Part shown: positions 1-64,000 of the stretch, piece by piece | Layout of the letters: every line of letters begins with the position of its first letter | How positions within the stretch are numbered: the stretch's first letter is position 1 | Source of the DNA: an uncultured Methanosarcinales archaeon | GTDB taxonomy: Archaea; Nanobdellota; Nanobdellia; Woesearchaeales; CAZOXR01 | DNA length: 64,000 bases | Assembly (NCBI GenBank): GCA_964566535.1 | Contig: CAZMIO010000003.1 | Coordinates: 1 to 64,000, forward strand | Reading direction: 5' to 3' | Translations under genes and position numbers: made by a program | Notes under the pieces: generated by a model | The model's database searches: none | What the model saw: the letters and a program-made list of their open reading frames with translations, nothing else | Told to the model about the DNA's origin: nothing

Positions 1-203
1 ATCTCATATTCCTTAACTAACAATACCATAAAGAACAGTAAAACAACTATCCCTGCAAGAATTAAAGTAAATCCATCTGTGGTATCTCCAACAAAAGCAG
101 TCCACAAACCATAACCGATTATAGCCATTCCAATCCAAAGAAACTTATCAAGAACTAACTTTAATATTTCAAATTCTTCTGCAACTGTAAGTCGTTTTTT
201 CAT
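1..203 (-). CDS. Small two-TM membrane protein, tandem paralog of 225..437; 3' end cut by window edge
   Basis: Manual translation MKKRLTVAEEFEILKLVLDKFLWIGMAIIGYGLW...LLVKEYE, aligns with the neighbouring ORF; not in ORF track. Confidence 0.85.
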   Translation of the reverse strand, partial: MKKRLTVAEEFEILKLVLDKFLWIGMAIIGYGLWTAFVGDTTDGFTLILAGIVVLLFFMVLLVKEYE

Positions 204-224
204 TGTAAATAAAAAAGATAAAAA

Positions 225-437
225 TTAAGAAATTACTTCATATTCCTTAACAATCAGAACCATAAGTATTACTAGCACTATCGCTCCAATTATCATCCAC
301 ATTATCCCAGTTGAGAACGACTGTGTGAATATCATGTACAGACCATAAAGCATGATTATTGCTCCTATCCAGAGGAACTTATCAAGAACCAACTTCATAA
401 TCTCGAATTCTTCGGATTGCGTTAATCTTTTTTTCAT
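225..437 (-). CDS. Small two-TM membrane protein
   Basis: MKKRLTQSEEFEIMKLVLDKFLWIG...; ATG at 437 follows GAGGTG SD and matches paralog start (track starts at 446). Confidence 0.8.
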   Translation of the reverse strand: MKKRLTQSEEFEIMKLVLDKFLWIGAIIMLYGLYMIFTQSFSTGIMWMIIGAIVLVILMVLIVKEYEVIS

Positions 438-458
438 GATTGGCACCTCTTTTAAACT

Positions 459-995
459 TTAACCTACTTCAACAGTGAATGAGACTTTCCTATCTACTGC
501 TGCAATACCTCTTAATGTCGTACCAGAAGCATATTTCGATGTCACTGTACAAACACCAATTGTACCTGCAGATACTGAAGATGGAACACTGACTAAAATA
601 TGGCCAGTTGAATACTCGTTAACTGATACTGTCGGACTAGTAGGGATAAATGTTATACCATCAGTACACGAAACAGAGGCCGGAGCAGTAGTATGATCAC
701 CATTTTCATCTAAATTAGGATCAACACAACCTACTGCATGGGCACAATGCATTGAGACTTTAATTGGCTTTGTTTTGCCACTTTGAACAACAACATAATC
801 TTTTGAAAGGGTCAATGGGATATTAGCACTTGGCGGTGCAGGATCAGGTTCATTACCTAGCTGCTCCTTTGTAATATCCGTAACCTTCCCAAACATAGTC
901 TTAATGAAACCTAAACCTAAACCAAGCATTGTTATAGCTAGAATTAAAACAACAATAGCATTTATAGATAAACTTAAGGAACCTTTTTTGCGCAT
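459..995 (-). CDS. Archaeal type IV pilin-like protein (class III signal peptide)
   Basis: N-terminus MRKKG/SLSLSINAIVVLILAITMLGLGL: basic residues, G cleavage site, hydrophobic helix. Confidence 0.7.
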   Translation of the reverse strand: MRKKGSLSLSINAIVVLILAITMLGLGLGFIKTMFGKVTDITKEQLGNEPDPAPPSANIPLTLSKDYVVVQSGKTKPIKVSMHCAHAVGCVDPNLDENGDHTTAPASVSCTDGITFIPTSPTVSVNEYSTGHILVSVPSSVSAGTIGVCTVTSKYASGTTLRGIAAVDRKVSFTVEVG

Positions 996-1016
996 TACAA
1001 TTCACCTCTTTTTTTA

Positions 1017-1080
1017 TGTCAGAAATCGAAGATTTCTGAGCATGCTCAAGAACTATTACTTAAACTAATAGTTCTCGACA
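1017..1080. repeat. Structured REP/MITE-like palindromic element
   Basis: TGTC...GACA ends enclosing hairpin AGAAATC-GAA-GATTTCT, palindrome GAGCATGCTC and hairpin AGAACTATTA-CTTAAAC-TAATAGTTCT. Confidence 0.6.
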
Positions 1081-1185
1081 CTAATATGAATATATTACTT
1101 CCATATCATATCACATTTATAAATGTTTCGAATTTGATATAAAAAGCGAAACCTTTTAAAACCCCTTAGAACTCCCAGAATACAG

Positions 1186-1623
1186 ATGGCAAAGAAATCT
1201 AAAGGATTAAACACAGCAAAGAAATTAAGAGATAGGAGAATAAGCTCAAAATGGCACGACAGATGGTTCGTTAGGAAAACAATGAACCTAAAGCAAAAGT
1301 CAGACCCATTAAAAGGTTCATCTCAAGCTAAAGGAATAGTTCTAGAAAAAGTTCAATTAGAAGCTAAACAGCCAAACTCAGCAATGAGAAAATGTGTACG
1401 TGTACAATTAATAAAAAACGGAAAACAAATTACAGCATTCTGTCCAGGAGACGGAGCATCAAAACTTATTGACGAACACGACGAAATACTAATCGAATGT
1501 ATCGGCGGAGCAATGGGAAAATCTAAAGGAGATGTTCCAGGAGTTAGGTGGCAAGTTATCAAAGTTAACGATCAAAGCTTAGACGCTTTACTAAAAGGAA
1601 AAATCGAAAAAGCAAGAAAATGA
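1186..1623 (+). CDS. rps12: 30S ribosomal protein S12 (uS12, archaeal type)
   Basis: [15 protein letters not shown] and GDVPGVRW motifs. Confidence 0.97.
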
Positions 1624-2213
1624 TTAAAGCATTCAACAGATGGGGGACAGAGGACATTAAAGTTCTAGACCAGGGATTAGTAGATTATATAACCTTACAA
1701 CCAAAAATTGTTCCAAAAACAGGAGCAAGATATGCAGGTTCAAGATTCCACAAATCAAAAGTTTTCATCGTTGAAAGATTAATCAACAAATTAATGGTTC
1801 CAGGGCATAAATCAAAAAAACATTTCAGAAGCTCAGGTCACATTACTGGAAAAGCAAATAATGCTTACAACATAACTGAAAATACATTCAGGATCATAGA
1901 GAAAAAACTAAAAGAAAACCCAGTAAAAGTTTTCGTAAAAGCTTTGGAAAATGCATGCCAAAGAGAAGAGATAGTTACAATCGAATACGGGGGAGCAAGA
2001 TATCCAAAAGCAGTTGAATGTGCACCTCAAAGAAGAATCGATATCGCATTAAGATACATGACTCAAGGCGCTTTCGCAAAATCTTTCAACACAAAAAAGT
2101 CAATTGAAGATGCATTAGCTGACGAAATAATTGCAGCTTACCAATTAAACCAATCTTCAAATGCAATAGCAAAAAAATTAGAAGTTGAAAGACAATCTGA
2201 TTCTGCTAGGTAG
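1620..2213 (+). CDS. rps7: 30S ribosomal protein S7 (uS7)
   Basis: [27 protein letters not shown] motifs; follows rps12. Confidence 0.96.
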
Positions 2214-2215
2214 TT

Positions 2216-3523
2216 CTACTTCAAAATATCCAAACCAGGATAGATTGGAAAGTCTTTAACCAATTCTAAAATCTCAGATTTAACACTTTCCAAAACCTTC
2301 TTATCAGAATAATTATCAATAACCTTAGCAATAGAAGCACCAATAACCTTCATCTCGGATTCCTTCATCCCACGAGTTGTAACTGCAGGAGTCCCCAATC
2401 TTAATCCAGACGGATTAAATGGAGATGCGGGTTCGTAAGGGATAGTATTTTTGTTAACAGTAATCCCTGAATCATCAAGAGCGTTCTGTAATTCCTTACC
2501 CTTACCTTCTAACCCCTTAGGTCTTAAGTCAATCATCATCAAATGATTATCAGTTCCATCAGTAACTAACTTCACACCCTGACTCATCAACTCTTCAGCA
2601 AGTGCCTTAGCATTCTTCACAATCTGTTTTGAATATTCCTTAAACTCAACGCCCAAGGCCTCATCAAAAGCAACTGCTTTTGCAGCATTAACATGATCAT
2701 GAGGTCCGCCTTGTATCCCGGGAAACACATTAAAGTCAATCATCCCAGCTAAATCCTTCTTACTCTCTTTATGGTACTTCTCCTTATACTGGTCTTCCTT
2801 CTTACACATTATAATAGCCCCACGAGGACCACGAAGTGTTTTGTGAGTCGTAGTCGTAACAACATCAGCAAACTTTACAGGACTCTGATGAACTCCAGCA
2901 GCGCACAATCCAGCAATATGCGAAATATCAGAAAAATGATAAGCTCCTACTTCATCACATATCTCCTGGAAAGCCTTAAAATCTAATTTCCGAGGATAAG
3001 CAGAAAATCCAGAGATAATCATTTTAGGTTTCTCCTTAAGGGCAATCTTCCTAACTTCATCCATATCTAATAGTCCAGTCTCCTTATCTACATTGTAAGG
3101 GGCAACATTAAACAGCCTCCCTGAAAAGTTAACAGGACTACCATGAGTTAGATGTCCGCCAGCATTAAGATCAAAACCCATAAATTTATCCTTCAGCTTA
3201 AGCAATGCCAAAAAAACTGCCATGTTTGCAGGACTTCCAGAATAAGGCTGAACATTTACATGCTCACAACCAAATAATTTCTTAGCACGAGAGATAGCAA
3301 GGTCTTCAATCACATCAACAAACTCTTGTCCCCCATAATACCTTTTATGGGGATAACCTTCAGAATATTTATTTGTAAAAACAGTAGCCATTGCCTGCAT
3401 AACAGCTTTGCTAACAAAGTTCTCAGATGGGATTAGCTCTACTCCCTCTTCAATCCTATTCATTTCGCCTTTTATAGCCTCAACAACAGCAGAATCAGTT
3501 TTAGTAATATCATTCATCAACAT
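2216..3523 (-). CDS. glyA: Serine hydroxymethyltransferase
   Basis: LIPSENF, NKYSEGYP, TTTTHKTLRGPRG (PLP lysine), GLRLGTPA. Confidence 0.97.
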   Translation of the reverse strand: MLMNDITKTDSAVVEAIKGEMNRIEEGVELIPSENFVSKAVMQAMATVFTNKYSEGYPHKRYYGGQEFVDVIEDLAISRAKKLFGCEHVNVQPYSGSPANMAVFLALLKLKDKFMGFDLNAGGHLTHGSPVNFSGRLFNVAPYNVDKETGLLDMDEVRKIALKEKPKMIISGFSAYPRKLDFKAFQEICDEVGAYHFSDISHIAGLCAAGVHQSPVKFADVVTTTTHKTLRGPRGAIIMCKKEDQYKEKYHKESKKDLAGMIDFNVFPGIQGGPHDHVNAAKAVAFDEALGVEFKEYSKQIVKNAKALAEELMSQGVKLVTDGTDNHLMMIDLRPKGLEGKGKELQNALDDSGITVNKNTIPYEPASPFNPSGLRLGTPAVTTRGMKESEMKVIGASIAKVIDNYSDKKVLESVKSEILELVKDFPIYPGLDILK

Positions 3524-3557
3524 AACAACACCTCAAAGAACCAGAAATAAACTTGTT

Positions 3558-4058
3558 TTATATTTTTTGTGGTTTTCTTCTTCCAAATATTTTTCTTCTT
3601 CTCAAACTAACTCTTTCCTTAATACGGATCCGCTCAACCATAATCTCTCTAACTAATTCAATATCTAATGCGTCCTGTTGAGCTTTCTCAATCTCTCTTT
3701 TGATTGACTCACCAACATCTTCTTCCTCTCCAACAGTTTTAAGTTTAGGCAGACTAACTCCTCCACCCATAACTTCAACAGATCTTGGCGTATAGAATTC
3801 TAAAGGAACACCTTTGATTGCATCATGTATCTCCTTCATATCCTTCTCATAACCAATCTCAATTTTACTATACTTAACATCACTAAACTGCTCTAATTCA
3901 GTCGGAGCATAAAACCGTGAAGTATATCTTGGCAAATCAGCATTAGACATAGACTCAAATGTAGCACCCAAATCTCCATGACTCATAATACTATAAACAG
4001 GACTATCTGATTTAAGAACTTCATACCCTATTGCAAATGGATTTTCATAGCTGCTCAT
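3558..4058 (-). CDS. Hypothetical protein
   Basis: 166-aa ORF in a tight minus-strand run. Confidence 0.6.
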   Translation of the reverse strand: MSSYENPFAIGYEVLKSDSPVYSIMSHGDLGATFESMSNADLPRYTSRFYAPTELEQFSDVKYSKIEIGYEKDMKEIHDAIKGVPLEFYTPRSVEVMGGGVSLPKLKTVGEEEDVGESIKREIEKAQQDALDIELVREIMVERIRIKERVSLRRRKIFGRRKPQKI

Positions 4059-4060
4059 TT

Positions 4061-4411
4061 TTAGTTTTCTGCTAGTAATTCATCAACACTATCTTTTACT
4101 CTACGAACTGTATCTGGATCCCATTCCGTATTAAAATCATAAAGTCCCCTTATTGCTTCAAGAGTGATACTTCCCTCTGGCTCAAGGCCCCCTTCTCCCA
4201 TCCTTTCTAATATAAAATCAACTCTCCTATAAAACTCAGGCCTTCCCTCAGCTATTAAACCCAGCCACTTTTCATCTTCTCTCAGTTCATACAATTGCAC
4301 ATAACCTAACGGTCCGTTTAAACCATTACTTAACAAATCATCAACTACCCCCTTAGTACTATCCCATTGCCGAGTTTCTCTTTCCTTTAAGTCCTGAAAT
4401 CTATCTGTCAT
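4061..4411 (-). CDS. Hypothetical protein
   Basis: 116-aa ORF, 1-2 bp spacing to neighbours. Confidence 0.6.
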   Translation of the reverse strand: MTDRFQDLKERETRQWDSTKGVVDDLLSNGLNGPLGYVQLYELREDEKWLGLIAEGRPEFYRRVDFILERMGEGGLEPEGSITLEAIRGLYDFNTEWDPDTVRRVKDSVDELLAEN

Positions 4412-4412
4412 C

Positions 4413-4835
4413 TTAATCTAAAATTACATCCTCATCATCATCTTTCTCAGTAGCCTTATCAATTGCATCCTCAATAGTTGTCTTTGACTTCTTCTTTTCC
4501 TCATCCACATGAACTTCAGAAACACCTTGATGTATCTCTTCAGCAACCTTCCTAACTTCTACCTCTTCAGTTTCCTCTTCATTCTTTTCATACTTCTTCT
4601 CTTCCTTAGTAACTTGAGTTTCAATTGTACTTTTATCTTCGTCACTTTTATTCTCTTCCTCTTCCTTATTACTCATATATTCACTACTTACATCTCCTTC
4701 ATTACCACCAGAATTATAATCGCTTTGCTGCTTATAAGACTCTCCAGGACCCTCTTCTTCTCCTCCGCCAGACTGATAACTACCTTCTTCCTCTTCTCCT
4801 GGAATTCCTCTTGGTTTGTATGCCATTTTTATCAA
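4413..4835 (-). CDS. Acidic low-complexity hypothetical protein
   Basis: E/K/D-rich 140 aa ORF. Confidence 0.6.
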   Translation of the reverse strand: MIKMAYKPRGIPGEEEEGSYQSGGGEEEGPGESYKQQSDYNSGGNEGDVSSEYMSNKEEEENKSDEDKSTIETQVTKEEKKYEKNEEETEEVEVRKVAEEIHQGVSEVHVDEEKKKSKTTIEDAIDKATEKDDDEDVILD

Positions 4836-4861
4836 GTATATCTTAACTATTTATTAAATTT

Positions 4862-5329
4862 TCACCTTTTGTATCCTAATCTACCAACAAAATTATCAGT
4901 AGCTTCTGCCCTAAATTCTGGATCATGAACAAACTTCTGCGTAGCTATTAAAGCATTGCCTGCTTTCTCAACCAGACTAACACGCCTAGCACTAGATCCC
5001 CTCTCATTTTCAATATCCCTCAAATAAGCTACATCTTTTTCCGCACCAGGAATATCTCCAGACACAGCTCTCCTTAATGCCCTTCTGGCGTACCTTCCTG
5101 TCTGACCACGCAAACTCCCTGCACGTTTCTCTTCTAAAAAAGGAACAAACCGTTCTTCATATTGAGCTTGCGCACCATCATCTAACTGTCCAGCAATCAA
5201 ATCAGCAACCCCTCGTCTTCTCCTATATTCTGTTTCATCCCCATTTCTAGCAGCTGTACTAGCCATACCAATACTAGCTACTAAGTCTGCCACTGTAAAA
5301 TCCCTTTCCATTGCAATCTCTGTCGTCAT
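4862..5329 (-). CDS. Hypothetical helical protein (paralog of 5337..5774)
   Basis: Shared GDETEY, RALxRxxxGD and YKR* motifs. Confidence 0.7.
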   Translation of the reverse strand: MTTEIAMERDFTVADLVASIGMASTAARNGDETEYRRRRGVADLIAGQLDDGAQAQYEERFVPFLEEKRAGSLRGQTGRYARRALRRAVSGDIPGAEKDVAYLRDIENERGSSARRVSLVEKAGNALIATQKFVHDPEFRAEATDNFVGRLGYKR

Positions 5330-5336
5330 TTTATTT

Positions 5337-5774
5337 TCACCTTTTATATTTAGTTACCTTCTCTAATCTACTAGCAATAATTTCTTTAGCACGATCCACT
5401 AATTTAGGAACTTTTTGTGCATACTCATAAGCCATCCCTCTTAGTGGGCTACCATTTAATCTATCATTAATATGTGCAACTCGAGCTAAACTTGCTTTTA
5501 CTCCACTATAATCTCCATGAAGTACTCTTTCAAGCGCTTCATAAGCCCTCTTTCCTCTTTCTCTTAGCAAACCAACTCTCCTATCTTTTTTAAGCCTAGG
5601 CTCAATTCTTTCTGCATAAAATCTTCCAACTTCTGTCCCACATTCTTCTACCAAATCTCTCGCTTTAGCAGTCAACTTCTCATATTCAGTTTCATCTCCT
5701 TTTAGACCACTACGAGTAGCTGACTTTAACAAATCACCCAATTCATCCATCCTTTTATTCCTTTCAATTGTCAT
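5337..5774 (-). CDS. Hypothetical helical protein (paralog of 4862..5329)
   Basis: Shared motifs; ATG at 5774 overlaps the RHH gene end (track start 5783). Confidence 0.7.
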   Translation of the reverse strand: MTIERNKRMDELGDLLKSATRSGLKGDETEYEKLTAKARDLVEECGTEVGRFYAERIEPRLKKDRRVGLLRERGKRAYEALERVLHGDYSGVKASLARVAHINDRLNGSPLRGMAYEYAQKVPKLVDRAKEIIASRLEKVTKYKR

Positions 5775-5910
5775 CTCTATCACCCTTCAAGAATCTCTTA
5801 GTAGCATACTCAATTAGATGACTTTTATTCCTAAATAGTCCATCCTTTATTCTATCCTCTACTTCTTTGATAGTCATATCTTCCATTGAAACTGAAATCT
5901 TCTTTTTCAT
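5764..5910 (-). CDS. Ribbon-helix-helix (CopG/Arc-like) protein, 48 aa
   Basis: Manual translation MKKKISVSMEDMTIKEVEDRIKDGLFRNKSHLIEYATKRFLKGDRDDN; beta-strand ISVS + NKSHLIEYA helix; below track cutoff. Confidence 0.75.
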   Translation of the reverse strand: MKKKISVSMEDMTIKEVEDRIKDGLFRNKSHLIEYATKRFLKGDRDDN

Positions 5911-5935
5911 AGTAAGAAGTAGCAAGAATTACCCC

Positions 5936-5951
5936 TATATAAACCTTTCGG
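5936..5951 (-). promoter_or_regulatory. BRE/TATA promoter CCGAAAGGTTTATATA (probably leaderless transcript)
   Basis: About 25 bp upstream of the RHH ATG; identical copy at 49589..49604. Confidence 0.6.
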
Positions 5952-5977
5952 TTTATAACTACTAGAAAGTAGTTACA

Positions 5978-7372
5978 CTATTCATCAGAATTATCTTCTT
6001 CTTCGCAGGCAACTTCCTTTCCCTTATTCTTAACATACTCATCAATAACACTAGCAGCCCTTTTAGCATCACCCATAGCCTTAATTACCGTAGCACTCTC
6101 ACCACTAGCAACAATATCACCACCAGCAAAAACCCCTTCAATAGAAGTCATCAAATTTTCATCAACAATAAAGTTTCCTTTTAGATTATGCCTCAATTTA
6201 CTAGATTTAGAAAGTAATGGATTAGGACCCTGCCCAATAGCAACTATTACCATATCACAATCAACTTTAAACTCAGAACCTTCCATAGCAACTGGCCTCC
6301 TCCTCCCAGACTCATCATCTTCTGCCAACCTCATCTGTACACATTCAACACCATCAACCTTATCCTCACCTAATATCTGGGAAGGAATAGTTAACAACAA
6401 AAACTCAATACCTTCTTCTTTAGCATGATAAATCTCTTCAAGTCTAGCAGGCATCTCATCAAAACCACGCCGATAAACAACAGTGACCTCAGAACCTAAC
6501 CTCCTAGCAGTTCTAGCAGCATCCATAGCAACATTACCAGCTCCAACAACAACAACTTTCTTTCCGACAAAAATAGGAGTCTTATATTCGGGAAACTTAT
6601 GCGCCTTCATCAAATTAATCCTTGTCAAAAACTCATTAGCAGTATAAACATTCCTCAAACCCTCTCCTTGAATCTTCATAAAGTAAGGCAAACCAGCACC
6701 AGAACCAACAAAAACAGCATCATACTTCCCGCAAAGCTCATCCATATCATAAAGCTTCCCAACAACAACATTCTTCCTAATCTCAACACCTAGCTCTTCA
6801 ATAAATTTAATTTCCTTCCTCACCACATCCTTCGGCAATCTAAAATCAGGAATTCCATAAGTCAACACACCGCCCGGACCATGCAAGGCTTCATACACAA
6901 CAACTCTATAACCCTTCATTGCCAAATCAGCAGCACAAGTAAGTCCAGCAGGACCAGCACCAACGACAGCAACCTTCTTCCCATTCTTAGCAATCTTTGG
7001 TACAACAACTTCCTTCTCATTATCGGCAGCATACCTCTCTAAATGTCCAATTGCAACAGGCTTATCCTGGGCAATCAAAATACATTCTTTCTCACATTGA
7101 TCCTCTTGAGGACAAACCCTCCCACAAACACCCGGAAGATTATTAGTTTTCTTAATCGTCTTAATAGCCCTATCAACCTTCCCTTCTTTAATGTGCTTGA
7201 TAAACTTAGGAATATCAATATTTACAGGGCACCCTGCAACACATTTAGGATCAGCACATTGAATACACCTTGTAGCCTCCAAAACAGCCTGCTCATCAGT
7301 ATACCCAAAATTAACCTCATCAAAGTTCTTCCTCCTCTCATCAGCTTCTTGCCTAGGCATCTCAATCTTCAT
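5978..7372 (-). CDS. NfnB/SudA-type (GltD-like) NADPH-dependent flavoprotein, large subunit
   Basis: RCIQC..C..GCP and CGRVCPQEDQCE Fe-S motifs, GAGPAG, GAGNVAMD, FAGGD. Confidence 0.9.
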   Translation of the reverse strand: MKIEMPRQEADERRKNFDEVNFGYTDEQAVLEATRCIQCADPKCVAGCPVNIDIPKFIKHIKEGKVDRAIKTIKKTNNLPGVCGRVCPQEDQCEKECILIAQDKPVAIGHLERYAADNEKEVVVPKIAKNGKKVAVVGAGPAGLTCAADLAMKGYRVVVYEALHGPGGVLTYGIPDFRLPKDVVRKEIKFIEELGVEIRKNVVVGKLYDMDELCGKYDAVFVGSGAGLPYFMKIQGEGLRNVYTANEFLTRINLMKAHKFPEYKTPIFVGKKVVVVGAGNVAMDAARTARRLGSEVTVVYRRGFDEMPARLEEIYHAKEEGIEFLLLTIPSQILGEDKVDGVECVQMRLAEDDESGRRRPVAMEGSEFKVDCDMVIVAIGQGPNPLLSKSSKLRHNLKGNFIVDENLMTSIEGVFAGGDIVASGESATVIKAMGDAKRAASVIDEYVKNKGKEVACEEEDNSDE

Positions 7373-7635
7373 TTTTTCATTCCAAGTTTCTTTCGTTTAT
7401 TTTTTAATTTTATTTATTTTTTAAATTTTTATTCATTGGTAAGTTTTTATTGATTAATTTTTTATTTATTTTATTCACTTTTTAATTTATTAAATTTTAA
7501 TGGTAAGTTTTATTGACAATCGTTTTTATTTAGTTTTCAATATTTTTTCAGTCTATTTATTTTAAGAGTTATTTTATTGGAATTTTTTATTGATATTAAT
7601 CTTTATTTTATTCATTAATCTTTTTATTTTATTAG
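7373..7635. repeat. Extremely AT-rich spacer with three degenerate repeats
   Basis: TGG(T)AA(G/T)TTTT(T)ATTGA at ~7437, ~7501, ~7578. Confidence 0.5.
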
Positions 7636-8460
7636 TTATTCTTTCTCTTTTTTACAACTCTGCTCTTTACAAGCCTCTTCATCCTTAACAAATGACCTAT
7701 TCCTATTCAACAATTCATCCCAATCAACTTTGTGGGCATCAAACTCAGGACCATCACAACATGCAAACTTTACAACTTCCTCAACCGAAACCCTGCAACA
7801 TCCACACATACCAATCCCATCAACCATTATAGGATTTAATGAAGCAATTGTCTTAATCCTATCCTTAGTCATCTTCGTAACAGCCTGCATCATAATAGGG
7901 GGACCAATAACAATAGCCCTGTTAGGTCGCTCCTCAGTCTCAATCAATTCCTTTAAAGCAGTTGTCACAAAACCCTTCTTTCCTTTACTGCCATCATCAG
8001 TACATACAACTAACCTATGTGAAACTGATTTTAACTTATCTTCCCAGAAAAGTGAACTTTTACTCTTCGCTCCAATAACCACAACAACATAATTCTTTTT
8101 CTTCTTCAAAGCCTTAGCAATCGGATATAGTGGAGCTATACCCAGTCCTCCACCAATCAACCACACCACTCCAAATTCCTCAATTCTAGAACTGTTCCCT
8201 AAAGGCCCAACAACATCAAGTAATTTATCACATTTCCTTAACTGACTAAGTTGTTCAGTAGTCTTTCCAGCAACTAAAAAGACAATTGTAACAGTTTTAC
8301 CACCAAAATCAGCAATTGTTAGCGGAACTCGTTCACCTTTCTCATCAATCCTAAGGATGATAAACTGCCCAGCTTTAGCTTTTTTAGCAATCTGAGGAGC
8401 TTCAATATCCATAAGATAAGTATTATCAGCTATTTTCTGTTTTTTTATTATTGTGTACAT
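7636..8460 (-). CDS. NfnA/SudB-type FAD/NAD-binding [2Fe-2S] subunit
   Basis: ERVPLTIAD, GGGLGIAP, MVDGIGMCGCCRV...CCDGPEFD. Confidence 0.9.
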   Translation of the reverse strand: MYTIIKKQKIADNTYLMDIEAPQIAKKAKAGQFIILRIDEKGERVPLTIADFGGKTVTIVFLVAGKTTEQLSQLRKCDKLLDVVGPLGNSSRIEEFGVVWLIGGGLGIAPLYPIAKALKKKKNYVVVVIGAKSKSSLFWEDKLKSVSHRLVVCTDDGSKGKKGFVTTALKELIETEERPNRAIVIGPPIMMQAVTKMTKDRIKTIASLNPIMVDGIGMCGCCRVSVEEVVKFACCDGPEFDAHKVDWDELLNRNRSFVKDEEACKEQSCKKEKE

Positions 8461-8461
8461 C

Positions 8462-8974
8462 TTATTTCTTAGAAACGTTCTTCTGAATCATGAATTTTCT
8501 TTTGTCAAGATCAAAAAAGTAGTCTGCTGCTTCTCGTAATTTTGATGAACTGCTTCTGCCAAAGGCCAGAACCTCAATTCTACATCCCAAAGCTCTTCTT
8601 AAATGTTCAACTAAATCTACAAAATCACCATCACCTGAAATCAAAACGATTGTATCTAACCTTGGAGCAAGCTCAATAGCATCCATAGCAATACCAATAT
8701 CCCAATCACCTTTTTTATGGCCGCCTAAAAATACCTGTAAGTCTTTGGACTTAACTTCATAACCAATATTCTCGAGAGCATCAAAAAAAGTCTTCTCCTC
8801 CTTAGCATCAGCCTTGATAACATAAGCAATAGCCCGAATCAAACTCCTTCCCCTAACAGCTTCATTTAGAATTTCCTTAAAGTTAACCTTAGATTTGTAT
8901 AAATGCTTCGCAGAATAATATAGGTTTTGCACGTCAACAAAAACCCCAACACGCTGGTGCTTAGATGGTCTCAT
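8462..8974 (-). CDS. NYN domain protein (LabA/DUF88)
   Basis: FVDVQNL, KGDWDIGIAMD, SGDGDF, LREAADYF. Confidence 0.9.
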   Translation of the reverse strand: MRPSKHQRVGVFVDVQNLYYSAKHLYKSKVNFKEILNEAVRGRSLIRAIAYVIKADAKEEKTFFDALENIGYEVKSKDLQVFLGGHKKGDWDIGIAMDAIELAPRLDTIVLISGDGDFVDLVEHLRRALGCRIEVLAFGRSSSSKLREAADYFFDLDKRKFMIQKNVSKK

Positions 8975-9079
8975 TTAAAATCTCCCCCTTTTTACAATAA
9001 TGGTATTTGCCATGTAATATATAAAGTTGATGTTTTAGCAATAATATAGTTTATATGTATCATCTGATTCATAATAAAA

Positions 9080-9322
9080 ATGCAAATATTAAGAAAGCCA
9101 TCTTTAGACGAACTAGTTAGAAATTTGGAACTTGCTATGAAGGGAGCATTAGCACTTAACAAAGTTGGAATGAGAGCTACAAAACCATTAGTTAGATTCG
9201 CTATTAGACAACTTGACAATTATATGAGGGGTATAACAACTCATTACGCTGGTCAAGCTGAAGAAAAAGTAGCTGAGGCACGAGCATACATAGACGATCT
9301 AAGAGAAAGATACGAACGTTAA
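9080..9322 (+). CDS. Hypothetical protein
   Basis: 80-aa ORF with TATA-like TTTATA upstream. Confidence 0.55.
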   Translation: MQILRKPSLDELVRNLELAMKGALALNKVGMRATKPLVRFAIRQLDNYMRGITTHYAGQAEEKVAEARAYIDDLRERYER

Positions 9323-9437
9323 CACCATTATTCAAAAACTTTATATACTCTTTCTACCAAAAAACCAGTAATAGGGGGTGAGTTAGCAGTCTATATAAAA
9401 ACAAAGGTTTTATATACAATTACTGCTCTCAAATTAT

Positions 9438-10454
9438 ATGGCAAGAAAATACAAAATTGCAACATTAGGATCTCATTCTGCACTGCAAATACTGAAAGGA
9501 GCAAAAGACGAAGGCTTCGAAACTATAGCAATCTGTAAAAGAGGCACCGAAAAAGTATACCAGTCTTTCAAAGTTGCAGACAAGATAATTCTGATTGATG
9601 ATTACAAAGAAATCCTTGGGATGCAAAAAAAACTAATTGAGGATAATGTAATAATCATACCTCACGCTTCATTCATCTCATACATAGGTCCAGAAGCAAT
9701 GAGCAAATTGAGAGTTCCATATTTTGGGAATAAAGACATTCTAAGATGGGAATCAGACAGGGGTTTAGAAAGAAAGTGGCTAAAAGCAGCTAAACTAAAA
9801 CAACCTAAAATTTTCAAACATCCAAAATTCATTGACCGTCCAGTTATTGTAAAGTTCCATGGAGCAGGCGGTGGCCAAGGTTACTTCGTAGCAAAGAATG
9901 AAAGCGACTTCAAGAAGAAAATAAAGCTACACAAAGAAGACGAATATGTTATCCAGGAATATGTCCTTGGAGTCCACATGTATGCACATTACTTCTATTC
10001 TCCTATAACTAACAAACTAGAAATAATGGGATTTGACAAAAGATATGAGAGTAATGTTGATTCTTTAGGCCGAGTTTCAGCACGAGACCAAATGGCCCTA
10101 CCTAAAGAACAAGTAGACCCATCATATCTTATTGTTGGAAACATCCCAGTTGTTGTACGAGAATCCTACTTACCAAGATTTCTGGAAATGGGAGAAGATG
10201 TAATTGAAATCTCAAAACGCATTGCTCCACCTGGACTTTTCGGACCATTCTGTTTAGAAACAATCCTAACACCAGAAGGCGAAATAATCACATTCGAAAT
10301 CTCAGCAAGAATTGTAGCAGGAACTAATCCATACATAAACGGAAGCCCTTACACAGATATAACTTATGATGAGCCAATGTCAACAGGAAGACGGATTGCA
10401 AGAGAGATTAAGATAGCAATCGAAAAAGGCCAATTAAGCAAAATATTACATTAG
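9438..10454 (+). CDS. purP: PurP family AICAR formate ligase (ATP-grasp)
   Basis: IATLGSHSALQI, GPFCLE, FEISARIVAGTN, STGRRIAREI. Confidence 0.9.
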   Translation: MARKYKIATLGSHSALQILKGAKDEGFETIAICKRGTEKVYQSFKVADKIILIDDYKEILGMQKKLIEDNVIIIPHASFISYIGPEAMSKLRVPYFGNKDILRWESDRGLERKWLKAAKLKQPKIFKHPKFIDRPVIVKFHGAGGGQGYFVAKNESDFKKKIKLHKEDEYVIQEYVLGVHMYAHYFYSPITNKLEIMGFDKRYESNVDSLGRVSARDQMALPKEQVDPSYLIVGNIPVVVRESYLPRFLEMGEDVIEISKRIAPPGLFGPFCLETILTPEGEIITFEISARIVAGTNPYINGSPYTDITYDEPMSTGRRIAREIKIAIEKGQLSKILH

Positions 10455-11945
10455 GTGATTCTTATGCAAAAGAAAAAAAAGAGAATAGTCAAACAAATAA
10501 AATCTAACAAACCAAAAAAACGTGGCTTTCTAGTTAAATTTAATCACGTAAAATCAAAGAAAAAGACACACAAACCAAAGAAAAGCTTCCTTAAAATCAC
10601 ATCTGCACATCACAAAAAATCTACACAAACAAATAAAAAACCAAAAAAGAAAGGCTTTCTACAGATTAAAACAATACACAAACCATCACTTCAAGAAGAA
10701 GCTAAACCTACAATAATACAAACTACTCCCCAACCAGAAAAACATTCAGATTTCGGAGGCTTTTTTGAAAAAAAGTTCGAAAACGTAGTCCACAAAATAG
10801 AAAATTTTATGGGAAAGAAAGTAACTCAGGAAAACATAAACAAAGTTCTAGCCTCATACAATAAAAGTGAGATAACAATTGGAGTCCTCGGAGGACATTC
10901 TGCATTAGATGTCTGCAGGGGAGCAAAACTACAAGGTTTTAGAACAGTGGCCGTCTGTCAAAAGGGCCGTGAAAAAACGTATGATAAATACTACAAAACA
11001 AGAGACAACAAAGGAATAGTAGATGAAGTTATAATAGTAAACAAATTCTCAGACATAACAAAAAAAGAAGTTCAGGAAAAACTTAGATCACTTAACACAA
11101 TATTTATCCACAACAGATACTTTTGGGTTTACTGCGATTTCAAAGAAATAGAACAAAACTTCCTAGTTCCAATCTATGGTACAAGAACAATGCTAAAACT
11201 AGAAGAACGAGACGTTCCAAAAAACCAATATTATTTGATGCAAAAAGCAGGAATAAGAATACCGAAAATATTCTCAACTCCAAAGTCAATTGACCGGTTA
11301 GTAATAGTCAAAGTTGCAGAAGCAAAAAGAAGTTACGAGCGTGCTTTCTTCTTCTGTTCAAGCTACAAACAATATCAAGAAAAATCTCAAAGACTAATCA
11401 AAGAAAAATCAATTACGGAGGAAGCTCTAAAAATAGCAGTAATAGAAGAATACATTGTTGGAGCACAAGTAAACTTTAATTATTTTTACTCACCATTAAC
11501 AGACGAACTAGAATTGATGGGGACAGACACAAGACGTCAAACAAACATTGACGGATTAATTAGAATTCCAGCAGACCAGCAATTAGAAGTTTTAAAACTA
11601 ATAAAGCCAAAACTTGTCGAAACTGGCCACATTGCCTGCACAACAAAAGAATCAATAATAGAAAAGATATTTGAGCTAGGTGAAAAGTTCGTTGCAACAT
11701 GTAAAAAAGAACACGCCCCAGGGATTATTGGCCCATTCGCATTGCAGGGAGCAATCTCAGCTGACTCAGGAAAAGAAGAACCAGTTATCTTTGACGTTTC
11801 AATGAGAATTCCAGGCTCGCCAGGAACAGCATTTACACCATACTCTGGCTACCTTTACCAAAACTCAATCTCTTATGGAGAAAGAATAGCAATGGAGATA
11901 AAAAAAGCAAAAGAAGAAGATAAACTAGACTTAATATGCACTTAA
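10455..11945 (+). CDS. PurP-like paralog with Lys-rich N-terminal extension
   Basis: IGVLGGHSALDV, IIGPFALQG, RIPGSPG, GERIAMEI; start uncertain. Confidence 0.85.
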   Translation: MILMQKKKKRIVKQIKSNKPKKRGFLVKFNHVKSKKKTHKPKKSFLKITSAHHKKSTQTNKKPKKKGFLQIKTIHKPSLQEEAKPTIIQTTPQPEKHSDFGGFFEKKFENVVHKIENFMGKKVTQENINKVLASYNKSEITIGVLGGHSALDVCRGAKLQGFRTVAVCQKGREKTYDKYYKTRDNKGIVDEVIIVNKFSDITKKEVQEKLRSLNTIFIHNRYFWVYCDFKEIEQNFLVPIYGTRTMLKLEERDVPKNQYYLMQKAGIRIPKIFSTPKSIDRLVIVKVAEAKRSYERAFFFCSSYKQYQEKSQRLIKEKSITEEALKIAVIEEYIVGAQVNFNYFYSPLTDELELMGTDTRRQTNIDGLIRIPADQQLEVLKLIKPKLVETGHIACTTKESIIEKIFELGEKFVATCKKEHAPGIIGPFALQGAISADSGKEEPVIFDVSMRIPGSPGTAFTPYSGYLYQNSISYGERIAMEIKKAKEEDKLDLICT

Positions 11946-11946
11946 A

Positions 11947-13485
11947 ATGATTTTAGTAATAAACTATGGAGGACAGTATTGTCATCTCATTGCAAGACGT
12001 GTTAGAGACCTCGGTGTTTATTCAGAAGTTGTACCTTACGACGTATCAATTGGAGAAATACAAAAACTAAATCCTAATGGAATCATATTCTCAGGAGGGC
12101 CTTCTTCCGTTTACGAAAAAAACGCTCCAAAGTCAAACAAAGAAATACTAACTCTAAACATCCCAATCTTAGGAATCTGTTACGGCCAACAGTTAATCGC
12201 AAAACAATTAGGGGCAAAAGTAGAATCAAAAAAAATTAAGGAATACGGAAAAAAGATAGCAAAGATCCAAAGTAAAAAGTCATTGTTAAAAAAACTAAAA
12301 GGCAAAGAGCAAGTTTGGATGTCTCATGGGGACTCAGTATCAAAACTTCCAGAAAACTATAAAATCTTAGCCTCAACAGAAACTTGTAAGATCGCTTCTT
12401 TTGGTAACGACAAAAAGAAAATCTACGGAGTTCAGTTCCATCCAGAAGTTGTTCACACTCCAAAAGGAAATCAGATCCTAAAAAACTTTATCTTCAACAT
12501 TTGTAAAGCAAAAAAAGACTACAACATAAAGGATTTGTCAAGAAGAACAATAAACGAGATAAAAGAAGAAGTCCAGGACGATTTAGTGATTATGGGTACA
12601 TCAGGCGGAGTAGATTCAACAGTTGCAGCAGTATTAGCACATAAAGCAATTGGTGACCATCTACATTGCATATTCGTTGACCACGGCCTTATCAGAAAAA
12701 ACGAAGCAAAAGAAGTAAAATCAATCTACAAAGACAATTTCAACTTCAAACATTTCTACATGGTAGATGCATCCAAACTTTTCCTAAAAAAACTAAGGGG
12801 AGTTACAGATCCAGAAAAGAAAAGAAAAATAATTGGTCATACTTTTATAGAAGTTTTTGAAAAAAAGGCAAAAGAAATCTCAAAGCGCCATAAAAATGTA
12901 AAATTCTTAGGTCAAGGCACCATTTATCCAGACAGGATAGAGTCTGCACAACCTACATCACAGGCATCAAAAATAAAATCACATCATAATCTAACTTTAC
13001 CAGAGAAGATGGACCTAAAGATCATAGAACCATTAAAAGAACTCTACAAAGACGGTGTCAGAGCATTAGGATCGGAATTAAACATCCCAAGAAACCTGCT
13101 CTATCGTCACCCATTCCCAGGTCCAGGCTTAGCAATCAGAATATTAGGCGAAATCACAGATAAACGTATTGATATCTTAAGAGAGGCAGACCATATCTAC
13201 ATGCAGGAACTAAAAAGAACAGGCCAGTACCAAAAGATCTGGCAAGCCTTTGCAGCACTACTACCAGTTAAAACAGTTGGAGTCATGGGTGACGCAAGAA
13301 CATACGAATATGTTATTTCGTTAAGAGCAGTAACCAGTAAAGACGCAATGACGGCAGACTGGGCAAAGATTCCTAATCATATTCTAGAAAAGATCTCAAA
13401 CAGAATCATAAATGAGGTTAATGGTGTTAATAGGGTTGTTTATGATATAACGCAGAAACCCCCGGGAACTATTGAATACGAATAA
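11947..13485 (+). CDS. guaA: GMP synthase (glutamine-hydrolysing, fused)
   Basis: LGICYGQQ, QFHPEV, SGGVDS, HPFPGPGL, KPPGTIEYE. Confidence 0.97.
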   Translation: MILVINYGGQYCHLIARRVRDLGVYSEVVPYDVSIGEIQKLNPNGIIFSGGPSSVYEKNAPKSNKEILTLNIPILGICYGQQLIAKQLGAKVESKKIKEYGKKIAKIQSKKSLLKKLKGKEQVWMSHGDSVSKLPENYKILASTETCKIASFGNDKKKIYGVQFHPEVVHTPKGNQILKNFIFNICKAKKDYNIKDLSRRTINEIKEEVQDDLVIMGTSGGVDSTVAAVLAHKAIGDHLHCIFVDHGLIRKNEAKEVKSIYKDNFNFKHFYMVDASKLFLKKLRGVTDPEKKRKIIGHTFIEVFEKKAKEISKRHKNVKFLGQGTIYPDRIESAQPTSQASKIKSHHNLTLPEKMDLKIIEPLKELYKDGVRALGSELNIPRNLLYRHPFPGPGLAIRILGEITDKRIDILREADHIYMQELKRTGQYQKIWQAFAALLPVKTVGVMGDARTYEYVISLRAVTSKDAMTADWAKIPNHILEKISNRIINEVNGVNRVVYDITQKPPGTIEYE

Positions 13486-13630
13486 ATAGATAGTTACCGC
13501 GGGGTGCCAGAGACTCAAAGTCTCTCAGCACCACCAGGGACGATAGAATACGAATAGAAATGAGTCCCTGCGTGGTTCAAGAAATATCAAAGATTTCTAA
13601 GAACCCCCTGGCACAATCGAGTATGAATAA
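13486..13630 (+). repeat. Two ~72-bp units, each a hairpin plus a recoded copy of the guaA 3' end (PPGTIEYE*)
   Basis: Copies at 13531..13557 and 13604..13630 versus native 13459..13485; hairpins 13503..13532 and 13574..13605. Confidence 0.85.
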
Positions 13631-13652
13631 ATAATAAACACAAATAGAATTT

Positions 13653-13982
13653 CTAAGCTCTTCTAAGAGTTGCCCCTCGAGGTGCTTTTCGCGGAGAATC
13701 TAACTCATCTCTTGCCTCATCTAATTTTTCAATTTTAGCTTTAATATCCTTTATTCGAGCATTAGCATCCGCTCTTGTCTGAGAATATCTACTTCCATCA
13801 ACTAATTTCGTTCCTTTTCCTCTTTGACCAACAACTATCCCTTCTTGTTCGCTTAATTGAAGACGAAGAACTCCTAACTTCTTATCTATCGCCCGAACCT
13901 TATCTACTCTCTCAGCTTCTTTCTCTTCCGGTGTTTTTCTTTTCCATGGCCAGTTCATAATACTACCTCTCAACATACTCAT
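13653..13982 (-). CDS. Hypothetical coiled-coil protein
   Basis: 109-aa ORF; likely start MNWPWK after GAGG. Confidence 0.55.
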   Translation of the reverse strand: MSMLRGSIMNWPWKRKTPEEKEAERVDKVRAIDKKLGVLRLQLSEQEGIVVGQRGKGTKLVDGSRYSQTRADANARIKDIKAKIEKLDEARDELDSPRKAPRGATLRRA

Positions 13983-14010
13983 ATTTAAATCTTTTCCTAT
14001 TAAGAAACAA

Positions 14011-15558
14011 TCAACAATTCCTAGCAGTCATGCCCTCTTCCTGCTTCCCCTGCTTATAATTACTAAGTGAGTTTTTATACAACTTCTTACCGCAAGGAGT
14101 AGGATAATCAGAATTCAAACAAGCCATACATAAATCTCCCTTAGGTAACCCAATCGATCTAACCAATCCAGGAATTGTTTGGTAAATTACTGAATCTGCA
14201 CCTAAATCTTTAGCAATCTTCTCACAAGTTTTGTCAGAAATTTTTTCAGGATCAAGTTCTTTTTCATATTGAGGGGCAAGCAATTCAGAAATAGTGGACA
14301 TATCGATTCCATAGAAACAAGGAGCTTTAATTGGTGGACAACTAACTCTCAAATGAACTTCCTTAGCCCCACCTTCATTCTTCAAAAATCTTACAATTTT
14401 CTCACTAGTAGCCCCTCTTACTACACTATCATCAACCAAGATTACTTTTTTATCTCTGAGAATTTTTCGGAGTACTGTAAATTTGTTCTGTATCATATTA
14501 TTTCTGCCAGAACCCTCTATAAAGGTTCTTCCAACATATCTGTTTCTAATCAAACCCTCCATTGAAGGAACTCCTAGCGCGTAAGCCATAGCATCTCCAG
14601 CAGCCTTACCAGAGTCAGGAACCGGAACCACAATGTGATCAGGAGTTATCTTCTCAGTTTCTAATTTAGCTAGTTCCTGGCCGAGTCTAGTTCTAGTTAA
14701 ATAAACAGACCTTCCATCAATAACCGAACTTACATTTGCAAAATAAACATATTCAAACATACAATGAGCTTTCCTCTTGCTTTTTGCAAACCGTTTGACT
14801 TCAATAGAATCTCCCTCAACAGTTATTACCTTGCCTGGTTCTAATGAATGGAACTTTTTCATTCCAGAATTCTGCAATGCATTACTTTCAGAAGCAGCAA
14901 GCATCATCCCATCTTTAATCCCATAACTTAATGGCCTTATCCCTAATGGGTCTCTACAAACGGCCAAATCCCCATAACCATTAACAAAAGCAATATTATA
15001 AGCACCATCAAACCCCTTACTAAGGTTAGAGAACACATTTACCATATCAGGTTTATTTCTCCCCATCAACTCCCTTGCAATATAATGCATGACAATCTCA
15101 GTATCTGCTTCAAGAATAAAGTGATAATCTGTTTTCTTCATAAGCTCAGCTTTTAATTCTTTATAGTTTGCAATCGTACCATTAAAACCAAAAGAAAACC
15201 ACTTCCATTTCCTTCCGTGCTTTCTCTCAAACGGTTGAGCATAACTTCTTTCTTCTAATCCACATGTCGCATACCTTACATGTCCAATCCCTTTATTCCC
15301 TTCATACTTCCTAAACAACTCTGCACTCCTCTGCTGGCTCCTCGTCCTAAAAACCTCATTAACAGGACCAAGTTGTCTGTAAGTATTAATCAGTGCAGAC
15401 CTATTCTTATTATAAGTTGTAAAACCAGTGCTTAACTGCCCTCTATTCTGCAGATTCAACAGCATCTTATATAGATAGAACAAAGCTTTCTTAGAGGCAT
15501 CTCCGTTTTCCTTCAAGTACACTGCCGCAATGCCGCACTCATCATGAACTTCTGCCAT
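14011..15558 (-). CDS. purF: Amidophosphoribosyltransferase
   Basis: ECGI N-terminal nucleophile, NLQNRGQ, GHVRYAT, LVDDSVVRG, PCFYGIDM, CMAC. Confidence 0.96.
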   Translation of the reverse strand: MAEVHDECGIAAVYLKENGDASKKALFYLYKMLLNLQNRGQLSTGFTTYNKNRSALINTYRQLGPVNEVFRTRSQQRSAELFRKYEGNKGIGHVRYATCGLEERSYAQPFERKHGRKWKWFSFGFNGTIANYKELKAELMKKTDYHFILEADTEIVMHYIARELMGRNKPDMVNVFSNLSKGFDGAYNIAFVNGYGDLAVCRDPLGIRPLSYGIKDGMMLAASESNALQNSGMKKFHSLEPGKVITVEGDSIEVKRFAKSKRKAHCMFEYVYFANVSSVIDGRSVYLTRTRLGQELAKLETEKITPDHIVVPVPDSGKAAGDAMAYALGVPSMEGLIRNRYVGRTFIEGSGRNNMIQNKFTVLRKILRDKKVILVDDSVVRGATSEKIVRFLKNEGGAKEVHLRVSCPPIKAPCFYGIDMSTISELLAPQYEKELDPEKISDKTCEKIAKDLGADSVIYQTIPGLVRSIGLPKGDLCMACLNSDYPTPCGKKLYKNSLSNYKQGKQEEGMTARNC

Positions 15559-15635
15559 CTTACAACTTTATGGACCCATTCCATATTTATAAACCTTTCC
15601 ATTGAAAAAGATTCTATAATAAAGAAATAATATAT

Positions 15636-16187
15636 TTAATTGGAAGCTTCACTCAAAGCCATTGCCGCTCTTATGTCATCTGTTTTACCAGTGGCATCTT
15701 CTAGCTTTGCAACCAATTCATCACGACCAAGATCCGGAAAATCTTCAAGTACTCTTCTTACTCTCAACAAGTCACTAACTGCAGTATTTTCTTGATAAAC
15801 ACCTGGATTATCACCAACCCCTCTTACTAATACCATATCCCCACCATCAACTAATGCAACTTCTTCAAAAATAGAATCAGCTCCACTCTCTCCAAGGTAC
15901 GCATATATCCGCCCATCAGAATCTAATCGTCCTACAACCTCATGATCCACTCTTCTCCTCAATACGCCATCTGCTCCTCCTAAATAAAAACCCCTCCAAG
16001 CATCATCTGATGTTTTGCTTTCACTTAAGCCAATTGCACCACCAACTCTATCACCAAACCTCCCTGTAACATGGAAATTGTATGAATCTGGATGGTGTAA
16101 AGCCCCACTTAAATCCAATAACTCCACATAGTCACTACCACTGGACAAATGCCTCAAGTAAGTCATATTATCGTTCATCTTAATCAT
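15636..16187 (-). CDS. Hypothetical protein
   Basis: 183-aa ORF; start uncertain. Confidence 0.55.
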   Translation of the reverse strand: MIKMNDNMTYLRHLSSGSDYVELLDLSGALHHPDSYNFHVTGRFGDRVGGAIGLSESKTSDDAWRGFYLGGADGVLRRRVDHEVVGRLDSDGRIYAYLGESGADSIFEEVALVDGGDMVLVRGVGDNPGVYQENTAVSDLLRVRRVLEDFPDLGRDELVAKLEDATGKTDDIRAAMALSEASN

Positions 16188-16268
16188 AAAGCAAATATGG
16201 TCTTATTTAAAAATAATTTCTTTTTAACCAAAAAAAATTTAAACCAACCTTTATTTGTATTAACTAAC

Positions 16269-17576
16269 ATGGTAAACATACTAGTCGTAGGCAATGACGC
16301 AAGAACACATGCAGTAGTAGAAGCATTAATAATTTCTCCGCAAAAACCAAAAATCTTTGCATATATGGCAGCAAACAATCCAGGAATTGCAGAACTCTCA
16401 GCTCAAATTCAACTAGGCAGCTACGACGACTTAGAATCGATTAACACATTCGCAGAAGTAAGTGCCATAGACTTCGCATTCATCGGCCCAGAATATCCAT
16501 TAAGCAAAGGCGTTGTAGACAGTTTAGAAAAAATTAACATAAAGTCAGTCGGCCCAATTAAAGAACTAGCACAACTAGAAACATCAAAATCATTCACAAG
16601 ATTACTTCAACAAAAATATAATGTTCCAGGCCTACCAAAATTCAAAGTTTTCGAATCAAAGGACGGATTACAAGAATTCATAGAAACTCTCGACGCCTTC
16701 GTTGTAAAACCAGATGGGCTAACCGGTGGAAAAGGAATTAAAGTTCAAGGTGACCACTTCAATACAAAAGAAGAAGGAATAAAAGAAGCAGAGTCAGTAC
16801 TAAAAGACCATCCCGCAGTTGTAATCGAAGAAAAACTAATAGGTCAAGAATTCTCATTACAATCACTAACAGACGGAAAAACTCTGTTAGACTTCCCACC
16901 AGTACAAGATCATAAAAGAGCATTTGTTGGTGATAAGGGCCCAAACACAGGTGGGATGGGTAGTTATTCAACAGGACCATTACTACCATTCATGACAGAA
17001 CAAGACCTAAAAGATGCACATGAAATTACATTACAAATGGCAAAAGCAATCAAAGAAGAAACTGGACACTTGTACAAAGGAGTTATGTACGGTGGATTCA
17101 TCTGCACCAAAGACGGAGTAAAACTAATCGAATACAACGCAAGATTTGGAGACCCGGAAGCCATGAACATACTACCAGTCCTAAAAACAGACTTTGTAAA
17201 AATCTGCCAAGCAGTAATCGCAGAAACACTAGACCAAATCCAACCAGAATTCAGTAATGATGCAACAGTCTGCAAATACGCAGTTCCAGATGGCTATCCA
17301 GACAAACCAGTAGCTAACAAAAAAGTCGACATATCAGAAGTAGACAGAAATGCAAGAATATATTACGCTTCCGTTGAAAAGAAAGACAACAAAATATACA
17401 TGACTAAATCAAGAGCGCTAGCTTTCGTAGGAATCGCACCATCTATCAAAGACGCAGAAGTAATTGCAGAAAACGCAGTATCCTCAGTCAAAGGCCCAGT
17501 CTTCCACAGAGAAGACATCGGAACAAAAGAACTTATAGATAAAAGAATAAAGCATATGGAAGAGTTGAGAAGTTAA
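16269..17576 (+). CDS. purD: Phosphoribosylamine-glycine ligase
   Basis: GPEYPL, KPDGLTGGKG, QDHKR, GPNTGGMG, EYNARFGDPE; ATG at 16269 (track extends to 16149). Confidence 0.96.
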   Translation: MVNILVVGNDARTHAVVEALIISPQKPKIFAYMAANNPGIAELSAQIQLGSYDDLESINTFAEVSAIDFAFIGPEYPLSKGVVDSLEKINIKSVGPIKELAQLETSKSFTRLLQQKYNVPGLPKFKVFESKDGLQEFIETLDAFVVKPDGLTGGKGIKVQGDHFNTKEEGIKEAESVLKDHPAVVIEEKLIGQEFSLQSLTDGKTLLDFPPVQDHKRAFVGDKGPNTGGMGSYSTGPLLPFMTEQDLKDAHEITLQMAKAIKEETGHLYKGVMYGGFICTKDGVKLIEYNARFGDPEAMNILPVLKTDFVKICQAVIAETLDQIQPEFSNDATVCKYAVPDGYPDKPVANKKVDISEVDRNARIYYASVEKKDNKIYMTKSRALAFVGIAPSIKDAEVIAENAVSSVKGPVFHREDIGTKELIDKRIKHMEELRS

Positions 17577-19588
17577 CCATAATTCTGTAACAGCCTACTT
17601 ACAAGAGATAACCGTTCTTCAAAAAACCTTTTCTGTTTTGAAGGAGCAACTTTAGCCATTGTTTTTAAAGTTTCATGATACCAAGATATAACCTTACCTC
17701 TAAACTCTAGCTTAACTTTCAATAAATTACCTTCTAATAGATCAATGTACATCAAAGTATGGACAAATGATGTTGTAAACTCTTCAATTAAGTCTCTAGA
17801 ATGACCAGCTGTTGCATCCTCGAAATAGTTATATTCATTAATAAAAAGAAAAAATTGACGATATGAATTTTCTTCTTTCCCCTTATTATTATGAAAACCT
17901 CTCACTAAATCATGATAAATCTTCAGTAATTTCTTATTTTTATTAAACTTTAAAAAGTCAGTAAGTAGATGTAGTGCTTCATGTTCTGCCATATTTAATA
18001 AATCAGGTATACTTTTTTCTGTAAAATAAGGAAAGTTAATATAAATCTGACCTTTACCCGGCATTGCTCCTTCAACTTTTTGGTCTACAATACCTATAAT
18101 ACTAACAACATTAGCATCAAATATTTTTTCAATATTATATATTCCTCTATGCACTACATTAATTTTTCTTTCAATGTCAGGAATCGTCTTAAACTCACCA
18201 TAATTATTTCCATAATAAAAAACAAAAACATCGTCATACGACTCCTTTGGGACCAAATCATAAGTTCCATGTAAATGAGTTGTTTGCTTAAAAAACAAGC
18301 CATACTTCCTTCCATTGCATTCAAAAAGAATAACATTATTCTCTTTCTCGGAAATAGGTATTTTATTAGGAGATGTAACATCACGATCTCCAAGTTGATA
18401 GGACTTTATGTCTCCCCTATTAAGGATATTATAAAATTCCTTATATTCAGCGGATTCTGTATCACCTGAATTAACATTTGGAAGGTAGTTTTCTATTGGT
18501 TCTCCTCCTCCTGGTCTCATAAATAAACCATCTTTAAAACTAGCCAAAGTAAAAGATGTTGAATTATTTAATGAAACTTTTTTAATTGATTCATTAACTG
18601 AAACATGTACAAACACAACAAAGCCATTTACCAATAATGCAGGATTTTGATATTTTTTTAGTATTTCTTTTGTAAGCTTGATTCGTTCAAGTTTTCCATT
18701 ATGTATAATAAAAATCAAAATATACTCTAAATACTCTGCAATTTCAATTAGAGGACGGGTTATAGTTGTACCCTTTGCAATTATTTTCTGCGTATCAATC
18801 AACTTAAAGTGAGGACTATCAATCCCAACTCTAGCACCTTCTTCAGGTATTTGAATCATAAACTTAGAAGCAGAACACCCACTTAACAAAACCCCAGCAA
18901 CACCCATCGCAGCTGCCTGTAACAATAACCTTCTACTCTCATCAGGAACCTTCTCCTTCTCTCTTTTCTCTAAAAAGTTCTCAACAATAAGATAAATCCT
19001 TCTTTTATGCCCATCCTCTTCATCAACCTTGGCTAAGAATCCATTAATATTCCCTTCCCTTAAAGCTCCTTCCTCTCCCTTAACAACTTCATCAATCTGC
19101 TCTAAATCAGGTGATTTAATCAATCCTAAAAACTGCTCTTGACCTTCGCTTCTATTTAGCTGATTTCCTAAACTCTGAGAAACCCTTCTAAAAATACCTA
19201 AAGCAATTTCCATAAACTTGCTTTCTTTTCCCAACAATCCAACTAACTCAGATAATTTATGATGTTTAAAACCATGAAAATCCTTACTAATCAATATCCA
19301 TAAAAATAAAATCTCATCCTCTGTAAATTTCCTCCTAAATCTTCCTTTCAAAAAACCATTTACATTCTCCTGAAAAGACTCAAAACTTGATAAGAATTCA
19401 TTAGTCTTAGCATAAGATACAAACTCGGGAATAGTCTTTCCTATTTGGCTTCTCTTTAACTTCTTGCTAACACTCTCAACAACTTCCCTAACATATCTAA
19501 CTAAACTTTCTTTTTCCTGAGAATATCTCAAACTAGTTTTATAACCCTTCCTAAAGTAATGCTCCACCCTCTTTTCATTATAAACCAT
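17573..19588 (-). CDS. Large protein with internal Tat/lipobox-like segment and C-terminal HExxH metallopeptidase-like domain
   Basis: SRRLLLQAAAMGVAGVLLSGC at ~aa 218-238; AEHEALHLL and downstream EEF. Confidence 0.6.
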   Translation of the reverse strand: MVYNEKRVEHYFRKGYKTSLRYSQEKESLVRYVREVVESVSKKLKRSQIGKTIPEFVSYAKTNEFLSSFESFQENVNGFLKGRFRRKFTEDEILFLWILISKDFHGFKHHKLSELVGLLGKESKFMEIALGIFRRVSQSLGNQLNRSEGQEQFLGLIKSPDLEQIDEVVKGEEGALREGNINGFLAKVDEEDGHKRRIYLIVENFLEKREKEKVPDESRRLLLQAAAMGVAGVLLSGCSASKFMIQIPEEGARVGIDSPHFKLIDTQKIIAKGTTITRPLIEIAEYLEYILIFIIHNGKLERIKLTKEILKKYQNPALLVNGFVVFVHVSVNESIKKVSLNNSTSFTLASFKDGLFMRPGGGEPIENYLPNVNSGDTESAEYKEFYNILNRGDIKSYQLGDRDVTSPNKIPISEKENNVILFECNGRKYGLFFKQTTHLHGTYDLVPKESYDDVFVFYYGNNYGEFKTIPDIERKINVVHRGIYNIEKIFDANVVSIIGIVDQKVEGAMPGKGQIYINFPYFTEKSIPDLLNMAEHEALHLLTDFLKFNKNKKLLKIYHDLVRGFHNNKGKEENSYRQFFLFINEYNYFEDATAGHSRDLIEEFTTSFVHTLMYIDLLEGNLLKVKLEFRGKVISWYHETLKTMAKVAPSKQKRFFEERLSLVSRLLQNYG

Positions 19589-19707
19589 TAATATTAAAAT
19601 TTAGAAAGCAGATTTATAATTCTTTCTGTAAAAAGCTGTGTTTTTCGTAGACAATATTCATTAGATATAGTAATACATATAAAATCCAGCTAATTTCTCT
19701 CTTTAAA

Positions 19708-20703
19708 ATGAATGTACCTCCAACAGCAAATCAATATACCATACCCGAAGAAGCTTTTAATGTATTTGGTGCATTTGAGGACGGATTTGAAAAACTATCA
19801 AAAGACGAAAAAAGAATCGCTGAGATAGAAGAGCATAAACCATTTCATGACCATTACTTAGATGTTTTAAGGCAAATTGGAGAAACTGTTGGAGTTACAG
19901 GAACAACATTATATAATCCTTTTGGAGGCATGGACATTCCGCATCAATTTGGGTTTTCTGATGATATCACTGATGTTTTCTCTCAAGGCAGAGAAAAATT
20001 TGGGAGTATGGAGGATATATCACATTATTTAAGATTTCCCCATCTATTTGGATTCCAAAATTTTGACATGGATCCAACTGGGTATAATGATAGAGTAAGT
20101 TGGGGAAAGCGAGCTTTAGATAGAATTGTATCTCTATTAAATTGCAGAATAACTGGGATTTATTTTTTTGAAGTTGAAGAATCTGGTGAATTTAGGTTTT
20201 ATAGAGAAGGCGAGGTTGATGAAGAAACCAAATACGGAAATGCAGTTGTGGAATTTGAAGACCCTGAAACTGAACAAACAAAACGTTTTTGGTACCTTAG
20301 GTACAAAATAGATTTCTATCATCCAGAGAAATCTGAACCTCTTGAATATCTTGCATTTGCAGAAAGAGTCCAATTCAGCACAATGCTCTTAAAAGCTGCT
20401 TCTCATTTTTGGTATGATCCGTTTCAAATAGATTTAAATTTTGGAGTTGTATTTGATCCAGCTCAGAGAAATGAAACAACAGTAATAACTGATCAAAATT
20501 GTAAAAAGTATGGCAGACCTAGAAGGATATGGAAAGAGGGATTTGTTCCAATGACAACGATTCTTGGTCTTGATGATGAAGCTAATCTCCTCAGTGGAAA
20601 AACAGCGTTTGGTTACAATCAAGAAGGCGAACTCTATTATGGTCACGCTTCAAATTTAATCACTAGGGATGATGTAACCAGAAGAAGTCAGGATTTTAGA
20701 TAA
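19708..20703 (+). CDS. Hypothetical protein
   Basis: 331-aa ORF, G/T-rich codons atypical for + strand. Confidence 0.65.
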   Translation: MNVPPTANQYTIPEEAFNVFGAFEDGFEKLSKDEKRIAEIEEHKPFHDHYLDVLRQIGETVGVTGTTLYNPFGGMDIPHQFGFSDDITDVFSQGREKFGSMEDISHYLRFPHLFGFQNFDMDPTGYNDRVSWGKRALDRIVSLLNCRITGIYFFEVEESGEFRFYREGEVDEETKYGNAVVEFEDPETEQTKRFWYLRYKIDFYHPEKSEPLEYLAFAERVQFSTMLLKAASHFWYDPFQIDLNFGVVFDPAQRNETTVITDQNCKKYGRPRRIWKEGFVPMTTILGLDDEANLLSGKTAFGYNQEGELYYGHASNLITRDDVTRRSQDFR

Positions 20704-20710
20704 TTATTTT

Positions 20711-21808
20711 TTATTTCTCCCCACCAATATCACTCTTCTTAATAACAAGAGTACCTCTAGAAGACTTAATTGACAACTCTTCCTTCTCGTTAAACTTTGT
20801 AATGTCAGTAACTAACTTTGGCAATAAAATCCTATCACCCCTAAAATCTAAGTTCGAAACAATCTCCTGAACTCTTCCACCAACTTTCTTAATTCCTAAA
20901 TCTTCAAATATCTTAGAAGTTCCAACCTTTTTTCCAGACTCAAACCTTGATTTAGTCTTTTCATAAAGATACTTTGCAATCTTCTCAGCAATATCTATCT
21001 TTGTAGACTCAGTTATTCCTTGTAGTCCAGGTGACAAATTCGCCTCAATAACTAATGGGCCCTTAGGACTCTCTAAAATGTCAACTGCACAAATATCAGC
21101 ACCAATGGCTTTTGCAGTCTGAACCGCAATCTTTTTTGTATGTGCATCTGGCTGATAAGGCTCTCCCTTCCCACCAGCATGAATGTTAGCTCTCTCTTCT
21201 CCTTTAACTGCCTTCCTCTTCATAGCAGCAACAACTTTATCTCCAATAACAATAACTCTAATATCAATACCGCCAGTCTCAACATACTCTTGAATGATAA
21301 ATGGCTGTCTTAATGCCGTCAAAGCATCAAGCATAGATGAAGCAGATGCAAAAGAATCCGCAAACATCACTCCCTTTCCTTGAGTTCCTTGCGGAAACTT
21401 CATTATAATTGGATAATTAACTTTCTCTAGAATCTTTTTAGCAGCTTCTGGAGTAGAAGTAATGTATGTCTTAGGCATCGGAATCTTATACCTTTGCAAA
21501 GCTAAATGTGTTAAAAGCTTGTCATGCCCAATATCAAAAGCCTCTGGCTTAAGTGGCATAAAAGTAGTATTATGCAATGTAGTAGCAATAGACCGGAGTA
21601 AAGGAGCAAACCTAAATGACCCCTTGGGATATATACAGTCATATTTGCTTAATGGCTCCCCGTTGTAAAGAACTTCAATACTTCCTGAACCTAAATTAAC
21701 TTCAATATTCTTCAAATTAATATCATCCACTTTATCAAAATACTTTTCCATAGCCTCAATAGTCCACTTTGAACTTATTGATCCCAATGATATTAGCGCG
21801 GCTCTCAT
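20711..21808 (-). CDS. RimK-family ATP-grasp ligase with C-terminal AbrB-like extension
   Basis: DKLLTHLAL, GTQGKGV, QEYVE, DIRV, RANIHAGG, EANLSPGL. Confidence 0.88.
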   Translation of the reverse strand: MRAALISLGSISSKWTIEAMEKYFDKVDDINLKNIEVNLGSGSIEVLYNGEPLSKYDCIYPKGSFRFAPLLRSIATTLHNTTFMPLKPEAFDIGHDKLLTHLALQRYKIPMPKTYITSTPEAAKKILEKVNYPIIMKFPQGTQGKGVMFADSFASASSMLDALTALRQPFIIQEYVETGGIDIRVIVIGDKVVAAMKRKAVKGEERANIHAGGKGEPYQPDAHTKKIAVQTAKAIGADICAVDILESPKGPLVIEANLSPGLQGITESTKIDIAEKIAKYLYEKTKSRFESGKKVGTSKIFEDLGIKKVGGRVQEIVSNLDFRGDRILLPKLVTDITKFNEKEELSIKSSRGTLVIKKSDIGGEK

Positions 21809-21815
21809 TTTTATC

Positions 21816-22172
21816 TTAATCCTGTGCAGGGTCTACCAAAAACCCTTTTTTCAGTAAATTTTGTCCAATCAAAACCATATATTTCATATGGCTTCTATCA
21901 GCCAGACTAAATTCCCCTTTTAACTTCTTTCCAGCTAACTTCACACTAGCCTCAATAACTGGCCTAAGCTTATTTCCACTTGCAGACTTAACTAATTTTG
22001 ACTTAATTATTGGCCCTAAGTTCAAATCAGCTGCAAGATCAACATCAATTGAGCTTTTTGTAGCCCCAGTGTCAATTCTAGCTGATAAAGTTTTATCCTC
22101 TTTTTTATTGCCAAGAATAGTCACTTTTTCGGTTAAACCAATGACCTTCTTCCCCTTAAATTCTTTCACCAT
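21816..22172 (-). CDS. RimK-associated retropepsin-like protease
   Basis: ARIDTGATKSSI, LADRSHMKYMVLIG; adjacent to rimK-like gene. Confidence 0.85.
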   Translation of the reverse strand: MVKEFKGKKVIGLTEKVTILGNKKEDKTLSARIDTGATKSSIDVDLAADLNLGPIIKSKLVKSASGNKLRPVIEASVKLAGKKLKGEFSLADRSHMKYMVLIGQNLLKKGFLVDPAQD

Positions 22173-22234
22173 CTTTCGTATTCTAGAAATCTCCGTGCTA
22201 TTTAAGGCTTTCTATACTTGCTTTTAAGCTATAT

Positions 22235-22363
22235 TCCTACAAATTAAGTATATTTAATAGAATAATATATAATTAAGTTAGAATAATCCTACAAATTAAG
22301 TTATAATTGGGTAATAAATCATCAAAATATGGCAAAGTTTATATATAGTCCTACAAATTAAGT
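22235..22363 (+). promoter_or_regulatory. Three identical 15-bp boxes TCCTACAAATTAAGT around a TATA box
   Basis: At 22235, 22287, 22349; TTTATATA at ~22338-22345. Confidence 0.7.
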
Positions 22364-22381
22364 AAATTAAGTGTAAAATAA

Positions 22382-22936
22382 TTGGAAAAAATCAGTAAAA
22401 TCATCAAAAAAGAGGCAAATCTATACAATTACCCTAATGATAAGACCAAAATTTTTGGATTATACCTTAAAAACATCGAAGAATTTGACGAAATCAACCA
22501 AAAAACAGACACTTTACAACAAAAGTTCAATTTGAGCTCAGACGAAATTCTAGATTTCTTAGACCAAAAAAACAACTTAGCTTACATCCCAATAAGCATA
22601 TTCAACAACAAATTAGCTCCTTTAGAAGCAGTAGTTCTATTCCTAAAAAACACATTAAAGTTCAAATTTCAAAAAATTTCCTACTTACTTAACAGAGATC
22701 AAAGAACAATTTGGTATACTCACAAAAAAGCAACAAAAAAAGACGTCAAATTAAACATTTCTTCAAAAATATTGGTAGACATCTCAATATTCGGAGACAG
22801 AAAATTCTCAATTCTTGAAAGCTTAGTTGCACATCTCAAAGATTCCCTTTCACTTAAACAAATCGCCAAACTAATTGGCAAATCCTACAAGACAATCTGG
22901 ACAGTTGATAGCAGATACAAAAAGAAAAATGAATAA
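22382..22936 (+). CDS. Duplicated-HTH DNA-binding protein
   Basis: Two repeats: SIF..LEAVVLFLK..ISYLLNRDQRTIW and SIF..LESLVAHLK..IAKLIGKSYKTIW. Confidence 0.75.
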   Translation: MEKISKIIKKEANLYNYPNDKTKIFGLYLKNIEEFDEINQKTDTLQQKFNLSSDEILDFLDQKNNLAYIPISIFNNKLAPLEAVVLFLKNTLKFKFQKISYLLNRDQRTIWYTHKKATKKDVKLNISSKILVDISIFGDRKFSILESLVAHLKDSLSLKQIAKLIGKSYKTIWTVDSRYKKKNE

Positions 22937-25900
22937 GCATACAAAAGAAGTGATGTTAGTAAGTACATTCTTCCTATTGTTATTCTTATCATTATTCTAC
23001 TTACAGCCATCCTTCACTGGATCAATAGTTCAAGAACAACAATTAAACTATTCTGAAAACTTAAATCTAGAGTTCGCTGATAGTTCTAATTATGTATGGG
23101 AACCTGATAATATCGGAGAACTAAGAAACCTAGAACTAAGCGGAATCATAACCTCCGGAACCAACGCAAAAGTATACCTAGAAAACAACGGATTAACTTA
23201 CTTAGTCTTAGACACATCTCAATTAGATAAATCTGGATTACCGTCAATTACTGGTTTAGTTGTTTTAAATGAAACAAACAATACAATAAACAAAACCACA
23301 TCAATAAATAAAACAATAACCAATGAAACTAACGAAACATTAACTATCAATCAAACTTTAATCAACGAAACAACCCCAATCACTAACCAAACAACACCAA
23401 TAACTAATCAATCATTAGAAAACCAAACTTTAGTTAACCAAACAACAATAACAAAAACAATAACCTCATCACTAACCTACCAAGACAACTCAGCATTCGA
23501 CCAAAACAACGACGGTATCGAAACTACAACAGGAGTTATTGACTTCAAACTAAATTCAAACTTCAACTGGAACGTAGACCACAACAAACTTTGCACCAAA
23601 TACGAAATCTACTCAGAAGAAAATCAAACATCAACTTTAACATGCTACGGATCAACACAATGCTGCTCATTAGTCGACCTAACACCAGAAAAAGATTCTT
23701 GGAATGAAACATTATACTTAAACTTAGGAAAATACGACTCAACATCAAACAACTTAGTCTCATCACAAACAATCTACGCAAACTACAGTTTAGCAGTAGA
23801 AAACCCTTACTCAGAAATCATTACCTCAAATTCAAACATCCTAAGTGCAAAATTCCTAGAAAACCAAATACCATTCAACAACATCTGCATTGACACATGC
23901 TTACTCTCAAACCTAAACTCCCCATCCTACAACTTAATAATTAACATAACTAATGGCTCAATAAACCTAAACAAGATAGATTATTCAATAATTGAAACAA
24001 TTCAAAACATAGCCGAGAACCTAACCCAAGATACACTAACAACAAAAGAAAGAGTCACAATTGGTAAACCGGTAAAATGGATTAAGAAAATAAAACTAAA
24101 AGAAAGCTCAAACTTAACAATTAAAGTTCCAGAATCAGCTACAAAAATCTCAATAATAAAAATTGAAAACAATACCAAGAAAGAAATTAAAAAAGAAAAC
24201 CTAAATTTCAAAGACAAAACAAAGAAACAGAACCTTATAACTGGAGCAGCCACTACAAACTTAGAACTAATTGAAAACCAGACAGAAATAATAATAACAG
24301 AACCAATTGAAGAACTAGAAATAGAATACGAAACACCAGGACCACAAGCAATTGAAGAAAACATCAACGAAAACAAAAAGAAGATAGTAATCTCTTCAGA
24401 CATCCATTACGAAAACATCCTAGCATTTACACAATTACCAAAAGAAGTGGGTGAACAAGCATTAAAACTTTATTGGATAGTGAACAATTCAAAACAACAA
24501 ATCAACTTCAATGCTTACGACTTAAACAACAACAACTTAATTGATTACATAGAATGGACAGTTCCTCATTTAAGCAACCAAACATACGAATTAGAAATTG
24601 TTGTATTAAACATCCATTCCTACCCACCATTAGGTGGAAACTGGACAGTTATGTTCAACACATCTGGAACTGGCAACCTAACAATAACAGCAACACAAGG
24701 AACAACTTACTCTGAAATGTTCAACGATAACCAATCAACTTCTAATGATTTAGAAATCCTAGAATTAAAATGTGGAGATAACATCCTATTCAACAAATAT
24801 GATAATCTTAATGCCAACAACACATTTATTTTACTAAATGACAACTCTAAAACTAAACTAACCGACACAACTAACCAATCATTAGCAGTAAACGGATTAT
24901 TTGTAGAAAACTATAATTGTGATAACAAAACAGCCTACCACACAATAAAAGAACTAACAACTGGTAGCCATTACCAATTATTAAATTTCTCAGGACAATT
25001 AGCAAATGCCCAAAACCTAGTAACGGTACATAACTGGAATAATAAGACAATTGACACTTCTGGAAATCATTCCTGGCCTACTGATTTAGTTGCTCCAGAT
25101 CCGAATACAATATACATTGCTTATCTAAATAAAACGGATGAAGCGGTAATATTTGCAAATTCTAGTGATGGAGGAGAAACATGGTCAACTAAATATCTAC
25201 ATGATGCTAATTGGCAGAATACCGGATCTATAAGCATTGATGCAATTAACAGGAGCCATATCTATTTAACATTCAATAATCAAACAGGTCCTTGGCTTAC
25301 TTACTCCACTGATTTTGGACAAACATGGGACTCTAAAAGGGCCGATACCTCCAATGATCAAAAGGGATTAGATATTGAGGTACTTGATGAAAACAATATA
25401 TTCATAGTATACGATGATGCTGGTAATGATGTTAGAGTACTAAACACTAGCGATGGTGGGGATACATGGTCAGAAGTTGAAGCTTGGGATTCTCTTACTC
25501 TTAATCCTTATGGTATTTCTACGGATGTTCTAAACAAAAGTCATATATATATTGCCGCTGCAAATTTTACAAATGGGGATCTAGTATTCATCAAATCAAC
25601 TGATGGCGGTAGAAATTGGATTAATCGTTCGATTTATGACAATTGGGGTAGAGACCCAATAATAAAAGTAGTAGATGAAAACAACATACATATTGCATTT
25701 GTAGATGGGTCTGGTACTGGTGATGTTTATTTAACTTCAACCACTGATGGGGGGGACACATGGAATGCATTACCAGTAACTTCATCAAATCAGGAAAGAT
25801 ATATTGACATGGACATCCTCAGCAACGATATTATGTTTATCAGTTATTTTAATGATTCAAACGACAACCTTGGTATTGCTAAAACAATTGATGGTGGATC

Positions 25901-28900
25901 AACTTGGACGCATGAATCTATCGATACCGAGGGTGATGTTGGTAGATGGACATCAATTGATGCAGTTGGTGAAGATAATGTATTTATTGCTTATATCAAT
26001 GACGATGAAGACGCCTTAAGGTTCGCAAGAACAAATGTTTCACTCAACTTCTCATTTACATTAAATTCGCCAGCAGATAATCTATTCAGTTCCAACACCA
26101 CAATCATCTTCAACTGGACAGTTATTAATAATCTGGATTCAACTTTTGAATGCAACTTAACAATTAACAACCTAGTAAACATATCAAATGTACTAACAAC
26201 AAGCAGAATCGCAACTAATGTTACAGTAACTGGGTTCAATATAAGCACACACAACTGGAACATTACATGTATAGATGATATAGGGAATACAAATTCATCT
26301 GAGACAAGATCCTTCAGCATAGATACAGCACCACGCTCCTCAGATTCAGCAAATTTAAATGAATGGAGAATGGATGGAAGAACTTTAAACGGAACCCATT
26401 ATTATCCAGGTGCTATCCCCGATGATATTTCTCAGTTAGAAGTAAGATCTTATGCAGCAGGAGCTTCTACTCAGGATATGTCTATTGCTGATGGATATTT
26501 ATGGGCAGCCCCACTTAGATTAGGTTTAGTAAAACTAAATGCCACTAATGTTAGTCAATTAATTGATGAAGGTGCAGACCATGACCTTTTCAGAACCCTT
26601 GTATCTCCTGTTTGGGATAATTTTGTTTATGCTGGATCAGAGAGTGGTGCCATCTACCAATATAACACTTCTAATCTATCCCATATTATTGCTACCAACA
26701 CCCTTTCAAATGCACAACATTACAGCTCTCCAATAGTATATGAAAGATACGTTTATTTCACTGACTGGCATGGTACTGGCGGCAACTTCATATACCAAGC
26801 AAATGCTAGCAATGTCTCCCAAATAATTAACAGCTTTTCATTTAGTAGTTGTAAAAACGCTCCAATAATCTACATGGGTTACCTATATCATGGTTGTGGC
26901 AGTACATTCCTTCAACTAAATGCAACTAACGTCTCCATAGAAATAGCCAGATATAGTGCAGGGGGATCGTTTGACACAGGTATTGGTTTTGCAGCTGCAA
27001 ATGGTTATGTATATCTCGGTAATGATGATGATAAGTTTTATCAACTCAATGCTTCAAATGTTAGTATAAAAATTGCAGATTACACAACTGGTGGCGATAT
27101 AGACGGTTCACCTGCAGTTGCAAATGGATTTGTTTACATAGGCAGCAATGATGGCTATACTTATCAACTGAATGCTTCAAATGTCAGCCAGCAAATTGCA
27201 AATTATAGCACTGGAGCAGTTAATGATGGTGTATCAGTTACAGATGACTATTTATTAGTCGGAGGCAATGGAGCAGTATGGCAGCTAGAAGCTTCAGACA
27301 TCAGCCAGTTTGTTGCTAATTATACAATAAGTGGTCCTGGAACACCGACTATAGCTGGAGGAATCATCTATTTCAGCTCAGGATCTACATATTACCAATT
27401 GGGTACAGGTGAGCCTGTTACAACACTTAATGCTCCTGATGATAATTATGAATTTGGTCAATCATTAGTTAATGTATCCTTCAATTGCTCAGCATATGAT
27501 GGTATTGGATTAAAAAATATAAGTTTATTTTTAACTAATAGCTCCAATCAAAGCTTTAGCTTAAATCAATCATCAACTCTCGCAAGTACAACTAATTCAA
27601 GTGCTTGGACAGTAGAACTTGCAGAAGGCAACTATACTTGGAATTGTCTAACATTTGATACTGACGGAAAATTCGATTGGGCTACAAATAGATCTATGGG
27701 CTCTGACAGAACCATACCTACAATAACAATAGACACACCAGCAAACAACACATTTACGATTGATAATAATTTAGATATTAACTATACAGTTACAGATCAA
27801 AATCCAGACTCTTGCTGGTACAGCAATGACTCAATGACTACAAATACCTCACTTACTAATTGTACAACAAATATTGTCTCAGTAACTTGGACTGAAAAAC
27901 AACATAATGTTACAATTTGGGTCAATGACACAGTTGGAAACATAGGCAATGCTTCAGTAACTTTCACTATAGACGACACAAACCCCTCATTTACAAATAT
28001 CTCAAATCAAACAGCAGAGTATGGAACTGCGTTAGGCTACGATATAAATGCAACTGACTCAGTTGGTGTCAATTGTTTCACTGTTAACGACACAACTAAT
28101 TTCAAGATTAATTGTTCCGGATTTTTAGAAAATAATACTGTTTTGGGACTTAACTTATACTCATTAAACATAACCATTAACGATTCAGCAGGAAATCTAA
28201 ATTTAAGCTTAATGTGGGTTAACGTTTCAGATACAACACCACCTAACTTTACAAGTATTTTAAACCAATCAATCTTTGATTTGGACGCATTAGCCTACGA
28301 TATAAACGCTTCAGATATACATAATGTCAGCTGCTTTGGAGTAAATGACAGCTCATTCAAGATTAACTGCTCAGGTTACTTGGAGAACAATACTGCACTA
28401 AACACTACAGCATATTGGTTGAATATCTCTGTAAATGATTCATCTGGAAATTTTAACTATGAATTTATGTGGGTTAACATTACACTTAAACCAGTGATTG
28501 GTTTGGAGTTAATTGCACCTACAAAAAATATGAATGCAACTCAAGGAGTATTCTTTAATGTAACTGTAAATATAAGCTGTAGTAGAGCTGATTGTGACGA
28601 AATTAATGTCAGTTTAGACCCTTTTAATACATTAATATTCCAAGATGAGTTTGAAAGAACAGATCTTGGTGGTAATTGGACAGCCAGTGGAAGCGGAACA
28701 TGGGAAACTTCTACAACCTGTACAGAACTTGGAACCTATTCTATGAGACATGGAGGTTCTTTAGGAACTGTCACTTCAAAAGTTATTGATCTAAGTGGTT
28801 ATGATGCTGTTAATTTCAGTTATTGGGTCAAAGAGGCTGATGGCTGCGCAAATGCTCCAGAAAGCGGAGATGATTTCTCCGTAGAGTATTATAATAGCTC

Positions 28901-31900
28901 CGGATCATGGGTTGAACTAAATAGCCTAATTGGAGGCTCACCATATTATAAAGACGTAGTTATACATAATCTTTCATCAGATGCATTCCATGCAGATTTC
29001 CAGATAAGATTTAATGCAGCTGGAACTGCAGGAAACTATGATTATTGGAATATTGATAATCTTAACATAACTGGCAGACCTATTAAGAATGGATTAGTGT
29101 CAATGAGCACATCAGCAGTCCCTTTCTACACAAATACCACAAATCCTTTCAATATCACATTAAGCAATGGTTCATCCTCATTAATAACTTGGTCAGTTAA
29201 TGCAACTGGCGACCCTAACTCGATCCACGAGTTCTATGTATATGCAAACAAAACATCAAAATTATCACTAAGCAACTTAACTCAAATATGGAATGTTACA
29301 ATTATAGCTGCTATTAATGACTTCACATCACCAACAATACCTAATTTAACTGATCCATCTCCAATAGATAACCTAAACACAACCAATACTACATTTAACT
29401 TTAACTGGACTGTAACTGATGAAGCCGATTTAAGCCTATCATGCGATCTCGTAATAAATGGAGATACTAATGGAAGTAGCATTGCAACTCCAAATGCAAC
29501 TGGAGCTAACTACACCGTAACCGGTTTCAATGACGGAACATATGTATGGAATGTTACTTGCACCGATGACGGCTCAAACTCAAACACCTCGGTAACAAGA
29601 ACATTTACAGTAGATACATTTCAACCAGTTATAACCTTGGACATTCCAGCAAATAACACCTGGCAGAAAGATGGCAACGTTACCATAAAGTACACAACAA
29701 CTGATTCCAATCTAGATTCTTGCATCTTATACGGCAACTTCAATGGTTCATGGCTGGCAAACCAAACAAACACCAGCGTTACCTCGGGAGTTCAAGATAC
29801 ATTCAACCTAAATCTAACAAACGGCACCTACTTATGGAACGTCTGGTGTAATGATACATTGGGTAACGAAGGGTTCAATAACACCTACAATTCAACCTTC
29901 TATATAGACACAATACTGCCAGCAATAACATTAAATGGTCCAATCCAAAACTTCAACACATCGGCATCAAACATAGAATTCAACTGGACAGCAATCGATA
30001 ACCTAGACCCATCATTATTATGTAATTTAACTATTAACGACCTAGTAAATGAATCACTCATTTCTTCAAACAACGGCACAAACACAAACATAACAGTAAC
30101 AGGATTCCAAGATGGCTCTTACCTCTGGAACATAACTTGCATTGACAACACAACTAACATAAATACTTCAATAACAAGAAATTTAACAGTAGATCTAACA
30201 GCCCCACAACTATACTTTGATGCATCAACCTTAAATGCTTCAACATACTACTCACAAAACTACATATTTGTAAATGTAAGTGTTACAGAAACAAACTTAA
30301 AAAACATAACTTACTACCTATATAATTCCTCAGGCCTAGAAATCAATCAAACCTATACTTCTCAAACATTCACTCATAACTTCACTTCATTAAAAGATGG
30401 TGCCTACTCAATTAACGTTACAATCTTTGACCAAGCCGGAAATTCAAACTCAACTCCAACAAGAACTGATATAATCTTAGATACATTATATCCTGCAATA
30501 GAATTTGTAAACCTTACACCAGAGAACAACACCTACCAATTAGAAACATACGTGATCATAAATACAACAATAACAGAAACAAACTTAAAAGAAGTAAAAT
30601 ACGGCTGGAACAATACTAACTATACAATGTACAACGATTCTTTAGTATTAATGATGAACTTTGATAATGTTTCTTCTTTGGGTGAAAACAATACATATGT
30701 TGTGGATATAAGTGGAAACGATTATAATGGAACAGCACTAAACGGTCCAGTGATAAATTCAACTGGAAAATACACTGGAGCAATTCATTTTGATGGGGAT
30801 GATGATCACCTACAAATACCAACCATAACCTTTGCTAATGATTTTGCAATTTCTTTTTGGTGGAATATTAATCACGATAGTAAATATCGTTTTGCTATAT
30901 CTGAAGATTCCACAGGATCATCTGTTAAGATTGGACATAATGACGATGGATCAAATTTCTTTGTACGTGTCATAAATGGTGGTTCATCCGACACGTCTGT
31001 GTCTTTGCCAAGCGAAAATGAATGGCACTATATCACTGTTGTGAGGGATTCATCTGATAAAGTAGATCTATATATAGATGATTCTACACCAACTAGGCTA
31101 TTCTCTGATGCCGCACAAAACGGAAATTCAGTCTGGTCTGTTATTGGTAGGGGAGCTTCTGATCTAGGACAATACATTAATGGAACTCTCGATGAATTAC
31201 GCATATGGAATAGAACATTAAATGCAAACCAAGTCTACCAACAATACATCTCAAACCTAAAGAAAATAGACACAGATAAATGGGAATTATATGTAAACCA
31301 AAGCAAGAACTCAACCGTAGGATTAGAAAATGGGAGTTACACATATCAAGTTATTGCATCCGATATTGCAGAAAACACAAACTCAACTGAAGAAAGAACA
31401 ATAATAATAGACACAACACCTCCGACAATAAACCTGGACCTGCCATTAAACAACACATGGCAAAATGACGAAAGTGTTGCATTCAAATATACTCCAACAG
31501 ATCCTGCAGGCATAGACACATGCACTTTATACGGAAACTTCAACGGCTCTTGGCTCTCAAATGAATCAGATTCTTCAGTAGCATCAGCTTCACAATCAAC
31601 ATTCAACATTAACTTGAGTGATGGAATCTACATATGGAACGTCTTATGCAACGATACAGCAGGCAGTTCAGCCTTCAATTCAACCAACTTAACAATCAAC
31701 ATAGACACACTCCCTCCAACAATCAACCTATCAGCACCAGTTAACGAATATAATTCCTCCAACTCATCAGTACAATTCAACTGGACAGCAATTGATAACC
31801 TCGACATAAACCTAACTTGTAACTTGACAATAAACAACCAAGTAAATGTATCATTAATAGAATCAACTAACAACTCAATAATGAACATAAGTGTATCCGG

Positions 31901-33875
31901 ATTCAAAGACGACACATATTACTGGAATGTAACTTGTATGGATAACGCAACTAACGTAAACACTTCTGAAACAAGAATATTTAGGGTAGATTTGGACTCT
32001 CCATCAATAAACTTAATCTCTCCAATTAATAATTCGGGAGATACAGATGGAAATTTATCATTCAACTATATTGTAGATGATACAAGCCCTGTAACAAATT
32101 GTTCATTAATCATTAACGATGAAATCAACATAACAAATAATTCAATAACTAAATCAATAACTCAATCATTCACTTTATACAATTTTGCAACTAACAATTA
32201 TAATTGGTCAATAAACTGTACTGACAATTATAATCAAACAAATCAAAGCGAAGAAAGAACCATAACAGCAATACCTACATCAGAGTACCTTGTATTGAAC
32301 TTAACTAATGTGAATATGACAAATATTACTAACTTCTACTTAAAAAATGATAATTACGGCTTAATCAACTTCACAAATCAAATAAACTTACAATCTGGAA
32401 TTGATATTGATTCCAACGTAAACATATCAAACAACAGAATTGAGCTAAACTCAACTGCAATACCTACATTAAACATTCCAGCAACACTCTACCTATACAA
32501 CCTAACATTCACCAACCCAAGAATCTTAAAAGATGATTCACCATGCGATTCATCAATCTGCACTAAAATAGACTATACTGACGGAACATTAGAATTCACA
32601 GTAACTCAATTTTCAGTTTACTCAGCAGATGAAACCCCAATACCTCCAACACCTACACCAGTAGCCGCAGCAGCAGCTGGAGGAGGTGGTGGAGGCGGAG
32701 GAGTTCCTTCAAGATACAAATGCAACAAAGACTCAGAATGTGATGCAGATGAAAAATGTATCGACAAGATCTGCGTAAAACTATTCGATGCAAAGGTGAT
32801 TAGAGTAGATTCACCAATAGAACCTGGAGAACTGCTAGACTTCACATATTACATTAAAGGAATGGCAAATATCTCTGGAGATGTTATCGTAAACTTCTGG
32901 TTAGAACATAACAACAAAACAATAACTTCCAGCTCAGACACAATCTACTTAAACTCTTACGAAGACAAAACCGAATCAACATACATACCATTACCATTAG
33001 ACCTTGAAAGGGGGACATATACTTTCTATGTTGAAGTTAACTACTTACAATACAAAGCAAGAGCTCATAGACAAATAGAAATAATGGAAGGAGCACCTTC
33101 AACACTAGATTTCAATTTACTCCCAATTAAAGAAACATCCTCAGCTGAATTATTTGAATTCTCATATGTTCTAGCAACAAATAAAGACATAACAACAACA
33201 GTCTTCGTTGAAGAAAGAATAAAAGAAAAAGGAAAGATCATCTGGTCCAAAGACAGGCATATAGACGTAGCAAGAACCATGACATTAACAGAGCCAGTCG
33301 GAACACTAAAAGCTGGAGTATACCAATTAGAATTATCTACTACCCATCAAAACAAAACAACTAGATTAGAGCATACATTCACTATAGAAAGATCAGTAAA
33401 AGACTACATTTCTTATCTAGGACCACCAGAAAGAATCTTCAACTTCTTGATCTTAATAATCTTAGGAGTCATAGCTGTATACGGTCTTTACGGACTAACA
33501 ACAGTAATAGCTAGAGAAACAATAGGCAGAGTAAAATATTCAGATTATCTGAAAAACATGGAAACTGAATTAGGAGAAGGAAATGTAGACGACTTCCTTT
33601 CAGACCTGCAAAACAAAATCAGAAACTACCAAAATAAAGGCTACAATAAAAGAAAGATTGAAAATGCATTATCAAAGAGCGAATGGCCAAAAGTCATAGT
33701 AGAGAGACAAATACTAGATATGAAAAAAGAAGAAAAATCATTCTTTAAATTAGTAAAGTACATAGAAAAAGAACTGAAAAAAGGAATTAAACCTTTAACA
33801 ATAAAATCAATATTATCAAAATACGGATGGAATCCTTATTTAATAAACAAAGCATTCAGAAAAATAAAGAAATAA
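22929..33875 (+). CDS. Giant membrane-anchored surface glycoprotein/adhesin (BNR/Asp-box propeller, PQQ-like propeller, Ig-like repeats, LamG, C-terminal TM)
   Basis: N-terminal hydrophobic helix, dense NxS/T sequons, SxDGGxTW repeats, YQLNASNVS repeats, FDGDDD..WHYI..NGTLDELRIWNR, poly-G linker, TM; ATG 22929 overlaps HTH gene end. Confidence 0.85.
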   Translation: MNKHTKEVMLVSTFFLLLFLSLFYLQPSFTGSIVQEQQLNYSENLNLEFADSSNYVWEPDNIGELRNLELSGIITSGTNAKVYLENNGLTYLVLDTSQLDKSGLPSITGLVVLNETNNTINKTTSINKTITNETNETLTINQTLINETTPITNQTTPITNQSLENQTLVNQTTITKTITSSLTYQDNSAFDQNNDGIETTTGVIDFKLNSNFNWNVDHNKLCTKYEIYSEENQTSTLTCYGSTQCCSLVDLTPEKDSWNETLYLNLGKYDSTSNNLVSSQTIYANYSLAVENPYSEIITSNSNILSAKFLENQIPFNNICIDTCLLSNLNSPSYNLIINITNGSINLNKIDYSIIETIQNIAENLTQDTLTTKERVTIGKPVKWIKKIKLKESSNLTIKVPESATKISIIKIENNTKKEIKKENLNFKDKTKKQNLITGAATTNLELIENQTEIIITEPIEELEIEYETPGPQAIEENINENKKKIVISSDIHYENILAFTQLPKEVGEQALKLYWIVNNSKQQINFNAYDLNNNNLIDYIEWTVPHLSNQTYELEIVVLNIHSYPPLGGNWTVMFNTSGTGNLTITATQGTTYSEMFNDNQSTSNDLEILELKCGDNILFNKYDNLNANNTFILLNDNSKTKLTDTTNQSLAVNGLFVENYNCDNKTAYHTIKELTTGSHYQLLNFSGQLANAQNLVTVHNWNNKTIDTSGNHSWPTDLVAPDPNTIYIAYLNKTDEAVIFANSSDGGETWSTKYLHDANWQNTGSISIDAINRSHIYLTFNNQTGPWLTYSTDFGQTWDSKRADTSNDQKGLDIEVLDENNIFIVYDDAGNDVRVLNTSDGGDTWSEVEAWDSLTLNPYGISTDVLNKSHIYIAAANFTNGDLVFIKSTDGGRNWINRSIYDNWGRDPIIKVVDENNIHIAFVDGSGTGDVYLTSTTDGGDTWNALPVTSSNQERYIDMDILSNDIMFISYFNDSNDNLGIAKTIDGGSTWTHESIDTEGDVGRWTSIDAVGEDNVFIAYINDDEDALRFARTNVSLNFSFTLNSPADNLFSSNTTIIFNWTVINNLDSTFECNLTINNLVNISNVLTTSRIATNVTVTGFNISTHNWNITCIDDIGNTNSSETRSFSIDTAPRSSDSANLNEWRMDGRTLNGTHYYPGAIPDDISQLEVRSYAAGASTQDMSIADGYLWAAPLRLGLVKLNATNVSQLIDEGADHDLFRTLVSPVWDNFVYAGSESGAIYQYNTSNLSHIIATNTLSNAQHYSSPIVYERYVYFTDWHGTGGNFIYQANASNVSQIINSFSFSSCKNAPIIYMGYLYHGCGSTFLQLNATNVSIEIARYSAGGSFDTGIGFAAANGYVYLGNDDDKFYQLNASNVSIKIADYTTGGDIDGSPAVANGFVYIGSNDGYTYQLNASNVSQQIANYSTGAVNDGVSVTDDYLLVGGNGAVWQLEASDISQFVANYTISGPGTPTIAGGIIYFSSGSTYYQLGTGEPVTTLNAPDDNYEFGQSLVNVSFNCSAYDGIGLKNISLFLTNSSNQSFSLNQSSTLASTTNSSAWTVELAEGNYTWNCLTFDTDGKFDWATNRSMGSDRTIPTITIDTPANNTFTIDNNLDINYTVTDQNPDSCWYSNDSMTTNTSLTNCTTNIVSVTWTEKQHNVTIWVNDTVGNIGNASVTFTIDDTNPSFTNISNQTAEYGTALGYDINATDSVGVNCFTVNDTTNFKINCSGFLENNTVLGLNLYSLNITINDSAGNLNLSLMWVNVSDTTPPNFTSILNQSIFDLDALAYDINASDIHNVSCFGVNDSSFKINCSGYLENNTALNTTAYWLNISVNDSSGNFNYEFMWVNITLKPVIGLELIAPTKNMNATQGVFFNVTVNISCSRADCDEINVSLDPFNTLIFQDEFERTDLGGNWTASGSGTWETSTTCTELGTYSMRHGGSLGTVTSKVIDLSGYDAVNFSYWVKEADGCANAPESGDDFSVEYYNSSGSWVELNSLIGGSPYYKDVVIHNLSSDAFHADFQIRFNAAGTAGNYDYWNIDNLNITGRPIKNGLVSMSTSAVPFYTNTTNPFNITLSNGSSSLITWSVNATGDPNSIHEFYVYANKTSKLSLSNLTQIWNVTIIAAINDFTSPTIPNLTDPSPIDNLNTTNTTFNFNWTVTDEADLSLSCDLVINGDTNGSSIATPNATGANYTVTGFNDGTYVWNVTCTDDGSNSNTSVTRTFTVDTFQPVITLDIPANNTWQKDGNVTIKYTTTDSNLDSCILYGNFNGSWLANQTNTSVTSGVQDTFNLNLTNGTYLWNVWCNDTLGNEGFNNTYNSTFYIDTILPAITLNGPIQNFNTSASNIEFNWTAIDNLDPSLLCNLTINDLVNESLISSNNGTNTNITVTGFQDGSYLWNITCIDNTTNINTSITRNLTVDLTAPQLYFDASTLNASTYYSQNYIFVNVSVTETNLKNITYYLYNSSGLEINQTYTSQTFTHNFTSLKDGAYSINVTIFDQAGNSNSTPTRTDIILDTLYPAIEFVNLTPENNTYQLETYVIINTTITETNLKEVKYGWNNTNYTMYNDSLVLMMNFDNVSSLGENNTYVVDISGNDYNGTALNGPVINSTGKYTGAIHFDGDDDHLQIPTITFANDFAISFWWNINHDSKYRFAISEDSTGSSVKIGHNDDGSNFFVRVINGGSSDTSVSLPSENEWHYITVVRDSSDKVDLYIDDSTPTRLFSDAAQNGNSVWSVIGRGASDLGQYINGTLDELRIWNRTLNANQVYQQYISNLKKIDTDKWELYVNQSKNSTVGLENGSYTYQVIASDIAENTNSTEERTIIIDTTPPTINLDLPLNNTWQNDESVAFKYTPTDPAGIDTCTLYGNFNGSWLSNESDSSVASASQSTFNINLSDGIYIWNVLCNDTAGSSAFNSTNLTINIDTLPPTINLSAPVNEYNSSNSSVQFNWTAIDNLDINLTCNLTINNQVNVSLIESTNNSIMNISVSGFKDDTYYWNVTCMDNATNVNTSETRIFRVDLDSPSINLISPINNSGDTDGNLSFNYIVDDTSPVTNCSLIINDEINITNNSITKSITQSFTLYNFATNNYNWSINCTDNYNQTNQSEERTITAIPTSEYLVLNLTNVNMTNITNFYLKNDNYGLINFTNQINLQSGIDIDSNVNISNNRIELNSTAIPTLNIPATLYLYNLTFTNPRILKDDSPCDSSICTKIDYTDGTLEFTVTQFSVYSADETPIPPTPTPVAAAAAGGGGGGGGVPSRYKCNKDSECDADEKCIDKICVKLFDAKVIRVDSPIEPGELLDFTYYIKGMANISGDVIVNFWLEHNNKTITSSSDTIYLNSYEDKTESTYIPLPLDLERGTYTFYVEVNYLQYKARAHRQIEIMEGAPSTLDFNLLPIKETSSAELFEFSYVLATNKDITTTVFVEERIKEKGKIIWSKDRHIDVARTMTLTEPVGTLKAGVYQLELSTTHQNKTTRLEHTFTIERSVKDYISYLGPPERIFNFLILIILGVIAVYGLYGLTTVIARETIGRVKYSDYLKNMETELGEGNVDDFLSDLQNKIRNYQNKGYNKRKIENALSKSEWPKVIVERQILDMKKEEKSFFKLVKYIEKELKKGIKPLTIKSILSKYGWNPYLINKAFRKIKK

Positions 33876-33911
33876 TTACTTATTTTGACCTTTATAGAAC
33901 TTCCTCAATTC
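33876..33911 (-). pseudogene. Putative displaced copy of DNA ligase C-terminus (ELRKFYKGQNK*)
   Basis: Aligns with ligase end MVNNFYKKQKK* including the stop position. Confidence 0.55.
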
Positions 33912-34922
33912 TTAAATCACAATTCTATTTAGTTTCTTCTGTTTCTCTTCAGATATAAATCCGATCTTTTCTTTAAATATCTTAAAATCTTTCTTGTAAG
34001 TTATAAATATTTTATATGTATGCTTAGTTTCTCCTTTCTTGGTTTTATACTCCCTTTTGAAGATAGGGCCTTTGACTTTTATTCCAAGGCTGTTTAAGAG
34101 TTTCTTGTTATCCAAAAGTAGATTTGATGTCTTATCTTTTTTAACATCTATTGTATTTGTTAAATCAATCACTCTTCCACCATTTGAATCTTTCCTAATG
34201 TAAACTGAGCCATCATCATCAAATGCTTGTCTTAAGAACTCACCTTTCACTATATCATCACTATCAATTATGAACTCAGGTATCTTCTGATTACTTATAG
34301 TCTTTGGCCCATCGCAAATGCCAATACCGTACTTTAAGATTATTCCTAATATTTTTGGAAAATTGGGATGTGTATCCTCTAGATTTATTTTCATATTTCC
34401 TATTAAAGATATTGATTTTTCTATCAAATTCAATCTTAATCTTTTATTATAATTTCTATAGAAAGGATATAGAAGTGGCTCTTTTATTAACCCTCCATCA
34501 TGTAGAATAGCTGAAATCAATACTGCCCCTTCTGGACAATTGAAATTTATTGGAAATTTGGGCGAATATATGAATTTTCCATTAGTTTTTGTGCCTATTT
34601 TCATTATATTATCCATTATAGTTTCGTGACTGATTTTAAAGTAATCATGGACATACAGGAAATTAATCATTTTTTCAAAAAAAGCCAGTGATTTACTCTG
34701 CCCGTTAAAGAAATTCATTACCTCATGGAAAGGCACCCTCGCATACAACGAAATATATTTCTTTGTTTTGCCCTTTTTTAATAATATTTCTTTAAATTTA
34801 GATTTAAAATCATCATTTAGCTGAATATAAACTAAATTATATGGAAGATCCCATAAATCTGTAATTCCAGTAATATTACCTTTAGGCTTATATTCATCAA
34901 ACAATTTATTATTTAAATTCAT
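33912..34922 (-). CDS. Free-standing two-motif LAGLIDADG homing endonuclease
   Basis: ISAILHDGG and FLRQAFDDDGSV, FKEKIGF; no intein splice residues or host extein. Confidence 0.85.
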   Translation of the reverse strand: MNLNNKLFDEYKPKGNITGITDLWDLPYNLVYIQLNDDFKSKFKEILLKKGKTKKYISLYARVPFHEVMNFFNGQSKSLAFFEKMINFLYVHDYFKISHETIMDNIMKIGTKTNGKFIYSPKFPINFNCPEGAVLISAILHDGGLIKEPLLYPFYRNYNKRLRLNLIEKSISLIGNMKINLEDTHPNFPKILGIILKYGIGICDGPKTISNQKIPEFIIDSDDIVKGEFLRQAFDDDGSVYIRKDSNGGRVIDLTNTIDVKKDKTSNLLLDNKKLLNSLGIKVKGPIFKREYKTKKGETKHTYKIFITYKKDFKIFKEKIGFISEEKQKKLNRIVI

Positions 34923-35059
34923 ATTAAATCACCGAATCATTATTGAGTTTAAACTATCTAAATGATTTTTAGTAAAACGAAAATCATAATTTAATAGTTG
35001 AAATATCTCTAAGGTGATTTAAACTATTGAATGAAAATATAAATTGAAGAAACTGATTG

Positions 35060-35092
35060 TTTAAATATCTTCCGGGGGTCCATGTCCAGTGG
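35060..35092 (-). promoter_or_regulatory. Conserved 33-bp motif (CCACTGGACATGGACCC + BRE/TATA) upstream of LAGLIDADG gene
   Basis: 29/33 identical to 45971..46003. Confidence 0.75.
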
Positions 35093-36844
35093 TTATTTCT
35101 TCTGTTTTTTATAAAAATTATTAACCATACTAAGCGTTGTTATATCTCTTGCAGACCGTTCTGGTCTAAGTCTACTCAACCTTGGAAATCTCAACGCAAA
35201 TCCGCTAGAATAAGTGGGGCTTTTCTGTATCTCTTCATAAACCACTTCTACTACAATTTTGGGCTTAATCTGGACTTCTTTACCTTTTTCTTCCGTAATC
35301 AAAGGTTTCAACTCATCAGTTAACTGCTCAAACGTAACGTCTTCTCCTGACTTCTCTTTAATACCAGTTCCTACCTTTCCCATCTCAAGATATTTCCCTT
35401 CATCAATACATGCTAAAGTAAAAGAGCTTAACCATTTAGCCCTCTTCCCTTCACCCCACTCAGCTCCAATTATGACTAAATCAAGGGGCTCTTGTTCACC
35501 CTTCACTTTGACCATGAATCCAACCCGAGACCCTGGCTTATAAGGTGCATCTAATTTCTTAAACATAACTCCTTCATTCCCAGCAGAAATCGCTTCCTTG
35601 TAAAACTTCTCAGCCTCTTTCTCAGAAGACGTTACCAAGCTTTCAGCCAAAACCAATTTCAACTTGTGCGGCTTAATAATCTTCTCAAGAACTTTTCTCC
35701 TTTCCCTAAACTCAGAACTGATCATACTCTTCCCTTCATAATTCAATATATCAAAAACATTAACCTCCACTGGAAATTCCTTGGCCATCCTCTCAATATC
35801 ATATTTCCTCCTTATCCTTTGAGAAACAGTCTGGAATGGCAAATAATTCTTAGTCTTAACATCATAACCAACGGCTTCTGAATCCAAAATAAATTCTTTA
35901 GCCAGAACACTATCAGATACATGCTTAACAACATCAGGAAATTGATTAGTAACCTCATCTAAACGACGTGTAAAAATACGAATCTTACCATCAAACTTAT
36001 GTATCTGCATCCTAAACCCATCATACTTAAACTCAATACCTGCAGGCTTGCCAACCCGCGTAAATGCCTCTTTCATATCCTCAGCTTTTATAGCAAGCAT
36101 AACTTTAATTGGCTTACCTCCAACCATAACTATCCCTAAAAGCCCGCTCAACCCTTTACTCTTAGCAGTTGAGGCAACAACTGAGAAATCATTTGTCAGG
36201 TCATATGCCCTCTGAACTGCATCAACATATTTATTATACTCCTCACGATCATCAACATCAATCGAAATTTCCTTTGAATCATAACTCACACCGGCTTCTT
36301 TGCCAAAAAAAGCCCAAACAATAGAATCCCTTAAACTTCCTTCACCAACACCAACTCTTAACTCCTTAAGAACAGTACGAACAATAAACCTTGCCTCAAC
36401 ATCTTTAGCAGAAGTAAGTAATTCAGCAATAAGCCCAACTTTCCTCTCAACCGTCCCTGCACCTTCAAGCTCCGCCAACTTCCTAAGATTCTCAAACACC
36501 TTTTTAACAGTCAATTGATGAGATAACAAAGTAACTTGCTTCTTAACCTTAATCAGATTCTCAGCAACCTTGCCTAAATCCCCTGTTTTCTTCCATTCAT
36601 TCTCAATCTTACCACTACTCAACCCAGTTGCAACATTAATTGCCTTCAAAACTAATCTAGAAGCAACCCCAGTCTCCCGCTCATCCCAATTCGGAAACAA
36701 CCTTCCCTGAATCAACAACACAATAGTAGAAATATCATCAGAACTAACATGTTTTAAGAACTCAGAGATGATATATGTCTTCTCCAGCCGTTTAGTAGTT
36801 CCCTCTAATTTTTCATATACTTCCACTAGTTTACCATATATCAT
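35093..36844 (-). CDS. lig: ATP-dependent DNA ligase
   Basis: EFKYDGFRMQIH, EGVMFK, KVKG, ALRFPR. Confidence 0.97.
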   Translation of the reverse strand: MIYGKLVEVYEKLEGTTKRLEKTYIISEFLKHVSSDDISTIVLLIQGRLFPNWDERETGVASRLVLKAINVATGLSSGKIENEWKKTGDLGKVAENLIKVKKQVTLLSHQLTVKKVFENLRKLAELEGAGTVERKVGLIAELLTSAKDVEARFIVRTVLKELRVGVGEGSLRDSIVWAFFGKEAGVSYDSKEISIDVDDREEYNKYVDAVQRAYDLTNDFSVVASTAKSKGLSGLLGIVMVGGKPIKVMLAIKAEDMKEAFTRVGKPAGIEFKYDGFRMQIHKFDGKIRIFTRRLDEVTNQFPDVVKHVSDSVLAKEFILDSEAVGYDVKTKNYLPFQTVSQRIRRKYDIERMAKEFPVEVNVFDILNYEGKSMISSEFRERRKVLEKIIKPHKLKLVLAESLVTSSEKEAEKFYKEAISAGNEGVMFKKLDAPYKPGSRVGFMVKVKGEQEPLDLVIIGAEWGEGKRAKWLSSFTLACIDEGKYLEMGKVGTGIKEKSGEDVTFEQLTDELKPLITEEKGKEVQIKPKIVVEVVYEEIQKSPTYSSGFALRFPRLSRLRPERSARDITTLSMVNNFYKKQKK

Positions 36845-36882
36845 AGTTAAATATTTAAATAAGTAATATAAATAATTTACTT

Positions 36883-37545
36883 ATGGACGTATTTGATTGT
36901 ATTAGGACGAGGCGCTCAGTCAGAAGGTATAAAGACCAGCCAGTAGAGTGGGATAAAGTCATCACAGTTCTTGAGGCAGGAAAATTCGCTCCAAACGCAG
37001 GAAATATCAGCAATTTCAAATTTATTATCGTAAGAGATGAAGCACTAAGGAGACAATTATCAGAAGCGTCATACAATCAATCATGGATGGCAGACGCCCC
37101 AGTCCACATTACAATCTGTTCTGAACCTGTAAAATCAAAACGTTTCTATGGAGTTAGGGGGCAAAGACTCTACACTATTCAAGATTGTGCAGCAGCAGCA
37201 GAAAACATGCTACTCGCAGCCCACTCATTAGGTTTAGGTGCATGTTGGGTTGGAGCATTCGACGAAAGTAAAGTACGAATCATCCATCACCTACCAGAAA
37301 CAATACAAGCTCACTCCATCATTACAATAGGCTATCCAGATGAAACTCCCGAAATGCCACCAAAATATAGAATCGAACATGTGGTATTCTTAGACAAATG
37401 GGGAAGAAAGAAAAACATTCCCTTCTCTTCAATGGGCTGGTGGAGCGCAAGGTGGGAGAAAGGAGTAAAAGATGCAGCAAAAGGCATCAAAAAGCAAGTA
37501 AAACAAGTCAGGAAAGGAATTCTTCAGAAAAATCAAATGCCTTGA
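36883..37545 (+). CDS. Nitroreductase family protein
   Basis: RRSVRRY, APNAGN, ENMLLAAHSLGLGACWVG, IGYP. Confidence 0.92.
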   Translation: MDVFDCIRTRRSVRRYKDQPVEWDKVITVLEAGKFAPNAGNISNFKFIIVRDEALRRQLSEASYNQSWMADAPVHITICSEPVKSKRFYGVRGQRLYTIQDCAAAAENMLLAAHSLGLGACWVGAFDESKVRIIHHLPETIQAHSIITIGYPDETPEMPPKYRIEHVVFLDKWGRKKNIPFSSMGWWSARWEKGVKDAAKGIKKQVKQVRKGILQKNQMP

Positions 37546-37547
37546 TT

Positions 37548-38660
37548 TTATCTTGCATGTAGCAGAACTTTTAATCGTCCTTGAGTGCTAAGTAGGATAC
37601 CAGTAGTTTTATTATCCAAAATACGTTTAAATTTCTTGCATAATTCAAGTGTCATAGCTATTAAAGCAACCATCCTCTCACCCTCTTCAATTCTTCTTTT
37701 TGCCCCATCCTCTAACTGTTTAATCAACCCTCTAGCTCGTGGAATAATCTCCCTTTCTACAGAGGGAGGCAACTCTCTCTTAACGAGGATCTCTAATGCT
37801 CTTCTCCCAAAACCACTAAATCTTCTAAGAGCTCCAAATTCCTTTCTAAGCTCAAAAGCAATTATATCCAAGGCCTCTGTTCTAGTTTTCCCAGCAAAAT
37901 ATCTCCTAACACCTCCAGATTGGATAATTGCATTAAACTTATCAGCAACCTCCATAATTGTACACTCCTTTGGTAATTTCCCCCTCTTTTCTTTACTAAA
38001 ATATGAGGGATGATGCGATACTGCAAGATCAACAACCTCCTTTCTTACTCCAACCTCTCCCAATATGCTCCCAGTAGCTGTTTGGTGATGCTGGATATAC
38101 TCCAACACACTTCTTTTTAAGAAAGACAACAAACCCTTATCTCTTAACCATACTAGAAAATCACTACGATACCCCCTTGGATTATTTGATTTTCTACTTT
38201 TGAACTTAATTACATCCCCTAAAGTTATACCTTTAATTACAAGCCCGATATTACTTGGAGGTTCTTGACCAGGATTCAAAGATCTCCATATTGCTATTTC
38301 ATCTTCATCAGATAAGTCCAATATTACTTCATGGACATCTAACTTCCCAACATCATGGAGCATAGCAGCAATCATAAGATCTTGTAATTTATCGGCTTTA
38401 ATCCCCATCCTCTTCCCTATATAGTATACATCTCTTGCCACCATCATAGAATGCCTAAGTGTGTTCACATGATGCCCCTTAAGTTCTCTTAGAACAGCAA
38501 TTTCTTCTCTTCTTAAATCTTCAAGAATAGAACGTTTAAAAATCTCAAACCCACCTTCCTCTTCATCAGTTCCATTTAACCTTAATCCTTTAACAGCCTT
38601 TAATATATCATCCATAACACTTTTTTGTTCTAGTGTTTTATATATTTTATGATAATACAC
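37548..38660 (-). CDS. HD-domain phosphohydrolase (HD-GYP-like scaffold)
   Basis: HSMMVA, LHDVGKL, HH, SHH, VADKFNAI. Confidence 0.75.
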   Translation of the reverse strand: MYYHKIYKTLEQKSVMDDILKAVKGLRLNGTDEEEGGFEIFKRSILEDLRREEIAVLRELKGHHVNTLRHSMMVARDVYYIGKRMGIKADKLQDLMIAAMLHDVGKLDVHEVILDLSDEDEIAIWRSLNPGQEPPSNIGLVIKGITLGDVIKFKSRKSNNPRGYRSDFLVWLRDKGLLSFLKRSVLEYIQHHQTATGSILGEVGVRKEVVDLAVSHHPSYFSKEKRGKLPKECTIMEVADKFNAIIQSGGVRRYFAGKTRTEALDIIAFELRKEFGALRRFSGFGRRALEILVKRELPPSVEREIIPRARGLIKQLEDGAKRRIEEGERMVALIAMTLELCKKFKRILDNKTTGILLSTQGRLKVLLHAR

Positions 38661-38680
38661 ATAGCTATTTTGAATTATAA

Positions 38681-39121
38681 TTAATTCTTAACAACTACCT
38701 TACCAACAATAGTATAGAAAACAACATCTTGATAATTATAAATCCCAGCTTCAGTAAAAGTGAATGAATAACTATCGCCAGGTGCGGTTCTCCCACTTCT
38801 AAATCTCCTGGATTTATCCATTATTGTATGAGGCCTTCTGTCGTTATTAAACCATGTAACTGTAGTTCCTACAGAGACAACAACTTTATCAGGTTCAAAA
38901 GAACCACCTTCCATCTTAATGATAACTTCTTCAGCTTCTGGTTCAGCTTCAATCTTTTCCTCAACAACAACTTCATCCACTTCTTCAGAAACAACTTCTT
39001 TGGGCGCATCTACAACCTCTCCATCATCAACAACAGCTGCACCTGAAATATCATTTACCTCACTCTGACAGCCAATAAGAACTAATAAAATTACAACTCC
39101 AACTAAATATTTTATATTCAC
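38681..39121 (-). CDS. Cupredoxin-fold lipoprotein
   Basis: LIGC lipobox; FEP..V.VGTTVTWFNND..PHT; SYSFTFTEAG.YNY. Confidence 0.75.
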   Translation of the reverse strand: MNIKYLVGVVILLVLIGCQSEVNDISGAAVVDDGEVVDAPKEVVSEEVDEVVVEEKIEAEPEAEEVIIKMEGGSFEPDKVVVSVGTTVTWFNNDRRPHTIMDKSRRFRSGRTAPGDSYSFTFTEAGIYNYQDVVFYTIVGKVVVKN

Positions 39122-39266
39122 TTCTACACTCCCAACAGCAATTCAATAAGAAAGTAAGTATATAAACCTATCTAAAAACAACAAACGCCCGTGAAGAGAA
39201 TAATGTCAGTTAAGAAGAAAAAAATAGAAATGTTTATATAATGGTTATTATATATAGTTATATAAG

Positions 39267-39533
39267 ATGGCGCCAACAACTATTTTACATAGTCCAACAT
39301 TAGAATCTGTAATTATGGTAGAGAAAACAATACAAAAACATAGCCAAGAATGTGGTAAATATCAATTATGGAAAAAATTACCTAAGAAAATGATGTATCA
39401 AACTTTCCAAGTGATATTGAATTATTTAGAACAATCTGGAAAGATTATGGTAGATAAGGACGGTTGTCTAATTTGGACTTATAATCCTAAAAGAATTAAA
39501 AAATTAATCTCGGAAGGGTTAGCTGTAAGATGA
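39267..39533 (+). CDS. Small winged-helix-like protein, putative antitoxin
   Basis: 88 aa, YQTFQVILNYLEQSGKI; ATGA overlap with next gene. Confidence 0.6.
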   Translation: MAPTTILHSPTLESVIMVEKTIQKHSQECGKYQLWKKLPKKMMYQTFQVILNYLEQSGKIMVDKDGCLIWTYNPKRIKKLISEGLAVR

Positions 39534-39865
39534 ATAAAGAGATTTCTGTTGCGTTTGTTAACCAGAAATTAAAACACGATTTTAACTTATTAAAAGAAGG
39601 AAATTTTGAAGATAAAAAATTATATGAGTTTATTGATAGGGCCCTAGATGATCTGAAGAAAAACCCTTCCTGCGGTACAAAAATTCCTAAGAAATTATGG
39701 CCAAAAGAGTATATTCAGAAATATGAGATAACTAATCTATGGAAATATGATTTACCTAACGCTTGGAGATTAATTTATATCATTGAAACAGATGAAATTA
39801 TGATTATGAATATAATTCTGGAGTGGTTCTCTCACAAGGAATACGAGAGAAGATTCAAATATTAG
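39530..39865 (+). CDS. RelE/ParE-like toxin
   Basis: LKKNPSCG, LWKYDLPNAWRLIY, HKEYERRF. Confidence 0.65.
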   Translation: MNKEISVAFVNQKLKHDFNLLKEGNFEDKKLYEFIDRALDDLKKNPSCGTKIPKKLWPKEYIQKYEITNLWKYDLPNAWRLIYIIETDEIMIMNIILEWFSHKEYERRFKY

Positions 39866-39901
39866 TTTTTCCTTCTTTCACACTCACGTAAAAACAACAA
39901 A

Positions 39902-39974
39902 CGCCCGTGCCGGGAATCGAACCCGGGTCTGAAGGTCCGCAACCTCCTATTCTGATCCACTATACTACACGGGC
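39902..39974 (-). tRNA. tRNA-Arg(GCG)
   Basis: GCCCGTG/CACGGGC acceptor stem, GGAGG-TTGCGGA-CCTTC anticodon arm, GGTTCGATTCC T arm. Confidence 0.95.
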
Positions 39975-39980
39975 AATAAA

Positions 39981-41528
39981 TCAATTAAACTTCTTCAAAC
40001 TAACTTGACCTTTCCGCCTACTAACCTTAACCTCTTTAAACTCCTGCCCAACCTGCTTCTTAACATCAACAGCAGTCTTTCCACCCAAAATCTGTTTCAA
40101 CTTAGAAATATCAGCTTTCTTAACATCTGAAACATCTTTAATTCCATTAAAGAACAACTTACGACCTCTAGCTCTACCTACACCTCTAAACTTCAAGAGT
40201 GGAATCAACTCTTCCCTAACTCCATGCTTAAACCTAACCCTCAATTTCTTAAGTTCTGTCCCTAAATTCTTTAAAGCCAACATCCTACTCATCTCATCAC
40301 AAAAGTAAAGCAGCCAATCACCAATCCCTAGTTTAACTCTTAATTCACCAGGCCGAACACTATACTCTTCAAGTAAATACTCTTCATCTTTCTCATTAAT
40401 CCAGTCTTTAAACATCAAAGCAGTCTTAACACTAGACAAAAAGTCCTCATAATCAGGATCATACATCACAGGTTCTTTCTCAAGCAATGAATCGCCATAC
40501 TGAAGTAAAGCCTCTTGCACTTTATCATATTCCTTAACCTTAACCCTAAGTGTAGGCCGCATCTCAAGTGTATGACTTAACATCTGTAAAAAAGACAGTT
40601 CAGATATCTTTCCACCCTTCTTCAAACAATCAATAATAAAATTAGCAGTAAGTGGATCAATATAAAGTTCAGAAACTCTTTTACCGATAAGCGTAGCTTT
40701 ATACTTCTCATTCCCAATCTCATCAGCACTCTGAAAGTCATCAGTCTTACCACTCTTAATAAATTCCCAATCCTCAAGCATAGTAAGCATCCTCTCAATC
40801 ATACCTTCAATCTTATCCATTTCTTCAAACTGATGAGCCCAAAAAGTCTTAGAAAAAAAGTCAATTATCTGTTCCTTCGAACTAACAAAATCAGAAGCAA
40901 TTAAACTAAGTAAATAAGTCCTAAGCGCAGGCTCAACAGCTAACTTAGAATGAATATCTTCTGCCTCCCCAGTAATATACCTATTATAAATCTCATCCCT
41001 ATCACTTTCAGTAGCAGCAATACAAATAGCCTCCCCCCTAGTATCATATCCAGGCCTTCCAGCCCGACCAAACATCTGATGAGCCTCTAAGACAGGAATA
41101 AAATTCAAACCATGCTGACCGTACCTTTTTAGGTCTCTCATTATAACTCTATAAGCAGGCAAATTAACTCCCCAAGCTAAAGTTGGAGTACAACTAATAA
41201 TCTTAACATGACCTTTCTTAAAATTAGTCTCAATAATCTCCTTCTGTTTAGAAGTAAGCCCAGCGTGATGAAAAGCAACACCTTTCTTAATACATTTACT
41301 CAACCTATTACACTGCTTAGTAGCCTTAGGCAGATGCAAAACATCCAAACTCAAATTTTCCAACTCAACATCTGTACTTTTCAACCTCTTAGCAATCTCC
41401 TCAGCATTCTTCTCAGCCCCTCGTTTAGTCCCAACAAATACCAAAGCCTGCTTCCCAATCTTAATAGTATCTAAAGCAATGTTCAAACTAGGATTGTCAG
41501 TCTTCTCAGAAATCTTGATTGAATTCAT
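39981..41528 (-). CDS. Hel308/Ski2-like helicase lacking the first RecA domain
   Basis: FHHAGL, TPTLAWGVNLPA, QMFGRAGRP, C-terminal HhH; no Walker A or DExH. Confidence 0.85.
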   Translation of the reverse strand: MNSIKISEKTDNPSLNIALDTIKIGKQALVFVGTKRGAEKNAEEIAKRLKSTDVELENLSLDVLHLPKATKQCNRLSKCIKKGVAFHHAGLTSKQKEIIETNFKKGHVKIISCTPTLAWGVNLPAYRVIMRDLKRYGQHGLNFIPVLEAHQMFGRAGRPGYDTRGEAICIAATESDRDEIYNRYITGEAEDIHSKLAVEPALRTYLLSLIASDFVSSKEQIIDFFSKTFWAHQFEEMDKIEGMIERMLTMLEDWEFIKSGKTDDFQSADEIGNEKYKATLIGKRVSELYIDPLTANFIIDCLKKGGKISELSFLQMLSHTLEMRPTLRVKVKEYDKVQEALLQYGDSLLEKEPVMYDPDYEDFLSSVKTALMFKDWINEKDEEYLLEEYSVRPGELRVKLGIGDWLLYFCDEMSRMLALKNLGTELKKLRVRFKHGVREELIPLLKFRGVGRARGRKLFFNGIKDVSDVKKADISKLKQILGGKTAVDVKKQVGQEFKEVKVSRRKGQVSLKKFN

Positions 41529-41589
41529 AGAAAATATGAACAAATGAAGGTTTATATATTTTGTCAGTGCGAGCAAAGCAAGCTAACAT

Positions 41590-42284
41590 TACACCGTTTT
41601 TATTTAAAATTTCAAACCATTGGAAAAACAATTAAAACCGTATTGGGAAAATTAATTAAAATTTCAACCAAAAACACATAGAAATTATCAACGTAAATAC
41701 TTTCTACCTAACGTACCTAAACTAGCCGCTGCTACTAATGCTGCCCCGACAACTCCAACTACCTCTAAAGTCGTACCTTCTGCTGCATTAGCATGCTCAA
41801 CAGTAAGTTGATTTTCAACCACACCAACAGTCCTCTTAGCAGCTCTCTGTTCATAATCATCCGTCACATCATATCCTAATCGCACACTCTTTAGTCCATC
41901 AGCAATCCTGTTAACCTCAGATGTATCAACGCGATCATGTGCCAAACCTCTAATCGAGGCCTCTAAATGAGATAGGCTTTCCGCACTAGGGCCCCCAACT
42001 TCTACACTTAAATCAAAAGCTTCTTTTTGCACAGGATCAAATACTTCACTAAGCTCATCTCTCATTTGATCGCTATTAGCAAAGAGCAGATAAGCCACCC
42101 CTCCACCACCAACAATTCCCAAAACATATAAGCCTGGCTCTACATACCTCATTGCATCATGTCCTCTAGTGGGTGCGTCTTCCATGTTACATCCATAATA
42201 AACTATTCTTTAAAAAGTTTATTCTAAACCTACACCGTTTTTTATTTAAATTTAAAAATTTCAAACCATTGGAAAAACAATTAA
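41590..42284. repeat. Direct repeats flanking a single orphan gene
   Basis: TACACCGTTTTT(T)ATTTAAA plus 30-bp identical core at 41606..41635 and 42255..42284. Confidence 0.75.
41688..42185 (-). CDS. Hypothetical two-TM membrane protein
   Basis: Hydrophobic segments at both termini. Confidence 0.65.
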   Translation of the reverse strand: MEDAPTRGHDAMRYVEPGLYVLGIVGGGGVAYLLFANSDQMRDELSEVFDPVQKEAFDLSVEVGGPSAESLSHLEASIRGLAHDRVDTSEVNRIADGLKSVRLGYDVTDDYEQRAAKRTVGVVENQLTVEHANAAEGTTLEVVGVVGAALVAAASLGTLGRKYLR

Positions 42285-42300
42285 GAACATAACAAATCAA

Positions 42301-44193
42301 TCAAACAACCTTAACCCTCCACTCATAACTAACCTTCTCTTCACCATCACTAACAGTAACCCTAACTCTTTTATTCCCTTTACTAGTCCACGTTCTCTTA
42401 ACCTTACTCTTCCCATCAAACTTATCAAAAAACCCAAAATCCCATTTATACCCTAACCTATCCTTATCCCAATCAATAGCATCAACGGAAAACACAATCG
42501 GAACACCAGCCTTAACCTTAACTCCATCCAAAGGATTAGTCCTATTTATCACAGGCACCCTATTCACATTATTAACAAACACTAATAAACCTTGAGTATC
42601 AGAGGAATCACCATCAGAAACACTCAAAACAATATTTGCATATGCCTCATCTCCCTTAGAAACAAAATCATAATCAGGCACCCACTTAAACAAATTACCT
42701 TCAATCTCACCATAGCTAGAATTATCAACAAAAAACGTAAGTGAATCTCTATCAGCATCACTAGCACCTAACTCAACAACTAACTCTTCACCTTCTCTAA
42801 CATTCCTCTCACGTAAAGCCTTAAAGACAGGAGCCCTATTGGATTTCCTAACAATAACCTTAACATCCTCGCTATCACTCAACCAACCATCAGAAGCACT
42901 AACCTTAACCGTATACTCTCCTGCATCCCCATATGTAGTCCACCTACTAACACCATTCATCCATCCAGAATAACTAAACTTCAACTCATCACCATCAGGA
43001 TCTGATGCCTCAGCCTTAATAATAACTTCCTCACCTTCATTAACCACAATATTATCCAAAGAAACAACATCAGGAACTCTATTAACATCCTTAACAACAA
43101 AAGTAACCCTAGAAGAACTTTCTAACTCCAAACCCTTAACCTTAAAATCAACTGTAAAAGCTTCACTAACTAAATGATACTTGTCAAGCACATCATTAAC
43201 TACTCCTTCTCGCATAACAGCATCATAACCAGGATACCAAGAAAAAACATCCCCATCAATAGAAGCACCAGAAGGCATATCATCAGCACTATACGTCAAA
43301 GCATCAGAATCAGGATCACTCCCATTTAATTTAATAGTTACTTTCTGATCTTCCCGTAAAAACACCATTCTGTCAATCCTAAGATCAGGTTTTCTATCAA
43401 CATTATTCACCTTAATATTCACAGTTTTGCTCTCTTCATACTCTCCATCATATACCTTAATCTCAACCTCATGCTCCCCGCCATCATCATAACCAGTTTT
43501 CCACACACCATCATTACCAATCGGTTCAGAAATATTATATTCAAGATTATACTTACTAAAATCAGGTAACTTCAACCTAACAATCTCCTGCTCATCAACT
43601 TCAACGTCAACAAACTCCTCAAGTACAACACCCCTATCAACATCTTCAACATCAACTAACCACTCATGGGATGCAGCAGAATCCCCATCTGATGCAAAAG
43701 CATTAACAGTTCTTTCTCCTTCTTGATCATAACCAATAAAATATGTAAAAGAATCTCCTTCACCAACCCGTTCAGAATCAATCTCCCAATAATAAGTTAA
43801 TTCATCCCCGTTAACATCACTTGCACTTACGCTAAACTCAATCTTCTCAGTCTCTTTAAAACTAAGCTCATAAGAATCAGGTGAAAACAAAACAATTGTA
43901 GGGGCCTCTTCTTTCTTCTCAACAATTAACAAAACTTCTTCAGTAGTAGAGGCTTCACTGTCAGAAACAGTAACTGAAGTTTCATACTCTCCAAAATCCC
44001 CATAATTAGTCTGCCATTCCCCTTCAGAATCTAGGGGCTCAGAAAAACTATATGTTATCTCATCATCATCTGGATCATAAGCTTGAGGTTCTAATTTAAC
44101 TAAATCAGTTTCCTCAACAACTATTTCTTTAACAGCATACACACTGCCAATCACCAACAATACCAACAATAGTACCAACCCTTTCTTCATCAT
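42301..44193 (-). CDS. Secreted protein with tandem cadherin/Ig-like repeats and C-terminal PKD domain
   Basis: Signal peptide; repeated DPDGDEL.Y, V.VSDG, NR.P; WDFG. Confidence 0.75.
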   Translation of the reverse strand: MMKKGLVLLLVLLVIGSVYAVKEIVVEETDLVKLEPQAYDPDDDEITYSFSEPLDSEGEWQTNYGDFGEYETSVTVSDSEASTTEEVLLIVEKKEEAPTIVLFSPDSYELSFKETEKIEFSVSASDVNGDELTYYWEIDSERVGEGDSFTYFIGYDQEGERTVNAFASDGDSAASHEWLVDVEDVDRGVVLEEFVDVEVDEQEIVRLKLPDFSKYNLEYNISEPIGNDGVWKTGYDDGGEHEVEIKVYDGEYEESKTVNIKVNNVDRKPDLRIDRMVFLREDQKVTIKLNGSDPDSDALTYSADDMPSGASIDGDVFSWYPGYDAVMREGVVNDVLDKYHLVSEAFTVDFKVKGLELESSSRVTFVVKDVNRVPDVVSLDNIVVNEGEEVIIKAEASDPDGDELKFSYSGWMNGVSRWTTYGDAGEYTVKVSASDGWLSDSEDVKVIVRKSNRAPVFKALRERNVREGEELVVELGASDADRDSLTFFVDNSSYGEIEGNLFKWVPDYDFVSKGDEAYANIVLSVSDGDSSDTQGLLVFVNNVNRVPVINRTNPLDGVKVKAGVPIVFSVDAIDWDKDRLGYKWDFGFFDKFDGKSKVKRTWTSKGNKRVRVTVSDGEEKVSYEWRVKVV

Positions 44194-44217
44194 CCTTACC
44201 TCAAATAGAATATAAAA

Positions 44218-45756
44218 TCAGCCAAGTATTATATCTTCAATAACAGGAGCCCTGTTAACATTCTCCACAACAACTCTAACTGTTATACTATCACTATCAA
44301 TACCATCACTAGCACTTATAACAACATGATATTCACCAGCATCATCATATGATGTCTCCCACTCCCTATCATCACCAACTGGGTCTGAAATTGTATAACT
44401 TAATTCATCTCCATCAAAATCACTTCCTTCAGGAGTAATCACAACAGTTTCTGTCTCCCTAACATGAATGTCTTCCATTACAACTAATGTAGGCCTCCTA
44501 TTGACATTATCCACATTTATTACCCATTCATTCTCAATCTCTGAAGTTCCATCACTTACGGTAACTAGTAGGAAATGCCCACCAGCATCATCGTATTCTG
44601 GATTATACACATATTTAGTATCAGATGATACAACTAATCCATCTAGTTTCCAGCTATACTTCAATTCATCATCATTAAGGTCTGTCGCACTCACAATAAA
44701 CTCAATATTACTATTCTCAGAAACCCCTACACTACCTTCTTCAGGAGTATAACTCTCAAATGAAGGAGATTCTTCCCTTTTATTAACTAATATTAAAACA
44801 TCCTTCGAATCAGATAAACTTCCATCTGAAACTGTAACTGTAATTGTATATTCTCCAATATCTCCATAAGTGGTCTGCCATTCACCATTACTCTCAATTG
44901 GAGATGTATAATCATAAGTCAACCCGTCATTATCAGGATCATAAGCCTGAGGTTTTAACTTCACTAAATCAGTTTCAGAAACAATAAGAACTCCTACTTT
45001 TTCATCCCTTATAGGAATAGAGTCAGTATCTACTGTTTCAAGACCACCATCAACTACTTCTTCCTCATGTTCGATTACAACTGGTTCTACCGGATCCTCA
45101 ATAACTTCATCATCAATAACAATATCTTCTTCGCTTATTACAACTGGCCCCTCAATAACTTCTTCAGGAACAACAATATCTTCACCTTCAATAATAATCT
45201 CTACATCAACCACTTCAATAACTGGTTCTTCAATAATTTCCACAACAACTGGTTCTTCTTTCTCAATTACTCCCTGACCAACAAATCTAAGCTTAATATC
45301 AATAACATCAGCACTCTCAGGAATACTCTCTTCTAAAATTACAATCTCACTAGGATTACTATCAGCATCATCAGGCTCTAAAGTAATCATTACAGTTCTT
45401 GTATTAAGGATGTCTTCACTTGACATCTCAGATGTTAACTCCCCTTCACCTTCGCTATCAATACTAACTACTCCAACACTAGCTAGGAATTCAGTCTCTT
45501 TGTCTAATATCCAAGCTTCATAATAATAGTCTTCTTGCTGGGCCAACCCCTCAACATTAACAATAACTATACCTTCAATAGAATCAAGCGTAACAATTCC
45601 TTTTACATTATCTTCCACAAAAATATCTTCAATCGGTACAAAAGAAACACCTTCTTTACTAGGGTCGTAAGGCTCACATCCACTTAAGAATAACATAGAA
45701 ACTATTAACAACATAAAATAGAAATTCAATCTAAACTTCATCCTAAACCCCTTCAT
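44218..45756 (-). CDS. Lipoprotein with acidic linker and cadherin/Ig-like repeats
   Basis: LSGC lipobox, YEAWI..ITLEP domain, repeats paralogous to 42301..44193. Confidence 0.7.
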   Translation of the reverse strand: MKGFRMKFRLNFYFMLLIVSMLFLSGCEPYDPSKEGVSFVPIEDIFVEDNVKGIVTLDSIEGIVIVNVEGLAQQEDYYYEAWILDKETEFLASVGVVSIDSEGEGELTSEMSSEDILNTRTVMITLEPDDADSNPSEIVILEESIPESADVIDIKLRFVGQGVIEKEEPVVVEIIEEPVIEVVDVEIIIEGEDIVVPEEVIEGPVVISEEDIVIDDEVIEDPVEPVVIEHEEEVVDGGLETVDTDSIPIRDEKVGVLIVSETDLVKLKPQAYDPDNDGLTYDYTSPIESNGEWQTTYGDIGEYTITVTVSDGSLSDSKDVLILVNKREESPSFESYTPEEGSVGVSENSNIEFIVSATDLNDDELKYSWKLDGLVVSSDTKYVYNPEYDDAGGHFLLVTVSDGTSEIENEWVINVDNVNRRPTLVVMEDIHVRETETVVITPEGSDFDGDELSYTISDPVGDDREWETSYDDAGEYHVVISASDGIDSDSITVRVVVENVNRAPVIEDIILG

Positions 45757-45970
45757 TTTAATTTACTATTCTAAAATGCTAACTGGTATATAAACTTTAT
45801 GGTAGTTAAAACTATAGGTGTAAAATACAAGTCATCAAGAATCAGTAATGAAAAAGAAAAAATGGGCTTTTACATTAATCTACAATGATTTTGAACTCTT
45901 ATTTAATTCTATTATTTTCTCATCACCTAATGAATTTTTCAGCTATCAAATCATAATTTCATACCACAAC

Positions 45971-46003
45971 CCACTGGACATGGACCCTCGAAAGGTATAT
46001 AAA
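45971..46003 (+). promoter_or_regulatory. Conserved 33-bp motif upstream of second LAGLIDADG gene
   Basis: CCACTGGACATGGACCCTCGAAAGGTATATAAA; 29/33 identical to 35060..35092(-). Confidence 0.75.
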
Positions 46004-46046
46004 TCATTTACATAGTCAAAAAGAGTGATTAATCAGTGATTCAAAA

Positions 46047-46700
46047 ATGGAATTGAATAAAAAAATTGTTTTTCAGAATATGGATGAAATTGCAAGAATA
46101 CATGCCCATATATCTGGAGATGGATGTGTTTATACGAAGAATAGTAAAAGATCTCCAAGAAGTCTTTTAAAACATCCAAGAAAGAAACTTTATCAAACCA
46201 CATGGGTAATTGAGTACACCAATACATGTAGGGGACTGTTAGAAGAATTTAATCGTGATATGAAAGTTGCTTTTAATAGAAAAGGACAGTGGGCAAGCAA
46301 ATATCATAGAATAAGAGTTGATACAGTTAAATGGATTCTAGAGTTACTTGAACTTAAAGGAAAAAATTCCTACAATTGGAATATTCCCAAATATATCCTA
46401 AATTCCAATAAAAAAGTGATTTCTACGTGGATAAGGGCGTTTTTTGATGATGAATCAACTGTAACAAATACTGGGATGATTAGAGTAAAATCAGTAAATA
46501 AAGCAGGATTATCTCAAGTGAGAGAACTGTTGTACAGGTTTGGAATTGAAACAAGATTAACAGGACCAAATTGTGATAACACGTATTATTTGAGTGTTTA
46601 TAAGAGGTGTGGACCAATTTATCAAAAATATATAGGATTTAATCATCCTGCAAAGAAAGAAAAGATTCATAGAATAATAAGTGGGTCCGGGGCGATTTGA
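46047..46700 (+). CDS. Free-standing LAGLIDADG homing endonuclease
   Basis: HAHISGDG and WIRAFFDDES, YIGFNHPAKK; last codons overlap tRNA-Ile. Confidence 0.85.
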   Translation: MELNKKIVFQNMDEIARIHAHISGDGCVYTKNSKRSPRSLLKHPRKKLYQTTWVIEYTNTCRGLLEEFNRDMKVAFNRKGQWASKYHRIRVDTVKWILELLELKGKNSYNWNIPKYILNSNKKVISTWIRAFFDDESTVTNTGMIRVKSVNKAGLSQVRELLYRFGIETRLTGPNCDNTYYLSVYKRCGPIYQKYIGFNHPAKKEKIHRIISGSGAI

Positions 46701-46770
46701 ACGCCCGACCACTCGATATCTAAGTCAGACTTATCAGTCGAGCGCACCAGCCGGACTATGCTACGGACCC
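46682..46770 (-). tRNA. tRNA-Ile(GAT) with 14-nt intron at 37/38 (46718..46731)
   Basis: GGGTCCG/CGGACCC acceptor; CTCGA-CTGATA[AGTCTGACTTAGAT]A-TCGAG; CUGA/UUAG central helix with 3-nt bulges (BHB). Confidence 0.92.
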
Positions 46771-46848
46771 ATCGTAATCAAGTAAAATTCGTTGTTTTAA
46801 AAAGATTTCGTAGAAAACTATTTATATAGTCCTATTTTAATAGATTTT

Positions 46849-47160
46849 ATGAAAAAATCACCCTTTCTACTCCTAATAATCATCTTAGTCTCAGGTTGCA
46901 CATCAACCCTTACAGGAAGTGCAGTCCAGGAAAACATAGAAATCTCAACACCAGATATTGTCTGCAAAGACTCAGATGGTGGAGATGTCATTGACATCCA
47001 AGGCACAGTAATCATAGAAGTAAAAGGAAACACCTGGAAAAACTACACCGATACTTGTGTAAACGCAGAATCAATCATGGAATATTTCTGCCAAGACGGA
47101 GCATACATCAGCAAAAAGTACAACTGCGACAATGCTTGTATAAATGGTATGTGCAGGTAA
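46849..47160 (+). CDS. Cys-rich lipoprotein
   Basis: VSGC lipobox; CKDSDGG...DTC..EYFC..C.NAC.NGMC. Confidence 0.7.
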   Translation: MKKSPFLLLIIILVSGCTSTLTGSAVQENIEISTPDIVCKDSDGGDVIDIQGTVIIEVKGNTWKNYTDTCVNAESIMEYFCQDGAYISKKYNCDNACINGMCR

Positions 47161-47205
47161 TACTTCTTAATATTTATTAATAACTCAAGATTACCATTTC
47201 TTGAC

Positions 47206-47964
47206 ATGACTCAAAAAGTAGCAATAACTGGACCTTATGGTGCAATTGGAACCGTTCTAATGAACAGGCTAGAAGGTTATGAACGTATCCCGTTAGATAG
47301 AGAAGACTATGATATCAGCGATATAACTAGAGTCAGAGCAGGAATTAACGGGTGTGACACAGTAATCCATTTAGCATTGGACCCAGAAATAGAAAACATA
47401 GGTCTTGCTAATGTTCGTGAAAAAGACGATCCGGAATACCATCGGGTTTTAGCAAGAAATGTTTTAAACGCTTCTAGCGAATCAGATACGGTAAGAAGGG
47501 TAATATTGGCAAGTTCAATCCATGCTTTAAATTATGCTAATTGGAAAGGCCCTGGTTATTTATCCCCGGACCACGATACAGAATTATTTAGAAATAAAAA
47601 ATTCGACCCTACTAATTCATACGGTCGGACAAAAAGGTATATTGAAGGGAAAGGAAGAGAATTTACTGAATTAGACACACAAGAAAGAGATTCACCTTTA
47701 GAAGTCGTTTGTGTTAGATTTGGTGGTGTGAATGAAGAAGACCTACCTCTTTGGCCAGATTATCAGAGAATATATCTAAGCCATAGAGATTTAGTGAACT
47801 TAATATCAACTATATTACAAACTCCAGTTAATCCAGGAAGCTTTTCAGTTGTTTATGGAGTTTCAAATAATCAGACTCGCGTTCATGATTATTCAAAGCC
47901 TTTTGAATGGACCCCACTAGATGATGCAGTTAAAATAGCTCAAGAAAAAATGACTCCTACTTAA
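47206..47964 (+). CDS. NAD-dependent epimerase/dehydratase family protein
   Basis: ITGPYGAIG, VIHLA, ASS, YGRTK. Confidence 0.85.
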   Translation: MTQKVAITGPYGAIGTVLMNRLEGYERIPLDREDYDISDITRVRAGINGCDTVIHLALDPEIENIGLANVREKDDPEYHRVLARNVLNASSESDTVRRVILASSIHALNYANWKGPGYLSPDHDTELFRNKKFDPTNSYGRTKRYIEGKGREFTELDTQERDSPLEVVCVRFGGVNEEDLPLWPDYQRIYLSHRDLVNLISTILQTPVNPGSFSVVYGVSNNQTRVHDYSKPFEWTPLDDAVKIAQEKMTPT

Positions 47965-48688
47965 AACTATCAAGAACTTCTTCTTCCATAAAATGCAACT
48001 TACCAGGAATTATCAAACTCTGAGGAAACTCTTTGATCTTAACCTTCTCTAAATCCTTAATCTTCCCTACCTTAATAACTGGCTTGTCAGAACCCAACCT
48101 AGCACAACCAACAGCCAAAATGTCCTTACTAACTCCATTCTCAACTAAATACTTAGCAGCCTCATTCACAGATAAAAACTTCTCATTAATAGGATCTAAA
48201 TCAAGCAAAAACAAAGTATGCAAACCTAACTTCTGATTACCTTTAAGGGCATCAATAGGACTCTTAACATTAGCGTGATGAAACGGAATAGAAGTTACCT
48301 TCCCAAATTTATATAATTCCAACCCAGTAATCCCAACAGCAGTCAGAACAGACGCATTATTAACTACTCCCACCTTAATCTTCTTCTCCCGAGCCCGAGT
48401 CATCAAATCAGTATGAGTCGTAGCAGAAAAAACATCTCCAATAACCAAAAAAGCAACATCTGACTTCAAGGCACTAGAAAGCATCTCATCAGCCTTCTTC
48501 TCAACCATATCCCTATCAGCAACAATAACCTTCTTACCATAAAGCTTCTCCATCTTCTTCAAACTAGAATTTAACTTAGAAGTATAACTCTCAAGATAAA
48601 CTTTAGAGCATTTCTTAACTATAGAAAGACCCTTCAAACTAATATCTTTCTCATCATTAAGTCCGATTCCAATTAAGTACAATACCAT
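47957..48688 (-). CDS. dph5: Diphthine synthase
   Basis: LYLIGIGL, YLESYTS, GDVFSATTH, GLELYKFG, HTLFLLD, GKLHFMEEE. Confidence 0.95.
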   Translation of the reverse strand: MVLYLIGIGLNDEKDISLKGLSIVKKCSKVYLESYTSKLNSSLKKMEKLYGKKVIVADRDMVEKKADEMLSSALKSDVAFLVIGDVFSATTHTDLMTRAREKKIKVGVVNNASVLTAVGITGLELYKFGKVTSIPFHHANVKSPIDALKGNQKLGLHTLFLLDLDPINEKFLSVNEAAKYLVENGVSKDILAVGCARLGSDKPVIKVGKIKDLEKVKIKEFPQSLIIPGKLHFMEEEVLDSFK

Positions 48689-48727
48689 AAGAATAAGGTA
48701 AAAGAAATAGTATATAAATATAGGCTA

Positions 48728-48979
48728 TTATCTTTGTCTTTGGTATTCTGTCACCTTACCTCGTCCTTGATCTGTAAGAAAATAAACCTCATCCATACCT
48801 AAACCAAGAGACCTCCTTACTTCAACATCTCCTTCATCTGCCATGTCTCTTAATACAACACGATTTCTATCAGTTAAGTACGAACCAATAACTCCATGCA
48901 CACCTAGGCCTTCCTCAGCCCCTAAAATTTCTGCCCTAACTGCATTCCTCTCTGCTTGAATATTCATTAAAATCACCAA
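48728..48979 (-). CDS. Hypothetical protein
   Basis: 83-aa ORF. Confidence 0.45.
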   Translation of the reverse strand: MVILMNIQAERNAVRAEILGAEEGLGVHGVIGSYLTDRNRVVLRDMADEGDVEVRRSLGLGMDEVYFLTDQGRGKVTEYQRQR

Positions 48980-49020
48980 TAAACAGAAACTAAAACATAT
49001 ATAAAAACTTACCTCTTCTC

Positions 49021-49317
49021 CTAAACATATCCCAACTTCCTCAAATATTTCTTAAGATCTTTATACTCTTTATCCCTATCTAAAATACATAACACTTTAA
49101 CGTAAGGCTTATCAACTAGATAAACAACCCTCTTTTCTTTACTATCATCCTCAAAACGTATTCTGAATAAGAATAATTTATAACCATGAACTCTTTTAAA
49201 TCGAAAAGGATTTATTTTAGCCAGATTCAATTTCTCTTCAATAAGCTTAGCAGCTTCATCACCCAATTCATCAATTTGTTCTAAAAAAAAATAAGATGGT
49301 TTCAATATAAACTCCAT
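49021..49317 (-). CDS. RelE-like toxin
   Basis: NPFRFK, FRIRF, RVVY; directly downstream of RHH gene. Confidence 0.65.
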   Translation of the reverse strand: MEFILKPSYFFLEQIDELGDEAAKLIEEKLNLAKINPFRFKRVHGYKLFLFRIRFEDDSKEKRVVYLVDKPYVKVLCILDRDKEYKDLKKYLRKLGYV

Positions 49318-49320
49318 CTT

Positions 49321-49566
49321 TTACTTTCTCCTAAGTTTCTTAAATAATTCCTCTTCAGTTCCATAAAGATTCTTTTTTTCACTAACTTCAACAAGTTTCT
49401 TTACAAGAGACAATTCTTCTTTAGAAATCTCGGGTTCATCAAATAATTTTTCCCTAAGAGTTTCTTTAATAAACTCCTGAATTGTACCAAATCCATGTTC
49501 TTCAGCATAAACCTTAGCCGAAACAGTAAGCTTCTTAGGAAGCCTTAAATTTACTTGTGTATTCAT
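49321..49566 (-). CDS. Ribbon-helix-helix antitoxin-like protein
   Basis: MNTQVNLRLP..QEFIKETLREK; ATG 49566 ~25 bp after TATA. Confidence 0.7.
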   Translation of the reverse strand: MNTQVNLRLPKKLTVSAKVYAEEHGFGTIQEFIKETLREKLFDEPEISKEELSLVKKLVEVSEKKNLYGTEEELFKKLRRK

Positions 49567-49604
49567 GGTATCTATAGATACCAATTGGTATATAAACCTT
49601 TCGG
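49567..49604 (-). promoter_or_regulatory. Promoter with overlapping palindromic operators
   Basis: GGTATCTATAGATACC (49567..49582) and TACCAATTGGTA (49579..49590) beside CCGAAAGGTTTATATA. Confidence 0.65.
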
Positions 49605-49607
49605 TTC

Positions 49608-50300
49608 TTACCTCTTCTCCTCCAACCTAATTATCTGATCAATCTCCTTCCTAGAAACAGAACAACCATTCAGCTTAACACCCCAAAGAACAGAATCAAG
49701 TAAAACTCTCCTAGGATTCTTAACCTTGGCTATAAACTTATCAAGCATTCCAAACTCATAAGCCATTGTAACTAACTCAACAGACCTTATAACCTTAACA
49801 TTCTCAACCAACTTATTAAACTCTTTAAGATTTCCAGTATCCACGTCTATTCTTGTATGTAGTTTTCGAGCTAGAATTTGAGCCAACCGTTTAGGATTCT
49901 CAACTAACATCCTAGTAGTCCGCTCATCAACAACAATTGCATCAGAATTCATAATTAAACACGCAGCTAAACAACCCATCTCACCTGAGTGGACTATTTT
50001 TAAGAAATTCCCTCTAGCCTTAAAGCAGCTATTAGCCAATTCAAGCAACTCATCAGTTTTCTTCTTAATTCGACTATCTTCAATAACCTCAATAATCCCT
50101 TTATCAATATAACGAAGAACTTGCAAAGCTTCAAACTCAAATCTCTTAATAGTCAACGGCCTGTCAACCAACTCCCCTTTAACTGTCGAAGTAATAAAAA
50201 ATTTCCCTTTATACTTCTCCTCAAGCTCCCGCAAAGTCCACAAAAGATTATTCATAGTTAAGCTAATCACAGGACCAGCATCAAATATTAGGGACCTCAT
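49608..50300 (-). CDS. PIN-domain-like protein
   Basis: IFDAGPVISL, V..EL, HSGE, VVDERTTR. Confidence 0.65.
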   Translation of the reverse strand: MRSLIFDAGPVISLTMNNLLWTLRELEEKYKGKFFITSTVKGELVDRPLTIKRFEFEALQVLRYIDKGIIEVIEDSRIKKKTDELLELANSCFKARGNFLKIVHSGEMGCLAACLIMNSDAIVVDERTTRMLVENPKRLAQILARKLHTRIDVDTGNLKEFNKLVENVKVIRSVELVTMAYEFGMLDKFIAKVKNPRRVLLDSVLWGVKLNGCSVSRKEIDQIIRLEEKR

Positions 50301-50854
50301 CTAAATATACCTCTTACAAACTCTAACCTAGACCTAATACTAACTGGATCTTGAAGCGGCAAATCAGCAATACTAGTTTTCCCAATATATCTCATAAGTT
50401 CCCATTCAGAAACTCCTAAAATAAAAGAAGCCCTTGCCATAGAAATCCCATGCTCATACAATTTAGAACCCTTCTTAATCTGAGCTTGATTAATAACCTC
50501 CTCAATATACATCTTCAGTTTAGAATCAATAGTTGAGATAAACTTAAATGATTTCTTAATTGTTTTTCTATACTTGTCAATATTATTTATCTCCAAACAT
50601 TTAGAAGCCACCTTAAGCAGACTGATCACACTGTTATAGTCAAGTCCCCCTTGCTTCCTCTCACAAATCTTAGATAAAGAATAAACTAATATCGCAATAG
50701 AGACAGAATCCTCATCTTGGTAGATACTCGCATTATGGATTGTATGGTTACTAAGCTCCCTAATCTCAACAATATCCTTATCCTCTTTTACTCTAAGTAT
50801 CTTAATTATCTCAGACAAAATAGAAAGTATATCTCTCTTTATTGTATCATTCAT
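50297..50854 (-). CDS. Hypothetical protein, partner of PIN protein (C-terminal HTH-like)
   Basis: LYEHGISMARASFILGVSEWEL; ATGA overlap. Confidence 0.6.
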   Translation of the reverse strand: MNDTIKRDILSILSEIIKILRVKEDKDIVEIRELSNHTIHNASIYQDEDSVSIAILVYSLSKICERKQGGLDYNSVISLLKVASKCLEINNIDKYRKTIKKSFKFISTIDSKLKMYIEEVINQAQIKKGSKLYEHGISMARASFILGVSEWELMRYIGKTSIADLPLQDPVSIRSRLEFVRGIFR

Positions 50855-50951
50855 TAACTGATTCTTTATTTTATTATTATATAAATGTTTTGGGAGAGAA
50901 AACTAAGTGGTAATAATAAGGTTTATAAAGTATATTAGACCACTAAATCCT

Positions 50952-51203
50952 ATGAGCTTGACTACAAGATTAAGAGAAGCACACCACGCAGGGTTGGGAG
51001 GATACCAAGAGTATCTTGAAACAAAGACGAGGCATACATTTGAGGATGTTGCCAGAGAACTAGTTAGTGAATACGTTCCTGAGAAGAGAACGTCACTCTT
51101 AGGATTGCCCTACGAAACTTTTATTGGTGGTCCTGCTGCATATGTGAAAGCCTTCTATTCCGCATTATCTGATAATCCTGATACAGATACAGCACCTAGA
51201 TAA
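50952..51203 (+). CDS. Hypothetical protein
   Basis: ATG ~25 bp after TTTATAAA (track start 50907). Confidence 0.5.
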   Translation: MSLTTRLREAHHAGLGGYQEYLETKTRHTFEDVARELVSEYVPEKRTSLLGLPYETFIGGPAAYVKAFYSALSDNPDTDTAPR

Positions 51204-51270
51204 GACTTTCTCTCAGTTACGTTTAACAACAGAAAACATTATAAACCTTTTTCTCCAAAATTAAATTAAC

Positions 51271-52680
51271 ATGGTGTTTAGAAGAAATATTTCCATCATC
51301 CTACTCTTATTACTCTTCCCAACTTTAGCATTAGCCCAAAAAGAAGAAATAACGCCCATGGCAAACTTCTATGCAGATTATGTAGATCTATTCGGGGAAC
51401 CACCTAAAGTATTAATCCTAAACAAACAAAGAATTGACTTAGCAAAAGCAGCCTACTTATTCTCATCAGTATTAGCAGACAAACCAATAAAAGAAATTAG
51501 GATAAAGGGCTACAATGACAATTTCGTAACAACAAATGAAGTAGAAATAAGAAAGCAAGACATAATCAGAGCAGCCAAACTTTACTCAGATTACATAGAA
51601 AAAAACAGAGAACTTCCCTACTTAGTCAAGATTAACAAAGCTCTAGTCTCAAACTCAGATTTCATCTACCTCTTAGCAGACACATTAAGGTCAAACAAAG
51701 AAATAACAACAAATAAAAAACTCTATTTCGAAAAAACAATAGATTGGAACTCTAAACTAACCTTATTCAAACCCCAAAAGATACTATTTACAGTTGATTA
51801 CGAATCAGACAGACCAGTTTATTCTAAGGACGACCCATTATACAAAAATCCAGAAACAGCAAATGATGTAGCAGTCTCTCCACTAACTCAAGAAAATATC
51901 TGCTACAAAGAATTCTGCACCTTACCTGATAACAACACCTACACCTCAGCAGAAGTTGCATGGTTCACAGAAATCAGGGACAAAGAAGGTAACACATTAG
52001 CTCCAGAATGTTACCCTTACTGCGGAACCTTAAATGCAACTGATTTAATAATCGATGATTTCGTAAATAGATATAATTTCCCCCTTCTTTGGTTCATGAC
52101 AGGCAGAAGCATAATTGCATTAGCAAAAGACAATAGACATATAGACAAAATAAAAGACCTAGAAAAAAATAACCAGATAGCATTAGGCTTACATACAATG
52201 TATCACTCTAATCTAAACAAAGTCTCAGATAATTTCCTAGAAAGAACCTTAAACGAAAACAATAACTTATTCAAATCAGTCTTTAACCTAACTCCTGTTG
52301 AGTTCAGAACGCCATACTTGGACATTTCAAAAGAAAATAAACATATACAACTCTTAAAATCACTAAACATCCAATCAGACAACGAAGTATCCTTAATAGA
52401 TCCTCATTGCTATTACAAATACAAGTGCAATTATGAATTCAGCATAGATGGTGTAAAGATAGCTAGAATTGACTGGAGATACAATGAATCAGACCCTTTC
52501 CTAAATATCTTCCTCATTCATCCATGGAATGTAATCCTGGAAGAAACAGGCTCTCCAATACATTTGGAGTTCTCAGAAGATGCAAAAATGAATGCATTTA
52601 AAAATTGGATTAGATTAACTGGCAAATATGGCTTAGTTCCAGTCTTGCCAAAAGAGGTTTATGATGAAAAAAGACCATAA
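51271..52680 (+). CDS. Secreted polysaccharide deacetylase (NodB-like) with N-terminal pseudomurein-binding-like repeats
   Basis: Signal peptide; FTVDYE, LGLHTMYH, FRTPY, LIHPW; A..Y.DY.....PP/LP repeats. Confidence 0.65.
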   Translation: MVFRRNISIILLLLLFPTLALAQKEEITPMANFYADYVDLFGEPPKVLILNKQRIDLAKAAYLFSSVLADKPIKEIRIKGYNDNFVTTNEVEIRKQDIIRAAKLYSDYIEKNRELPYLVKINKALVSNSDFIYLLADTLRSNKEITTNKKLYFEKTIDWNSKLTLFKPQKILFTVDYESDRPVYSKDDPLYKNPETANDVAVSPLTQENICYKEFCTLPDNNTYTSAEVAWFTEIRDKEGNTLAPECYPYCGTLNATDLIIDDFVNRYNFPLLWFMTGRSIIALAKDNRHIDKIKDLEKNNQIALGLHTMYHSNLNKVSDNFLERTLNENNNLFKSVFNLTPVEFRTPYLDISKENKHIQLLKSLNIQSDNEVSLIDPHCYYKYKCNYEFSIDGVKIARIDWRYNESDPFLNIFLIHPWNVILEETGSPIHLEFSEDAKMNAFKNWIRLTGKYGLVPVLPKEVYDEKRP

Positions 52681-53224
52681 GGTGATACTACTTATTGTAT
52701 TAATAGTCATCATAACATCAGTCTACTTTACCTTAACATACCGACGAGTAGACATCATAGGAAGGCAAGACAACCCAGTAAAAAACTTCTTCTTCAAACT
52801 ATTCAACAAAGATTTCGCAGAAAAAGAACAACTCCCAGAGGGAGTAAAACCCTCACCACCAAGATTAATTGACAAGCTGCAAAAAAAAGAATTCTTTGCA
52901 ATAGACTACAACAATCTATACCTAAAAGAACAACCAAACCCCATATCTCTAAACTGTTTACAGCAAAACAACTTCATAATAACTTTAGGCAACAGCGGAG
53001 AAAACATAATCTCTGACATTAAGTTCTCAGTAGAAGAAAACTCGCCACTAATATTTGAATTCCCAGAAAATATAGTAATCCCACCTAATTCAGTCAAAGA
53101 AACAACGATATTTGTTGTAGCAGACTGTTCAAAACCAATTACTAAACAACTCACTCCAAAAATAACAATTGCAAATAAAATTGAATTCATTATTCCAATA
53201 ACAATAGATGAAAGACTAGAATAA
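52661..53224 (+). CDS. Membrane-anchored Ig-like protein
   Basis: N-terminal TM, LGNSGE..I.PNS beta-rich domain. Confidence 0.55.
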   Translation: MMKKDHKVILLIVLIVIITSVYFTLTYRRVDIIGRQDNPVKNFFFKLFNKDFAEKEQLPEGVKPSPPRLIDKLQKKEFFAIDYNNLYLKEQPNPISLNCLQQNNFIITLGNSGENIISDIKFSVEENSPLIFEFPENIVIPPNSVKETTIFVVADCSKPITKQLTPKITIANKIEFIIPITIDERLE

Positions 53225-53225
53225 A

Positions 53226-54215
53226 ATGGAAAAAAGAATCCTCTTCTTAGACTTTTTCAGGGGCTTTGCAATACTCCATATGATATTCTGGCAAATCTTC
53301 GATTTCTTTGCTAAAGTAAATATCTATTCAACACCTCCATTCTATTCAATTTTCTTAGGAATGCCAGTAAACGGAATTGGAGTTGGTTTTTTCGCATTCA
53401 TAAGCGGCTTCTCAATCTATCTCTCAATAAACAAAAGAAAAGAAGAACCTAAATCACAAATCATCAACCACCTCTTCAAAAGATACGGAACTTACATACT
53501 ATTAGCCCTAATCCTAAGTTTGTGGGCTTTTAACTTCAGCACATTCTATATGTGGAACGAAGCAGTGCAGGGAATTGCTTTATCCGCATTAATAGCAGGA
53601 ATATTATTAATCTCATTCAAATCAGTATACCCTCCAACTATATTTGCAATAATTATAATTATGTCTCAAAAATTCTTAAGGGACTTAGCATTAAATTACC
53701 CGTCCCTTAACATAATCCTAAATCCATTATTCAATGGATTCTTCTCATTAGCCCACCTCCTGCCAATATCATTAGCAGGTGCATTAATAGCTTACCTTTA
53801 CCTAAACTTCAAAAAAGATAAATTCCTAAATTACTCTCTTTGGATATGTCTAATAACTCTACTGCACTCTTTATTCGCCCACATATTAACCACTCAGATA
53901 AACTACGACCAAAGATCATCATCATACCTTACTTTCATAATCGGAATCTCAATATTATTCTTGTTAGTAACATACTTAATCATAAAACAAAACCCCTTCA
54001 GTGAAGCAATCTCCCTATTCGGACAAACAGCACTATTCGCCTACTTTGTCCACTTCGCACTAATCTTCAAACCACTTCAACTAATAGGATTAACAAACAT
54101 ATTCTCTACAACAATCTCTGTCTTCATAGCAATCATCCTTACAATCATGCTTTACTTCTTATCAAAAGAATGGTTGAAACTAAAAGAAAAGAATAAATGG
54201 AAATTGGTTTTCTAG
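53226..54215 (+). CDS. Multi-TM acyltransferase (DUF1624/HGSNAT-like)
   Basis: RILFLDFFRGFAILHMI, FAFISGFS, FGQTALFAYFVH. Confidence 0.75.
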   Translation: MEKRILFLDFFRGFAILHMIFWQIFDFFAKVNIYSTPPFYSIFLGMPVNGIGVGFFAFISGFSIYLSINKRKEEPKSQIINHLFKRYGTYILLALILSLWAFNFSTFYMWNEAVQGIALSALIAGILLISFKSVYPPTIFAIIIIMSQKFLRDLALNYPSLNIILNPLFNGFFSLAHLLPISLAGALIAYLYLNFKKDKFLNYSLWICLITLLHSLFAHILTTQINYDQRSSSYLTFIIGISILFLLVTYLIIKQNPFSEAISLFGQTALFAYFVHFALIFKPLQLIGLTNIFSTTISVFIAIILTIMLYFLSKEWLKLKEKNKWKLVF

Positions 54216-54252
54216 GGCAAGCTTTTTAAGTAAATTTACGTTCCTATACCTT

Positions 54253-54918
54253 ATGGCAGAATGTAGATCCATCTATGAATTGGGTGATTTAAGGGGAGAA
54301 AGCAGAGAATTATCTATAATGACAGACGCCCCTTTCTTCACAGAGAAGGCTCTAAATGAAGATCCATTATTGAGGGCCCTTACTAGAGAACAAGTAGTTG
54401 AGTTAATTAGACCAACTGTGGTACAATTTAGAGGAGATTCAGAAGATGGAAGATATGAATATTCTAGTTATTTTCCTAGGGGTGTATGTGGTGAAGCTAG
54501 AGAGTATTTACTCCCTCTTCTTGAAGCAGAAGGGTTTTTTGTTGTATGTAGAGTTTTTGAAACACATACTCCTGGATTTCAAAGGGTGGCTACTATAGGT
54601 GACTTAATCATCGATCCTACTGTAGATGCGGATGGAGGAGACGTTGAAGATAAAGTTTATATTGGTCCGCAGAATGATAGATATAAAGATATTACTTCAC
54701 CTGAACAGTTCGAGAGGATAGCGTTAAGTTACTGGGATGCGGATCATATAATTTATTTTAATCATGGGGGATTTTTCTTAGAAAGACCTTATGGTTCGAG
54801 TTCCGGATCATTGCTTATTCCATTACCTGGTCAAGTACCAACCAATCTATTTGATACTCTAAAGGAGTATATTATTGAAAAAACTACTGAAAGATTTAAA
54901 AAACCAGGAGTAACTTAG
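54253..54918 (+). CDS. Hypothetical protein
   Basis: 221-aa ORF with atypical codons. Confidence 0.6.
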   Translation: MAECRSIYELGDLRGESRELSIMTDAPFFTEKALNEDPLLRALTREQVVELIRPTVVQFRGDSEDGRYEYSSYFPRGVCGEAREYLLPLLEAEGFFVVCRVFETHTPGFQRVATIGDLIIDPTVDADGGDVEDKVYIGPQNDRYKDITSPEQFERIALSYWDADHIIYFNHGGFFLERPYGSSSGSLLIPLPGQVPTNLFDTLKEYIIEKTTERFKKPGVT

Positions 54919-55054
54919 TATTTCTAGTTGTTTTATAATCCAATGATTATTTTTCCGTATTTTACGGACAATACAGACTTATGCTAGATAAATTTACTCC
55001 CAATAAAAAACAAAATCTTTTTATATCTACCCTCTAATCTAAAATTGACAAAAA

Positions 55055-57400
55055 ATGGGGGAAGTTGACACAAACTTAGTGAACATCACAGAACTTTCAG
55101 ATAATGAGCTACAAGATTTCTTAAAACAGAACGGAATTTCTTTAAAATTAGACGAAGCGAAGAAGATTACAAAACTTATCGGTAGAAACCCTACACTTAC
55201 CGAACTCCACATCTTCAACATAGAGTGGTCAGAACACTGCTCCTACAAAAGCAGTAAGAAAATTCTTCAAAAATTTCTGCCAACCGAAGGACCAACAGTA
55301 ATCCAAGGGCCAGCAGAAGATGCAGGAATTATAAAGTTCACCGACCATAACAACGAAAAATACGGAATCGTTATGGCACATGAATCACATAACCATCCTT
55401 CCCAAGTTGTACCGTACGAAGGAGCAGCAACAGGAGTTGGCGGAATAATAAGAGACGTTCTTTGCATGGGAGCAAGAATAATTGCAACAGCAGACCCATT
55501 AAGGTTCGGTGATCCAAATGGAAAAAACAAACAAAGAACAAAATACATCGCAAATTCAGTAATTGACGGAATTGCTGGCTATGGGAATCCATTAGGCATC
55601 CCAAATATTGGAGGAGACGTTTACTTTTCAGACTCATTCGATGATAACTGTATAGTCAATGTAGTATCCTTAGGCATAATAAAAGAAAAAGAAATTATCC
55701 ACTCAAAAGCTCCAAAAAACGCAGAAGATTACGATGTAGTAATCGTAGGAAAAGCAACTGACAACTCAGGTTTTGGCGGAGCAGCATTCGCATCATTAAT
55801 TCTAGATGAAGGAGAAGAAGAGTTCAACAAAGGAGCAGTGCAAGTTCCAGATCCATTCCTAAAAAACATCCTAGTCAGAGCAACCGAAGCAGTTTTCAAA
55901 GAAGCAAGAAAGAAAAACATCACTTTAGGATTTAAAGACATGGGAGCAGGAGGAATAATGTGCGCATCATCTGAACTTTGCGAATCAGGCGGTTTTGGAG
56001 CAGACTTAGACATAGATAAAGTACACACTTCAATGAAAATTCCTCCTTACATAACAGCTTGCGGAGAAACACAAGAAAGATTTACTTGGATATCTCCTAA
56101 AGAATTTACTCCCACTATCCTAAAGATTTACAACGAAGATTTCGAACTTCCAAACGTAGCAGAAGGCGCAAGAGCATCAGTAATAGGAAAAGTAACAAAA
56201 AGTAAAGACTACATCTTAAAACACAAAAACAAAACAATCTGCAATGTCCCCGTAGAAACAATCACAAAAGGAATTCTCTATGACAGACCATCAAAAAAAG
56301 CAAAAAAAGAATTCAAAGAACCTAACTTAAAAGAACCATCTAACTACAACAAAGCAGTATTAGAAATTCTCTCACATCCAAATGTAGCATCAAAAGCACC
56401 AGCCTACAAACATTACGATACAGAAGTTCAAGGCCTAGCAGTAATAAGACCAGGAGAAGCAGACGCAGGAGTACAAGCACCATTACCAGGTTCCAAAGCA
56501 GGAATTGCACTATCAACAGACTGCAATCCAAATTACACAAAGATTGATCCCTATCACGGCGCAATAAACGCAGTCGCAGAAGCAATGAGAAATGTAGCAG
56601 CAGTAGGAGCAGTCCCATACGGAATGACAGACTGCCTAAACTTCGGAAATCCAGAAAAACCAGAAGCATTCTCAGAATTCCTAGAGTCTGTCAAAGGAAT
56701 TGCAGATGCCGCAAAAAACATCTATGTCAAAGGAACCAAAGACCCAGTTCCATTCGTCTCAGGAAACGTTTCATTCTACAACGAATCAGTAACCGGAAAG
56801 TCAATTGACCCTTCTCCAATAATAGCTTGCTTAGGAGTCTTAGAAGACTATTCAAAATCAATAACCATGAAGATAAAAAAACCATCCTCAACAATTTTCA
56901 TGGTTGGGCAAAGAAAAGATGAGCTTGGAGGTTCTGTATACTACCTAACCAACAACGAAATAGGAAAAAACATCCCAATCATAGACTTCAAAAATGAAAG
57001 AGCAATGATTTACTCAATCATAGACTCAATAGAAAACGAACTATTACTATCCTGCCACGACATATCAGATGGTGGATTAATAACTTCAATTTCAGAAATG
57101 ATTCTAGGCGGAGAAGCAGACGGAAAAATAGGCGTTAAGATAGACTTAAACTTTTCAGATCTAAGACCAGACAAATCCTTATTCTCAGAAACATCAGGAT
57201 TCGTTTTCGAAGTTGAAGATAAAAATGTTGAAGAAGTTGAAAAGATATTCAAAAAACACGATTTAGAAATAATAAAAATTGGAAATACAATTGATGATAA
57301 TAAATTAACGATTAATAAAGATGGAAAGAATATAATCAATTTAAAAATCAATGAACTAAAACAAGCCTGGACAACCGGCTTCCTAAACGCAATAAAATGA
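55055..57400 (+). CDS. purL: FGAM synthase subunit PurL
   Basis: WSEHCSYKSS, ESHNHPS, GAATGVGGIIRD, DCLNFGNPE, HDISDGG. Confidence 0.97.
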   Translation: MGEVDTNLVNITELSDNELQDFLKQNGISLKLDEAKKITKLIGRNPTLTELHIFNIEWSEHCSYKSSKKILQKFLPTEGPTVIQGPAEDAGIIKFTDHNNEKYGIVMAHESHNHPSQVVPYEGAATGVGGIIRDVLCMGARIIATADPLRFGDPNGKNKQRTKYIANSVIDGIAGYGNPLGIPNIGGDVYFSDSFDDNCIVNVVSLGIIKEKEIIHSKAPKNAEDYDVVIVGKATDNSGFGGAAFASLILDEGEEEFNKGAVQVPDPFLKNILVRATEAVFKEARKKNITLGFKDMGAGGIMCASSELCESGGFGADLDIDKVHTSMKIPPYITACGETQERFTWISPKEFTPTILKIYNEDFELPNVAEGARASVIGKVTKSKDYILKHKNKTICNVPVETITKGILYDRPSKKAKKEFKEPNLKEPSNYNKAVLEILSHPNVASKAPAYKHYDTEVQGLAVIRPGEADAGVQAPLPGSKAGIALSTDCNPNYTKIDPYHGAINAVAEAMRNVAAVGAVPYGMTDCLNFGNPEKPEAFSEFLESVKGIADAAKNIYVKGTKDPVPFVSGNVSFYNESVTGKSIDPSPIIACLGVLEDYSKSITMKIKKPSSTIFMVGQRKDELGGSVYYLTNNEIGKNIPIIDFKNERAMIYSIIDSIENELLLSCHDISDGGLITSISEMILGGEADGKIGVKIDLNFSDLRPDKSLFSETSGFVFEVEDKNVEEVEKIFKKHDLEIIKIGNTIDDNKLTINKDGKNIINLKINELKQAWTTGFLNAIK

Positions 57401-58173
57401 CAAAATCAAACATAGCAGTAATAATGTTTCCAGGAAACAATTGCGAAAACGAAACGCTAAGAGCCGCACAAGCAGTAGGCATGACAGGAAAAGTACTTAG
57501 ATGGAACACTAAAGAAAAACTAGAAGATTACGATGGTTACATCTTACCAGGTGGCTGGGCATATGAAGACCGAGTTAGAGCAGGAATCATACCAGCCCTA
57601 GATCCTATAATGGACACCATAAAAGAACAAGCAAAAGCCGGAAAACCAGTCTTAGGAATCTGCAATGGCTGTCAAGTTCTAATCGAAACTGGAATGATAC
57701 CTGGAATTAAAGACAAAGTTCAGATGGCACTAGCCCCAAACATCAACCCCTTAGTAAACGGCTTCTATTGCACATGGGTAACCATCAAAAACACCGGCAA
57801 ACCAACAGCCTTCACAAACAGGTTAGAAGGCGAAGACATAATTCCAATTCCAATCGCTCATGGAGAAGGACGTTTCGTAACAAAAGACAAAGACCTACTA
57901 AAAGAATTAATCAAAAACGAACAAATAATCTTCCAATACTCAGACAAAGAAGGAAACATAGACAAAAACTTCCCAGTTAACCCAAACAGTTCAATCGAAA
58001 ACATAGCTGGAATCAGCAACAAAAAGGGAAACGTCCTAGGTATGATGCCTCATCCAGAAAGAGCAACCTGGATAAGACAACTACCAGAAAAACCAAACAA
58101 AGACATGGACTCCCTAGCACCAGCTGCAGGAATCTTCAAATCAATGAAACATTCAATAGAAAAATCAAACTAA
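57397..58173 (+). CDS. purQ: FGAM synthase glutaminase subunit PurQ
   Basis: FPGNNCE, LGICNGCQ, AHGEGRF, MMPHPER. Confidence 0.96.
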   Translation: MTKSNIAVIMFPGNNCENETLRAAQAVGMTGKVLRWNTKEKLEDYDGYILPGGWAYEDRVRAGIIPALDPIMDTIKEQAKAGKPVLGICNGCQVLIETGMIPGIKDKVQMALAPNINPLVNGFYCTWVTIKNTGKPTAFTNRLEGEDIIPIPIAHGEGRFVTKDKDLLKELIKNEQIIFQYSDKEGNIDKNFPVNPNSSIENIAGISNKKGNVLGMMPHPERATWIRQLPEKPNKDMDSLAPAAGIFKSMKHSIEKSN

Positions 58174-58174
58174 A

Positions 58175-58660
58175 ATGAACCAAATAGAATTAATTGTTGG
58201 ACTTAAAATACCAGACACAACAGCTATAACTACATTCCACACTCTAGAAAAACTAAATTTCAGAGAACTAAAAAAACTAAAAAGAGAAATCTACTACAAA
58301 TTCACAACAGACGAACAATTAGACAAATTCTCAGAAAAGATTGGAAAAGTAGATATCTTAGTCAACGCAAACAAAAACAAGTACATAACTAAAAAACCAG
58401 AAGAAGACTTCGATGAACCTATAAGCAACTCAATCCCAATAAAAATCCTGGTAAAAGACCTAGAACCAAACGAATCACTCTTAGAAACCCTACAAAACAG
58501 ACTAGGACTAAAACAAATAAAAAAGCTAGAAAACGGAATATTATGGACTCTATACATAGAAAAAGACAATATTCAAGAAGCAACTAAGTTCGCAGACATA
58601 ATAACGAAAAAATTATTATATAATGAACATTATCAAGAATTTAAAATTCTATCTCACTGA
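58175..58660 (+). CDS. purS: PurS-like subunit (double-length)
   Basis: Follows purLQ; LKIPD..T, LVNAN and LLYNEHYQ halves. Confidence 0.7.
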   Translation: MNQIELIVGLKIPDTTAITTFHTLEKLNFRELKKLKREIYYKFTTDEQLDKFSEKIGKVDILVNANKNKYITKKPEEDFDEPISNSIPIKILVKDLEPNESLLETLQNRLGLKQIKKLENGILWTLYIEKDNIQEATKFADIITKKLLYNEHYQEFKILSH

Positions 58661-59556
58661 GTTAACTCAAAAATTCTTCTTTGTACTGCAATTAATCTTT
58701 TTACATCTGCCATATACGTATCTTTGTCCTCTCTGTCAAAAGCTAAAGATCCATCAAGTTCTCTTGCTTCTTCCCTTGTGAGGCCAACATCTCCATATTC
58801 TAGATATCCTCCATTCATAATATCGAGAAGAGGGGCATTAGCCAATTCAACGTAAAAAAGTCCAGTCCCCTCAACTCTATGCAAATGCCTATAATTAATT
58901 TCTAAGTCACGAACAGCATAATAATGATCTCCTTCTCTTTTTGGCAGACCCCTTATTTTGTCATCTCTCCACATAGGACCAACAACTTCTTCATACAAAT
59001 CATGAATCCTTCCCTCAAATGCTTCACCAGTAGCAACTGCCCAGAAAAGAGTATGAACAGCATCTTCAATTTCCCTAACAAGATCAATTTTCCTAGTAGT
59101 AAGCATTCTAGCATAAGCAGCACCAGTAGGCACCAACTGCCAAACACCATCACATTTTGACCTTATATATTCATCATCTTCAGCTATTAATTCTCCTAAC
59201 GTGTGTGAACTACCCTTCACACCAGTCACAAAGGCTCCTTTTAATTTATCTCTCTGGAAATAATTCCAAAAATCTCTTGACCCATCTAGGTCATATTTTG
59301 AACATAATCCTCCAAAGAACATACCTCTCTCATCATGGCCCTCTGGACTAGCTTCAAAATTATCTTCCAAAAGCGGGAGTCCAGTTAAATATCTAGCAAG
59401 GTATTCAAACTGAGACTGGACCAAGGGACTATCATGGAAATGAGAAAAATCAACATCTGGAACTGAATCATGTCTAGGATCATGCTTCTGAACAAAATGC
59501 CTTCTAAACTCTCCATCCCGTTCTAGTATTTCTTCTATTTCTAAATCACTTCTCAT
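58654..59556 (-). CDS. Hypothetical protein
   Basis: 300-aa ORF inserted opposite to purine genes. Confidence 0.65.
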   Translation of the reverse strand: MRSDLEIEEILERDGEFRRHFVQKHDPRHDSVPDVDFSHFHDSPLVQSQFEYLARYLTGLPLLEDNFEASPEGHDERGMFFGGLCSKYDLDGSRDFWNYFQRDKLKGAFVTGVKGSSHTLGELIAEDDEYIRSKCDGVWQLVPTGAAYARMLTTRKIDLVREIEDAVHTLFWAVATGEAFEGRIHDLYEEVVGPMWRDDKIRGLPKREGDHYYAVRDLEINYRHLHRVEGTGLFYVELANAPLLDIMNGGYLEYGDVGLTREEARELDGSLAFDREDKDTYMADVKRLIAVQRRIFELTQ

Positions 59557-59647
59557 ACTACAAAAGACAACTCAACTCGTTATTTAAATATTATTATCTT
59601 AGATTATTGACAAAAAATATTTAAATCAAATAGCTTTTATTAAAAAA

Positions 59648-60394
59648 ATGCCACCAATAATGATTATATTCGGATCAAAATCAGACAGAGACATCTATGA
59701 TAAAGTAATACATACATTAAGAGATAAAGTACAACACGAACTACAAATCGCTTCTGCTCACAGAAATCCAAAACTAGTCGAAGACATAGCAAAAGAACCA
59801 AGTGATGTTTTCATAACAGGTGCTGGACTCTCAGCAGCTCTACCAGGAGTTGTAGCATCAAAGACCATTAAGCCAGTAATTGGAGTTCCAGTTAAATCAA
59901 ACTACATGGGATTAGACGCATTACTATCAATTGCACAAATGCCACCAGGAATCCCGGTCCTAGCAGTAGGAGTAGACAAAGCAGAAATAGCAGCAGAAAA
60001 CGCATTAAAGATGCTAAAACCCTATGAAAAAATCACTTTAATCGGAGACCAAAATAATGCAGCACTAAGAAAAGCAACAGCTATCTTAGATGAATTCCAA
60101 GTTCCATACGATTTTGCAGATAAACCAAACAGCACCACAGTAAACTTAGAATTTGTCTATTTCGATGAACCAGTTGAAAAGAAAGACGAATTAATTATAT
60201 ACATCCCCTTATTATTGACAGATGACGATAAAGCAGAAGCAGCAATTAACCTACTAAAACATTCAACCCATGGGTTATGGGTCGGATTAAACAGAGGAGA
60301 AAACGCTGCATTAGCTGCAATTGAAATATTAAACTTATCCGGAGCCTACACTAACAAACTAATCGAATATAGACAAAATCTAATGAAAAAATGA
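59648..60394 (+). CDS. purE: AIR carboxylase/N5-CAIR mutase with C-terminal degenerate repeat
   Basis: GSKSD, ASAHRNP, AGLSAALPGVVAS, GLDALLSIAQMPPGIPV. Confidence 0.9.
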   Translation: MPPIMIIFGSKSDRDIYDKVIHTLRDKVQHELQIASAHRNPKLVEDIAKEPSDVFITGAGLSAALPGVVASKTIKPVIGVPVKSNYMGLDALLSIAQMPPGIPVLAVGVDKAEIAAENALKMLKPYEKITLIGDQNNAALRKATAILDEFQVPYDFADKPNSTTVNLEFVYFDEPVEKKDELIIYIPLLLTDDDKAEAAINLLKHSTHGLWVGLNRGENAALAAIEILNLSGAYTNKLIEYRQNLMKK

Positions 60395-61359
60395 TACCCA
60401 ACGAAAAAATCAAACAACAAATAGGATTTACACTAAAAGAAACAGACTTCCCAAAATTAGGAAAAAAATACAAAGGCAAAGTAAGAGACGTTTACAAAGA
60501 TGAAGAAAAACTCTTCTTAATTTCAACTGACAGACAGTCAGCTTTTGATAGGAACTTAGCAAACATCCCATTCAAAGGTCAAGTTCTAACACAAACATCA
60601 GCTTTCTGGTTTGAAAACACAAAAGACATAGTTCAAAATCATGTCCTAGACATTCCAGACCCAAACGTTGTTGTTTGCAGACCACTAACAGTTTTCCCAG
60701 TTGAAGTTGTAGTCAGAGGATACATTACTGGAGTAACATCAACTTCAGCATGGACAGCATACGAAAAAGGGGAAAGAGAATTCTGCGGTAACCTATTGCC
60801 AGAAGGATTAAAGAAAAATCAAAAGTTCCAAAGTCCAATCATAACACCAACAACAAAATCAGACGAACACGATGAAAAGATCTCAGCAGAAGAAATTGTA
60901 AAACAACAATTAATGACTCAGGAACAATGGGATTTTGTTGCAGACAAAGCATTAAAACTATTCCAAAGAGGAACGAAAATAGCAGAAAAGAACGGATTAA
61001 TCCTAGTTGACACAAAATACGAATTCGGCTTTAACAAGGAAGGTAAAATATTCTTGATAGACGAAATACACACCCCAGATTCCTCAAGATACTGGATTAA
61101 ATCAAGTTACGAAAACCGGATGATGGCTAATGAAGAACCAGAAAACATTGACAAAGAATTCTTAAGACTCTGGTTCAAAGAAAACTGCGATCCATACAAA
61201 GACGAAACACTACCAGAAGCACCAGAAGAACTAATAATAGAATTAAGCAAAAGATACATCCAACTCTTCGAAATGATTACTGGAAAAGAATTCATATCAG
61301 GAGTTGGTGACGTAAAAGAAAGAATTGAAACTAACTTAAAGGAGAAGAATTATCTCTAA
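60391..61359 (+). CDS. purC: SAICAR synthetase
   Basis: GKVRDVY, TDRQSAFD, EVVVRGY, LVDTKYEFG, DEIHTPDSSR. Confidence 0.96.
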   Translation: MIPNEKIKQQIGFTLKETDFPKLGKKYKGKVRDVYKDEEKLFLISTDRQSAFDRNLANIPFKGQVLTQTSAFWFENTKDIVQNHVLDIPDPNVVVCRPLTVFPVEVVVRGYITGVTSTSAWTAYEKGEREFCGNLLPEGLKKNQKFQSPIITPTTKSDEHDEKISAEEIVKQQLMTQEQWDFVADKALKLFQRGTKIAEKNGLILVDTKYEFGFNKEGKIFLIDEIHTPDSSRYWIKSSYENRMMANEEPENIDKEFLRLWFKENCDPYKDETLPEAPEELIIELSKRYIQLFEMITGKEFISGVGDVKERIETNLKEKNYL

Positions 61360-61370
61360 TTCTTAAAAAA

Positions 61371-61661
61371 ATACAAACAGAAACATCTACTACAAGAGAG
61401 ACATTTGAGTTAGGCGATCCTCAATTAGAATTTAGAGTAGGACAACATTTAGACCTTAATCACCCAGATATCCCAGGAAGGGGCATAGCAGAAGTTACAG
61501 AGATAAGATATTGGAGTGGTGGGGAGGTAGAAATCGGACTCAGTCAAGGTGCTCTAACAAGAACATATCCAGTAGATGACTTCTATGATAGGGCTACAGG
61601 CGAAGTATACGTATCAGAAGCACCAAAACCTCAAGAACAAGAAGTACCTATAACTACTTAA
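61371..61661 (+). CDS. Unannotated 96-aa ORF beginning at ATA (non-canonical start or start-lost pseudogene)
   Basis: IQTETSTTRETFELGDPQLEFRVGQ...EVPITT* fills the purC-61663 gap; no in-frame ATG/GTG/TTG. Confidence 0.45.
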   Translation: MQTETSTTRETFELGDPQLEFRVGQHLDLNHPDIPGRGIAEVTEIRYWSGGEVEIGLSQGALTRTYPVDDFYDRATGEVYVSEAPKPQEQEVPITT

Positions 61662-61662
61662 T

Positions 61663-62025
61663 GTGATACAAATGTCAGATAATCTTGATGAAACCTTAAA
61701 TAAAGTTCCAGACGGGTTCTGGACCCCTCAGAGAAAAAGAGGATTTACACTCGGATATGCGGCTGCTTCTGTAGGCCCTAGTGATGACATTTATTCAGAA
61801 GATGATCAAGTAGATAGTCCAAGATATGTAGGTAATGCAGAATTAGTACTGAGAGCGTACGTTAAGGCAATGCATCCTGGTTGTGATGAAGTAGGAGTTA
61901 TTAGCCATGAATTAGGAGGCAAGCCTGAATTACCTATGGTATTTGTTGATGGTGTTCTTGCTAGGCCAGGATCAAGTTTAAAACCACAAGAAGGTGGAAG
62001 AAGAATCATTCATTACCACATGTAA
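61663..62025 (+). CDS. Hypothetical protein
   Basis: 120-aa ORF. Confidence 0.55.
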   Translation: MIQMSDNLDETLNKVPDGFWTPQRKRGFTLGYAAASVGPSDDIYSEDDQVDSPRYVGNAELVLRAYVKAMHPGCDEVGVISHELGGKPELPMVFVDGVLARPGSSLKPQEGGRRIIHYHM

Positions 62026-62093
62026 TCAGAATTAAGAATAAAAAATCAATAAAGATTAAAGAAAAAAATCACGCACCTTAAAAATTAATAAGT

Positions 62094-62678
62094 TCACCTG
62101 GGTATCTCTAACGCTTCAATTTCTCTTGTCATCCTTTCCGTGTTTGCTATCATCCTTCTAAGGGATATACTATCTTCTGCTGTTGCAATACCTTTATGGC
62201 ATCTTTGATGAGTTTCGGGATCTTCAACTGCAAAGGCAAGCCCTCGTTCAAAATAGCAGATTGCTTGTTCAGGTCTACCAGATAAAAGGTATATCTCGCC
62301 AATAAAATAACTTCCCATACCTGGATGACCAAACCCTAATATCTGTTTAATTTCTGAGATAACATCATCAGATATATCATTTCTTAAATCTGGGCCAGAA
62401 ATAGTTGAGCGACCACTTATACTATCTAAATATATATCAAATGCAGCATATGCTTGTTTTAGTGAATCAACCTCTGGAGGATTTGGATCTGCTCCATATG
62501 CTGGTGCCACATCAGGTCCATTACTACTAGCTACCACACCATCAATTGACCTTGCCTCAGCAACCACCGAATCTGGGTTTAACTGCTGTTCAATAGGTCT
62601 AGCTGAAGCACATCCTAAATATGATATTGCTACTGCTCCTAATAAAGCTAATCCAGCTTCTCGAATATATCTTGCCAT
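62094..62678 (-). CDS. TPR-containing putative lipoprotein
   Basis: YLGC lipobox-like; YFIGEIYLLSGRPEQAICYFERGL. Confidence 0.6.
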   Translation of the reverse strand: MARYIREAGLALLGAVAISYLGCASARPIEQQLNPDSVVAEARSIDGVVASSNGPDVAPAYGADPNPPEVDSLKQAYAAFDIYLDSISGRSTISGPDLRNDISDDVISEIKQILGFGHPGMGSYFIGEIYLLSGRPEQAICYFERGLAFAVEDPETHQRCHKGIATAEDSISLRRMIANTERMTREIEALEIPR

Positions 62679-62687
62679 TTTTAAACC

Positions 62688-63449
62688 TCACTTCCCACTA
62701 ACATGCCCTTCAACTAAACCAACCAAAGCATTAGAAAAAAACTCACTCTTAACCAAAATCGCAGTATCTTTAGTTTTATCGGTACTATCAGCCAACATAA
62801 ACAACGTTTCATTACCATCAAAAACAATAAATCTTGAATTCAAATCAGTCCTAACAACTTTAAGATCATTAACTGGCTCATCAATAGGAGCATAAATATC
62901 CAATTTAACCTTCTTCTTCTCTAAACTAGGTAAAAAGTTCTTAAACAATTTCATTTTACTATTAAAATTCTCTTTTGTTGTAGCAACAACAATTGAACTA
63001 GAAGCCCTATCAATACTCTTCTTAATAAATGAATAAATAGCACTCTTACCGTTTAATATGTTTGATAAACTCTCAGAATCAATTTTCTCAATTCCAGTCT
63101 TATGCAATAACTCCAACTCCTTAAAAACACTAGTTGATCTTATACCTTCAAGCATATTCAGGTTAATCTCTTGATCATGCTTAATATCTTTCTTAACTCT
63201 TTCAACAATCTCTTCAGGCTTAACAGCAATATACTTGATTGGCCTTCCAATCTTCATTATAATATATCCCTTCTTCTCTAAACTCTCAAGAACATCATAG
63301 CATCTTGATCTTGGAACACCAGATAGGTCAGCAAGCTCACCAGCAGCTGCAATCCCTTTAGAAAGTAATGAAGCCCAAATCTTTACTTCATAGATATTAA
63401 GCTTAAAATCGCCCTTTAATTTAGTTAAAAATTCTTTTTGTATGATCAT
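62688..63449 (-). CDS. TrmB family transcriptional regulator
   Basis: LNIYEVKIW, SGVPRSRCYDVLESLEKKG, GRPIKY. Confidence 0.9.
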   Translation of the reverse strand: MIIQKEFLTKLKGDFKLNIYEVKIWASLLSKGIAAAGELADLSGVPRSRCYDVLESLEKKGYIIMKIGRPIKYIAVKPEEIVERVKKDIKHDQEINLNMLEGIRSTSVFKELELLHKTGIEKIDSESLSNILNGKSAIYSFIKKSIDRASSSIVVATTKENFNSKMKLFKNFLPSLEKKKVKLDIYAPIDEPVNDLKVVRTDLNSRFIVFDGNETLFMLADSTDKTKDTAILVKSEFFSNALVGLVEGHVSGK

Positions 63450-63538
63450 TTTTAGTATACTGCCAATCCTTAAGAACCACAGTTTAACGTACTTTTAACA
63501 AAAGCTACAAAAACAAAAAAGTAAAAAAAAAGAAAAAA

Positions 63539-64000
63539 TTATTTTTTCTTAACGAAGCTTACTATGATTATAGCACCTACTAAAAGTAATAGGATATCTA
63601 CACCCACAATCAAAGCAATCAGACCAGGTCCTTCAAGCAATCCGCCTATAGAAGCTGTTCCTTCACCGTCGTCTCCACCGTCAGCAGTTGTTGCACCAGT
63701 AAGGTCTATACCGTCACCAGTTAGATCAGTACCTTCATCTCCAGTTCCTTCGTCACCAGTACCTTCATCTCCTGTACCTTCATNNNNNNNNNNNNNNNNN
63801 NNNNNNNNNNNNNNNNNNNNNNNNNNNNNNNNNNNNNNNNNNNNNNNNNNNNNNNNNNNNNNNNNNNNNNNNNNNNNNNNNNNTACCTTCATCTCCAGTT
63901 CCTTCGTCACCAGTACCTTCATCTCCTGTACCTTCATCTCCAGTTCCTTCGTCACCAGTACCTTCATCTCCTGTACCTTCATCGTCTACAGGTGCGTCAA
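63539..64000 (-). CDS. C-terminal part of a membrane-anchored surface protein with GDEGT repeats (partial, spans gap)
   Basis: GDEGT repeats on both sides of the gap, C-terminal TM + KKK. Confidence 0.7.
63727..63983. repeat. 15-bp coding tandem repeat interrupted by 100-N assembly gap (63784..63883)
   Basis: CCTTC(A/G)TC(T/A)CC(A/T)GT(A/T) units. Confidence 0.9.

Follow-up and report, generated by a model that had tools for sequence, protein, structure and literature searches.

Silently recoded gene ends and a dispersed hairpin family behind guaA of a marine DPANN archaeon

Phage 21 and e14 reportedly integrate at icd, in the 3′ end of the gene, and are said to carry a replacement end. Islands that target tRNA and tmRNA genes likewise insert at a gene 3′ end and provide a replacement for it. 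The locus discussed here lies at the 3′ end of guaA in a tiny marine archaeon of a Woesearchaeota-type DPANN order (genome G000, 91% complete). In common with these integrative elements it would have an incoming working end that is mostly silently different, a resident end left downstream and, after serial events, several ends. Unlike them, with their kilobases of DNA and an integrase, the guaA unit is only about 72 nt in length and has neither protein nor cargo. An integrase-borne island was considered and rejected, as no recombinase gene with cargo between attL and attR was encountered at guaA; nor was a tRNA or tmRNA found at the site.

The palindromic elements of Rickettsia are small palindromic repeats inside genes, and the MJRE of Methanocaldococcus, which Suyama et al. 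reportedly described in 2005, are said to be small palindromic repeats that sit in genes as well. Short hairpin repeats in many copies, sometimes in frame within genes (here a clean 39-nt case), are a feature which the present family shares with these elements and with MITEs, none of which is described as possessing a surrogate gene end with its complement. In PMC11602168 a MITE is required to have terminal inverted repeats that measure 10-15 bp or more, together with a target duplication of 2-10 bp, and a woesearchaeal genome is named there among the MITE-densest archaea. The canonical copies of the family described below repeat 3-7 bases, and their inverted repeats form hairpins within the element instead of spanning it as its termini.

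Insertions with long target duplication (ILTD) were described by Furuta et al. (2010, PMC2853133). These inserts are flanked by direct repeats of more than 30 bp, lack a mobility gene and arise by a mechanism that is not known. Whole restriction-modification genes lie between the repeats, which hardly differ from the empty site and may extend over the 3′ end of a gene. In contrast, the guaA repeats are recoded, the insert consists of two hairpins, and canonical copies repeat just the 3-7 bases mentioned. The guaA copies differ at 6-8 of 27 bases, which is at odds with two repeats that both closely match an empty site, and membership of this class was rejected.

According to PMC3201880, PMC5934647 and PMC5027513, the IS200/IS605 elements and their protein-less miniatures have a hairpin at each end and a strict orientation, use a short specific target at one end, and contain internal sequence that pairs with this target. 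All of this appears to recur here, the pairing being that of a GGT foot with ACC; shared, too, are small copies without protein and canonical copies without apparent long true duplication. Here, unlike there, the target itself forms the hairpin foot. The layout thus appears to resemble the IS200/IS605 logic, a likeness that stops short of establishing membership of the family. No account of elements like these, or of an end hairpin that houses a surrogate gene end, was found in the literature searched, outside which many subscription papers lie.

The three gene ends of guaA and their hairpins

The window, by which we mean the whole 64,000-nt stretch of DNA analysed, contains guaA among genes for purine synthesis (purP, a purF-like gene and purD). 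The GATase domain of the product occupies residues 3-184 and GMP_synt_C residues 420-511, the latter corresponding to profile positions 1-92 of 92. The C-terminus reads PPGTIEYE, and two further copies of this gene end follow the stop codon (Table 1). The periods are 72 and 73, with 45-46 nt between copies and a repeat length of approximately 32 nt.

Table 1. Features at the 3′ end of guaA (positions within the window)
Feature	Position	Strand	Description
guaA	11947..13485	+	GMP synthase, 512 aa; complete to C-terminal domain
E1	13459..13485	+	working gene end, PPGTIEYE + TAA; also 5′ arm and loop of hairpin 1, unit 1
a1′	13490..13504	+	complement of first 14 bases of E1 (13/14 pairs, one bulge); 3′ arm of hairpin 1, unit 1
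HP2-1	13503..13532	+	family hairpin, subtype GGTGC / C...CA / GCACC; 3′ foot enters E2
E2	13531..13557	+	recoded PPGTIEYE + TAG; gene end of unit 2
a2′	13564..13575	+	complement of first 11 bases of E2 (11 pairs, bulge positioned as in unit 1)
HP2-2	13574..13605	+	family hairpin, subtype GGTTC / A...AA / GAACC; 3′ foot enters E3
E3	13604..13630	+	recoded PPGTIEYE + TAA; without complement or family hairpin behind

The initial annotation had described two silently recoded copies of the last eight guaA codons, and this is borne out: the pairwise differences number 6, 6 and 8, each of them third-position and silent. For random differences over 27 bases, the probability that all would be third-position is 2.8e-4 with 6 differences and 4e-6 with 8. 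E2 is in frame with guaA and E3 is in the +1 frame. The final ~25 codons had also been called G/T-rich. Their G+T content is indeed elevated (0.52 versus a mean of 0.41), but the signal is weak, with 31 of 488 windows equal or higher, and no shift in composition or GC3 was found in these last 25 codons.

The possibility of a chimeric assembly, which had been named as one that would undo the observation, was eliminated by independent metagenome contigs. A 997-nt contig of run X9 spans 12900-13806 and one of run X16 spans 13407-13557, each with 0 differences. The arrangement of three guaA ends is confirmed as real.

E1 and E2 each pair with a complement located just 3′ of their own stop codon (13459-13472 with 13490-13503, and 13531-13541 with 13564-13575), and a one-base bulge is identical in the two gene-end helices. 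Inside the helix E1 and E2 differ at three sites, and the complement compensates at all three. The duplex of a1′ amounts to -19.6 kcal/mol with its own E1 versus -7.3 with E2, while that of a2′ with its own E2 amounts to -20.3 kcal/mol. The related hairpins with compensatory changes that had been reported before the copies are present as well: HP2-1 and HP2-2 differ in feet and inner stems by compensating changes, and unpaired bases (C/CA versus A/AA) set the subtypes apart. Two window units with different hairpin subtypes argue against a simple tandem duplication. An archaeal bulge-helix-bulge intron, which is characterized by two 3-nt bulges with a 4-bp helix between them at the junctions, was rejected; by eye, the helices exhibit a 1-nt bulge and a 1x2 internal loop.

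A family of insertions in the archaeal order

The HP2 hairpins behind guaA are members of a family of ~30-nt hairpins dispersed in genomes of the same archaeal order. The family pattern matches 63 of the 401 genomes of the order, and reading by eye identified approximately 61 of the 107 matches listed as short hairpins of family type, these being spread over 30 genomes and many contigs; a control with the reversed pattern gave about 45 matches (hand count). At the loci that were fetched, 35 of 54 pattern matches were short hairpins, 33 of the 35 with perfectly complementary feet, in 5 variants. The usual habitat is upstream of housekeeping genes, beside the antisense ribosome-binding motif CACCT: 25 of 30 copies outside guaA sit 16-57 nt upstream of an opposite-strand ORF start, adjoining CACCT[CT]. 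The hairpin-side junction is ACC or CACCT in all copies by design of the pattern, with T next in 27 of 30. No family hairpin occurs at 17 orthologous upstream regions of G000. Canonical copies, too, have two hairpins per unit, and across family copies the repeat length ranges from 3 to ~55 nt.

The family hairpin is shown to be an insertion, polymorphic between congeners. The comparison of filled and empty sites comprises one congeneric pair, G050 and G161, at two sites: a ribosome-binding site, where a clean insert of 55 nt was found, and the interior of a gene, where the clean insert measures 39 nt and is in frame. Both arms of the first hairpin of the 55-nt insert are contained within the alignment gap, and in both inserts the resident ACC is on the side of the conserved hairpin. 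The repeated bases (3 in one case and 6-7 in the other) could be either a target duplication or an element end. Since the canonical insert contains the first hairpin with both its arms, the upstream guaA copy would by homology be element-borne and the older end would be the downstream one, which agrees with the earlier proposal that a new end is supplied and the old one pushed downstream. From the same geometry we surmise that E3 is the oldest, displaced resident end. It is not directly readable as such at guaA because the flanks of relatives are unalignable and synonymous sites are saturated; alignment of the flanks behind guaA in G161 and G050 reveals no homology, and no alignable empty guaA site was found.

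Of the 47 related genomes that have this guaA end, 7 carry the guaA module, as does one metagenome contig. At least two intact gene-end copies are present in 6 of the 47, a sample that is biased towards intact copies since detection was by coding pattern; the reversed gene-end pattern gave 0 matches in the 401 genomes. One second copy has decayed (G199), and the metagenome contig, L032, has copies of the PPS/PPA type. Matches to the family-hairpin pattern adjoin guaA in G000, G306, G207 and G199, and the modules of L032 and G132 also contain a family hairpin when read by eye; all results on G207 and G132 come from genome sequences that are unpublished. The complement best fits the gene end of its own unit in 6 of 7 units, and 43 of 48 between-copy differences across genomes are third-position, with one amino-acid change. 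The closest GuaA (73% identity) is without the module, as are most relatives. None of ~155 bacterial-type guaA loci has a nearby end copy; the broad GuaA searches of metagenome and genome collections returned mostly bacterial sequences, with only ~5 of 160 loci from close relatives.

It had been suggested that a hairpin with a duplicated gene end be sought at other genes, and the same layout was found at three other genes of G000. One of these is DUF3179-like; its repeat has a stretch of 35 identical bases, and the 13-nt complement matches throughout (the gene names are our own assignments).

Proposed insertion mechanism and alternatives

We consider it moderately probable that the three guaA ends result from two serial insertions of a protein-less two-hairpin mini-element of ~72 nt which carries a surrogate gene end. 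A canonical member of 39-55 nt has a first hairpin, after which comes the conserved second one (GG-N-N-C / C or A / AGAAAT..ATTTCT / CA or AA / G-N-N-CC). It lands directly 5′ of ACC or CACCT, the antisense of the ribosome-binding sequence AGGTG, and its conserved hairpin pairs by the 5′ foot (GGT..) with the ACC of the resident sequence. The guaA variant has a first hairpin made up of the surrogate gene end (eight codons and stop) and its own complement. This variant would have entered twice in succession at the Lys|Pro-Pro junction, the codons of which resemble the usual target of the element; this is the likely reason for the choice of site. Such target mimicry takes the place of the original appeal to the guaA 3′ end as an island integration site, for which neither integrase nor cargo is present. 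After insertion in the coding sequence, guaA would take the copy brought by the element as its working end; the resident one, displaced downstream, would become an untranslated relic. Maturation of the units in other lineages is a possibility, and it would account for silent differences that have reached saturation. Transposition would be single-stranded and hairpin-guided, as in IS200/IS605, with the enzyme supplied in trans. Serial entry of a minimal non-coding element had been put forward from the start; it gains from the dispersal and insertion polymorphism of the hairpin, from the differing subtypes and from the match of copies to their own complements, all of which, like the anatomy and the target motif, are shown by observation.

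Under this reading, some 70 bases of gene-less mobile DNA could sit harmlessly in an essential gene, since it supplies the codons that would otherwise be missing. The pattern of silently recoded ends beyond a stop codon is now tied to a searchable hairpin family with a defined target and a habitat beside the ribosome-binding sites of highly expressed genes, from which annotators gain a rule for recognizing relics. The family is also a compact candidate for sequence-guided insertion, of use to mobile-DNA research, and may furnish gene-flow markers among uncultured DPANN archaea. A wider reading is possible but doubtful: the first hairpin may capture adjacent host sequence together with its complement, regenerating an interrupted ribosome-binding site, gene start or gene end, in a DPANN family of ~40-70 nt that homes to a five-base motif by its own foot. 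If capture does occur, no smaller self-repairing insertion elements would be known, and past transfers between lineages could be read off the stacked gene ends like a log.

As to the mobilising enzyme, the family departs from IS200/IS605 in several respects. G000 has 0 matches for Y1 transposase, family hairpins are absent from the Y1 gene ends examined (six loci of G258 and G266), and order-wide co-occurrence is weak. By cross-tabulation PF01797 occurs in 14 of 30 hairpin-bearing genomes versus 118 of 371 others, a weak, non-significant excess among related and hence non-independent genomes, and G134 (95% complete, 4 hairpin copies) is without the transposase. A reverse transcriptase is encoded by one of five multi-copy genomes. 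Off-target integration of the CRISPR type (Cas1-Cas2) was rejected, there being no Cas1 in G000 and no fixed repeat length.

Ordinary homologous recombination has identity requirements, and silent sites are saturated between the copies, so that donors would be too diverged for it. This weighs against import by recombination, which we judge unlikely. A hairpin element would earlier have inserted behind guaA in some other lineages, and the foreign 3′ part of guaA, with its end, complement and hairpin, would then have been stacked before the resident end, the joints being formed by homology within guaA on one side and by short homology at ACC or the gene-end copy on the other. Import would produce the same final anatomy and would account for copies that are recoded yet perfect. 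In G001 and G015 the contigs break off within guaA, ~27 codons short of its end, as would fit strain heterogeneity, and the order is rich in small repeats (PMC11602168). Against it, besides the divergence, are the unshifted composition of the last 25 codons and the 401 genomes of the order, none of which is a donor with E1 or E2 as its working end; sliding-window identity between congeners did not disclose a clear foreign tract beside E1.

A local origin, in which insertion of the complement and hairpin duplicated a target of ~30 bp, seems to us a little less credible than import. The routes would be insertion with long target duplication, template switching or fold-back repair, and frequent loss and regain of units, with each copy at times the working end, would have kept all copies under selection. 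Near-identical copies in G306 (2/27 differences), in G023 (2/27) and at the DUF3179-like gene of G000 favour this origin, as does the complement, whose end coincides precisely with the left edge of the repeat in every guaA unit. Only silent differences, 4 in all, separate the second copy of G207 from that of G132; first and second positions are 18/18 identical, and gene-wide third-position identity is ~55-60%. However, the window copies with their own matched complements and different hairpin subtypes are unlike the product of one duplication and drift, and canonical inserts repeat 3-7 bases, with no long duplications. No unit-number variants at guaA were seen in the contigs, which leave the region partly uncovered in X5 and X14.

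We regard as highly improbable that the structure is a functional 3′ UTR RNA, or that GuaA is extended by read-through into a translated repeat peptide. The predicted fold of the 261-nt guaA end region is strong (z = -4.9), and copy 2 is in frame with guaA, for which reason read-through had been listed as a possible refutation. Yet that frame appears to be due to chance, 3 of 8 adjacent-copy spacings across genomes being multiples of three; copy 3 is in the +1 frame, and the spacings in other genomes are 64, 68, 78, 60, 122 and 107. The absence of the module from most relatives, including that with the closest GuaA, also speaks against a function, as do the 0 matches to Rfam at a permissive threshold for 13000-14200. 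Complementary stretches of at least 10 bases enclose the stop at 9 of 1237 ORF ends versus 4 in shuffles, so that stop-enclosing hairpins are no genome-wide habit. Least probable of all are att-site scars of integrase-driven islands or proviruses, once at the guaA 3′ end and since deleted. Surrogate gene ends, which are typical of 3′-end integrating elements, speak for such scars, but the copies here are just 45-46 nt apart, the same two-hairpin content occurs in several families, no integrase or cargo was found between or beside the copies among their purine-synthesis neighbours (the only two tyrosine recombinases of G000 are on contigs C10 and C15, away from guaA), and 2.9 million viral contigs contain 0 matches for the hairpin with gene end and 0 for the hairpin alone.

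The guaA duplications of G023 and G161 have other spacers, which points to further element types or to an additional process at work. In G000, two candidate in-frame hairpin insertions were observed in coding regions.

The stacked ends of guaA

The window is contig C3 of G000, a 1.45-Mb genome with a completeness of 91%. Its guaA is complete to the last position of the C-terminal domain, and the final nine codons (PPGTIEYE plus stop; E1) recur twice downstream (E2 and E3). The initial annotation had described these as synonymously recoded copies, and this is borne out: the pairwise differences number 6, 6 and 8, every one silent and at a third codon position, for which random placement gives chances of 2.8e-4 (6 differences) and 4e-6 (8 differences). 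E1 and E2 are each followed by a complement of their own first bases; at the three sites inside the helix where E1 and E2 differ, the complement carries the compensating base in 3/3. Because each complement leads straight into a conserved hairpin, the 3′ foot of which runs into the next gene-end copy, we take gene end, complement and hairpin as one unit of 72 or 73 nt, whose ends meet in the fold. Neither complement nor family hairpin is found behind E3. The 261-nt guaA-end region folds far better than shuffles (z = -4.9) and matches no Rfam family.

Features at the end of guaA in the window, and related loci elsewhere in G000
Feature	Position	Strand	Remarks
guaA	11947-13485	+	complete to last position of C-terminal domain
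E1, PPGTIEYE-TAA	13459-13485	+	end of guaA
Complement of first 14 bases of E1	13490-13503		right after E1 stop; 13/14 pairs, one bulged base
Conserved hairpin, unit 1	13503-13532		complement leads straight in; 3′ foot runs into E2
E2, same nine codons	13531-13557	+	stop TAG
Complement of first 11 bases of E2	13564-13575		behind E2; 11 pairs, bulge at same place
Conserved hairpin, unit 2	13574-13605		complement leads straight in; 3′ foot runs into E3
E3, same nine codons	13604-13630	+	stop TAA
guaA-like layout at a further gene	G000:C1:39260-39365
guaA-like layout at a further gene	G000:C3:183060-183215		beyond window
guaA-like layout at a further gene	G000:C2:57215-57335
TCAAAAACCACC/GGTGGTTTTTGA repeat	G000:C12:20230-20500
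TCAAAAACCACC/GGTGGTTTTTGA repeat	G000:C12:~12950-13230	complement
TCAAAAACCACC/GGTGGTTTTTGA repeat	G000:C2:208180-208330

A chimeric assembly had been named as one case that would overturn this picture. The host organism was detected in runs of 14 studies; a 997-nt contig from run X9, which carries no flag as a possible source of the assembly, spans 12900-13806 with 0 differences, and a contig from run X16 covers 13407-13557, also with 0 differences. The triple gene end is thus not an artefact. No shorter or longer unit-number variants were seen at guaA among metagenome contigs, which hide rare variants. Immediately upstream of guaA (9438-11945) lie two tandem archaeal purP-type genes (DUF1246 + DUF1297), the second with a 140-aa N-terminal extension; they are in keeping with a Woesearchaeota-type DPANN host.

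A dispersed hairpin family

A hairpin-only pattern has matches in 63 of 401 genomes of the order; among the 107 matches listed, some 61, from 30 genomes, belong to a single type of hairpin, 27-35 nt long, compared with about 45 scattered matches for a reversed control (both counted by eye). These family hairpins occupy many different contigs, with a maximum of five per genome. At the fetched loci, 35/54 pattern matches are family hairpins, and a 36th candidate, the guaA hairpin of G306, narrowly missed the stem criterion. The five-base feet, which occur in five variants, are perfectly complementary in 33/35, and the unpaired bases are C/CA (19), A/AA (10), C/AA (5) or A/CA (1); the window has one C/CA and one A/AA hairpin. 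The two guaA hairpins are the only strict copies in G000, where two looser ones lie within intact coding frames (C10 complement ~31560-31600 and C5:27577-27615). None of 2.9 million viral contigs contains a family hairpin.

Away from guaA (n=30), 25 copies sit 16-57 nt upstream of the start of an opposite-strand ORF. The canonical order from the gene side is CACCT[CT], an AT-rich first hairpin, the conserved hairpin, and ACC-T again, the gene-side CACCT[CT] being the antisense of the ribosome-binding motif. As read from their first residues, the adjoining genes are putative housekeeping genes, namely those for thermosome, elongation factor 2, ribosomal proteins P1 and L7Ae, proteasome alpha, enolase, GAPDH and peroxiredoxin. 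The hairpin is absent from 17 orthologous upstream regions of G000 and is therefore not a fixed regulatory site.

Filled and empty sites could be compared at two positions in one congener pair, G050 and G161. At a ribosome-binding site, the single CACCTA of G161 corresponds in G050 to two such motifs, with 55 additional bases (first hairpin, GGT foot and conserved core) between them. In a coding region, G050 (L270, C13) carries a clean, in-frame insert of 39 bases relative to G161 (L279, C119), with resident ACC and orthologous flank on the conserved-hairpin side and, on the other, a non-orthologous ACCAC with its complement. The alignments show that the family hairpin is an insertion. At both sites the resident ACC makes the 3′ foot of the conserved hairpin, so the element carries, in its GGT foot, an internal sequence complementary to the target.

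In G258 the start of a GAPDH-like gene is duplicated, with a family hairpin between the copies; the repeat comprises the ribosome-binding site and seven codons, partly recoded. This is the mirror image of guaA, at a gene 5′ end.

A 52-nt insert, consisting of two small hairpins akin to the family core, splits a Y1 transposase frame just after the HxH motif (L276:1815-1866; G266:C112).

Gene ends in relatives and the origin of the recoding

A gene-end pattern has matches in 47 of the 401 genomes (reversed control, 0), and at least two intact copies are present in 6/47: three in G000 and two each in G023, G306, G161, G207 and G132. In G199 two changes disable the second copy, and a metagenome contig (L032; GuaA identity 70%) reads PPSTIEYE-stop, then PPATIEYE-stop 64 nt on. 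Over nine pairs (three from G000, one each from G023, G306, G161, G207, G132 and L032, the decayed G199 copy excluded), 43/48 differences fall on third positions; of the other five, three make up one Ser/Ala change and two alter the stop codon (TAA/TGA). Since copies elsewhere were found by their coding pattern, intact ones are over-represented; of the five guaA units located by hairpin alone (G000, two; G306, G207 and G199, one each), four have an intact downstream copy. Statements on G207 and G132 rest on unpublished genomes, and G209, G315 and G374 are also among the genomes counted as having a single copy. The closest GuaA (G038, 73% identity) has one copy only and an unrelated flank. Two broad searches returned 160 loci, about 155 of them bacterial-type: 153 have one copy, 5 no match, and L032 alone a nearby second copy, L053 being two separate genes.

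The guaA ends of G023 (L003:3010-3190, with a third, partial copy) and G161 (L216) are duplicated around spacers unlike the standard family hairpin, and the guaA site seems, from these sequences, to be used by more than one element type. More distant GuaA frames of 593-658 aa (L007, G002; L011, G035; L012, G004; L013, G021; L014, G032) have an in-frame second C-terminal domain, distinct from the short gene-end copies. Contigs of G001 (L004, C105) and G015 (L005/L026; C15, C21) stop ~27 codons short of the end of guaA, a possible sign of a repeat or of strain heterogeneity at this point.

Two explanations of the recoding remain: either the units had matured in other lineages, as working gene ends, before they moved here, or units come and go, keeping all copies under selection. 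Near-identical pairs (G306, G023) and the decayed copy of G199 mean that young and old states both exist. The second copies of G207 and G132, members of one genus (gene identity ~83-85%, third-position identity ~55-60%), show 4 differences, all silent, with 18/18 first and second positions identical; displaced resident ends of two related genomes would be expected to look like this, and selection in place would fit as well. None of the 401 genomes proved to be a donor of E1 or E2. Neutral drift after a local duplication cannot yield 6-8 silent differences without any replacement.

Possible mechanism and other loci of G000

The Lys-Pro-Pro codons of guaA (AAA CCN CCN) include the ACC target, and their antisense is a ribosome-binding-like GGAGGT in several genomes. 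In the guaA units, gene end and complement take the place of the canonical first hairpin, both arms of which lie within the inserted DNA of the 55-nt insert. From this structural homology we infer that in each unit the upstream copy came with the element, the resident target being the copy that follows the conserved hairpin. The duplex energies of the complements with their own copies are -19.6 (unit 1) and -20.3 kcal/mol (unit 2), against -7.3 (unit-1 complement with E2) and -9.2 kcal/mol (unit-2 complement with E1), and the own pair is best in 6/7 units. This match to the unit's own copy rather than the displaced one fits an element-borne upstream copy, as do the different hairpin subtypes of units 1 and 2; the match also means that the complement does not serve to guide the element to the displaced target. 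Unit 2 would have inserted first, in front of E3, and unit 1 next, in front of E2. A gene end might have been captured if the boundary of the element shifted outwards to the next target-like site of the flank, taking up the intervening host sequence.

The element encodes no protein. In IS200/IS605 elements, according to PMC3201880, PMC5934647 and PMC5027513, the transposase attaches to subterminal hairpins; recognition of the cleavage and target sites is by pairing with short internal sequences. With its end hairpins, strict orientation, five-base target and internal target complement, the family by analogy resembles these elements in its manner of working. No Y1 transposase, the HUH enzyme of IS200/IS605 elements, was found in the 91% complete G000. 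In a by-eye cross-tabulation of related, hence not independent, genomes, Y1 is present in 14/30 hairpin-bearing genomes versus 118/371 others; G134 has four family copies and no Y1 transposase, and six Y1 loci contained no family hairpin. Cas1 was not found in G000, one of five copy-rich genomes has a reverse transcriptase, and both tyrosine recombinases of G000 are on contigs other than C3. Insertions with long target duplication (ILTD; PMC2853133) share long repeats with the guaA units, but their repeats are near-identical and they carry whole genes. In a MITE census, a Woesearchaeal genome is named as one of those densest in MITEs among archaea (PMC11602168). No non-coding element with a surrogate gene end and complement was found in the literature covered, chiefly non-subscription journals.

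A scan of all ORF ends of G000 gave three further genes with the layout of gene end, complement just past the stop, small hairpin and copy, the hairpins being of types other than that at guaA. At a putative threonyl-tRNA-synthetase-like gene the copy spans 10 codons, 8 of which have changed, all silently (e.g. TTG to CTT, CGT to AGG). At a DUF3179-like gene the copy is identical over 35 nt and the complement perfect over 13 nt, and the copy at a NOL1/NOP2/Sun-like gene is recoded and partly decayed (all three names are putative).

Two tandem structured repeats of ~100 nt each lie at G000:C10:21860-22070; compensating changes distinguish their outer stems, which makes small RNA genes or a further element family possible identities. 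G000 also has, in several copies, a repeat of 100-130 nt whose inverted ends read TCAAAAACCACC and GGTGGTTTTTGA, one copy overlapping the end of a 716-aa ORF. In the window, an ORF of 3666 aa occupies 22875-33875, and LAGLIDADG-type genes, with 15 such matches genome-wide, lie at 33912-34922 (-) and 46047-46700 (+). ARAGORN reports an odd 90-nt 'tRNA-???' at 46681-46770 (-), which overlaps the end of the latter gene.

Follow-up and report, generated by a model that had tools for sequence, protein, structure and literature searches.

The analyzed window is a whole stretch of 64,000 nt from a small, marine, archaeal genome of the Woesearchaeota type (1.45 Mb; G000 in the comparisons). It contains an ATP-dependent DNA ligase gene followed by HEG1, a free-standing LAGLIDADG endonuclease gene, and a second such gene, HEG2, which adjoins a tRNA gene (Table 1). 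Both ORFs that the sequence-only reading had assigned to the LAGLIDADG type, of 336 and 217 aa, are present, with scores of 27.8 (HEG1) and 39.4 bits (HEG2) against Pfam LAGLIDADG_3 (PF14528; cut-off 22.5). HEG1 possesses an N-terminal helical domain and the motifs LISAILHDGG and FLRQAFDDDGS. Its AlphaFold model (pLDDT 68.9, pTM 0.64) matches LAGLIDADG proteins of the PDB among the first 50 ranks, including 7qsu (best E 1e-5), PI-SceI and I-DmoI, with TM-scores of only 0.3-0.4. HEG2 carries the motifs IHAHISGDG and WIRAFFDDES, and among PDB sequences it matches PI-PfuI best (1dq3, E 5e-4). The final 20 nt of HEG2 overlap the 3' end of the tRNA gene in antisense, as had been claimed; the anticodon GAT (Ile) and the short intron were read by eye, ARAGORN assigning no amino acid.

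Table 1. Positions of genes and elements at the HEG1 and HEG2 loci of the window.
Feature	Position	Strand	Basis
Ligase 3'-end relic, ELRKFYKGQNK and stop	33876..33911	-	In frame after HEG1 stop
HEG1, 336 aa, free-standing LAGLIDADG endonuclease gene	33912..34922	-	Pfam, model, orthologs
Right arm of leader pairing, GGTGATTTAAT, Shine-Dalgarno-like GGTGAT just before ATG at 34922	34923..34933	-	
38-bp block at HEG1, shared with HEG2	34981..35018	-	
33-bp block at HEG1: upstream site CCACTGGACATGGACC, purine-rich BRE-like spacer, TATA box TATTTAAA	35060..35092	-	
Present ligase 3' end after motif VI (RFPR), LSRLRPERSARDITTLSMVNNFYKKQKK and stop	35093..35179	-	Codon positions
ATP-dependent DNA ligase, 583 aa, working gene	35093..36844	-	Pfam DNA_ligase_A_N, _M, _C
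38-bp block upstream of HEG2 promoter	45922..45959	+	
33-bp block at HEG2: upstream site, BRE-like spacer, TATA box (TATATAAA)	45971..46003	+	
HEG2, 217 aa, free-standing LAGLIDADG endonuclease gene	46047..46700	+	Pfam 39.4 bits
tRNA gene with short intron	46681..46770	-	ARAGORN; Rfam 52.1 bits

A total of 11 free-standing and two divergent LAGLIDADG genes were found in this genome. LAGLIDADG matches fall at 16 places, eleven of them the free-standing genes and the other five within three long ORFs. The paralogs share a mutual identity of just 20-35%, and many of them possess N-terminal HTH domains. The genes they adjoin include those for ligase, Nre, Tyw1, an ArsP-type permease and MetRS, and the description of the targets as essential was therefore too strong, given the permease, Nre and Tyw1.

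Shared promoter blocks and leader pairing

Two copies of the 16-mer CCACTGGACATGGACC lie in the window (35077-35092(-) and 45971-45986(+)), and none of 100 shuffles gave any match. The shared 33-bp motif and 38-bp block reported for the two loci were confirmed, with 29/33 and 29/38 identical positions between HEG1 and HEG2, and the two blocks stand in differing order at the two genes. Scanning of the genome for the upstream site gave 17 sites above 45 bits and none from 12 to 45, with no hit in the reversed control, and the spacing between upstream site and TATA is constant. Ten of the 17 copies precede LAGLIDADG-type genes. A Xer-type integrase gene elsewhere in the genome (C10:41521) has the same promoter. 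Across the order, the 16-mer core with TATA is present in 243 of 401 genomes (control hits, 13 in all), where the core precedes radA, uvrA, mcm, cdc6, helicases, integrases and Bro-N genes; an operon of a small protein and radA is preceded by the site in G000, G018, G093, G245 and G005. The proposed tie of the motif to endonucleases thus holds in this genome, whereas order-wide the downstream genes are mostly non-endonuclease genes. Judged by this distribution, the 16-mer is not a private cassette signal and is probably a replication/repair-type promoter element of the order. Highly divergent endonuclease genes of the present genome nevertheless have a 5' module of about 150 nt in common, which would fit the suggested portable module.

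Both genes had also been said to carry an RBS-sequestering hairpin. At HEG1, the left arm TTTAAATCACC (35023-35013(-)), lying in the 38-bp block and the bases directly 5' of it, is complementary to the Shine-Dalgarno/start region, and this 11-nt complementarity with 34933-34923 appears in the MFE and centroid folds. The fold energy of the HEG1 leader is ordinary (z -1.34; 17 of 200 shuffles fold equally well), and no RBS hairpin was predicted in the HEG2 leader (z +0.69 and +1.24). Pairing of TTTAAATCACC with GGTGATTTAAA is seen in the MFE folds of HEG1, HEG381 and HEG391 (z -1.34, -1.69 and -0.79, respectively) and is absent from those of HEG2, HEG226 and HEG423. Self-silencing by a leader hairpin is hypothetical. 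The similar first residues of the two proteins turned out to be a loose, N/K-rich beginning that other paralogs have too.

Relic gene ends beside the cassettes

The ligase, matched in 40 of 41 genomes compared, has a complete conserved end and stop codon before the cassette. That the cassette directly follows the ligase stop, as stated earlier, is correct for the motif, which starts at 35092, one base past the stop codon (35093-35095); the HEG1 ORF itself starts at 34922, 170 nt past the TAA, with promoter and untranslated leader between. The 36 bases after the HEG1 stop had been described as a second ligase-like C-terminus. Their similarity to HEG1's own ligase end is weak (score 27; equalled by 74 of 500 shuffles), and against the ligase C-termini of 28 relatives they score 39, a value reached by none of 1500 random 60-nt genome windows (maximum 34). 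The description was borne out, and on this comparison the 36 bases are a true relic of the ligase 3' end. The relic is short of about 14 codons, and its stop codon abuts the stop (33873-33875) of a convergent 3666-aa gene. The working end of the ligase resembles that of G001, a genome of the same family (..YYKEQKK and stop), while the relic resembles the consensus of the order. We infer that the present ligase end is a replacement brought by the cassette, with a boundary precise to a few codons only.

Relic ends lie beside five cassettes, corresponding to the 3' ends of the ligase, Nre, Tyw1 and ArsP genes and to the 5' end of the MetRS gene. The Nre relic, in frame with the endonuclease ORF like the ligase relic, scores 64 and the Tyw1 relic 43 (0 of 500 shuffles as good for each). 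The ArsP C-terminal relic is identical in 31 of 32 aa and the MetRS N-terminal relic in 13 of 13 (0 of 200 shuffles for each). The ArsP cassette is inverted, and the MetRS case is a 5' mirror image. Despite the near-identity in amino acids, the ArsP working end and relic agree in only 70/99 nt, which is a between-family distance (relatives 63-79/99); the MetRS copies differ by eight synonymous third-position changes and by no amino acid. Such synonymous-biased divergence implies that selection acted on the encoded protein of both copies during their divergence. Since the copies differ almost only synonymously, one copy of each end, either the working end or the relic, was probably imported from a diverged donor. 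No relics were found where they were sought at Rad50/HEG275, RecJ-like/HEG348, S30AE/HEG226, the Tyw1 5' side/HEG423 and EndA, nor was a replacement end or relic found at the tRNA-Ile locus. The proposal of a replacement gene end is therefore upheld at five cassettes, with HEG1 orthologs and their relics in two further sources, and not at the tRNA.

Distribution in other genomes

An ortholog of HEG1 with 57% identity was found behind the ligase in G132, an unpublished genome, and is followed by the relic IREDRSPDDISTLKMVKEFYEGQKK and a stop. Another ortholog (51% identity) lies on the public metagenome contig L153, which is 1822 bp long and without ligase body, and is followed by a ligase relic ending in ILKIRDDLNPDECSDINLVEQLYRGQKK and a stop. 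Both relics start at the position matching the present ligase end of G000. HEG1 matches at E<=1e-8 occur in only 21 of 401 genomes, and a single close ortholog was found among the 400 other genomes. None of the matches adjoins a ligase in the 40 relatives compared; in G001 a convergent 1005-aa gene lies right behind the ligase, without cassette. HEG1 thus occupies one insertion site in different genomes and has a patchy distribution. Between G000 and G132, identity is 66% for the ligases and 54-57% for the endonucleases, and the HEG1 genes of the two could also have been inherited from a common ancestor, with many losses elsewhere. No cassette-free ligase allele was found in four marine metagenome runs, whose short contigs make them uninformative.

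Recurrence at the same kind of site was further seen in two other groups. HEG1-like genes (29-31% identity) stand tail-to-tail with the 3' end of a ppsA-like gene on two unrelated contigs. Relatives of HEG2 lie tail-to-tail with tRNA genes in L084, L086 and L090, abutting or overlapping their 3' ends; these are three of the eight closest loci, and the tRNAs differ. Moreover, HEG228 sits 22 nt behind a tRNA. Same-site recurrence could thus be shown only for the HEG1, ppsA and tRNA groups, as HEG391 has no relatives at E<=1e-15 in 400 other genomes and HEG374 none in the genome contigs searched.

Origin of the cassettes

The observation made in the sequence-only reading was partly confirmed and its interpretation partly supported. 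With a probability of roughly three in four, HEG1 and HEG2 belong to a group of 11-13 free-standing LAGLIDADG homing-endonuclease cassettes. Such cassettes would insert themselves at gene ends, bring a substitute for the displaced end and be expressed from a promoter of the host's replication/repair type. The cassettes are separate ORFs with their own TATA-type promoter and lie outside any splicing element. Their content is promoter and endonuclease ORF alone, and the relic starts at or within the stop codon of that ORF.

The proteins might instead be domesticated, immobile DNA-binding regulators of the WhiA-like LAGLIDADG/HTH type, which may bind the upstream site or regulate the neighbour, the relics being old scars. 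The HTH domains of many paralogs, the regulon-type promoter common to the genes and the WhiA entries at ranks 16 and 19 of the structural matches to the HEG1 model would agree with this. The acidic residues closing LAGLIDADG motifs are catalytic and have been lost in WhiA-like regulators; here, as read from the sequences, the acidic residue that precedes the terminal G or S is kept in both motifs in all 13 proteins. The patchy distribution of HEG1 and the near-intact ArsP relic, which points to a recent insertion, are likewise against immobile regulators, and the low identity among paralogs is as expected from separate target specificities. We consider domestication improbable. The endonuclease gene may also be a passenger of cassettes that were mobilized by a different system, for instance a Xer-type integrase or transposase, or that arose by local tandem duplication. 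Integrative elements that target the 3' ends of tRNA and protein genes carry a substitute for the displaced end and likewise restore it, and the integrase gene at C10:41521 shares the promoter. Such elements depend on an integrase and become flanked by identical att repeats, whereas no integrase or transposase was found inside any cassette of this genome and the duplicated ends are about 70% identical in nucleotides (70/99 nt at ArsP). Local duplication predicts nucleotide-identical copies decaying at all codon positions, not the synonymous-only differences observed. Together with the bare promoter-and-ORF content and the relic start at the ORF stop, this makes a passenger role unlikely.

Least probable, and very much so, is a reading in which the cassette interrupts the ligase gene as a bulge-helix-bulge intron of the archaeal kind or as an intein-like element, so that its removal would join the ligase body with the relic. 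In G132, fusing ..RFPRF with IREDRSPDD.. would restore the ligase terminus perfectly, and the relics of the G000 ligase and Nre are in frame with the endonuclease ORF. However, a complete ligase end and stop already precede the cassette, a promoter and untranslated leader separate the two ORFs, and the missing codons of the G000 relic would make the joined product defective. In a crude test, junction pairing was ordinary (shuffles as good in 59/300 for G000 and 30/300 for G132), and neither a Hint/intein domain (Pfam) nor an intron family (Rfam) was found, which agrees with the earlier description of the cassettes as intron-less and intein-less.

The closest precedent comes from fungal mitochondrial DNA, where free-standing homing-endonuclease ORFs are accompanied by duplicated gene termini. 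At cob and atp6 of Endoconidiophora resinifera (PMC6279837), the gene is followed by LAGLIDADG or GIY-YIG ORFs and a partial C-terminal duplicate of the gene. This order is the same as here at ligase, Nre, Tyw1 and ArsP. The present cassettes differ from this type in lying on a cellular archaeal chromosome and not in an organelle, in their intact endonuclease ORFs each with its own promoter, in the additional 5'-end version (MetRS) and inverted cassette (ArsP), and in the synonymous-only divergence, which points to import from a diverged donor. In-frame fusion of the endonuclease ORF to the upstream gene, frequent but not universal in the fungal type, is absent here, where a TAA closes the ligase ORF and HEG1 begins behind a promoter of its own. 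Older cases of duplicated termini are reportedly Allomyces atp6 (Paquin 1994) and Ophiostoma rps3 (Sethuraman 2009).

In T-even phages, the seg and mob genes spread by intronless homing of free-standing endonucleases, and I-TevI is under translational control, from which the idea of an RBS-hiding hairpin in read-through RNA comes; the HEG1 hairpin, in comparison, is not significant by energy. As in these phages, a nuclease gene lies between conserved genes, would cut the neighbour in a genome without it and would be copied with its flanks. The T-even enzymes are GIY-YIG or HNH, phage-borne, and their scheme has no duplicated gene end. I-DmoI (in an rRNA intron) and the intein endonucleases PI-PfuI, PI-SceI-type and the TliVMA intein share the fold and motifs of the present proteins, but lie inside introns or inteins and are spliced out, whereas the cassettes stand alone and supply a new end.

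Each cassette combines the upstream site (CCACAAC)CCACTGGACA and its BRE/TATA promoter with a short leader, which bears the GGTGAT Shine-Dalgarno, and the endonuclease ORF. Transcription from a replication/repair-type promoter may lead to the nuclease being made along with RadA. The enzyme would cut a conserved stretch near the end of a conserved gene in a cassette-free genome, for HEG1 probably just past ligase motif VI and about 27 codons before the stop. The cassette-bearing copy would serve as template for break repair, during which cassette and donor gene end would be copied together; therefore the gene would stay intact and the cut site be recoded. The recipient's own end would stay behind the cassette as the relic and could later act as the far homology arm. 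HEG2-type enzymes would settle straight behind tRNA 3' ends, making a replacement end unnecessary. By carrying along a spare gene end, such a cassette could invade a gene without any need for splicing out.

Endonuclease cassettes and relic gene ends

The genome containing the window (G000; 1.45 Mb in 37 contigs, 91% complete) possesses 16 matches to the Pfam family LAGLIDADG_3, of which 11 are free-standing genes and five lie within three long ORFs that are presumably intein-bearing genes. Two further genes (320 and 391 aa) carry LAGLIDADG motifs below the Pfam threshold. Judged by Pfam assignment of the neighbors, endonuclease genes are located directly behind those for DNA ligase, a Rad50-like ATPase, a RecJ/GAN-like DHH protein, Nre and Tyw1, or directly in front of Tyw1 and MetRS genes, overlapping their start. 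Tail-to-tail arrangements were found with an ArsP-type permease gene, a tRNA-splicing endonuclease gene and tRNA-Ile, and one endonuclease gene lies 22 nt behind another tRNA. The copy at the tRNA-splicing endonuclease gene is broken into two ORFs, an HTH/NUMOD1 one of 150 aa and a LAGLIDADG one of 145 aa, and is probably decaying. A search of the genome contig collection with the MetRS-associated endonuclease HEG374 returned one match only, at 23% identity; HEG391 had none at E<=1e-15 in the 400 other genomes, and the 320-aa gene at ArsP had none in viral contigs. We refer to promoter, leader and endonuclease ORF as a cassette, and to a second end of the host gene on its far side as a relic.

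At the ligase of the window, the 16-mer CCACTGGACATGGACC begins on the base next to the ligase TAA, as the sequence-only reading had described. It is followed by a purine-rich spacer and a TATA box, which complete a 33-bp block, and then by a 38-bp block, a GGTGAT leader and the endonuclease gene HEG1. The 36 bases after the HEG1 stop read, in frame, ELRKFYKGQNK and a stop codon that adjoins the stop of a convergent 3666-aa gene. Ligase tails in 28 relatives end, for example, in STLSMVKDFYKGQEKV or EVKELYKGQKK. The 60 nt 3' of HEG1 match these tails with a score of 39, reached by none of 1500 random 60-nt genome windows (maximum 34), and the second ligase-like C-terminus noticed earlier is thus real. 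Against the window's own ligase end the relic matches weakly, with 74 of 500 shuffles as good. The AlphaFold model of HEG1 (pLDDT 68.9) retrieved only LAGLIDADG proteins among the first 50 ranks of PDB folds, the best being the TliVMA intein endonuclease (E 1e-5), with modest TM-scores of 0.3-0.4; the sequence itself had no meaningful match in PDB.

Coordinates of features in the window, in other G000 contigs (C) and in other loci or contigs (L)
Feature	Location	Strand	Details
DNA ligase gene	window 35093-36844	minus	Pfam ligase N, M, C domains; TAA stop
16-mer	window 35092-35077	minus	first base directly after ligase stop
HEG1	window 33912-34922	minus	336 aa; passes Pfam LAGLIDADG_3
HEG2	window 46047-46700	plus	217 aa; passes Pfam LAGLIDADG_3; 11 kb from HEG1
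3666-aa ORF	window 22875-33875	plus	
88- and 111-aa ORFs	window 39267-39865	plus	overlapping
531-aa ORF	window 39981-41576	minus	
630- and 512-aa genes	window 42301-45756	minus	neighboring
5' module copies	C1:203965, C1:206355, C1:195898, C2:125317, C2:115517, window 45938, window 35002		
Long LAGLIDADG_3 ORFs	C4:18070-18612, C2:35060-35572, C4:54122-54415		1139, 1230, 856 aa
Split cassette	L016:1762-2891 (C4)	minus	
Small radA-linked protein	C14:9688 (L021:3142-4591); L122, L128, L131, L133		
Loci with HEG1-like and ppsA-like genes	L154:1439-3667, L155:2113-2799	minus	metagenome contigs
HEG2 relative	L084		overlaps tRNA 3' end by 9 nt
HEG2 relative	L086		ends 3 nt before tRNA 3' end
HEG2 relative	L090		overlaps tRNA 3' end by 41 nt

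Other ORFs of the window were also inspected. The 3666-aa ORF is rich in N-x-T/S sites, contains a poly-Gly stretch and has a membrane segment at its C-terminus; it probably encodes a giant surface protein. Two small ORFs beside tRNA-Arg may form a toxin-antitoxin pair, the 111-aa member having by eye a RelE/ParE-like look (NLWKYDLPNAWRLIY). The 630- and 512-aa genes encode acidic proteins of one repeated domain (ETDLVKLKPQAYDPD.D.LTY) that look like secreted adhesin-like proteins.

Relics were found at five genes of G000, namely ligase, Nre, Tyw1, MetRS and ArsP, and eight cassettes are without one. The two Nre ends, ILKNSILLRNMKQQSKLTQFL and NILRNSVLFNNIKSQKKLREFLI, each before a stop, are matched as well by none of 500 shuffles, and the same holds for the Tyw1 relic (0/500). 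The MetRS relic lies upstream of its cassette and is identical in the first 13 comparable residues, while the ArsP relic, beyond an inverted cassette, agrees in 31 of 32 residues (0/200 shuffles for each). No significant relic was detected at Rad50/HEG275 (185/500; 32/200 in a wider scan), RecJ-like/HEG348 (278/500; wider scan 114/200), S30AE/HEG226 (106/500), the Tyw1 N-terminus/HEG423 (179/200), a trypsin-like gene (165/200) or the small ORF of locus L058 (37/200). An apparent hit at EndA (0/200) was discarded as a LAGLIDADG motif on the opposite strand. At MetRS and ArsP the relic stops exactly at the start of the upstream site (CCACAAC)CCACTGGACA, and on the other side relics begin at or within the endonuclease stop codon. 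These exact boundaries point to a mobile unit made up of promoter and ORF, joined to a gene end at one flank.

Working ends and relics have diverged in the manner of coding sequences. The ArsP copies share 31 of 32 residues, including residues absent from five relatives, with only 70 of 99 nt identical; ArsP genes of different families are as distant from each other (63-79/99 nt). The two MetRS ends differ at eight third positions and at no residue. A local duplicate in decay would be expected to accumulate changes at every codon position. We therefore infer that both copies were functional genes while diverging and that one was imported from a donor that had itself diverged. The cassette may also have been selected to differ in nucleotide sequence, as this would avoid re-cutting and repeat-mediated loss.

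Matches to HEG1 at E<=1e-8 occur in 21 of the 401 genomes of the order, with a close one (57% identity) only in G132, an unpublished genome on which the best same-site example rests. Its ligase ends in RFPRFKRLRHMERSPEDIETLNGIRSLYNSQKKTS, and the spacer behind it, 270 nt long, holds the site in two variants (CCACTGGTCA). The endonuclease ends in LNKIII and is directly followed by a 25-codon ligase relic, IREDRSPDDISTLKMVKEFYEGQKK. A public metagenome contig (L153; Ga0066639_10114447) encodes a 51%-identical HEG1 ortholog followed by ILKIRDDLNPDECSDINLVEQLYRGQKK and a stop. These two layouts place the insertion point directly behind ligase motif VI (RFPR); in G000 the relic is a shortened version. 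No cassette was found behind the ligase of G001, from the same family, and no HEG1 match adjoins the ligase in the 40 relatives compared. Contigs from four marine/vent metagenome runs (X12, X15, X18, X10) on 33000-37500 were short and uninformative, none joining across the cassette; one metagenome contig bridges 34857-35371 without differences. Distant HEG1-like genes (29-31% identity) on two unrelated contigs are both arranged tail-to-tail with a ppsA-like gene, at its 3' end, with no ppsA relic upstream of either (33/200 and 90/200 shuffles as good). The ppsA-like ORF of L154 also has LAGLIDADG-type motifs (LVITDGYIN, VLDGDGSF), as if it contained an intein too.

The second endonuclease gene of the window, HEG2, overlaps the 3' end of an intron-bearing tRNA by its final 20 nt, antisense, which bears out the overlap reported before. 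No tRNA relic was found upstream of its cassette (best score 14; 294/500 and 265/500 shuffles as good). Relatives of HEG2 are present in 62 of the 401 genomes, the unpublished G315 and G182 counted in. Rfam found a tRNA in three of the eight closest loci, in all three with the ORF tail-to-tail with the tRNA 3' end, and ARAGORN found tRNAs for several amino acids in five of 29 loci. A tRNA beside the closest relative (G341, L083) was visible as halves by eye only, with ARAGORN and Rfam blank, and was left out of the count.

A promoter element shared with replication and repair genes

HEG1 and HEG2 share both upstream blocks, as first noticed in the sequence (29/33 and 29/38 identical), with the 38-bp block coming first at HEG2. 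A weight matrix detected 17 sites above 45 bits in G000; no site scored from 12 to 45 bits, and the reversed control gave none. LAGLIDADG-type genes follow ten of these sites (eight by Pfam and two by motif reading) and Bro-N genes two; the others precede a Cas4/PD-(D/E)XK nuclease, a Xer-type integrase, an RNase_H_2-type exonuclease, a small protein followed by RadA, and a small zinc-ribbon ORF, one each. A strict motif, CCACTGGACANNNACC, matched only one of 40 relatives; it was too narrow and was superseded by a search for the core followed at 11-18 nt by a TATA box. This combination was found in 243 of the 401 genomes, nine of them flagged as unpublished, against 13 hits in all for the backwards control. 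In G015, for instance, the site stands in front of an RNR-like gene, uvrA, radC and a Bro-N gene, as read from translations.

A total of 40 sites were sampled from the unflagged genomes; 39 had a downstream ORF, and 30 ORFs were scanned after nine shorter than 65 aa had been dropped. Repair and replication functions comprise UvrA (two), MCM, Cdc6/Orc1, a Hel308-type helicase and a DEAD/Hef-like helicase (one each). Cas4, an NgoPII endonuclease, DUF763 and DUF2683 were found once each, besides two integrase, three Bro-N, one KilA-N and two LAGLIDADG genes, two radical-SAM + HhH proteins and one AlaRS. Nine ORFs belong to no family; four of these are a small protein before radA, with radA the next gene in all four (67-71% identical). 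Archaeal activators usually bind directly upstream of BRE. The shared site lies directly upstream of BRE, and is therefore best taken as the upstream element of a putative replication/repair regulon that mobile genes also use. The core is found in 243 genomes, and sampled sites stand before uvrA, MCM, Cdc6/Orc1 and radA, so the 16-mer is not specific to the cassettes.

In five genomes, each from a different family, a conserved protein of some 100 aa (KKFSTGAICATIWKN; no Pfam family) is encoded between a CCACTGGACA promoter and radA. It may act as a single-strand-binding partner of RadA or take part in control of the regulon. In the window, the similarity of a 531-aa ORF to a Hel308-type helicase is confined to the C-terminal half of the helicase, and the ORF may be a split helicase gene; a look-alike in G052 (L127; Helicase_C and archaeal helicase domain 4) is directly behind a CCACTGGACA promoter.

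In G000, the 38-bp block is shared by six endonuclease genes and one Bro-N gene; the former have the leader in common too. The resulting 5' module, some 150 nt long and composed of the 38-bp block, upstream site, TATA box, leader and Shine-Dalgarno, is 75-100% identical, against only 20-35% for the proteins. The HEG1 orthologs in G132 and L153 are without it, and the module is therefore specific to the genome rather than to the endonuclease lineage. An upstream TTTAAATCACC is complementary to GGTGATTTAAA at the start codon. As to the RBS hairpin proposed for both window genes, the pairing is present in predicted folds of HEG1, HEG381 and HEG391 at ordinary energies (z -1.3, -1.7 and -0.8), and folding did not predict it for HEG2, HEG226 or HEG423. 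The left arm is within the transcript at HEG1; in most copies it is upstream of the TATA box, and would therefore be present in read-through RNA only. Translational control like that of I-TevI is possible.

Gene-end replacement as a proposed homing route

We propose that the enzyme would cut a conserved gene near its end in a cassette-free genome. Homology within the gene body would repair one side of the break, the donor's gene end being copied in together with the cassette. The other side would be joined at the break, leaving the recipient's own end as the relic, which might offer homology in later events. Such a mechanism would account for the start points of relics, the synonymous-only differences, the tight junction at the ORF stop codon, and the occurrence of both orientations and both gene ends.

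Three other explanations are unlikely. Against a splicing element stand a complete gene end ahead of the cassette, the truncation of the relic in G000 and the lack of pairing between the junctions, and neither a Hint domain nor an intron family was found. Movement driven by an integrase fits poorly with repeats that are non-identical and cassettes that contain no integrase. Retained acidic residues and a patchy distribution both argue against endonucleases that have been domesticated as regulators.

In T-even phages, free-standing endonucleases are known to home without introns. The order of gene, endonuclease ORF and partial gene copy seen in the G000 cassettes is also that described for cob and atp6 in a fungal mitochondrial genome (PMC6279837). 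PMC4162613 reports truncated copies of atp6 and atp9 along with endonuclease ORFs that are free-standing; the passages on them draw no connection between the two. Among the papers listed by literature searches, none dealt with such cassettes in archaeal chromosomes, with the shared motif in archaea, or with free-standing LAGLIDADG genes in DPANN archaea.

Our joint reading, to which we give a probability of about 0.4, has two halves. Gene-end replacement would be a third general homing route into coding sequences of cellular chromosomes, besides introns and inteins, acting at either gene end and in either orientation, with the relic as far homology arm in the next homing event. In this order, labelled Woesearchaeota, an order-wide regulon defined by CCACTGGACA 13-15 nt upstream of the TATA box would cover radA, uvrA, mcm, cdc6, Hel308-type and Hef-like helicases and RNR, and could respond to DNA damage, SOS-like, or to the cell cycle. 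Endonuclease cassettes, Bro-N genes and integrases would have captured this element; if so, the nucleases would therefore cut only with the recombination machinery switched on.

Cellular homing endonucleases are usually explained by host introns or inteins, which render the insertion harmless. The cassettes would obtain harmless insertion without splicing, through a recoded gene end, and this is repeated in a very small genome, with 13 copies per 1.45 Mb. The fungal-mitochondrial arrangement would thereby be extended to archaeal chromosomes. Relics would mark the likely cut sites, on which a set of new and highly specific nucleases could be tested. For an uncultured DPANN-type order, the shared promoter element reveals what appears to be the first replication/repair regulon to be defined, and would provide a handle on its regulator.
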